DNA of 43,551 bases, filler included, from Jimgerdemannia flammicorona (taxonomy: Eukaryota): NCBI GenBank assembly GCA_003990765.1. It is 2 parts of 2 records of this genome, joined end to end, with 100 filler letters (N's around TTAATTAATTAA, not from the genome) between each part and the next. Parts side by side here need not be neighbours in the genome. Positions count along the whole stretch, not along the records: positions 1 to 21,735 come from RBNJ01001404.1; 1 more part is not named here. One strand, written 5' to 3'. Numbering within the stretch: position 1 is the first letter of the stretch; every line of letters begins with the position of its first letter. A program made the translations under genes and the position numbers. Shown in pieces: positions 1 through 43,551 of the stretch. The notes beneath the pieces are model-generated. The model had not been told where the DNA came from. It worked only from the letters and a program-made list of their open reading frames with translations, and made no database searches.

Positions 1-1242
1 AAAAAAAAAAAAAAAAAAGACATCTGATGCATACGCCCTCAAATCCCAACTGCCTTTGTGCTGTCGAACGAGTTTCTTTCCTGTTTTGAATTTTGATACG
101 ATCCTTGGCTTTCTTGGTCAGACTTTTTGCGTTTGACCCCCCAGATACAAAGATATCGTATATACTACAAGGGACCGCAAGACCGACACAGACCAGACTG
201 CCGGCAAAGAGAGCTTGAGGAGCACTACTGAAAATGATCTGTCAGATTACCGATGACAGTTATTCTCAAAAATTAACCAAAATTTCAAGCTAACGGGCAA
301 GATACGAACGATTAATTTTTGCAACATTAATACCACGGTAAAAATGTGGCCGAAGCAATGGTTTTATTCATACTATTAACCCCAAGTCACATTTTGGTTT
401 TGGCACTCTCATATACACTGAATAAAAGGTTTCAGATTCGCTCGGCAAGATTGGGAATAATCGTTCAGCGACTCGGATTTCGGCTGTTAAAATGTCTCGC
501 AAGATCTGTCTAATGGTTGGGTAGCTTCGTTCTTCAGCCAAATCCTATTCGCCAAGCAGTACTCATTATACGCTGAGAACCTCGGTGGATTAAAATCAAA
601 TTACTTACCTTCCAGTCAATTGGCACATCGTAGTGGCCATCATTCTCTACTACTTCCTCGGAGTGGCGAATCATCGTCGCATGTTCGTGCAGTGAAGGAT
701 GCCGAGGTCTCTGTGTATTGAGATGACTTGGGTTTCTTGGGAGGGCTGTTGTACGAACTCAAGAGATGTGGAAGTGGGATCCAAAACCTACGAGCCCGTT
801 GTGCGCTACCATCATTTCACAGTTTGGTAACAAGGGAAAGAAAACTTAGCTTCACAATGGTAGGCAACTACGCTCGAAAAGCTGACCTAAAAAAGAAAAT
901 AAAAAAACCAGTCTTCCAATCGTAGACAGAAACCAGAAAATGGCAAGTAACCCTACCCGCTTTATCTCCGTATCTTCGCATTGATGCACCGCCACATCGT
1001 CAGACTTCGTGGTAAGGAACGAGAAATACGGCGGGAAAAAAAAAAAAAAAAACGGTGCCAGGGATGTGAAGAGATTCGTTACGCACACCCCGCGGCGGAT
1101 TGAAATGGTACCAAGGGGTACATTTTTTTTCTGTCGCCAGCCGCAAAACGAATCACGCATAATAAACCAAACCACTGGGAACAAATGCGATTTCCACCCA
1201 GACGTTACCTATAGAATTTCTTCCACCTCCTCCCATCACCAG

Positions 1243-2519
1243 TGGCAACTTCGCCAAAGCTACCACTGCCATCAACGGTGCCCTGACGAGCACGAAAATA
1301 CAGCAGCGCATCGCCGACTCCGTCGAGATCTTCTACAACGACACTGCCCCCTGACGGGCCAATCGGTCTCTGCCGTCGAGTGGCTTCAGGATATATTCAG
1401 CCTTGACCTATCGCTTGTGCCCCGCCTGGGTGCCACTCCAATTCGCACACTCGCCGTGGCAAGGAGAAGTTTCCCGGCATGACGATCGCGTACGCGCTCA
1501 TGGAGGCGTTGGAGGAGATGGCTGAGAAGCACCTCGACCACATCAAGATCATCAAGAAAGCTGAGGTCATCAATCTCATCTAGGACGTGAACAAAGATGT
1601 CGTGGGAGTCGAGTGGATTGTCACAGGAAAGCCAGATGTGTTCAAGGAGGCCGGGCCTATTGTATTGGCTGCTGGTGGGTATGCCGTGGATTTCACCGAG
1701 CAGTCGTTGCTAAAGAGGCATAGCACTGAGCCGTGGAACCTGTATGTATACGTTCTCCCGTTTAGCAACACCTATTTTATTATTTTATTTTTTGAGCTTG
1801 TCCCGCACACAAACATCGTCCAATCAACTCTCTTCTTCCAACTACTTTCAACCCTCCCTCCACTACCAATAGTAATCACTACACATACGACGGCATTAAA
1901 GGTATCAAAATGTCCGCCACGATCGGGGCCAAGACGATCGACCTCGAGAAAGTCCAGGTTTACCCCACTGGGCTCGTTGACCCGAAGGAGCCCGACCGCG
2001 GCGTGGATGGTCTTCTTCTCCAAGAGGACAGCGACCGGTTCTGCGACGAACTCGGGCACCACGACTACAAGTTCCCATCCGCCTCGTGCCGCCTCCGGCA
2101 AGATTGAGTGGCACTGCAAGCATTACACTGGTAGGGGACTGACGAGGAGATTCGAGATGTGGAGGACCTCGCGAAGGAGATGGGAATTGGCTTGAAAAGA
2201 CGTCTGCGGAAACAGGTCGAATCCCTGGGGAAAGAATTTTCCAGAACGTCTCCGACGACTTTTATGTTGCGTTGATGCAGCCCGTGTTGCACTATACTAT
2301 GGTACTTTCTTTAAATAAAGTGTTTTGCCTTTACTTTATATTTCTTTCTCGACTACCACATTCCTTAACCCAGCCCACCCTCTACTTCAATAGGGTGGCG
2401 TTGAATCACCCCCGACCCCGAGATTAACTCAACTTCCGGCAAGCTTACCCCCGGCCTTTTCGCTGCCGGTCTCTTCGCTGCAGGTTAGATGTGCGGCGGC
2501 GTGCCGTCTTGGTGGCTCT
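1243..2519 (+). pseudogene. OSM1: Soluble fumarate reductase (FRD1/OSM1-like flavoprotein) pseudogene fragment
   Basis: Family motifs recovered across frames: GNFAKATTAINGA, AVEWLQDIFSLDLSLVPRLG, HRGKEKFPGMTIAYALME, GPIVLAAGGYAVDF, GIKMSATIGAKTIDLEKVQVYPTGLVDPKEPD, PVLHYTMGG, PGLFAAG, GGV..RLGGS. It has frameshifts, in-frame stops (TAG at 1580 and 2486) and short deletions of conserved segments. Intron remnants are present (GTATGT at 1742; GTACTT...TAG at about 2302-2392). The N-terminal GxGxxG exon is absent and the 3' end is cut by a LINE poly(A) tail. Confidence 0.9.
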
Positions 2520-5500
2520 TTTTTTTTTTTTTTTATAGTCTCCCTCATTTATTCCCCTTCTATGTTCTCATCATACCAAATAGCCCCATCCCCCAACCCC
2601 ACAGGGGGTCCCCCCCCCTCCCACCCAGCCACCCTGACCCTCCTCTCACTCTGCATACAAATTGTCTCCACAAGTCCACAATGAAGACCCCCTCAGGGTC
2701 CTCACCCCTGCTACTACCCATTCAGAAGCTCCAATACCAATCACTCTCACTTTGCTACTCATACCCCAAGCACTAACTTCTGACTATCCTCAAACACATA
2801 TAGCTAATGTCCAGCAAGCCTAATCCAAACAGCTAGAGCCCACCATCAACTACTTATTATCTACCTCTCTCACCAGTTGTATCTGAAGGGCAGCTCACCA
2901 CCCCTCTGTCTCCTACTCAGGCAGATATACTTCAAGCTGGTCTTTAATTATCTTCCAAAAGTTCCCCAAGATCTCATACTCTCTCAGCTAATATTCTGGA
3001 GTCTGTATCACACCTCTCTTCTACTTAATATTATAGTACTCTTTGTAATCAAAGTCACTCTCTTCTATCAGATATTCTGACTGAAAGTTCAATATTACAT
3101 TTCTCTGCAGAAGTCTCTACTACACTATCCAGAACTTGGACAGAAGCTATCATATCACTATCTTACTCTATAACTAGATACTAGCCCAGTTCTAGCTTTT
3201 ACTAATTTCTACTTCCTACTAGACCTCTAGTCAAAGATCTCACCCTTGCTCTCAAAGATACTCTATATCATTCTCAAGACTAAAATTATCCACTAAGATA
3301 CCTTCTAATAGAAGATAGTCTCACCTCTATATCTGGAATCTTTAGTTCTTCTCATCCTTCTTACTCTACTAATAGATACTAATATGATAGATCTCATCAA
3401 CTACCCTCTACCAGGAGCCTCTATACTATATCTTATAGCTCCTCTCAAGTGCTGCCAAAGAGAGTAAGTTGTCAGACTTCTTCTTAGAGAAAAACTGTAC
3501 CCCCTATACTCTTTATATAAGAGAGACTCACTCTTATCCCTTCAGCTCACTGATTTGCTTTAGCCACTATATCCTTATATAATATAAGTACTTAGTAAAG
3601 TCTACAAGATCAAGACTCTCCTGATTCACCAGTATTATCAATATCTTTCAATTAATCTGACTATATCAATTAGCTCAAATCTAAGATCTAACTATCTTTA
3701 GAAGTTTTTTCACTATCTATACTGGAAAGTCTAGATAATATCTCAGATATTATATATAGTCTAAGTAATCAATAAATGTTCAGCACTATCATCTTCTCTG
3801 CTAAGGAGATATATTGGCCACTCTAGTCTAAAAGCACTCTCTCTTACTCTGTCAGTCTCTGCTCCTATTATATATTAGATAGTAGAGAACTATATACTGA
3901 GAAATAGATCTCTAGATACTAAATTGTCTCTTCTACTAGAACAATTATTTCTATTATATTCCTACTTACTATTTCATCTTCTAGTATTAAAGTCTCACAC
4001 TTATACCAGTTAAGCTTGGCCTCTGAGCACTTTTCATATTATTCTACTATTTTCTTTAATACTACTATATCTATATATCACTGAGTCTAGTCTAACTACT
4101 ATATTATCTGTAAAGGTACCAATTTTTTAATTCATACTAAGAATATTCAACCCTCTCTATCTTATACTAGATCCTATCCAACAGAGGCTTAAGAGAGAGA
4201 GTATAGAGAATGAGTGATAGTAGATCACTATATAATATCTCTCTATTAAGGGAAAATAAAACCTCTCTATAACTATTAACCAAGATAGCTATTTAATTCT
4301 CTCCAACAGACTAACTAGTAACTATCAAAAGCTTAGTAGAATCTCAATATACTTTAGTACTCTATCTAGTCAAATTTATTGAACCTTATTATATATTTTC
4401 TCTTAGTCTAGAAATATTAGACAACTATTTACTCCAGTAGCTCTCACTTTCTCAATAATATTATAGACCTATGCTATTCTATCTTAAATTAAATAGCCAC
4501 TAATAAAGCTCCTTTATTCCTTCCCTAGTATCTGTTGAGTCATTCTCTATAGTCTAGTCATTAAAATCTTTATGACCAGTTTATAATCTACATCCAAAAG
4601 TATTATTAGTTTCCAGTTCTTTTACTTCTCTTTTCTTCTCTTATTCTTATACAATAAGATCACAAGCCCCAGCTACTATCCTCCAATTTAAGTTCCAGAG
4701 CTAATAACTTCATCACATATCTATATTATTTCCTTCAAGACCACCTCTTCATTCATCATTCTCTTCTAGAAATTCCAGAGCAAACTATCCTTCCCAGAGA
4801 CTATCTCAAGACTCATAGTTACCAATATCCAAAGAATCTCATCTTTTTGAACTAATACTCCAAGTCTGCTCAGGCTCTCTATTAGATCTAGATATCAGTC
4901 CTTCAGATATTGCTCAATAGTTAGTACATCCTCTCTATCCTCTTTCTTATTTTACAATAATCTCCAACACCTATTCAACTAGTCCAAGATATCTTGAGTC
5001 TCTATCATTAGCTCCTCTGACTCATTCAAAACTCTATCTTACTACTATCTCACTCTTCTTATCTGAAGAAGTTATGACAAAAACTTTGTACTGTTCTTTC
5101 TTCTCCAATTCCTACTATTACAGCTAGTCTGTCATACTTTTTACCTATAAGTCCTTCTTCTGTCTCAGTAGACCTTACAGTTCCTCTATCTTAAGTCTGA
5201 TATACTGAACTCTCCAATCAATCATCTTCTCATCCTCTAGTAATCTAGCCCATTTTATCAATAGCCTCTCCAATTGGCATAAGGTCTACTATATATGACC
5301 TCTCTACTAAGTATACTTCACTCTTTCAGTCTTTTTCCAGAAGTATTAAGTATTAGATTTTAACTGATATCAATAGCAAGACATGCTCCTCACTAATTAA
5401 GAACTCTAGAATTAATGTCTACTATTTAGATATTTTACAAAGAGAGCTCATTCAATAAGAAAGTATTTAGATACCAATGTCCAGACCTCTCCCTACTTTT

Positions 5501-8050
5501 TTCAAACCTTCCACAACTCAGAAGGCCCTAGTAATCAGATCATAAATACTATACTGTTACTAATAATTCTCAGACATTACTCTTTTACATAATACTCAGC
5601 AGTCAGAATCCAGTTAATCCATAATTTAAGCCCAGTTATTCAGTATATATAAATCTGATAATCTCCTCACTCTTATCAGCCTATATCCACCAGAGAGCTA
5701 AGTCTTTCAATCTTCTTCCAGCCCTTTATTTCTCTGCTTTTTTCAGATAGCTCTCTCTTATCATTAGTCCTATCTAATCTTCTATATTGAAGTCTCTATC
5801 TAGATAGTCAATCTCTATCTCTACTAGAGTATCTGAATCCTATAATCTATATATCTACTCTAAGTAGACTCTCTTTTCTACTGGACAGTAGTAAGACTCA
5901 ACAACTACTAGATCTCAGTCTGGTCTCTACTATATCCCCCACACCACTCTACCCCCCTAGTGTTTAATATCTCCAATATCTCTCTTTCTCTTTTAAACTA
6001 GAATACCCACTCTACTCTATCACACAGTCACACTCCTCTATTCTCTTGTTCAGTCCAGTATATCTAAGTCTTTATTATATTTCATATTCTATAATAAGAA
6101 TAGATTAGTATCCAGCCCCCTCAGCCAGTAGAATATATTTTAATATCATACTGCCTCTCATAATTCATTGATATTCAGAGAGAAAATCCTAGTTATACTA
6201 TTCATATTAAATAATATTTATAGAAGAATATCCTATTCTACAATTCTATACTCATCTTATTACTAGCCACATCTAAGTTCTTCTCAGCCACAAGTTCAGC
6301 CTCCTCTTCCTACTGAGCATTCAGAGCTACTAATATCTTCTGATAGTCCTCTTTATTCTGAATCTCTATGAATATCCTGTATTCCTCATACACTATCTAC
6401 TATTTTACCAATCCCTTTCTTGAATCTCACAGATAAACTATATACTTATTAGTAATCTTCAACAATACTATCTCTCTGTTCCAGTCAATCTCATACTCCC
6501 CCTTCTATAGTAGAGCTATTATCAACTCATCACACAACTTATATACTATCTCTTCACCACACATTACATCTTTCTAATACATATGCCATATTGATAACTT
6601 AGAAGTTAACTTTCTCTAACTCATCTACTATAATATTTATCAGTGTCTTCTATAACTACTTCATGTCTCTGATCATTTTTCTCCCTAAGTCCAATTCAAT
6701 TCCTAACCTCTTCTGAATACTGCTCTCACTAACTCATCTCAGTCCTCCTCTGACATATTCTGTAACTTGTCCCCTCTCCCTACTGCTGGAACTCTCTACT
6801 GGACTAGAGCTCCTTTATCTATCTCTATATCTTCAGCCACCATGCTTCATCTATAAGCTATATCTCTCTCCAAGTCTCTCTCACCCTCTCTTCTATCTAG
6901 GCACTAGCTCTCAACCCAGCACCTCAGCATTCTCTACTACTTTTAAGCTCTCTTCTAAACTTGCCAATAAATCTCTCTGTCACTGCCTTCTCTATACCTT
7001 CTCTCAAGCAGTCTGATCTAGATACACTCTCTTACCATTGATAATCTCTACTACTGTCTTAGTCTCATACTCCTTTCAAGCTAGTCAACTCCTCTCTACT
7101 GCTCTCATCAAATCCTCTAGTATCTCTAGCAAGTTCTTCTCCTCCTCAGATGACTTCTTTACTCTTGATATCTTATACTCTACTGAACTCTACTTCAGTA
7201 CTACTAGCTAATCTCTTCCTTTTTCTATATTTTTCTTTTCAGCTAGCTATATCTAGATATCGACAGAACTCTATACTCTCTCAGACCTAGAACTCAATAT
7301 CTATGATATCTTCATACTTCTTGATCACATTGATAATCAGCTTTCTAGCCTCCTTCTTCTTCACTATAGGAACATTGATAACTATTAGCTAAACTACCTA
7401 TAGGTTCTAGTATAGATATCTTACCATAAGCACTATTATATTTCTAATTACTATCACTACTAGCATCAGATTCTCTTTCTCAAATTTTACCTCAACTCTC
7501 TCAAGTCTCTTTAGAAACTTCACTGAGATCACTCCTTTTACCTTCTGAGTCAGTAGCCCCAAAACCAGCTTAGCTATAATAGCTAAGCTCTAGAAGTACA
7601 AAGTGATGATAAATTTAGATATTAATTTTTTAAGTAATGACACCACTATTAGACCTATTATACTATTAGCCAAGTCTCTAGATATCATACCACCCTTCAG
7701 TCCAGACTTTCCATCAGCTATCATATCTGAATTTTTTTTATCAGATTAGTAGTCACCCTCTTATCAGCAGTCTCTTTCTCTCCCCCAGCTATTACTCTCT
7801 CAGTCTTGTCACTACTACTATTCTGAGCAGCTCTTCTAGGCCCTATAGCTCTTACCTTCTCCTTGCCTCTCTGTAGTCAGCCATCTAAGCCTACTGATTG
7901 ATCTTCAGCCTTGATCTTATCAGCAAAACTCACTCTCTCAGTCTCTTATCTACCAGTATGTCCTCTAACTACTGTCAATCTCACATTTACCTGAATGAGA
8001 GCCCAATAGACTCCCCCTTAAGCTCTGGCTCCTCTCCATATACTGCCAGT
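2519..8050 (-). mobile_element. Near full-length L1/Tx1-like non-LTR retrotransposon (LINE), inactivated by transition hypermutation
   Basis: Poly(T) at 2519-2534 is the minus-strand poly(A) tail. Minus-strand translation gives decayed RT motifs: KNWKLIILLDVDYKLV (=NWRPITLLNVDYK, ~4575-4620), IFLD*EKIYNKV (=LDQEKAYDRV, ~4381-4415), SDLLSLILY (=GDPLSPILY, ~4200-4230) and FTDN (=FADD, ~4103-4114). APE endonuclease relics are RDFN (=GDFN, ~5787-5798), WINWI (=RIDRI, ~5608-5622) and SDY (=SDH, ~5531-5540). A C-terminal CCHC-type zinc relic lies at ~2960-3050 and an ORF1-like region at ~6300-8000. The 5' boundary is approximate. Confidence 0.9.
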
Positions 8051-9360
8051 TAAATATACTAGAGCTATCTTATATAGTATACATACTCCTCAGATTACTC
8101 ATTAATTGCTATATTACTATATATTATCTTTTTTCCAAAAAACTATATTGAAGTATTGCTAAAAGTTTATATAATTCAAATTATGTTACTGTCTTAGTAG
8201 CTTCTCTCTTCTAGGCTATATTTATTTTGAGCATATTGTTAGTATACTATCTATTCTTATACTTAGTAAATAGTATGTAAGTTGTATGAGAGATATCACT
8301 TCCCATATCTCCAGCAATAATATATATTAATATTACTATTGAGATCTCATTTAACTACCAAGAGTAGCTTTCTCATTATTGCTACTAACCAAATCTATGT
8401 AAGCTAATATATATATCCTCTATCAATATACTCATCACTACTACTAAGCCTAAGAAGAAGTAAACTAGAGAGAGTATTCTCTTATAGATATTGCTAAGTA
8501 TAATACTGAGAGTGATTTCTGAGTTAGAGTAAATGAGAGAGTATAGATATAATAAAAATCTTATCTCTGGTTTCTTTTATATACTGGAAGAGATATAAGT
8601 AATATATTTAGAAGATATTTTGCTTTTAGTAATAGTTCTGATAATTATGTATAGTAGGCTAGATGGTTTTATTACTAATATCCCCTCCTCTACAGAGAAA
8701 TCCAATATACTCTATATATTAGAAATAGTCAATAAGAATATACTCTTAGCTATCTATTATTAATATCTTTAAGTAAAATAGCTAAACATTATATATATTT
8801 TATTTGTCTTTTTTGCTTTTGTACTTATAATTAAATATAGTAGATATTCACATATACTCAATATATCTTAATAAATCAAAATAAAATAAATACTAATGAA
8901 TTATATAATAATAAATAAACTATTGAGCATTGGGAATTTTTAGATAGTATGTAATAGAGTATATATTTAGGAATACTTATTATTATATAAATAGTTATAC
9001 AAATAGATTGAAATAATTAATAAAGCTAAAAGCCAAAGTTCATTAAGCTAAGTCTAGAGAAAGATAATCTAAGCATATTATTTGTCATCAGGTTATGAGA
9101 ATCTCCTTCTGAGATATAGTTCAATGTATTGAGTTTTTCTTTTATAAGCAGTCTTTATATAACTTTTACAAAAACTCAGATTTGATCTATTAGATAATAG
9201 TTATATAATATATAATATAATATAATGAAGAACTGTTATAAAAACAGTAATCTGAATAGTCTTCAAGAGGAGTTGATCTCTAGTATACTAATAATGTTCA
9301 ACAATATTATCTAGAGCTACTGGTATATAAACTCCAACTAGTGACCCAGTATTTTTGAAG
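8051..9360. repeat. Unassigned AT-rich, CpG-free hypermutated repeat relic
   Basis: Same TpA-rich, CpG-void composition as the flanking TE relics. No decodable protein motif was found by eye. Confidence 0.45.
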
Positions 9361-10150
9361 TTTTTTTATAGTCTCTTAGACTCTTATATTTATTATTAAT
9401 CCAATTTATACCATTAAAATATACAATATTCCAATCTCTTATCCAATCTCTCTGAGAGTCCCCCTTCTCTCCCCTCTACCCTCTTATATCAAAACATTAT
9501 CTGACTATTAATAACTACAATCCTCCTACTACTTTTTATACAAATCTCCTCTATTAGACAGTAATAGCAATTACTCTGGGGATTTTACCCTCTCTATCTG
9601 CTAGATATAATATCTACTACTATCTTCTTCTACTATATCATCCTTTCCTCCAACTCTATCTATCTCTCTTTCTCAAATATAAACAGCCAATATCCAGCTA
9701 ACCTCATCTATACCACCAAAGTCTATCTAATAGTGAGTTACTCATTATTAATATATCTTATCAATTATAATTTCAAATATTCCCAATAACTCTTCTCTCT
9801 ACTCTCTTATTCCTTTACTTCCAAATAACTACTAATCTATACCCAGAAGTCTCTAAGGACATCATACTCATTCAGCTAATATTTTAGAATTTGTATAAAA
9901 TCTCCCACCTATTCTATATTATAATACTCTTTATAATTAAAATTTCTACCATCAACTAAATGATCTGAGTAAAAGGTTAATATAATATTCCTTCTCAGCA
10001 AATATCACCACACTACTTAGAACTTTAGAGAAAGCCACTACTATACCTTAGTACTCTATAACTAGATATTAGTTCAGTCTCACTCTTTGTCAATATCAAC
10101 TAACTACTAGCTAACTAGCTATAGATCCTGGCCCATTCTCTAGTACTCTT
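9361..10150 (-). mobile_element. 5'-truncated copy of a related L1/Tx1-like LINE (3' end only)
   Basis: Starts with the same (T)n-ATAGTCTC terminus as the element at 2519. The minus strand reads FNYKEYYNIE*VGDFIQILKY*LNEYDVLRDFW, homologous to FDYKEYYNIK*KRGVIQTPEY*LREYEILGNFW at ~2960-3055 (decayed C-x2-C...H-x4-C zinc motif). Confidence 0.75.
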
Positions 10151-10623
10151 GAAGTATACTATTAATTGTTAAAATATATAGCTAGTTTAGTCAGCATTCT
10201 TTTTATCTTACAATCAAGTATGGAAGATTAAATTTTAAGAATACTTATAATTATATCTGTATTATTTTTACTTAAGATATAGTTATTGATTAAGAAAAGA
10301 TAGATTACTCATCAATAAGAGCTAGAATCTACAAATAGTAGTAATATTTCAAATTTATAGATAGAGAGTATATATAATACTGAGAGTAAATTTTACACAT
10401 ATTCACAACTCAAACAAATCACCAAAGAGTACTTATAATTAATACTTATTACTCTTATATAATAACTAAATTAAAATAAATAGTATCAAAGATTATAAAG
10501 TTATTCTTATATATAATATTTATATTTGTTAATTAGCAGACTTTATATTCTTAACTTATATTACATAATTAGACTAAAGACAATATAGTAGACTTTTATA
10601 TTATTAATATACTATAGCTATAT

Positions 10624-11485
10624 TATAATATACTAGCTCAAAGAGATAAATTACAAGATTTAGATAATTATATAGATTGGTTTAAGCCCCTAGTTACTTT
10701 GTTAAAAAGTAATAAAATGTAATAAAATATTTAGTTAGATCTATAAATCTTTCTTTTAGAAAGTAGATGAGTTCTCTTGTTTGTATAATATAGATAATTT
10801 CAGTAGGTTTCTTAATAGATACAGATTTTGTATAATATGGAAAATTAGTGAATTTCTTAAATAGGTAAAGTTCATCACTCATCTGATAAATAGACCAAAA
10901 TATAATAGACTTCTCTTCTGGCTTAATCTGGTAAGTAGACCAAAATCAGCAGACTTCTTTATATTAAAAAGTAAACTAGAGTGAGAAAGAGAATAAAACT
11001 TATAATCTTCTTAATAGTGATTTTAGAGTAGATATTTCTCCTAAGTATTATAATTTTTTTCTTAAATCAAGTAGCTCTTAAAAGATATATCCTTTGAAGT
11101 ATATTATAAGTAGACTTATCTTTTTCTTTTTCTTTAACTTCTCAGACTAAGGTTTATTTACTTAAATATCTAAAGTATTTTATATAAGTATAGTTACTAT
11201 CTAATTACTATCTGAGTAATTATAAAATATATAATAAGACTAATTTAGAGAAGATATAACTACTTATTCTCTTAGAGAATAGATATTTCTTATGAAATAG
11301 ATATTTTGTATAGAATGAGTATTCTATATAGAATAAGTAGTCTTTTGGAGATTAGTATACTCTTAATTGATATATCTGATTATTTATATAAATTAGTAGT
11401 ATATATAGTAACTATATATATATAATGACTATACTAAGTATTCTTTATATATTATTTAGCTATACTATAGTATTCACATATTACA
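10624..11485 (-). repeat. 3' LTR of the gypsy-like element
   Basis: Termini T(A)TAATA...TATTACA (TG mutated to TA). Aligns with 17742-18878. Contains a minus-strand TATA-like box (~11178-11188) and an AATAAA-like signal (~11153-11160). Confidence 0.7.
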
Positions 11486-12906
11486 TTAGTCTCTACTAAA
11501 GGATAGTCTATCTTATCTTAAACTATTCTTTAGTCATCATTCTAATATTTATAAATATCTTCTATATCTATATCTATACTATCTTCTTTTTTTATATCTA
11601 AATTACTCTAAACTCTAATATTGAGATATAGTTATCTGACTCTAGTAGAGAGATCTTGAAGATAATTAATATATCTTTTTCCAGTAGAGTCTAAGGCTTC
11701 TATAAAGTTGATAGTATCTTCTACTCATCTTTAATAGATTATATATCTAATAAAAGCTAGAATATTATCTCCTAGATCATAGATCTTAAGAGTCTTTTTT
11801 TTTTTAGTCTTCTGGCTTACTCTTTTTAAATCTTAGCTCTATTATCTCTCTTCTTAAGTATATATACTATAATATCTTAGCTGAGATAGATCTTCTATAC
11901 TGGTAGATTTAGCAGTTTAGATGTTTTCTATGGTAGTAGTAACTTATTACTTTGAAGTACTATTTTCTATTATTAACTTCTCACTATCCTGAAAATTAGT
12001 AGTTATCTTTATTATAAGTAACTGAAAGACTAACTAGAGGATATACATACTTCTGTATAGATAAGTATTCTCTTCTATAAAACTATTTTATCAGTATTGT
12101 AGTTATTTCTTAAAATATAGTTGACTGTATAACTATAACTAAAGATACTATATAAATCTAAGTATCTCTATCTTTGCTATTAATCTAATTAGTAACATTG
12201 ATAGTAATAATTCTGAGAAGAGTGGAAGACTACTTGATACTGATATCTTCCTAACTAAAAGACTCTTTTTTAGTTTATTTCTTATCTTAAAATAATGACT
12301 ACTATACTTAATTCTGCTTTAGTATTCTAGAGTTTATTATCTCTATCTTTTGATAATATTCAATATAGGTCATTCTAAGAGACTAGCTCAGAGAGTTCTT
12401 CTGATTCAGAGATTTCTTCATCTACTATTTCTTATTTCCAAATTGCTTATACTTCTATAGCTTTAGTTCTGAAATCAGATGTTTTTTCATAAGTAATTAT
12501 ATTTCTTCTTTTTCTTTTTATATTCTAGATATATTATATCAAGAGAGTTCCTTATTATAATAATTTTAGAAGAGTGTTTGAAATATTTATACCTTTTGAG
12601 ATAGATGGAACATTCTTTAGCTTATTTAGTAATAGTATTAATTATAATATAGTATTTTATATCTATATATTATCTTCTTATCTATCATTTATTAGATTGA
12701 TTCATAGATGAAGCCTAGAGTTATTGTTATTTTCAGATTCTTCTTTTTTATCTGTAGTAGATTCTCTACTACTGATATACTCTTTCTAAATAATAATCTT
12801 CTTCTTTTTCTTAGATTACTTATAACTAGTTACTTTAATTTAGTACTTCTTTTCTCTATAGTCAAATTTGAGTATCTGTTGATCAATATTAATGACTATA
12901 TTCACT

Positions 12907-15297
12907 CACAGCTCCTTTCTCTGCTATCTTACCAGTCACAAGATTTGGTAGGTGACCTTCTGAGTTTCCTTTCCCCTATTATTACCCCCTCTACCTCAGG
13001 TTGGTTTGCTGTACCTACAGGGGCATAGTGGAAGGAGGGCAATAATGATGAGTTGCCCCTTTATTGGTATCAGATTGGTGCTTCCTCCACTTTTTTACAG
13101 ATTCTGATGTCTTTAGCTGTATCTGGGGTATATCTGTTTTGGTGTGGCACCTTCTTTCTTTTGCCATTACTAATAAGGAGTTGTCTTGGTATATCTCAGG
13201 CTACGTAGAGAGTCAGCTGACCTTGGGCATCAAGTGCTCAGTATAGGTTACCTGCAGATCCTTGGTACCTATGGTGGGGCTCTCTGGCTTTGGCAAGCTT
13301 CCTGATGAGTGCAGTTCTGGTATAGGTGACTGCTTTTTGGGTGTTGTCAGGATGAGAGGAGAGATGGCCATCACAGATAGGAGGAAGAGTAATAATGTTG
13401 AACCAGTAGGGTGCCAGGCTGGGGGCAGTTATCGGGGCTGGGGCAGGTGCTGTTTCAGTGAGGCCTTTTGATTGATACGGTATAGTCAGCTTCTTTCTCC
13501 ACTACCTTACTGGTCACAAGGTTTGGTAGGCGACCTTCCGAGTCCCCTTTCCCCTAATATTACCCCCTCTACCTCAGGTTGGTTTGCTGTGCCTGTAGGG
13601 GCATAGTGGGAGGAGGACAATGGTGATGAGTTGCCCCTTTATCAGTGTCAGATCGGTGCTTCCTCTACTTTTTCGTGGATTCTGGTACCTTCAGCTGTGT
13701 CTGGGGTGTACCCGTTTTGGTGTGGCACCTTCTTCCTTTTGCCATCACCAACAAGGAGTTGTCTCGGTGTATCTTGGGCTATGTAGGGAGTTGGTCGACC
13801 TTGGGCATCAAGTGCTCAGTGTAGGTTACCTGCAGGTTCTCGGTGCCTGTGGTGGGGCTCTCTGGCTTTGGCGAGCTTCCCAGCGAGCGTGGTTCTGGCG
13901 TAGGTGACTGCTTTTCGGGTGTTGTTGAGATGGGAGGGGAATGGCCATTACAGATAGGTAGAAGGGCGATTACGGTGAACCAGTAGGGTATCAGGCTGGG
14001 GGCAGTCGTCGGGGCTGGGGCAGGTGCTGCTTCGGTGGGGCCTTTTGATTGATGCGACATGGTTAGATGGTAGGTATCACTATCAGCTTCTTTTGGCGGT
14101 CAGCAGGGTTGAGCCCCAGTCATCAGGGGGGGTCAGGAGGCCTGAGGCTACCCATTTCAGGCATCTTGGCTGCACTCAACTGGAACCAGGAGCTGATATG
14201 GCAATGTGATTGAGGCCTGCAGGCTTGAGTAGTGGGGATTGGGAGTTTCCTCCTGCCTCACATGTAAGTCCTTTACTCACCTCAACTGGGAGAACCAGGC
14301 CCTACCTACTGTGTTGTGCTTTGATGAGGGTTTTTTATTTGCCTGTCATTCTCTTTGGGGTAGCAGGGGCTATTCTATTCAGCTCGGGTGTGGCCTTGTA
14401 CATACATTGGGTTCTCAGGCATGCACTTTCAGTCATTGGCATATGGTTGGATTTTCCCTGGTGGTAGGGAGAGCATGGTGCGCAGAATGAGGTGCAGGCT
14501 TATCAGCTCTGCTACGCCTGGCATGGTTGAGCTGCTGGACAATAGCTAGCCTAGGTTAATGGGGGGGCAGTACTTGGTGGATGGTGGGGGAGGGTTTTGG
14601 CCTATATAGTCTAGATTTCCTTCCAATAAAAATCCATGGGACATGAGTCTATTAAATAAAAAAAAAGATACAGTATGGTTAGGTGGTAGGTGTCACTCTC
14701 AGCTTCTTTTGGCAGATTGGTGGGTTAGGCCCCAGTTATCAGGAGGGATCGGAGGGCCCAAGGCTACCCATTTCCGGCATCTTAGCTGCACTTAACTAGA
14801 ACTAGAAGCTGATATGGCAACATGATCAAGGCCTACAGGCTTGAGTAGTGGGGTATTGGAGGTCTCCTCCCACCTCACATATAAGTTCTTTACTCATCTT
14901 GACTAGGAGAACCAGGCCCTACCCACTGTGTTGTACTTTGATGAGAGTTTTTCTTTACCTGTCATTCTCTTTGGGGTGGCAGGGGCTATTCTATTCAGCT
15001 CAGGCATGACCTTGTATATACATTGGGTTCTCAGGCATGCGCTTTCAGTCATTGGCATATGGTTGAGTTTCCCCTGGTGGTAGGGAAAGTATGGTGTACA
15101 GAATGAGATGTGGGCCGATATTGGCCTTGCTGTGCCTGGTATGGTCGAGCTGCTGAACAATAGCTAACCTAGGTTACTGGGAGAGCAGTGCTTGGTGGGC
15201 GGTGGGGGAGGGTTTTGGCCTATATAGTCTAGGTTCCCTTCCAATAAAAATCTGTGAGACATTGAGTCTATTAAAAAAAAAAAAAAAAAAAAAAAAA
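12907..15297 (+). mobile_element. Poly(A)-tailed retroposed insertion with tandem A-A-B(polyA)-B(polyA) architecture and 13-bp TSD
   Basis: TSD GACTATATTCACT at 12894-12906 and 15298-15310. A25 tail at 15273-15297 is preceded by AATAAA at 15243. Unit A copies lie at ~12909-13486 and ~13487-14083. Unit B copies lie at ~14051-14666 (internal short poly(A) 14654-14666) and 14667-15297. Confidence 0.9.
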
Positions 15298-17741
15298 GAC
15301 TATATTCACTTTTATCTAGTTGATACCAAGAATCATATTATAGATAATAGCTTTAGTAATAATAGTCTTTAAGATAGAGAACTGGATATATCTGAGAGTG
15401 ATAGTGGTATTTTATACTTCTTTTAAAAGCTGAATTTAGACTCTATCTATTACTGTAATACCAAGATTAGATAGTTCATCAATAGATCACTAAAAGGTAT
15501 TTAGAAATTTTTTTATAATGATATAGATAGCTATTCCTATATTGATGAGAATTTTTATCTTTTAACCTTCAATATCTCTATACAGATATACATATACAGA
15601 TATATCTTCTACAATCTAAATAATAGTTGGTATAGATTCTTATTATAAGATTGAGACTTAGCCTATACTGGATCTAGTAGTTCTTAATAGTTTATTTTAA
15701 ACTTCAGTAGACATCAATTATAAGAATTATAGAAGATAGATATCTATCTTAGCTTCTTGAATCTTCTTCTATACTTTATTATAAATATCTTAGAATATAG
15801 TCTTTGAGATATATTTCTTAAGTTTTAAAGTTACAAGCTCTTATATATTCTTCTTATTTCATTTCTTTATCTTTAGATCTAAATAGTGGTTTATCTATTT
15901 TAGAGATAAAGGATAAAGAAGAATGAGAAAGTATATCAACCTTATCTTTGACTTCTTTTTTTTAAATAATTCTTCTTTTCAATTTTCTAACTAATCTGTC
16001 TTTATTTATCTTTCTTTTCTCTACAGAGTGGACTGTTTTTTTAAAGATAATCTTGATAAAGTATAGATCTATATTACTATAGTCTTTATTGTTATTTTTC
16101 TTATAATATTCTATAGAGTAGATTTTGCTCTTCTTATACTAAGTTATATTCTTTTGATTTGATAGTTTTAGGTCTCTTTAATTATCTTTTCTATTATTAT
16201 ATTCTATAGTATAGTATTCAAACTATCTATAGTTATAATATTAAACTTAAGTCTTATTATAAGGTGGATAGCTTCTGTCTTCTCAAAATGAGTAACTTTT
16301 GTTTTTTTTTTTTAGAATAGATAGCTTCTGTCATCTTGAAAAGAGTAGTTCTGATTTCTTTGAGATATATATACATATATATAGTCTCTATTGTTTTATA
16401 GATAGTACTAATTTTTATATATAGTGAGTTTTTAATTTGTCTGATCAATTGGTTTAGTTTAGAGCTAAGGCTTTAGATTTTATTTTTGTTTTTCTTCTAT
16501 TTCTTTATAGATTTCTTCTCTTTTGGGTTTTCTTAAAGAATCTTTTAAAGAGTCTTAATTAAGAAGTTGACTTTATTTTCTTTCTTATTGTTATTTCAGA
16601 TAGTTTCTAAAAGTATTTTTAAGCTATATCTACTTATTTATCAGACCTCTTGATATCAAGAATATAGATATACTGATCAATATTAAGAGAGATTTTATTT
16701 ATAAAGATTATTAGATCAATGATGTCTTAATTGATAGTACTAAATTTAGCAATATGTATTCTTTTCTGAATTCTTATAAAGAATGCTCATAGGGATTTTT
16801 TAAGATTTATCTTCATACTTATAATAGATTTTTGTACTTTATAATAAGTTTTAATTTCTATATATTTCTTAATAAACTAGTGAGAGATGACTTTATATAA
16901 TCTATATAATAGTTTATAGTAGCTAGAACTTATTCTAGATTAGAGTTTGGATTGTTTGATATTCTGATAAAAATTTCTTTAACTGGTTCTCTTAGCTATA
17001 TCTTAAAGACTATGATTTATCTTCTAGATGAGAGATCTTTTAGTACTATAATTTCTTTAATAGTATCTAGAAATTTCCTTAGATCTTCTTTTGAGTATTC
17101 TGTAAATATAGATAGTAGTACTATTATTTCATTATTACTGTTTTTGATTTTTTTTTTTTTTCAGTTTCTGAGTCTGAGTTTATTTCTGAAGTTAAACTAA
17201 ACTTAGTTGAGTTGTTGGAAGTTGAGAAATATATACTTAGTCTCTGAAATATAGGTGTAATTCTTAGTATTCTTGAAGATACTAGGCTTGGAGAGTTTGT
17301 TGGTCTAGGTAGAGATAAAATAGGTGAGACTTTTAAGAGAAATTAGAATTGAGTAATATAGTCTTCAAGTTTTTATATAAGTTTATCAAAATTTCAGACA
17401 GAGATATATATATTATCTGATTGATCAGGCTGGATCAGATCTTTTAGTAGTAAGTCTGTAGATATTTCAGATATATTTATCAGGTATAGACTTAGTGATC
17501 AGACTAATAGTAGTGGAGAATTCTATATAGTGCTGACTTTCTCTTAGGATCCTTCTGATAGTAGATAGTTGGTTAGTCTTAAGGTAATTACTTCTCTTCT
17601 TATCCAAATACTACTAATAATTCATTTTTTTATAGTAGTAAAGATTAGTACTATATCAAATATATTCAGTTATTTGTTAAATTCTGTAAACTGAAAGTTT
17701 ATATAGATTTCAAAATCTTCTCAGTTGAGTTCTCAAATATA

Positions 17742-18878
17742 TGTAATTTACTAACTCAATATAAGTAAATTATAAAGTTTGAATAATTATATAGATTGGC
17801 TTAAGCCCTCAGTTACTTTGTTAAAAAGTAATAAAATATTCAGTTAGTTTTATTGATATTTCTTTTAGAAAGTAGTATAAGTTCACTTATTTATATAATA
17901 TAGTAAATTGGTAGATTTCTTAAATAGACAAAGTTTATTACTCAAACTTAGTAGTAAATATATAGACTTTATCTGGCAAATAGACCAAAATATAGCAGAT
18001 ATCTTTTCTATTAATCTGATAAGTAGACCAAAATTAGCAGACTTCTTTATATCAGAAAGTAGACTAGAGTAAAAAAGAGAATAAAGCTCACAATCTTCTT
18101 AATAGTGGCTTTAGAGCAGATATTTCTCTTAAGTATTATATATAATCCTTTTCTTAGATCAAGTGACTCTTAGCAGATATATCTCTCAAAGTATAATATA
18201 GGTAGACTTTGTAATAAATCATTATATGTACCTATAAGTTACTGGAAATTCCAATGAAAATTCCAATAGAAATTTCTATAGAAATTTCTATAGAATTTCT
18301 GACTAGCAGTTATAGTTATCCAGAATAATATAAATATCCTCTATACTGAGTATATTGTAACCTCAGCTCTACTTTCTCTAAATATAAAAATAAGTAATAT
18401 TCTTATCACAGAACCCTCAGACCCAACTTGTTAACAATTTCAAGTCTGATTAACTTGAGATAATTTCATCAGTATAAGAATCTAAAAGTAATACCTAGAC
18501 TCTACTATAACAGACAATTGGAACTCAAGAACTCAGAACTTAGAGCTGATAGTCATTATTGATTATTCACAATATATTAATTCTATCAGTGTATAGTTTT
18601 ATTACAGACTTGTCTTTTGCTTTTTCTTTGACTTTTTGGACTGAGGTTTATTCACTTGAATCTTTGAGATATTTTATATAAGTATGGTTGCTATCTGGTT
18701 GCTATCTGGATAATTATAGAATATACAGTAAGACTAGTTTAAAGAAGGTATGACCACTTGTTCTCTTGGAGAATAGGTGTTCCTGTATAGAACAAGTGTT
18801 CCACATAGAACAAGTAGTCCTTTAGAGATCAGCATACCCCAATTTGGTATATCTGGTTATTTATATAAATTGGTGGTG
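17742..18878 (-). repeat. 5' LTR of the gypsy-like element (interrupted by a solo LTR, truncated at ~18878)
   Basis: Begins TGTAAT at 17742 and aligns to 10624-11400. The adjacent minus-strand TGAGAACTCAACTGAGA (17719-17735) converts by transitions only to TGGGGGCTCGACCGGGA, a tRNA-Pro-like primer-binding site (inference). Confidence 0.7.
18210..18606. mobile_element. Solo LTR (397 bp) with 5-bp TSD
   Basis: TGTAATAAA...TTTATTACA inverted termini. TSD GACTT at 18205-18209 and 18607-18611. The paralogous LTR has a single GACTT at 11113-11117 (empty site). Confidence 0.9.
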
Positions 18879-19116
18879 ACGAGGGGATACACGCCCTATC
18901 GGAGTCTCTGAAGCAGAACGCGACCTTGATCAAGCTGCGTCTCCAAAGTATGTCAGAACTGTATGTGCAGCTGCGTGATGGAATAAAGCTCGCGATCTGT
19001 ATGTGTTCGCTCATAGCCTGTTCATTTTAAAGCAAATGGCATTGGCGGCGAGGGGGCACGCGCCCTAGCCGAGCCTCTGAAGCAGAACACGACCTTGACC
19101 GAGCTGTTTCTCTTCT
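18876..19116 (+). pseudogene. Two exons of a ribonuclease-inhibitor/NLRC3-like leucine-rich-repeat gene (fragment)
   Basis: GDEGIHALSESLKQNATLIKLRLQ (exon ends 18947) and NGIGGEGARALAEPLKQNTTLTELFLF (exon 19033-19116, exactly 84 nt = one 28-aa repeat). Both are followed by near-identical introns starting GTATGTCAGAACTG. The 5' part is replaced by LTR sequence. Confidence 0.85.
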
Positions 19117-19300
19117 GTATGTCAGAACTGTGTGAAGCATTGTGTGCAGCTGCATGATGGAATAATGCTCACTCTTCGGACGATCTGTGTTCATACGTAA
19201 ATAGTCCGTAAGAGCAGGTGACGAATGCAGACTTTATTTGGCGGGTCGCATGGTGTGGCTTTCACTTGCTTAAATAGTCCGTGACGGGTATAGACTTTAT

Positions 19301-20095
19301 TTGGGAGCTGAGTTCCTATGCGCTGTGATGGTGGTGCAGCCGAGGAGATACTCGAGTGCCAGAAGCCACTTGAAGCACAACGCTGGTCACTTGGTAAACA
19401 TAGTCAAGATTCAAAATACGTGTACAAATATCCCAATGATTTTTATATGTGTCTCCTGTCCACGCACCTTTCCAATATCCAACGAACAGACCGTCGGAAT
19501 CGTCAAGGATATTGTCAACGACAAACATACCCAGGTCTCGCTTCGGGCTTTCTCGAATGAGCACAGCCGGGTACCACATTCCGAGCATCTGTGAAACGAC
19601 GCAAGACCACCTTCGCTTTGCCCAGCAACTCAATCACGCCCATCATTATGACCGCCGCCAGCACGGGCTTATCGCTTCCTCCAGCGACGCCAGGCGTTCG
19701 GCCTCAAATCCACTGCAAAAGGCGGCGTCTCCGACGCCTACCTCTTCGGCTGCCGTCATATTGACCAGGACTTTATCTATCGCGATAAGCTGGAGGTTTT
19801 TGTCGAGGACGGAACCTTGACCGCACTTCACACCGCCTTTTAGCGCCATAGCAATGACCCCAAGCGATACGTTCAGCGCTACATCATGGCCAATGCATCC
19901 CACGTGTGGAATCTCATCACCGAGCATAAGGCTATTATTTACATCTGTGGCGCTGGGTACATGTCCAAGGATGTGCGCAGGGCGTTTGAATTGATGGCGC
20001 AGAGTTTTGGCGGGTACGCATGTGATGACCAAGCGAGTGAATATATCCATAAATTGGCAGAGCAGGGCCAGTACAACAAGGATGTTTTGGGGTAA
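19301..20095 (+). pseudogene. FAD/NADPH-binding C-terminal part of a diflavin reductase, most like the reductase half of CYP102/CYP505-type P450-reductase fusions; pseudogene
   Basis: Motifs EFL...QPRRYS, YPGLASGFL, FALPSNSITPIIMTAASTGLS..FLQRR, YLFGCRHIDQDFIYRDKL, LHTAF*RHSNDPKRYVQ, IYICGAGYMSKDV and GQYNKDVLG. It has frameshifts, stops (TGA 19558, TAG 19841), a probable intron at ~19394-19489, and no FMN or heme domain upstream. Confidence 0.88.
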
Positions 20096-20515
20096 TGGCT
20101 TTAGATAGTTGCCCGTATACATGTAGGCAATGCATAAGACATTTCTACACATTATATAAACACGTCACACATACATGGCATACTTGGCGTACACGTACAT
20201 AAATGTATGGCGCATGTACGGTACAAGGATTTTGTGATGCATTATGCCTTTCTTTTAATACATATAAGTTCACCGTTTTTTGGAATCGTAACCTACAATC
20301 AATTGATCTTTAACATATCTCATGGGCCTCCGTTGCGTCATGAAAAGGAGGAGATGGGTGTGTGTAATGCCACATCATGCGTTATACATACATATCCGGG
20401 GAGTGGCAGTGTTTTAACGTTGGAGATGTAAAGTTCGATTGTGGAAGTTACATGTGGACGAGAAGTCGGGTATTATCTTTTAATTAACGTCCCTTACATT
20501 ACTCTCAGGCCCACT

Positions 20516-20648
20516 GAAGCTTGACGCGTGGACATGTGATCAATATTACACCCCACCAAAGCTTGATGCTTGGACAGGTGATCAAGTATTACACCGCTTC
20601 CTTGCTCGTCGAAGCTTGGCGTGTGGACAGGTGATCAAGTGTTACACT
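20516..20648. repeat. Three imperfect ~38-bp direct repeats
   Basis: Consensus AAGCTTGRYGyGTGGACAGGTGATCAAGTATTACAC at 20516-20552, 20558-20595 and 20611-20648, separated by 5- and 15-nt spacers. Confidence 0.85.
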
Positions 20649-21065
20649 CTTGTGCTGTGGCATTTCGTCCATCCATCCATATTCCGAATCATTGCTCAGA
20701 CACCACGGATGTGTGAAGACGGATTATAACGCGGGCTGCAAGGCTGCTGGGACTGAAGCTACATGCCAAAGGGTGTTTGGCAAAAACGCCTCACGCAACA
20801 GGGTAAGACTGCCGCCTCGGTTATCACATGGATATAGCATTTAACAAGAACCAAGACTGTGATTGTGCTGTCATTGATTGCATCGCTGTATGGGCACAGC
20901 AGTGGTGGGTACACGCCAACGCATTGGGTACGCATATATAAACCACCTTTCCCCACAACACTTCTTCCCAACAAACCAATTCTCCAACCAGACCTTCCTC
21001 AAACCAATCCTTCCAAACCTCCAACACACCCAGACCTTCTCATTCCTCATCACTCTCCATCAAAA

Positions 21066-21735
21066 ATGAGCCAAAACATAAATGTTTTGATGCCAGAAAA
21101 GAAATCCGCGTGGCGGATTTCCCGAACGTTTTCTTTGAGGTCAATCACGCCCCCATAAGTCTAGACCCCCGCGATCTCGTATGTGTTCACGGTTTGTCTG
21201 TTTACCTGTTTACCTGCCCGCTATACTTCCTCCAACCACTTTATCTTTCTGCCACTCCAACTTTAGGAGACCATCGTCACGTGGACGACCGGTAATCAAA
21301 TCGTGGTGGACAGAAGCTCGGGCACACCGGTGTTCCGGAGGAGGCGGTATGTTTTTTCTTCTTTTTTCCGCTTCAATTCATCACAACCCTCTTGCATCAT
21401 CCGATATTGCTGCAAAATATTTTGCTGATACCTTAACTCTTGTCCATTTTTTCAGGGAAGCCGCTGACATCGCGGCCAGCTTGGCGGCCCTCAGTCTGGG
21501 CGAAGGCAGCGGCCCCCCTCCTCCTCCCGGCCCCATTCCCGCCCCTGCTCCGGGCCCCGTCCCGGCCCCCGGCCCTGCTCCCGTCCCCGCCCGGGCCCCG
21601 CCCTTGCACGCGCCCGCGCTCTCGCCCGCGTCTGCGACTTCGTTCTTCGGCCCGCGCCCCAGCTTTGGACCCCGGCCCGGCCCCCCCTGCTCATGGCCGC
21701 GGCCGCGGCCGCGTCCCCGTTCCTGCCCCGGCCCC
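21066..21735 (+). CDS. Spliced hypothetical protein with Pro/Ala/Gly-rich C-terminal region, partial (runs off contig end); needs one +1 nt correction near 21084-21088
   Basis: AAAAATG start. Canonical introns 21179-21266 (GTATGT..TTTAG) and 21347-21455 (GTATGT..GCTGAT..TTCAG) splice in frame to FDARKEIRVADFPNVFFEVNHAPISLDPRDL/ETIVTWTTGNQIVVDRSSGTPVFRRRR/EAADIAASLAALSLGEGSGPPPPPGP... The ATG is out of frame by one base in a T-run. Confidence 0.55.
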
Positions 21736-21835
21736 NNNNNNNNNNNNNNNNNNNNNNNNNNNNNNNNNNNNNNNNNNNNTTAATTAATTAANNNNNNNNN
21801 NNNNNNNNNNNNNNNNNNNNNNNNNNNNNNNNNNN
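21736..21835. other. Artificial contig-joining spacer
   Basis: N44 + TTAATTAATTAA (21780-21791; stop codons in all six frames) + N44. Confidence 0.97.
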
Positions 21836-21948
21836 TTTTTTGATTGCAACGAACAACTCCCAACGGTACACTTCTCTCCATTCATCTATGAGGTACCATC
21901 GAAAGCCATTTCTCAGGCCTGGCTTCCCATGCCTCCCCAAGCTTTGTC

Positions 21949-22101
21949 TCACCACATATGGCGGTTTGCCCAATGCGCCACTAGCTCCTCCTCTGTCAGG
22001 AAGTAGTGCCGGCATGCTGGGCATTGTGGCAGGTTCGGCATGTGGATCCAGACTTTGATGATCCGACGTGGGGCCGGGGCCGGGCGAGGGTTGTCAGACA
22101 T
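21949..22101 (-). CDS. 50-aa single C2H2 zinc-finger microprotein
   Basis: MSDNPRPAPAPRRIIKVWIHMPNLPQCPACRHYFLTEEELVAHWANRHMW contains C-x2-C-x3-F-x5-L-x2-H-x4-H. The ATG sits in an AAAAAAAATG context, with a CATAAATA TATA-like box ~95 nt upstream (22197-22204). Confidence 0.6.
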   Translation of the reverse strand: MSDNPRPAPAPRRIIKVWIHMPNLPQCPACRHYFLTEEELVAHWANRHMW

Positions 22102-23464
22102 TTTTTTTAGAATCGTATTAGAGAAGGACCGGCGTAGAGAGGGGGGGCTAGTGTTGGGAAGATGTTTATGCGTGGAGAAAATGCCCCAGGTGATGGTATT
22201 TATGGGCGTTTGGGAAGGATTCGGAATCTCGTTGGGCATTGTGGTGAGCCGTCAGGTTACTGACGGCCGAGATGTATCGTGGGAGAATCGATAAAGGGGG
22301 AGGGAGCAGCGAGATGTTTGGTGGTTGCATGGCATGAAATGCAAACCGTCGGATAGTGCTGCACTCGAAGGACCACATACACGTATGGCTACTATCATGT
22401 CTTTCAAGGCTGATGGATCGAGACTTTGATTTGATTGACCGATTCCTTGCGATCTTTGATGACTCTTGATGCGTGAGGTTGACTCCGCCCGGCCGTGCAG
22501 TATGGTGTTAATGCCTATTTGAGTTTGTGCGAGCAAAGTCCGGGTTGGGGACATGTATGCCGCTTGGAGTTGGGCTCTCGTCTTCGTCGTATAAAAGAGT
22601 GCGGGCGGGACCTGTCCCTCCCGCCTTGTACATGGACCACGATACCGAAACATGTTTCCTACCATCGGTGCATGGTGTCGTCAGGTTTCCAGCAACACAT
22701 ATAATGATATGGAGCCAGCGATTGTTTTAACATGATTCCGGAAATAGCATCAAAGTTAACAATAGTTTCCTACGAATAGACGATATGAACGCGCAGGTCC
22801 CATAATGCGAGACGTGAAGGTTTTATAAGACTGACTGGATTCCAATTTACAAACACGAGTAAGAGAAACATGTATTTTGAGTTATCGGAATATGACATGC
22901 TAAACTACGGGTGTTGCAGTGATTACATGTTATCGTTTCGTGTCTTTGGTCGTGGAGTGTCTTTTATCCGTTTCTCGGTTTTCGCAGGAGAGCGGACGGG
23001 TCGTCCTTCTACCTCTTACCCACACAATACACTTCTATGCACCTGTAAATGCTTTCCCTCTTCCGCCAAAAATACCTTGCCAAAGGACTCTGTACAATGA
23101 CAGTAGCAGGTGTGAAACCAACCTATCGGAATTTGCCGCAATGCTACACATTAAAGCAATCGGGCACTGCTAGCGACCGCGCAGGGAATGCGCCCACAGC
23201 AAGGCTGTACATTTCGGTAACAAGTATAAATTTCTTTTGCATTGCCGGTGTCCGATTTTGCCTCTCATGGTCGTTTTTTTTTTTTTTTGCGCCTGGTTAC
23301 GTATGTTCTATGCATGTTTGTGCCATTTGATGTACCAGGAAATGATGACGACATTTTCAAGTCACACTCCTCACGTGAGCACAGGTTCGGGGAATTATAC
23401 CGACATTCTAATCAACCATTTCGCTGAACCCGTTCACAAAAAGAAAGAAAAGAAAGGCTAGAAA

Positions 23465-24488
23465 ATGGCTCCCCGTTTGCCAATGGTTTACATCGTCCGC
23501 CATGGTACGTTCGTTTCCTTACAACAATGCCTAACTACGCGATTTGATACATCCGCACCTAACGCCTCTCCCATCCCAGGAGAGACCGAGTGGTCCAAAT
23601 CCGGCCAGCACACCTCACTCACTGACATCCCGTTGACCGAGAACGGCATCCGTCAGGCCAAGAGCCTGAGCTACTTCGTCTTCGAGAACCCGCACCAGGA
23701 CTTTGTGGAGCACGCACGAATCTCCAGACGTATGTGCTCGCCCCTCAAGAGGGCAAAGGACACGCTTGGGTATCTCAAGTTTGAGAATGCCGAGAATTTG
23801 AAGGTATGTCATGACTGATGGGTTTGAGTGAATGAGGCGAGGAGACTGAGGGATGAGGACAGCTATGGGGTCGGACGTCTTTCAGTACATCTTTTGATTG
23901 CTAATACATGGCATGCAATTATCACGCTCACCAACCACACCCATTCGATAGATTGAAATCGACCCAGATCTGACCGAATGGAACTACGGCGACTACGAAG
24001 GCATCAGGACTCGCGAAATCCAAGAGACCCGCCCGGGCTGGAACATCTTCGACGCTGGTTGTCCCGGCGGCGAGACGGCCGCCGACGTCGCCGCGCGATG
24101 TGACCGCGTTATCGGACGCATCCGAGAGCACCATACACAATGCGCCGTCGACGACAACATCAATGCGGACGTGTTGGTCGTTGCTCATTCGCATCTGCTA
24201 AGGGTATTTATGGCGAGGTGGCTAGGGTTGAAGCCGGAGAATGGACGGTATTGGGTGCTTGATACAGCTAGTTTGAGTATATTGGGGTATGAACATGATT
24301 TGACTGAACCAGTCATTAAGGCGCTGTAAGTACCTTTCTTTTTTTTTTTTTTTTTTTTTTTTGTGCGGTTGGCGACGGTCCGTTTGGTGTTACGCCGCTG
24401 TCAGTAGTGAGACACCCGTAATTGATTTTCTCCGCGTTTACTCTTCACTCACAGAAACGTCACAAGCCATTTGTGGTTCCGCGGGTGA
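23465..24488 (+). CDS. SHB17: Histidine phosphatase / phosphoglycerate-mutase-family protein, SHB17 (sedoheptulose-1,7-bisphosphatase)-like, 223 aa
   Basis: Exons 23465-23504, 23580-23803, 23952-24325 and 24455-24488 (672 nt, open frame). Motifs [66 protein letters not shown], GYEH and LNVTSHL. Confidence 0.92.
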
Positions 24489-24870
24489 AGGCCAGAGACA
24501 CGCGTTATGTGCGTTCACAAGAATATTGAGCTCCGTTTATTGCGTTTATATTGCTTGTATGCATGAATGATTGGTTAACGACAATAAATCAAACCTGTTT
24601 TTCATGAATGCGTGAGATTTGGCTAGAGTCGATTTTACCCGGTGTTTTTGTCTGTTGTCCTTTTGCTGTACAGTGGAGAAGACTTGAGGTGATGTCTTTG
24701 GAGAACGTGACATGATAAAGTCAAACATCACCATGCTTACTTTGGCGTACTTGCCTGCGTGAGCTCCAGTTGTTGATCCATGATGGCGATGAAAACCGCT
24801 CAATCACAAGGCCAAAGATTTCCGGATATTCAGCCGGGTAGCTTATAGCACCCCCTTGCTGGATCCGCAC

Positions 24871-24982
24871 ATTACCTCTTGCCATCTGTTCCTGGAAAAT
24901 TTCGTATATTAATTACCTCTTGCCATCTGTTCCTGAAAAATCGCGTACATTAACTCTTGCCATCCATTTGTTCCTGGAAAAT
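24871..24982. repeat. ~41-bp tandem repeat, about 2.7 copies
   Basis: ATTACCTCTTGCCATCTGTTCCTGGAAAAT... at 24871 and 24912, with a diverged third copy from ~24949. Confidence 0.85.
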
Positions 24983-25433
24983 ACCATTTATCGCAACCCG
25001 AACCAATGTTTCAATGGCTTCGTGCGACCATTTTGATTGGCACAGATCGCGCGTCCCAGATACTGCGAGGCTGCCGATCACGCTGATGAGCGAGACATGG
25101 ATGCGATGAACACCATGTCACACACCCTCACTTTTTGAGTTTCTATAAACTCGGCACTATATATTTCTGAATCAGAGCGCTTGGGTTGGTGCAAACTTCC
25201 CTTGTCAACCCCGCATACTCCCTTTCCAATCAACCGGTTTCATTATATCTGAGGGCATCACCTCGAACATCAATTTCTTGCCCCTTTTGACACACATAGC
25301 TGCGGATCCATCATCCGACAAGATTTCCAATACTTATAAACTCTAAATGCCATTCCGGCGACCAGCATCTACTTTACCTTTTCAGTTTCGCCATCTACGT
25401 CCCCAACCTTATCTTCCAGCGTCACCAGAGATT

Positions 25434-26186
25434 ATGGGCAACAAGGCCTCGCTGAGCCCCATCGCCTCAGCCAAGGACCGCAAACTTACTCTCAACAAAA
25501 TCCGCGACGTCGCTCGCTCGCTCTATAAAGACTCGGAAAAGTCTGTGCGCTCCCGAAGGCCCATCCCCACGTTCGCCACCCCCGCCACAGCCACCACAGC
25601 CACCACAGCCATGCCCGATCCCGAGAACCCCAGCGACGACCACTCGTCCACCCAGGAATCTGATAACGACGACGATGACGAGGAGTGCGAGGACGACGAG
25701 TACGAGTCCACCGAGGCCGACTCGGAGGAAAACGACACCGCATACTTCAGCGACGCCGGTTATGGCACCCAGGAATCCGTCCTGTCCCTCGACCTGTACG
25801 ACCAAACGTCCGTCGATAGTGCGTCCACTCACCGTCCGGAAATACCCGACGTGTCAGCAAACGGTGCGACAGACGAAATTCAATGCAGGTACAGAATCAC
25901 CATGTCCTACCAGGCCGCACATGGTTCGTCTAGGCTCTGGGAATCCCGCGCGGCTCCCTTATCTGTCTCGCAGCCCGTCCATCCGCAGAACCCCATGCCA
26001 TCGACGATGACCACCACCTCCGGCCCCCAGCTGACGCCGGCTGCTCAAACGCCCGACCCGTCCCCGCCCACCGTGCCGACCAAGGATGCCCCCCAGGAGA
26101 AGCCGTTGCAGTCGACGAAATTGCCGCCGCTCCAGGGACCGCTCAAGTCGAGGTTCACGGAGCACTTCGAGTACAGAGGGTATTGA
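25434..26186 (+). CDS. Hypothetical low-complexity protein (~250 aa) with acidic tract and Pro/Thr-rich tail
   Basis: Long intronless ORF (25347-26186) with GC3-rich codons. The likely start is the in-frame ATG at 25434 (MGNKASLS...). TATA-like boxes lie at ~25143-25163. No family was recognised. Confidence 0.65.
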   Translation: MGNKASLSPIASAKDRKLTLNKIRDVARSLYKDSEKSVRSRRPIPTFATPATATTATTAMPDPENPSDDHSSTQESDNDDDDEECEDDEYESTEADSEENDTAYFSDAGYGTQESVLSLDLYDQTSVDSASTHRPEIPDVSANGATDEIQCRYRITMSYQAAHGSSRLWESRAAPLSVSQPVHPQNPMPSTMTTTSGPQLTPAAQTPDPSPPTVPTKDAPQEKPLQSTKLPPLQGPLKSRFTEHFEYRGY

Positions 26187-28254
26187 GTATTGGACACAAG
26201 ATAGAGGTGGGGCCAAGAAGTCGGCGGCGGCCCCCAATTGCCACGAGGTCCGGTGTGCTATTCTCAGTCATTCTGTTTTGTGGAATAGAGAGTATTTGGG
26301 TATTTTGGATATTCTGCCAGGGGTCTCGAACTCTCGTATCAAGCTTCAGACTCTTTCATTGTATTGATGAATAAACGTTTTTTTTTTTAAAAAGAAGATC
26401 ACCAAGATACTCGATTACAAGTGTTCGCCGTGCGATTGTGGCCACCCTATTATTTTTCGCCGCCTCCGCCACTCACCCACACAACTAACTTCCTCACATG
26501 CTAACCGTTACATCATGTATATACTTCGGTGACGTCCACAACGCCAGAATCTGGCAGCACAGTAAGATAACCTTCAAGTGCCTATGCGCGGGGACGTTTC
26601 TATTCGCAATTTATCAGAGAAAAACGTTTGGCTTAGCAGTCTTCATTTTTTCCATGCAAAATTCGTCATCCAAACCCAACACGACATGACGCCACACAAA
26701 CCGATATCCTATATCCCTAACGACCTCCCCTCGCCCGTTCGTTCTACATGCCCGGCCGGCCATTCCGTCGCTCCGAATATGATGTCTGATCGGCGGCCGA
26801 AACGCATGAAGGCTCTCGACGGTGGTGCTTGAATTCCGAGACACAAACGGAGTCCAACAAAGCCTATAAAACGGGAAACAAAACCGCCGCTAGCACACTC
26901 TCCGCCATTTCAAACTCTATACGTCACCGACCACAACTAGAATTTACCCTTCGCTTCTGACTCTCAACCCCAACTCGCACAGGGCGAACAGAGGAGCAGC
27001 CGTGGGTCCTACTTACATCTCGATCTCGAACAGTGCTACAGAAACTCATACTGGTTGTTGTATGGTGGTGTCTTTCCTTTCAATAATAAGCAGTGAGGTA
27101 TAAAATAAGATCAGGTTTGTTAAATGCTTGACGATAAAACCAGCATCATCTTCCGTCCCGTAGCGGCAATTGACAAGCACCACTCCACACCCCCTCCCAT
27201 TACCTCTTTCTTGTTTCTTTTTTATTCCTCTAACGCCCACCCCTCTTCGCCACCCACGCGAAATCTTCACCCCAGCGACACTTTACATACCATGCGCGAC
27301 TCAGATGGGTGAGGAGCTTCTTGCAGTAATAGTTGTCGTTGCGCACAGGTGCGAGAAGGGCTAACGGTGGAAGAATGATTGGTTGAGTGTCTGGTTTGCT
27401 GTGTCGGGGTGGAAAAGAATTGTGGTCAGTTCACACTCATGCGTCAGGAGAGCATAAAGTTGATATGAGAGGGGGTTGGCTGATGTGGGTTCCTTCGTCT
27501 TGTCCGATAGTAAAATCATTTATGGAAGAGTGGTGCAATTGCGACCAAGTGCATTTGAAATCTCGCACCCACACCTACGGAATTTCTTTCCGACATCGAC
27601 GATTCTCTTGTTACTCCAGTGAAATGTAGTCCGCGCGGGTTTTGGCAAGCAAGCAGCCAAGCCACGTGAGTACGTCATCACCTGTTATGTGATTCGTGAC
27701 ACTTGATTAGTTTTAATCTCCTACATCACTCTCTTGGCCGTGAACGATGCTGTTTGATGCGTTACAGACGATTCTTCACCAATGCATCTTACACCTCTTC
27801 ACGGTCTTATCGTCGCCCCAGGCAATGATTTTATCTGCGTGCCAAGATCCAGCGAATTACGTTAGATCCACGCCAGCAAACAAAGTCTATCCTTGCCTCC
27901 AACGTCAGTCTCACTACCATCACAATTTCCGACATGTGCAAGCGGTTCTAATGAACGAAACCAACCGCTACGATTCGATCTCGGTCTCGCTGTGGCTGGA
28001 TCTTTAGTCATTTGGGAGCAAGCTATAACTTTGCATAGTTTTATGACTTTACCATTTTGTAAAATACCCAGCAAATAAATGACACTTCGATATTCTAGGT
28101 ATCAATACTTCAGAAAGGCGCAAAGTCCTAGGAAATTTATGCATTGCAGGTCGTAAACATAAATATTTTGTAATCACGTTTCCACCTGACTGCTGCGGAC
28201 CTGAGCTGCGGATTCGACAATTTCTCTTTCACTACAATCTCTCTACCTAACAAA

Positions 28255-29897
28255 ATGTGCAGACGCCATATCCCTCTGTCTCCTACCTCCTATTGCCCTG
28301 TTATCCGTATCGCAGGAAGAGCACGAGTGCGCCAATCTTTTACGACAATATCCGCTCTCTGCTCACCGATCCGGCCTCCTCGCTCTTCCAACTCTTTGTC
28401 CCGGAGTGGACCGCGCGCATTGCCGATGCTTTGGAGGCCTTTGTTGGTGAGGATCTCAGCCGTATATACACCTAGACGATTGATCTCCTCTCCTGCTTGA
28501 GCCCGGACCACCAGGAGTTGCAGCGCCCAGACATGCTCATAACCCCCAATCACACCAACGTGCGCACCTTCTGGCTCCCCCGCTAACTCGCCGAGTGAGC
28601 GGGTGGGAGTGTGCGTCGCCACGGACGGTGCGCCGCTATTGGAGAGCAGTCCGTTCGACCAGTTGTTCGGGATGTCGGGACTGCTTTTCCCGGCGGAGGT
28701 TGTCGCTGCGCCCAGGGACTACTACGAATTGGAGAAAGTTTCCGGGAACGAGTACAAGTTGACGAGGAAGGAGCACCCGCCCCCCTCGCCGTGGGCGACA
28801 TCAGAGTCCGAGCCCGCCATGGGCAAGCAGATCGAGTTGCCGCTGGAGCTGTGGCATGACATCCTCCCGTCTGGCGGTCGCCCTGGAAGATAAGATGGCA
28901 CTGATACCGACTATGCTTTGGATGCGATTGGTCAACCGTGCATGGTAGGTAATCGCACAGATATGAGGTGTACTGGCTCACTTGTCTCACTCTCGACCTT
29001 CATCCACTATTTCCACATCTTCTGCAACGCAGGAACGAAATCGCGATCAGCCTCTACCACACTCTCGTCAAAATCCCGACCTCCCGTATTCACAGCCTCG
29101 TTTATTACCCCGCCGCCCTCCGCCCATACCTCCGTCGCCTCCACATTCATGTCGACGAGCTCATTCAGCACACACCCCCCGTCCGACGGGTGATGTCCTC
29201 CACCCATGCCGCCATCAATGTCTTCCTACCCAGATACCCACACATTCTCGAAGATAGCGTCGTCCGCATTCTCACAGAATTTCCGCACCTCAATGAGATC
29301 ACGTTCGCACCCGCGACCTTAATTTACATTCCAGCTGCTCACGTTGTTGGCTGGCGTCGGGAGGCCTCGGAATCCGACGTCTTCGAGCCCGCGCTCGTCG
29401 CAGAGCTCGACCGGCACCTCTTCCAGCTCGATCAACTCACCGCGAAAAACGCCACCACCCTCGCCTCCATCACTGAATCGACCGACCGCGCCCTGTATAG
29501 CCGCTCACACGCCACAGCGCTTGCCAACGTCTTCCACTCGGCCCCGACACGTTTCCACTGCCTTTCCCCGCCAGGCGAGGCGCTAATTTCAGCGCTGGGC
29601 CGGTTCTTTACGAGGTTCATTCGGTGCCACAAGGAAATTCACCTCGAAATGGTGGAGCAGCATTTGAAGGACGTGGTAATTGAATTCGACGTCGCGAGTG
29701 AGTGGGGAATCGAGGAAGCTGCTAGGTGGTTCGAGGAGGGGAAGCCGTGGATGCGGGGAGGATGGCCAGAGGATGTACCGGTGTCGGTTTGTGGGTGGGA
29801 TGAGGAAGAAGTGGCGATAATGCCGGTGAGGGTGGAGGGGAGTGGACGGCAATTAAGTTGGCAACATAGGAGAGGGGTGTTGATGGTGACTTGGTAA
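28255..29897 (+). pseudogene. F-box-domain gene, disrupted
   Basis: F-box-like ELPLELWHDIL (~28834-28866), a frameshift, then LAVALEDKMALIPTMLWMRLVNRAW / intron GTAGGT..CAG (~28944-29032) / NEIAISLYHTLVKIP and an open frame to TAA 29897. The upstream part (28255-28600) has stops and frameshifts. Confidence 0.6.
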
Positions 29898-31343
29898 AGC
29901 GTGTGAAAATCAGCTATGTTTTTATGTTTAACCTACTTTTGGAAACCGATTGCCGTATGACTGTAAAGCTCAGTATCCAAATTTAAAATTCCCCAAACGG
30001 AAGATGTTCGAGGCGCATAGTACGCCTTGATCTATGACACGGCGAAGCCGTGACTTCATAGCAATTTCGTCTTTTTACCAAAGGAAAAAAAAAAAAAAAA
30101 CACTTTTATTTTATTGAATCAATGGTAATTGAATATCTGAATTTTGATTTACAAATAACAGAGAAATCCATATTTCTGAGATATTTATTTATTTCCTGCA
30201 GATGTGACATTACTCAAAAGACGACATACCTTCGCCAGGTGTAGCTGTGCGCCAGTCCGAATCTCACCTCCGTAACAGCGACGGTTCTTGCATTGTAATT
30301 CTGCGACATATAATATTTGGATACATTTCTACCAAGCAGAAACACACACGGTGCATGATTGAACCTGCGCGTGATATGGAAGTTTTTCCGTACACAACGA
30401 AATATATATGCGTCGACTGTCAGAGAAAGAGCGCTCGGCATTTTTAGCTCGGCGTATTTGGAGTAGAGCGGCTTCGTTACCGGAAAATTGAATATGGTTC
30501 CTTGCATACGCCGTTAGAGCTGGCTGGCACATTCCTTGGCGTAAAATGCGCGAATCTCAGATCGTGACAGGTTAATGCAAACAGCGCATGTTGGGTGAAT
30601 GATCAGGCGAGTCGCTTTGTTTATGTTGGGTAAATCTTTCAGCGGCCATCATCAAATGCGAAAGCATGCAGTATGATTTTCAACTTCGCGCCTGAGAGGA
30701 ATATAGAGGAGCGTCATAGATTAAAAAAAGGGGGGGGGGGGAATTAACCACCCAAAATAGACAAGCCACGCCAACATTTCCCCTGCGTACGGGAGCCGAT
30801 CAAGGGACTTGCGAAAACGTGGGTCGATCCGAACGGAGTTTTTTTTTTTTACTTTTTTAATTTAAGGTTATACATTATTCCTCTTATGAGTCATACGATC
30901 CACGTTTTAACGTTAGACTCCGTGAACATGTTATAGTTCATGGTTGTGCACATTGGGTTTCATTTCATTGGCAGCAAATAAGCTTCGTGAAACCTGCTTT
31001 CGACATCATAAGCAGCGATTCAAGAAAAATCATACGGTGCGAGTACACAAATATATCACATACACTATTAAAGGTTCTACAAACCGGATCCCCGATCCTC
31101 GCTTACGCATGATTTTTTCGGGCCGTCGGGATGCAGCAACGTTGGTGATCGTTTTTTCCCCTCTGTCGGCCCAGGGTCGGAAGGTTCTGGATTTTGATTG
31201 GACTCTGCCATGATAAGTATAAAAATGCAGTGTGCGAACATTGGAAAGACAATATCAAACCATTCCAAAACACACCAACTCAATTCTACACACAAAACCG
31301 CTCAATTATACATCTCACATCCGAATTCCCTTGAATCGATAAA

Positions 31344-31737
31344 ATGAAGTTCGCAACCATCCCATTCGCTTTCGGCATCTTCGCCATCTCCGGTGCTCTT
31401 GCTGTCCCCTTCGACAACATCGTACCAAGGGCTCTGGACTCAAGTAAGCTACTATACTCCCTTCGCCTTTGCTTTTCTCTTCTGTCCACAACGTACCTCG
31501 CTTGTAGATTCACGTTTCCTTTGATATTTTCACCAAATCTCAGGCCAACAATCCTTGGAAGACTGCTATGCCGTTTGCCGTACCAAATTCGGAGTCTGCA
31601 GGCGACCTGCCTGTGCGTCCCTTTACGAGAAATGCTATGACAACTGCAAATCCAACGCTACAACTACTGGAACCACTATGGAACCAACTCCAACAGATAC
31701 TGCTCCAGTGGCCACTGGATCCTATGGTCCAAAATAA
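31344..31737 (+). CDS. Small secreted cysteine-rich protein, 97 aa
   Basis: Exons 31344-31443 and 31544-31737 (intron GTAAGC..CTCAG). Signal peptide MKFATIPFAFGIFAISGALA. Core CYAVCRTKFGVCRRPACASLYEKCYDNC (C-x3-C-x6-C-x4-C-x6-C-x3-C) and a Thr/Pro-rich tail. TATAAAAA at 31218. Confidence 0.88.
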
Positions 31738-32889
31738 ACAGGAGAAGGATAAGAAAAAAATGCGCAGGTCGCTGATAACTATACGTTGATAACTATACAG
31801 TTCACACAGATCTCTTAAGCCACTCTAACACGTCATAAATTTTTTGTGGTATGATAATTACCAAATAAGGAATAGACATTTACTCCGCAGACCTTAAGTC
31901 CGAATTTCTTGATTTGTATAGAAAAAGGAGGTTCCAAAATTGTGTTCTTGCCATTGACTATGCAAAGCTACTAAATATCTCAGCAATGTTGTAATACAAG
32001 CCGTGCAGTTCATAGGCAGTCTCGTTGATAAGAGAGGATTGGAGTACGAGGAGGAATTTCCAACCCTCTTCAGAGGGTCGTTTCAGTCATCAAGGTCATA
32101 GCACCCCTCTCTCAAAACGATGTTATACTATTATTCCATATAGTCATCACCAAAGTGAGACGTTGGGTTGTAGGGTCGTCGCACAGACCAACATATCGAT
32201 GATGACCAATATATAGACACAAATAACGTCAGGAGGTGGGTGAGGATGTGGATGTCACACCTTGACTGCGACGTGTATATACAACCATAGCTGTGTAAAA
32301 TAACTATAGGAAAATTGGTAGAAAGATAATTGTCTGAATAAGGATGACGGACTCTTACAACCAACGTGCTTCTTTCCGTATAATTAAACATGTACGAAAA
32401 ATTGCACGGAGCTATTTTATTTGGGGTAGTAAAGGGGTCTTTGACTGATACAGTATAAGAGACCTCACACATTGATAATAATCACATTCGTATAATACTT
32501 TGGTAAGCGTAAGCGGTCGAAGTCGCTTTGTACACAGCTTGCACAAGCGTGAGTATTTTATATTATTTTTGCTGTGCACAAACCCCGATATGTCTCTTTA
32601 CGAAACAAGTTTCAAGCCACCTCCACTGTATATACAAGTCTCATAGCGCCACCTTTTCATACCAGCGGCATTGGTGACGTTCTTACTAAGGTCTTTGAGG
32701 AAATTCTCTTTTATTATTTTGAGGCTAGATAGAAACCCCCCGATTCAAGTGATTATTCTCCGACAAGTATATACAACTACTGTAATATATATATATAGCT
32801 CCAGTTGTCTATACGGGTACAATTGCTAGTGCCATGCCATTGAGAACGTATCTAAAGATTGGCTCAGTAGTTATTTGATAGATTGGCGG

Positions 32890-33147
32890 TAGGGATCCCA
32901 GATGGCTGGCCATATGCCAGGGTGGCTCGGCCTTAAAATTTATGGATTGGCTAGTTGACCAAGTGGCCAGACCTTATTTGGCTGTTTTGATTTAAATTAA
33001 AATTTAAAGTCGAGACAGGGTGGCTCGGCCTTAAATTTATGGATTGGCTAGCTGGCCAGGCTAAATTTAAGGCCAGTTGGCTGTAAATTTAAGGCCGAGC
33101 CACCCTGGCCAGCCATTGGCCATATGGCCAGCCATCTGGGATCCCTA
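32890..33147. mobile_element. hAT-type MITE, 258 bp
   Basis: Perfect 27-bp TIRs TAGGGATCCCAGATGGCTGGCCATATG. Perfect 8-bp TSD ATTGGCGG at 32882-32889 and 33148-33155. Internal repeat CAGGGTGGCTCGGCCTTAAA occurs twice direct and once inverted. Confidence 0.95.
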
Positions 33148-33480
33148 ATTGGCGGGACCTTGCCTCCTGTCCTTATCTCGATGGTTAAGACGAGAAAATG
33201 AAAAAAAAAAAAAAAGTCATCTTATGGTCGCCTGATGGGTACCATACGATTAGCGTAACCGGATGTATTTGAATTTGGTGCTGCGGTATTGCGGGTCCGA
33301 ATTTAAGCAAACCAGACGACGTGCGATTTGAGCAGGTGGAAGGATCTGGAATTTTCCGAAGATTGAATGTGAACGTAGTGCGCAACAATAAAAGAGCTCG
33401 GTTTCCGTCTCCTTTCGCCTCCTTACATCTCCCTTTCCACTGGTATTTTTACATAGAACTCCTACTTCGATCTATCACAC

Positions 33481-34039
33481 ATGGCTACGTTTTTTGAAGA
33501 AGATCTTGCCCCGCATGGTTACGCCAAACACCTCATCTTGAAATCTCATATAGAAGCCTGGCTTGCAATTTTCACCCAAAGTAATTACAATCACCTTGTC
33601 TACATCGACGGATTCGCAGGAGCAGGGCGTTACGGCGACGGACCTGGTAAACCTGGATCACCGTTGGTGTTCCTTAGTTCGTGGAAAAAACATCGCCTCT
33701 ACAAGAATTTCCCGGAAACCTTGGTTATCCTGATAGAGAAGGATGACGAAAACCGGGAGAAGTTAACAGCGGCTGTGGAAGAATATCAACAAGAAGAAAG
33801 GCTCAAGATCAAAATATTTGGTGGCGATTTTACATCACTCTTGGAAAAAGAGCTTGACGAACGCCAACTCCATCGGCAGCCAATTTTGGCATTTTTAGAC
33901 CCATTTGGGTATACACAAATCCCAATGACGATCATTCGACGCCTGATGTCATATGGCAAAACAGACATCCTTATCAACTTCATGACACACGGTCTAAGAC
34001 GGGGTATTGGCATTTCAGTTCGGGTGAGTTTGCATTCGA

Positions 34040-34076
<37 letters not shown>

Positions 34077-34854
34077 GGTATCATTGACCATAATTACATA
34101 CGTACAATACTCAGAACGCAGGATTAAAGGAAAAAATCAATGCGCTTTTCGGAGACACTGACGATCGCGTTCAGAAGGCATTTTTAGAGCTGAAACATGA
34201 AAATTCTAGAGGTTAGTTTTGAGTGCAATTGTTATTTTGTCACTTTTCATCACTTTTCTAACTTTTCTTCGCTTACTAAAATCCATTCAGACGTAACTAG
34301 GCGTTTGAAATTCTTAACTGGCAGTTACGAAAGCGCCCTGAAGAAAAAGGGCGGTGCAAATTATACAATATACTTTGCCATGAAGGGGCCCAAGAACGAC
34401 TTGATTTACCATTTGTTCTTTGCCACACGCCACCTCAAGGGACAAATTGTGATGAAAAATTCGATGTACCGCGCCCGATGCTCCAATGATGAAGAATTAA
34501 GTTTTTCAGATCGAGATTATTTCAGATTCGAGCATACAAACCTAGCAGTTAAAGCACGGAAGGAAATCTGGCTTGAGGCTGCGGCCAAAAAGCTAAAAGA
34601 AAAGTACGCCGGTCAGAGGGTTAGCGTTGAGGAGGTTGAACATTATATTTGGGCGGAAACGATCTTTCCGTTCAGGAAAAGTATTGTCACTCGAGCGGAG
34701 CCACACAGAATCGTAAATAAAGATGGAACTCCCTGGTAAGTTTATTTGTGTAAGACGGTAGTTGAGTTACAAATGCCGTTCTAACTTTTGGAATTTTAGC
34801 AAACGTAAAGGAAGCGCTCCAGCCGGATCGATGATCACGTTCCGAAGCATATGA
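33481..34854 (+). CDS. tcmP: Three-Cys-motif partner protein (TcmP)-like, SAM-dependent methyltransferase-fold protein, 379 aa, three spliceosomal introns
   Basis: Exons 33481-34023, 34115-34211, 34291-34735 and 34800-34854 (1140 nt, no stop until TGA). Family motifs in order: H..AKHLILKSHIEAW, YIDGFAGAGRY, GSPL, LIEKD, GDF, LAFLDPFGY, DILINFM, LFG, F.M....N..IYHLFFATRH..G...MK..M and terminal KRKG...GSMITF. Recognised from memory of the family, not by search. Confidence 0.88.
34043..34072. repeat. (TC)15 microsatellite in intron 1 of the TcmP-like gene
   Basis: Read directly from the sequence. Confidence 0.95.
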
Positions 34855-35279
34855 ACCCTTGAACAAGGATCCAACGTTGTAGATTGTTTTGTTGTATAAA
34901 GCTAAAGGCAGACCTTTATCGAATAAATTTGAGACTTTTCAATGCAATGCACTGTTAATGAAATTCGGTGAATTTCACATCATGTGGCCATTCTTGCTGG
35001 CAGTTAATGTTGGTATCGGAATTCAGGCACGCGATCAGAGGAATCCGCATATAAATATGTCACTTTTCAGGCGACCGCTTCACTTAGGTTGAGCACTTTG
35101 TTGAACCTGTTCGAGGTCGTGTTGCGCAGACTTCATTTGGAGGTTTGGAAGTCGATGGCTGGCATTCATAAGTAGTAGTGAGTATATTTCTTTTTATTTT
35201 TTTATTTTTTATATTTTTATATTTTTATATTTTTTATATTTTTTTATTCCTATTTTTAATATTTCCTCCGTTTTCCGGT

Positions 35280-36014
35280 CATACCTCAAATTATTCCACG
35301 GCCGCTCTCAACATCCCCGCCGCCCTTCACGAACACTATCACATGAGGATGTCAGACTTCACGAACCCAAGAGCATCGCCGAAACCCTGGCTGCCACGAC
35401 CTACCTAGTCCTCGCCTCCAACCTCGGCATCCTGATGAAGAAGGGCGGGTACTTTCCATTGATACCTTCAAGGACAGATATTTGGAGAAGGATATGAGGA
35501 TTATAGGATTGGTGAGTAATATTAATATTAATTATTTCTGGGAGACGAGGGTGGCGTTGAGGTTACCAGAAGGTTCGAAGCAATCGCTAATATCCTTCGC
35601 TGCCGTGAAATTTACGGACACCTATCCATTAATAACCATGAAGATGATATACTAAGCATCCTCATTTCATTTCTCTATATTCCAGAACAACTTCGCTGCA
35701 CCATCTCCAGTACACTATTCGAGCGCTCCTGTCCCATTCTTAATCGACATATTTTGTAGTTTTTTATTGGTGGGGTTAGCGCATGACTGAGGGATCTCAT
35801 TGATTATGTTAGCGCAAAGTTGAGAAGACTGAATAAAAGCGGCCAAGAATGTGGAGAGCATTTTCGTCGTGGAATATGCCGAACTCCTGCTATGGTTGGG
35901 GAAATCAAACTGAAGTATGTCGTCAGTGTGGATCCAGATCTTACTACACCCAATAAACCCAATCCGCCATCCCTTTCTGAATTTACCATTCTCCCTATAC
36001 CCCATTCCAATTAA
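35280..36014 (+). pseudogene. Possible degraded spliced gene of unknown family
   Basis: Codon-like stretches (HEPKSIAETLAATTYLVLASNLGILMKKGGY; SIDTFKDRYLEKDMRIIGL; ESIFVVEYAELLLWLGK) lie in different frames, with donor GTGAGT at 35512 and acceptor TTCCAG at ~35685. Confidence 0.3.
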
Positions 36015-36681
36015 CTATTGAGAATGAGGCTATCTAGAAAATTTTATTGCCAGAATTAAATAGCCATCGAGAGAGTATGCACTGATCACCGAAGTCTGTT
36101 GCATACCTACATGTGATCTGCATTTTGATAGACTCTTCACCACTGTATTATATTTTCCAGATTTCAGCATTTCGTACATTCATGAAACGAAGCAGGAGGT
36201 TGGTTTGCGAATTTACTAGGTACCTGATTTGTTAGCAAACTAATTTCTGGTGGAACACTACTAGGTTGGTGACGACATAAATCCAAAACAGGCAACGCCA
36301 GTGTCGATCGGCCGCGCGAAAAACCGAAAATATCAGATCTCAATGGTGAGAGCAGCAATGTAAATGCAACTTGCACGAGCACATTCTGGGCTTTTATTAA
36401 TGAGCTTCTAATCACATCTCACTGCAGATTATTATGTGGAAAGGGATATAAATTGACAAAAATGTTTTTTTAGGTTGTTTAAATGTTCCAATTTGGGATT
36501 CACGTGACTTCGTGGGCGGTCATTCAGATTGCTACTCCTTTTTAATGTACTTAATAAAAAAAATAAAATCATAAATTGATAGAACATCCTATCAAGTTTA
36601 ATAAAATGAAAAGGTTTTTTCATAAAAATAGGGTTTTCACTATTTTATAATAATATTATGACTCACTAAGATTAGTTACAA

Positions 36682-37725
36682 TAGAGCTCTGCAACCTAAG
36701 TCCAAGCTCTGCAACATATCCAAACCTGAGTGAAATAGATATATATTTTACATAAATGTGAATAACTTTATGAATATACCTCCAAATTTATTTATCTTTA
36801 TTGTGCTAGATTCTCATACCAAAGACAGATTCAATAAGTTAAAGTATATCTAAATCAGATGTATATTTATAGAGTTATTAATACTTTTGTGGACAGGTCT
36901 ATAGATAGGTTTATTCTCTCAGGTTGCATTTGATTTGACTTTGTAAAAATGCTTAGTTTAAGGTCAAAATTGTGACTGACCTTTTGCTGAGCTAAATTTA
37001 TTCTCCCCAGATATAATTTTGGCCTTAAACTAAGTACTTTTATAAAGCCAAATCAAATATAACTTGAGAGAATAAACCTATCTATTGTAATGTAGCAGAT
37101 GCATAACAGCAGATTTCCATATCTCTTCTTGACTCCTCAGAGTCACAGATAATATCTATCTGATCTCATTATTGAACTATTAGAGTAAGACTCTAACTCT
37201 TTTTATCTGAGGTTTATTCACTCTAAATACTTGAGATATTTATACAAGTTTGCTAGCTATATAGTGACTAAATTAAGACATCTTTTTCTTATATAGTTGT
37301 AAGATCTATATATCTATATAATCTATATATATATTTCTTATAATTATACAAATTGTACAACTGTGAGATTAGGTAGCTATTAACTATAATACTATACTAT
37401 ATTGGGAATTAGATTCAGATATATACTATGATCAAATGTCTATCTTCTGATTGTTTCTAATTTAGATTATATATCACACTATAGATCTAATTACAAAAAT
37501 ATTAATAACTCTATAAATATATATATAGCTGATTTAGATCTACTTTAGCTTATTGGATCTACTTTTAGTATAGAAATTTAGCACAATAAAGATAAATAAA
37601 TTTGGAACTATATTTGTAAAGTTATTTATATTTATATAAAATATATATCTATTTTACTCAGGTTTAGATATATTGTAGAGTTAGGTCAAACTTGGACTTA
37701 TATTAGCTCAGATTGCAGAGCTCTA
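36682..37725. mobile_element. Foldback/MITE element with ~290-bp inverted arms
   Basis: Termini TAGAGCTCTGCAA and TTGCAGAGCTCTA. Arm 36682-36971 pairs with 37015-37085 plus 37483-37725 once the solo LTR is removed. Confidence 0.85.
37086..37478 (-). mobile_element. Solo LTR (393 bp) with 4-bp TSD
   Basis: TGTAAT...ATCACA termini. TSD CTAT at 37082-37085 and 37479-37482. The opposite foldback arm is the empty site. Homologous to 40264-40640. Confidence 0.88.
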
Positions 37726-40263
37726 GATAGAGATAAAGGAATAGTTTCAGTAAAGATAGATAGAGATAGTTTAGATAATAATGGTTCAGATAGAGATCAG
37801 TAGAGGTGGTGGTAGTTTGGAACCCTAAGAAGAACTTACCATGGTTTCTTCATAATTTCAAAGCTATAAGGGTAGGCCCCTTTCAATTTGACTTTATAAT
37901 AGTACTTAATTTAAGACTGAAATTGTAACAAGTCTTAGTGGGTTATAATGTCTTTTATAAAATAATGAAAAAACTATTTTATTAAAATATTTTATGTAAT
38001 AATAATAAAAAAACTCTTCATTTTATTAAACTTAATAGGATGTTCTATCAATTTATGATTTTTATTATTTTTATTAAATATATTAAAAAGGAGCAGCAAA
38101 AAGGTTTAATATAGATAGTGCACTATACCAATTTTTTTTTTTTTTTGAGAACATTTGACTGACCTATGCACTCCCCTCTCCCTGACCTGCCTGCATCATC
38201 TTTATTGCGCCCATTTAAGATTCAAGCATAACCATTATATGTAGCCCAACATCGACGCATCCTACAAAGCCATGCTAGCACAAGTACTTAGGCACTATAC
38301 GTGGCCTGAAATCACGCTAGAAGGGCCAAGACTTCGGGAAGAAGTGTATTAAAGGATTACTCAGAAGCTCACGTGAAGAACGCGTACACATCCTTAGCAT
38401 TAGATATCCTCAATATCAGTCAGAAGAACGAAATATTGTTGACAAGTCGGACAAGATGAATGCGACACTGAAAGCTGCAACATTTACTATATACAATATT
38501 TATAATAGCAGGATATTTCTTTTACAAGCATCAGTCACACATCCTTATCAAGTCGATCAATCACCTGTGCTATATTACTTTCCGAGCTTTGTATCGACGC
38601 TATATTTGGCATCACAACGTCCTATCATTCTTGCTGCCAACCACAATCCTTTAGACAATCAGAACTCGCATTGGACTGTAGAACATGGATTTGGTCATCA
38701 ACATCTTCTTGGCTTTGGTCTGATTAATGTTCTTTCTTGTTCCTATCTGATAATCCATGGCCCCCTTGTTGACAATGCTCTGGAGGATGTATATTATCAG
38801 TGATGAAGTATGGATGCGTTACTGTCGATTGTGAGCTTACCTGAATGGTTCTCAGAACCTGATGCATGTTAATACTGTGCCCACGATGCGACGCTATCTT
38901 GGAGTACAAACTCTCTGATCAATACCATACAGTAGATACCACGGGTCCTCCTTACGATAAAAGGCCAAACGGAGTCTTTGTCCCAGTACACGTATCGTTT
39001 AGACCAACCCCCTGAGAAACAGAATTTCTTTAAGTATAATTAGGGTGACAAGAGATTCAAAACACTGGATAGGGCGACAACTTACGCGCGCAATTGAGCT
39101 TTTTCAGGATACGGTGTGGTAACGTGAACTCGCCCATGATAGAAAAAGATGGTCAGAAAAGGACATGGTATCAAAATTTGTTGTCGTGTGTTGGTATCAA
39201 CATTTTCCTATGACGTCACGCGGATATTTAATCTACTGTCTACATTTGGCCCTCAAGCGATATTCCTCTAGATTACGATTTTATACAAATAGTACAGCTT
39301 CTCGCATATTTCCGAAATAATGAACGCCATGTTGCATGTACCCTGGACTTTGGGAAATAATGATATATATATTTGATAATCTCTCAAGGCCCCGGTGGAC
39401 AGAGCCAATTTAATCTTTGTCAATACACATCAATGTGGTTGCCAAACCAGCGTGAATAACGAAGGATTCGACAGTGTCCTACCCGCAATGCAAGAGGCCT
39501 GGGAGGATACGTGCTCCAAATGAAAAACCACTGTCTGGCCCTACACTTCGCCCCCTAGGCCAACAGCCCGTTCGTAGCCACTAATCCTTACGATGGATGC
39601 TCTGTTGATGCAAGGACAAGGACAGGTTCCGATCAGTATGATTACACTGATCATGATGGCTGCCTGGGGCAACGAAGTCCGTGCCTAGCAATGAGAATAG
39701 CAGAGATAGTATGAAGCGGTATTAACAAGCAGATGAAAGAGTGACGAATGTCCACCGCCAATACTATGAATACGAAGAAGGGCATATTACAAGGCTGAAT
39801 GCCAACTACGAGGACCGGTGTAGCCCTCTACAATTCTGATCCCCCACCGCACATCATATAACCAATGACCAATGAAAGAAGCTTACCCGACAACAATACC
39901 CGTCCATTTCAACACCATCGCACGAAAGCCGACGCGCAAGAAATACGAGGTCATCGTAAAGGCGCCAAGGACGATAGAGGGAGGCCTTGACGAAGACAAT
40001 AGGAGAACAAAAAATACCTCGGATGGAGAGAATTACGACGACGAAGAAGAAAAAGAGATCGGCATGCAGGCATTAGAAGCCGAGCCATCAGTCAATACAG
40101 GACTGATTACCATGGTTGGCAGTGTGATGAGTGCTGGGAGGGATTCTGGTATTGATGACATTTTATTGTCAGATGGATCATTATCCTTCATTGTATAGTC
40201 AACTTTTGATATCTGCAGGATTTGATCTTCTGAGTCTGGGAGTGGGGTGTTGTTGGTATATAT

Positions 40264-41400
40264 TGTAATATAGTGGACACATAACCTGAGAAGTATGGTG
40301 GATTTCTTTTTCTTGAATACTTGATCCTAAGAGTCCTTTGAGTATAGGGGTGGGTGAGATTGAAGTATATCTGTCCACAGGCTTACTAGTTCTTTGATCT
40401 CTTTACTTTTAAACTATTTTTATCTAAGGTTTATTCACTCTAGATGCTGGAGATATTTATACAAGTTTGCTAACTATATAGTGGCTAAGTTGTGACTTAT
40501 TTCCATAGTATAATTTCTTTATACTGTATAGATCAGATGACTGCTAACTATATGCTATACTAAGTTTGAAAATTAGATCTAGTATCATCATTAAATATCT
40601 ATCTTCTGATTCTTATTTCTAATTTAGATCAATTATCACAACTTTCTCTTAAATAGATGATCTCATCTTTAAAATATCTATTTAAACTCTCAGAATTCTA
40701 TATCTTAAATAATCTTATACTATTTTATCTGAGTAATTATATTCTCTTTATATGTCTAAAAATCTGCTAGAGTTATCTTTCTAAGATGTAATAAGATAGT
40801 TTTATTATTTTTATAATAGTAATTTATCTATAAGAGACTTAGTAGATAGTAATCCAATCTTCTTTTGACTTTTATAAATATTGGCTATAAGTTGTCTGAA
40901 CTTATAGTTCTTCTGAAATTCTACTTAATTATAATAATTTCTTAATTATATCTTAGTTATAGTATATTTTTGTATCTTTTCTCTAATCTTTTTACATCTT
41001 TTTCTGAATATTTTACAATATTTCAATATTTTCCAGATACTTAGAAATCCTCTTTAGCACTAAGACTTCACTAGAACATTCTTGTCTTTTCTTAATACTA
41101 AGTATATATCTTATCTTAGCTAGTTATAAAATCTTTTAGAATATTATAGAATTCTATTAATTAACTTTGCTAAAAACTATTTTCTTGGCTTTTCTCTTCA
41201 TTTTTAAGATTTTTTCAGATCTTTTCTTCAGATCTTATATAAATATTCTCTTTCTTTACTTAAATAAAGCTTAGCTTATTTTTTTTTCAAAAAATCTTTG
41301 AGATCTTTTAAATCTATAAGTATTTCTTTAAGCTATTTTAAGCTTACTATAAATCTTCCAGATTTAGCTACTTTCTCTTAAAGAAACTAAAACTATTATA
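40264..41400 (-). mobile_element. 3' LTR (40264-40640) plus decayed internal 3' region of an LTR retroelement
   Basis: TGTAATATAG...TTATCACA aligns with 37086-37478. The adjacent ACTTTCTCTTAAA reads as a polypurine tract on the minus strand. The internal extent is approximate. Confidence 0.7.
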
Positions 41401-41579
41401 CTTGATAGCAGTAGATAGTTATATCTTACCTTATTAAGAAACTTTACAAAAATCTGAAAACTAGTTATAACTAGTTATATAAATCCAAAATAAATATTAA
41501 AGAACTAGTCAATTATCTAGATCTCTCTATAGTAGAAAATATAGATATAGAGACTCAAATTAATCTAGAAGAGATAATT

Positions 41580-42840
41580 ACTACTATAGTATATCAGATC
41601 TGAAATCTTCAAGTATAGTTAAAATAATAGAAAATAAGAAGTAGAGCTATAGTAGCTTATCTCATAATTGTACTTATTAGCTTTAAGCTACTTAAGCTAA
41701 ATATCTTTAATAGTCACTAAGAAGAACTATCTACTAATGTCTGGACCTTTCAATTAAATCAATACTTTGAACTTATAAAATAAAAGAGGATATATAAGTT
41801 CAATTTACTACTAATCTTTTTTAAGAAAATATGGATATCTGATAGTATAATTATATTATAACTATATCTGTCTATTAAGAAATAAGAGTTGAAGATTGGG
41901 TAATATTCAAAGAGACTCTCCATAAGTAGTTCAAGTCTGCTAATACTACTAAGCTAGTCAGAGATAGGTTAGTAAACATCAAGTAACTCAAGTCTGTATA
42001 AAGCTATAATGTACAATTTCTATCAATTCTTTTAGAACTATTTGATATTACAGAAAATGAAAAAATAGACTACTATATCTAAGGTCTAAAAGGAAACACA
42101 TAAGTCAAGATTAAGCTAGAAGAATCAAGCTCTCTTATTATTACCTATAGTCACTACTTTGAACTAATATTTGGAATAAATTGAATTAAATTGAATTTAT
42201 CTCTAATTCAATTCAATTCAAAATATTCAAATCAAATTAAGATTTAATTCAATTCAATTTGATTTAAATCAAATTGAGGTCTAATTTAATTTAAAGTCCA
42301 ATTTGAATCTAATTTTTTAAAATTCAATAACTTGACCAAAATATATTTAAATTTAATAAATTTTTACTTGTCTAATATATCTTATGATAGAGAATCTAGT
42401 ATAATAAAGAATATTAAATTTGGATATATTTCTATTGAGTTATTATATTTTGAATTTGAGATAAATATTACAAATTGAATCAGACCCCAATTCAATTCAA
42501 TTGAATTAAATCAGATCTTAATTTAATTTGAATTTGATTCAAAAATTCCTTATTTAATTTAATTTGAATTACTTTCAATTTGATTCAATTTGAATTGATT
42601 TGATTTATTTGAGAGTACTATTTTGAACTAGAATACTATAAAAAGAATAATTTTGAGAACTACTATAAAAACCAGCTCAAAATAGTAGAATCAGCCCCAA
42701 TGGATCTAAATTCTATAAATAAGAAAAATATGTATCAAGCTTATCCCAAAAGAGAAGAAATGTCTAAAGAGATTAGGAGTATATTTTTTCTACTATCAAA
42801 CTAAATATATTACAATCAAATGTTCTAAGAAAATAAGTAA
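41580..42840 (+). mobile_element. Ty3/gypsy gag relic
   Basis: VEDWVIFKETLHK*FKSANTTKLVRDRLVNIK*LKSV*SYNVQF...DITENEKIDYYI*GLK (~41888-42090, retrotransposon Gag capsid pattern). PMDLN (~42697). Decayed CCHC knuckle GVYFFYYQTKYITIKCSKK (~42776-42832). Confidence 0.85.
42165..42620. mobile_element. Hypermutated hAT-type MITE (456 bp) inserted in gag
   Basis: 8-bp TSD CTTTGAAC/TTTTGAAC (42157-42164 and 42621-42628). Imperfect inverted ends TAATATTTGGAATAAAT and ATTTATTTGAGAGTACTA. Arrays of ATTCA/ATTTG/TGAAT pentamers. Confidence 0.75.
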
Positions 42841-43011
42841 ACCAGTAAAATCAGTTACTATATTATCTAAAGATATACTCATCAATCTCACTATCAGTTA
42901 ACTAAAACTAAAGATTAAGATATTATATCTGAAGACTTAGATCTCTCAATATTAATCAGAAGGAGTTATTAGACTTAATCTACCACTTAGATAAATAAGA
43001 AATTATTTCTG

Positions 43012-43520
43012 TATAGCTCTTTTCTCTACTACTATACTAGTTAAAAGATTTTAGTAGATAATCTTTTGAGTCTCTTTTCCATAACTTTTATCTTCTCTAC
43101 CTCAGATTGATTTGCTATATCTATTACAGAGTAGTAGGAGGGAGGCAATAGTGATGAGTTATCTCTTCATCAATATCAAATTGATACTTCCTCTACTTTT
43201 TTACAGTTTCTGATATCTCTAGCTATATCTAAAATGTGTCTGTTTTGGTATAGGGTCTTCTTCCTTTTGCTGTCACTAATAAGATATCATTTTGATATAT
43301 TTTGAATTGGCTAACCTTAGGCATCAAATATCAGTATAGGTTATTTATAGATTTCTGGTACTTATAGTAGAGCTCTCTGAGCTTTGATAAGCTTTCTAGT
43401 AAGTATAGTTCTAATATAGATGATTACTTTTCAAGTAGAATTAGGATAGGAGAGAAGATGGCCATCATAGATGAGAGGAGGGGTAATTATGGTAGACCAG
43501 TAGAGTATTAGATTGATGAT

Positions 43521-43522
<2 letters not shown>
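43012..43522 (+). mobile_element. Third, most mutated copy of unit A of the poly(A) retroposon
   Basis: Colinear with 12909-13430 and 13487-14005, e.g. CTCTACCTCAGATTGATTTGCT, GACCTT/AACCTTAGGCATCAA and GATGGCCATCATAGAT. Differences are almost all G>A/C>T. Confidence 0.88.

Positions 43523-43551
<29 letters not shown>

Follow-up and report, generated by a model that had tools for sequence, protein, structure and literature searches.

CpG erasure and C-to-T mutation confined to transposons in the early-diverging fungus Jimgerdemannia flammicorona, with a spectrum resembling DIM-2-type methylation

The DNA analysed here, a window of 43,551 nucleotides, contains a histidine phosphatase gene of the SHB17 type, members of a leucine-rich repeat (LRR) gene family, a diflavin-reductase-like fragment, and several islands of decayed transposons (Table 1). 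The last exon of the SHB17-like gene is 100% identical to a protein of Jimgerdemannia flammicorona (Endogonales, Mucoromycota) and 83% identical to that of Endogone sp. This match bears out the earlier supposition, made from the sequence-only reading, of an early-diverging fungus; the host is mycorrhizal. Since the window consists of two joined contigs, the islands at 36.5 kb and 40.2 kb are not neighbours of the first island.

Table 1. Features of the window; "intact" refers to CpG pairs.
Feature	Position	Strand	Remark
Poly-A tail of LINE family A (T run on +)	2519..2534	-	Left border of island; last CpG at 2505
Decayed LINE family A	2535..8100	-	1 CpG in 5.6 kb; RT domain 4340-4633
CpG-free AT-rich remnant, family not assigned	8101..10500		Covered by few of the fetched loci
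Repeat family B sequence (retroelement by eye)	10500..12906	-	Second 5'-end-like copy and continuation of element cut at 15298
Older 1.17-kb copy, 5' part	12909..13479	+	3/40 intact
Younger full-length 1.17-kb poly-A element	13487..14666	+	Nested in older copy; 23/72 intact
Older 1.17-kb copy, 3' part and poly-A tail	14675..15297	+	2/31 intact
Decayed repeat family B element	15298..18878	-	0 CpG; right border of island at 18878, where the family match stops
Pair of exon units, LRR-like by eye, from a large tandem-repeat gene family	18879..19215	+	CpG-rich control
Diflavin-reductase-like gene fragment	19310..20200	+	CpG-rich control; weak cysJ-type match
Artificial junction between the two contigs (N run, TTAATTAATTAA, N run)	21736..21835		C1404 left, C1405 right
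SHB17-like histidine phosphatase gene	23462..24329	+	Basis for naming taxon
Non-autonomous element, long inverted arms, multi-copy	36529..38106		0 CpG; right end may reach ~25 bp further
CpG-free island; remnants resembling Gag and protease, judged by eye only	40200..43551		Also holds oldest 1.17-kb copy
Oldest 1.17-kb copy	43015-43511		0/35 intact

Counting dinucleotides confirmed that CpG loss is real and confined to transposons. The old transposon blocks retain in total 1 CpG against ~343 expected from base content: 1 against 210 at 2536-12908, and none at 15299-18878, 36530-38100 and 40200-43551, where 56, 25 and 52 were expected. The flanks are normal, with 149 CpG (146 expected) at 1-2516, 176 (185) at 18879-21735, and 836 (809) in the gene region at 21836-36529, so that gene-derived sequence next to the islands stays CpG-rich, as had been claimed. 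CpA and CpC are depleted in the islands as well, while CpT and TpA are enriched, and the composite RIP index is 0.04 to 0.34 there and -0.33 to -0.61 in gene regions. The disappearance of CpG near 2535 and its return at 18880 were reproduced (last CpG at 2505, next beyond the island at 18880), as was the like pattern at 36530-38100 and from 40200, and the borders are sharp to within ~2-200 bp. The first island is uneven, since 12909-15298 keeps 32 of 141 expected CpG because two younger nested insertions sit there.

LINE family A was recognized by its RT domain (Pfam RVT_1, E 2e-7 with X put at stops) and the genome holds 57 further sequences that match it, 65-75% identical. Family B has 6 CpG in 67,010 columns across 31 alignments, and a target-site duplication at 12894-12906 and 15298-15310 flanks an insertion into this element. 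Comparison with other copies explained 41 of 54 in-frame stops, counted in three LINE frame segments, by C>T or G>A; this is most, though not "nearly every", broken motif. Frames are largely preserved in that gap openings are ~12-fold rarer than transitions (1,922 against 23,400 over 117,147 columns of alignment, with overlap between some loci), but ORF2 of the LINE, judged by eye, switches frame. Transitions dominate as predicted, with a transition/transversion ratio of ~4 in old copies, 26 transitions against 3 transversions in one arm pair of the inverted-arm element, and 1,760 against 74 in the 1.17-kb family.

This last family, a poly-A non-LTR element, offers an age series within the window. 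The younger nested copy carries 83 C>T/G>A changes and no other among 1,147 scored sites, and the two copies of its 13-bp target-site duplication (13474, 14667) differ by two G>A. Copies are 88-92% identical; a sequencing run compared with 1-20000 gave contigs of less-mutated 1.17-kb copies, which were not counted as evidence of expression. Damage increases with nesting age, from 23/72 CpG pairs intact through 5/71 to 0/35, and the oldest copy has also lost 38/58 CpA, 38/105 CpC and 14/63 CpT. The CpG o/e of just 0.2-0.38 in young RT copies indicates that their source elements were already depleted, which would suit an intrinsically AT-rich, CpG-poor composition of the elements; sequencing or damage artefacts belong to the same class of explanation. 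As the main cause, such explanations are refuted by the directional differences between 1.17-kb copies (1,718 C>T/G>A against 42 T>C/A>G); untouched genes on the same contig also speak against them, and we give them hardly any weight.

In four repeat families of different ages, both strands lose C to T directionally, in the order CpG >> CpA > CpC >> CpT. In the 1.17-kb family the losses are 27.7% at CpG, 6.3% at CpA, 3.2% at CpC and 0.56% at CpT, and in the young RT family 12.0%, 3.5%, 2.6% and 1.3%, respectively. Old transposons have lost nearly all CpG and ~40% of other cytosines: in LINE A, CG is not among the common states and the losses are 49-55% (CpA), 37-42% (CpC) and 17-22% (CpT), while in family B the CG state is 0 and the corresponding losses are about 60, 50 and 24%. 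Arithmetic from the counts puts CpA loss per transversion within one order across ages, at about 21, 32 and 35-41. The preferred 5' base is A and the least preferred T, at CpG and mostly at CpA; TCG is lowest in both the 1.17-kb element (0.18 versus 0.45 for ACG) and the young RT family (0.085 versus 0.23). Changes that create CpG are ~30-fold under-represented in old copies, with T>C before G at 4/7,044 versus 1.3-2.3% elsewhere and CpG-creating transversions at 5/27,531 versus 0.6-0.8%, figures inflated by misalignment and by variants predating insertion.

Runs of hits on one strand were not seen (832/1,628 versus 855 expected; 14,517/24,233 versus 14,591), and the per-copy strand ratio is 0.56-1.55 among 29 copies. 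An AID/APOBEC-like deaminase that edits retroelement cDNA before integration would produce C>T/G>A changes, and the affected elements are mostly retroelements; however, equal cytosine loss on both strands of each copy largely refutes this idea. Moreover, the load rises after insertion, a target-site duplication and the inverted-arm element are also mutated, and it is chiefly the 3' base that sets which cytosines are hit, leaving cDNA editing a very slight chance.

The pattern was first described as RIP-like and repeat-directed. The RIP-like label suits the outcome but not the RIP hallmarks that were tested: the changes follow transposons and their age rather than homology, and near-identical tandem gene repeats are spared. 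LRR arrays that are 94-97% identical over 0.8-2.7 kb keep their CpG, with transitions about as frequent as transversions, although selection on LRR genes is a caveat here. The diflavin-reductase-like fragment and an 88% identical dispersed copy have 45 CpG in common and differ by 18 transitions and 11 transversions. Among transposons, damage is light in thirty RT copies whose identity reaches 97-98%, copies at that identity keep long ORFs, and LINE copies went on mutating although the best partner found is 75% identical. Canonical RIP, the RID-dependent process of Neurospora crassa and other Pezizomycotina, is episodic and dense, and often mutates a single strand per round. It shares with the present case an accumulation of C:G to T:A transitions in repeats, AT-rich and TpA-rich dead transposons, sharp borders and a positive composite index. 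It differs in that here CpG is lost first, CpA second and CpT is spared, instead of CpA/CpT as main target, and in that near-identical gene repeats are spared, near-identical transposons persist and strand-coordinated bursts are absent; a weak search found no RID-like gene. Canonical RIP was rejected on its homology trigger, its main target of CpA or CpT and its single-strand bursts. A homology-triggered premeiotic process with a CpG-first spectrum could still operate, run by a RID-like pathway that escaped detection or by DIM-2 alone; the composite index, positive in islands and negative in gene regions, the coincidence of borders with repeat ends and the weakness of the RID search speak for it. 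The spared LRR arrays and gene-fragment duplicate, the lightly damaged RT copies, the continued mutation of LINE copies and the missing strand bursts make it improbable.

Genome searches disclosed three DIM-2-like genes with C5-methyltransferase motifs, on C8187, C11271 and C3657. The first scores 136 bits against Neurospora DIM2 structures versus 92 for DNMT1, the N-terminal exon of the second matches DIM2 only, and both its motifs and tblastn put the third in the family. C8187 and C11271 carry motif I, PCQ and ENV, while C3657 carries motif I and ENV; single-exon PDB searches with the catalytic exons of C3657 and C11271 gave matches too weak for class assignment. The search for RID, performed without a RID query on a fragmented assembly, returned only DIM-2-like and DNMT2-like matches, and a search for BAH domains returned SNT2-like and ORC1-like genes (by eye). 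DNMT1 was not found in the genome searches, of which the DNMT1-RFD family search is uninformative, being empty together with its control. Absent G:T repair was considered as a cause and lost its support once a TDG-like glycosylase gene fragment was found in the genome, which indicates that such repair is not simply missing.

We consider it fairly probable, on sequence evidence, that transposon chromatin is methylated by DIM-2-type enzymes and that 5mC is steadily converted to T. The methyltransferases would maintain methylation, probably guided by H3K9 methylation, and methylcytosines may deaminate passively with poor repair, giving steady C-to-T change on both strands. What is recognized would be the identity of a transposon or the state of its chromatin, rather than the pairing of homologous copies. 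Against DIM-2 methylation counts that the searches found no DNMT1 to account for CpG maintenance, and against passive conversion the very large CpG excess in the 1.17-kb element (~116-fold over T>C, 190-fold over transversions), above the 10-15-fold of the mammalian germline. Steady conversion is also opposed by a C>T load uncoupled from background changes across copies (rho 0.03, n=29; 0.14, n=27; low counts) and by mildly overdispersed CpG loss in the young RT family (p=0.0015). The reading as a whole is favoured by the rank order shared by four families, damage that follows the order of insertion, a CpA loss per transversion of one order across ages, the scarcity of newly created CpG, the missing strand runs, the three DIM-2-like genes and the TE methylation of Phycomyces, another member of Mucoromycota. 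Also in favour of methylation, the mutation order equals that of Dim2-dependent 5mC in Zymoseptoria tritici, described in the cited part of that work as CG > CA > CC and nearly absent from CT (PMC8016269). The 5' preference is likewise close to that of 5mC deamination left unrepaired in human cells, which ranks ACG > CCG > GCG > TCG (PMC11564873).

The main rival is an active DIM-2-linked mutator, in which one or more paralogues or a partner deaminase convert C or 5mC to T in transposon chromatin faster than chemistry. Zymoseptoria has a comparable RIP-like process in mitosis, but here CpG would be a target as well. We regard it as possible, though clearly the less probable reading. The fold excess is very high and includes non-CpG sites (CpA ~20-fold, CpC ~10-fold over T>C), the window copy with 83 C>T/G>A has no other change, the DIM-2-like genes are triplicated, and across copies the C>T load varies independently of background changes. 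Z. tritici supplies a precedent, with transposon-confined C>T and a DIM-2 family enzyme as here; according to the consulted sections, CA sites take >98% of new C>T, and the authors hold that Dim2-linked mutation at CA and not CG speaks against passive deamination (PMC8016269). On the other hand, that mutator spares CG, which is not mutated fast there; it is also an ascomycete process established by experiment (PMC8016269). In J. flammicorona CpG goes first and vanishes completely, and the process is deduced from Mucoromycota sequence. The flanking preference akin to passive deamination, the absence of strand clustering among hits and the persistence of young copies with long ORFs weigh against a mutator too. 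Its broadest form would be a RID-independent, homology-independent transposon mutator of the Endogonales, with three DIM-2 paralogues turning both CpG and non-CpG cytosines into T at rates that reach 100-fold background. It would be an equivalent of RIP that arose by convergence outside Dikarya and that k-mer screens missed; this we put forward tentatively.

RIP-type scars are regarded as a feature of ascomycetes. A kingdom-wide screen of 1,239 genomes scored this species and Endogone as "no_rip", yet J. flammicorona transposons show saturation-level C>T loss with a spectrum that follows the order of Dim2-dependent methylation in Z. tritici. Screens that compare repeats with noncoding DNA may miss the signal where noncoding DNA is mostly repeat, and transposon ages from Kimura distances would be inflated in such genomes. 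The case bears on whether DIM-2 can mutate repeats without RID or sex. Available passages on Tuber melanosporum, Microbotryum and rusts describe a CpG-signature C>T bias in TEs, with methylation and deamination proposed; Tuber shares CpG as main target and a secondary CpA signature, Pucciniomycotina differ in preferring TpCpG, the least affected CpG context here, and non-CpG loss here reaches 40-60% (PMC4352252, PMC3318451). Phycomyces blakesleeanus, also in Mucoromycota, encodes DIM2 and methylates TEs in CG and CHH (PMC11258239). It and Rhizophagus irregularis are early-diverging relatives with 5mC on TEs, but the cited passages report no mutational saturation (PMC11258239, PMC8647823), and one states that neither Gigaspora nor Mucoromycotina yielded RIP signatures (PMC8647823). 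Zoophthora radicans and Entomophthorales have a RIP-like compositional signal outside Dikarya, though in another phylum and, in the portion cited, by dinucleotide index only, without a copy-based spectrum (PMC11105155). No earlier account of the pattern in Jimgerdemannia or Endogonales came up in our literature search, which did not extend to Venice et al. 2020, Bewick et al. 2019 or the paper that first described the Endogonaceae genomes. A metagenome scan for orthologous DNA of a second isolate gave one distant match only.

At the borders of individual insertions, 4/18 flanks of copies are CpG-rich, with the true element end beyond the query; the profiles are weak because most copies lie within other CpG-free DNA. 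One isolated insertion (L067) has flanks that are CpG-poor over 200-300 bp. In the window, the private changes of the border-adjacent LRR unit comprise 6 C>T/G>A and 8 others, and those of the following unit 0 and 5, which at most hints at mutation leaking over the border.

C-to-T decay of transposons in J. flammicorona is real, strong, and genome-wide. Sliding windows revealed a CpG observed/expected ratio of approximately 0 over 2535–12900 and 15300–18880, 0.1–0.4 in the middle of the main transposon island (between 12900 and 15300), and about 1 outside the islands. From left to right, the three parts of the main island held 1, 32, and 0 CpG (210, 141, and 56 expected), the later islands at 36530–38100 and 40200–43551 held none (25 and 52 expected), and the gene regions held 149, 176, and 836 (146, 185, and 809 expected). 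CpA and CpC were also lowered in the islands, while CpT rose 1.5- to 2.1-fold. This dinucleotide check bore out the CpG loss in islands beside normal gene regions; the near-absence claimed for all of 2535–18880 holds for both outer parts, but not for the middle. A linker at 21736–21835 joins the two contigs.

Repeat features of the islands
Feature	Position	Details
Decayed LINE (LINE A), leftmost in main island	poly-A 2519–2534	RT match 4340–4633
Unassigned remnant, then family B sequence	main island, after the decayed LINE	
1.17-kb poly-A element, outer copy, inside family B		13-bp target-site duplication at 12894 and 15298
1.17-kb element, younger inner copy, nested in the outer copy	13487–14666	duplication at 13474 and 14667
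1.17-kb element, far older copy	43015–43511	

The 1.17-kb element (other copies at genome loci L066–L094) is a SINE-like poly-A retroelement that is non-autonomous, always begins at a fixed 5' end, and is flanked by target-site duplications; here it has inserted into its own copy. Between Gag-like and protease-like remnants, 42140–42610 carries short degenerate AT-rich repeats, tandem and inverted, with units of about 5 bp.

To describe the spectrum, at most 30 best-scoring copies per family were fetched, so the samples are biased towards the best preserved, and variants were tallied column by column. For LINE A, 57 matches supplied 29 non-self loci; for the RT family (putatively Ty3-like by domain length), 150 supplied 30; for the 1.17-kb element, 46 supplied 29; and for family B, 103 supplied 29. 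In the best 29 copies of the 1.17-kb element, losses were 1,177/4,256 at CpG, 274/4,362 at CpA, 243/7,659 at CpC, and 24/4,307 at CpT, against 42/13,585 for T>C; corrected for saturation, loss exceeded T>C 116-, 20-, 9.5-, and 1.7-fold, respectively. The best 30 copies of the young RT family gave 238/1,980, 368/10,459, 211/8,226, and 121/9,129, with T>C at 365/33,044, and the best 29 of family B shared the order CpG > CpA > CpC >> CpT. Among the best 29 LINE A copies, each had lost about 31–49% of C-class and 28–47% of G-class positions. Transversions (74/34,169 in the 1.17-kb element, near 2% in LINE A) did not match transitions in the repeats, an equality that the sequence-only reading had named as evidence against itself. 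The 5' base had a smaller influence on loss (ACG 0.45, GCG 0.29, CCG 0.25, TCG 0.18 in the 1.17-kb element). In both families tested, the +2 base also shaped loss: among CpA contexts mutation was heaviest at CAC, and it was higher at CCT and CCC than at CCA and CCG.

The inner, outer, and old 1.17-kb copies provide an internal age series. Intact CpG pairs numbered 23/72, 5/71, and 0/35, respectively, while CpA loss climbed (13/146, 27/146, 38/58), as did transversions (0/1,147, 10/1,145, 21/490). In old LINE copies, changes creating new CpG were about 30-fold below expectation, a figure inflated by misalignment; their scarcity suggests ongoing CpG removal. C>T load was mildly overdispersed across copies and did not track background changes, both of which count against a simple clock. 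Neighbouring hits shared a strand no more often than by chance, and the family-wide minus-strand excess of CpG loss (657 vs. 469) partly reflects more ACG sites on that strand.

Duplicated genes were spared. LRR exon arrays 94–97% identical over 0.8–2.7 kb kept CpG and carried roughly as many transitions as transversions (in one example, 50 and 58, with 173 shared CpG), and a reductase-fragment duplicate, 88% identical, retained 45 shared CpG. Among the 30 RT copies fetched, those up to 97–98% identical had open frames reaching about 900 codons, and for a J. flammicorona assembly the PMC12543289 supplement counts 37,472 repeat hits that span 1 kb or more with 95–100% identity. Together these observations indicate that homology alone does not draw mutation; the open RT copies and abundant repeats further indicate that transposons are not killed at once. 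Canonical RIP failed on three tested features and is very improbable; the earlier label "RIP-like" suits the outcome, which resembles RIP, but not the hallmarks of RIP that were tested. The LRR-like exon–intron tandem arrays (18879–19215; loci L099–L124) form a large CpG-rich family whose repeat unit measures about 178 bp; 40 scored candidates held 427 matches.

Three genes (C8187, C3657, and C11271) encode large C5-methyltransferases, DIM-2-like paralogues about 30% identical pairwise. The best structure match of the C8187 protein was PDB 9BAQ (136 bits, vs. 92 for DNMT1), an entry to which the paper on the Neurospora DIM2 structure refers. In our reading of the alignment, tryptophans of the C8187 protein occupy the positions of two aromatic residues in the RFTS H3K9me3 cage. 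Close relatives occur in Phycomyces, Radiomyces, Basidiobolus, and Glomeromycota, alongside one ascomycete match annotated Dim-2. Genome searches with few scored candidates, in which PF00145 itself missed C11271, returned no RID-like or DNMT1-like gene; two DNMT2-like fragments were recognized by eye and a TDG-like fragment by motif.

The simplest reading, which we favour with moderate confidence, is that DIM-2-type enzymes would methylate transposon chromatin in the order CG > CA > CC >> CT, and that the methylated cytosines would convert steadily to T. Dim2-dependent methylation in Z. tritici follows the same order as mutation here (PMC8016269), Phycomyces transposons bear 5mC in CG and CHH (PMC11258239), and the preference for certain flanking bases is similar to that of unrepaired deamination in human cells lacking MBD4 (PMC11564873). 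An active DIM-2-linked mutator is still considered because of the size of the C>T excess and the Zymoseptoria precedent (PMC8016269), although we judge it unlikely. A kingdom-wide screen (PMC12543289) scores both J. flammicorona and Endogone "no_rip": noncoding-enriched k-mers numbered 23 and 13, respectively, and repeat-enriched ones were absent. PMC8647823 gives RIP signatures as undetected in Mucoromycotina, and PMC11105155 reports a signal in Zoophthora by index only. The literature searched yielded no prior account of such loss in Endogonales, and the pattern is best filed as methylation-coupled repeat mutation in a lineage with no report found there.

The SHB17-like protein confirmed the taxon: the last exon of its gene, on the second contig, is 100% identical to a J. 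flammicorona protein and 83% to one of Endogone sp., and a methyltransferase exon of the same genome (231 Mb, 35,354 contigs) also points to this species. Beyond two Endogonales matches, the best longer-protein matches of the SHB17-like exon (23462–24329, +) are mostly metagenome proteins, 50–59% identical and annotated PhoE or phosphoglycerate mutase. A TcmP-like gene (33481–34739, +), divided by an intron-like gap, matches TIGR04474 (E 1e-35, first exon), a family curated for prokaryotes; horizontal transfer into Endogonales is possible. At 1386–2300 (+) lies a broken-up fumarate-reductase/flavocytochrome-c-like sequence with weak matches only; it stays CpG-rich until just 12 bp short of the LINE tail.
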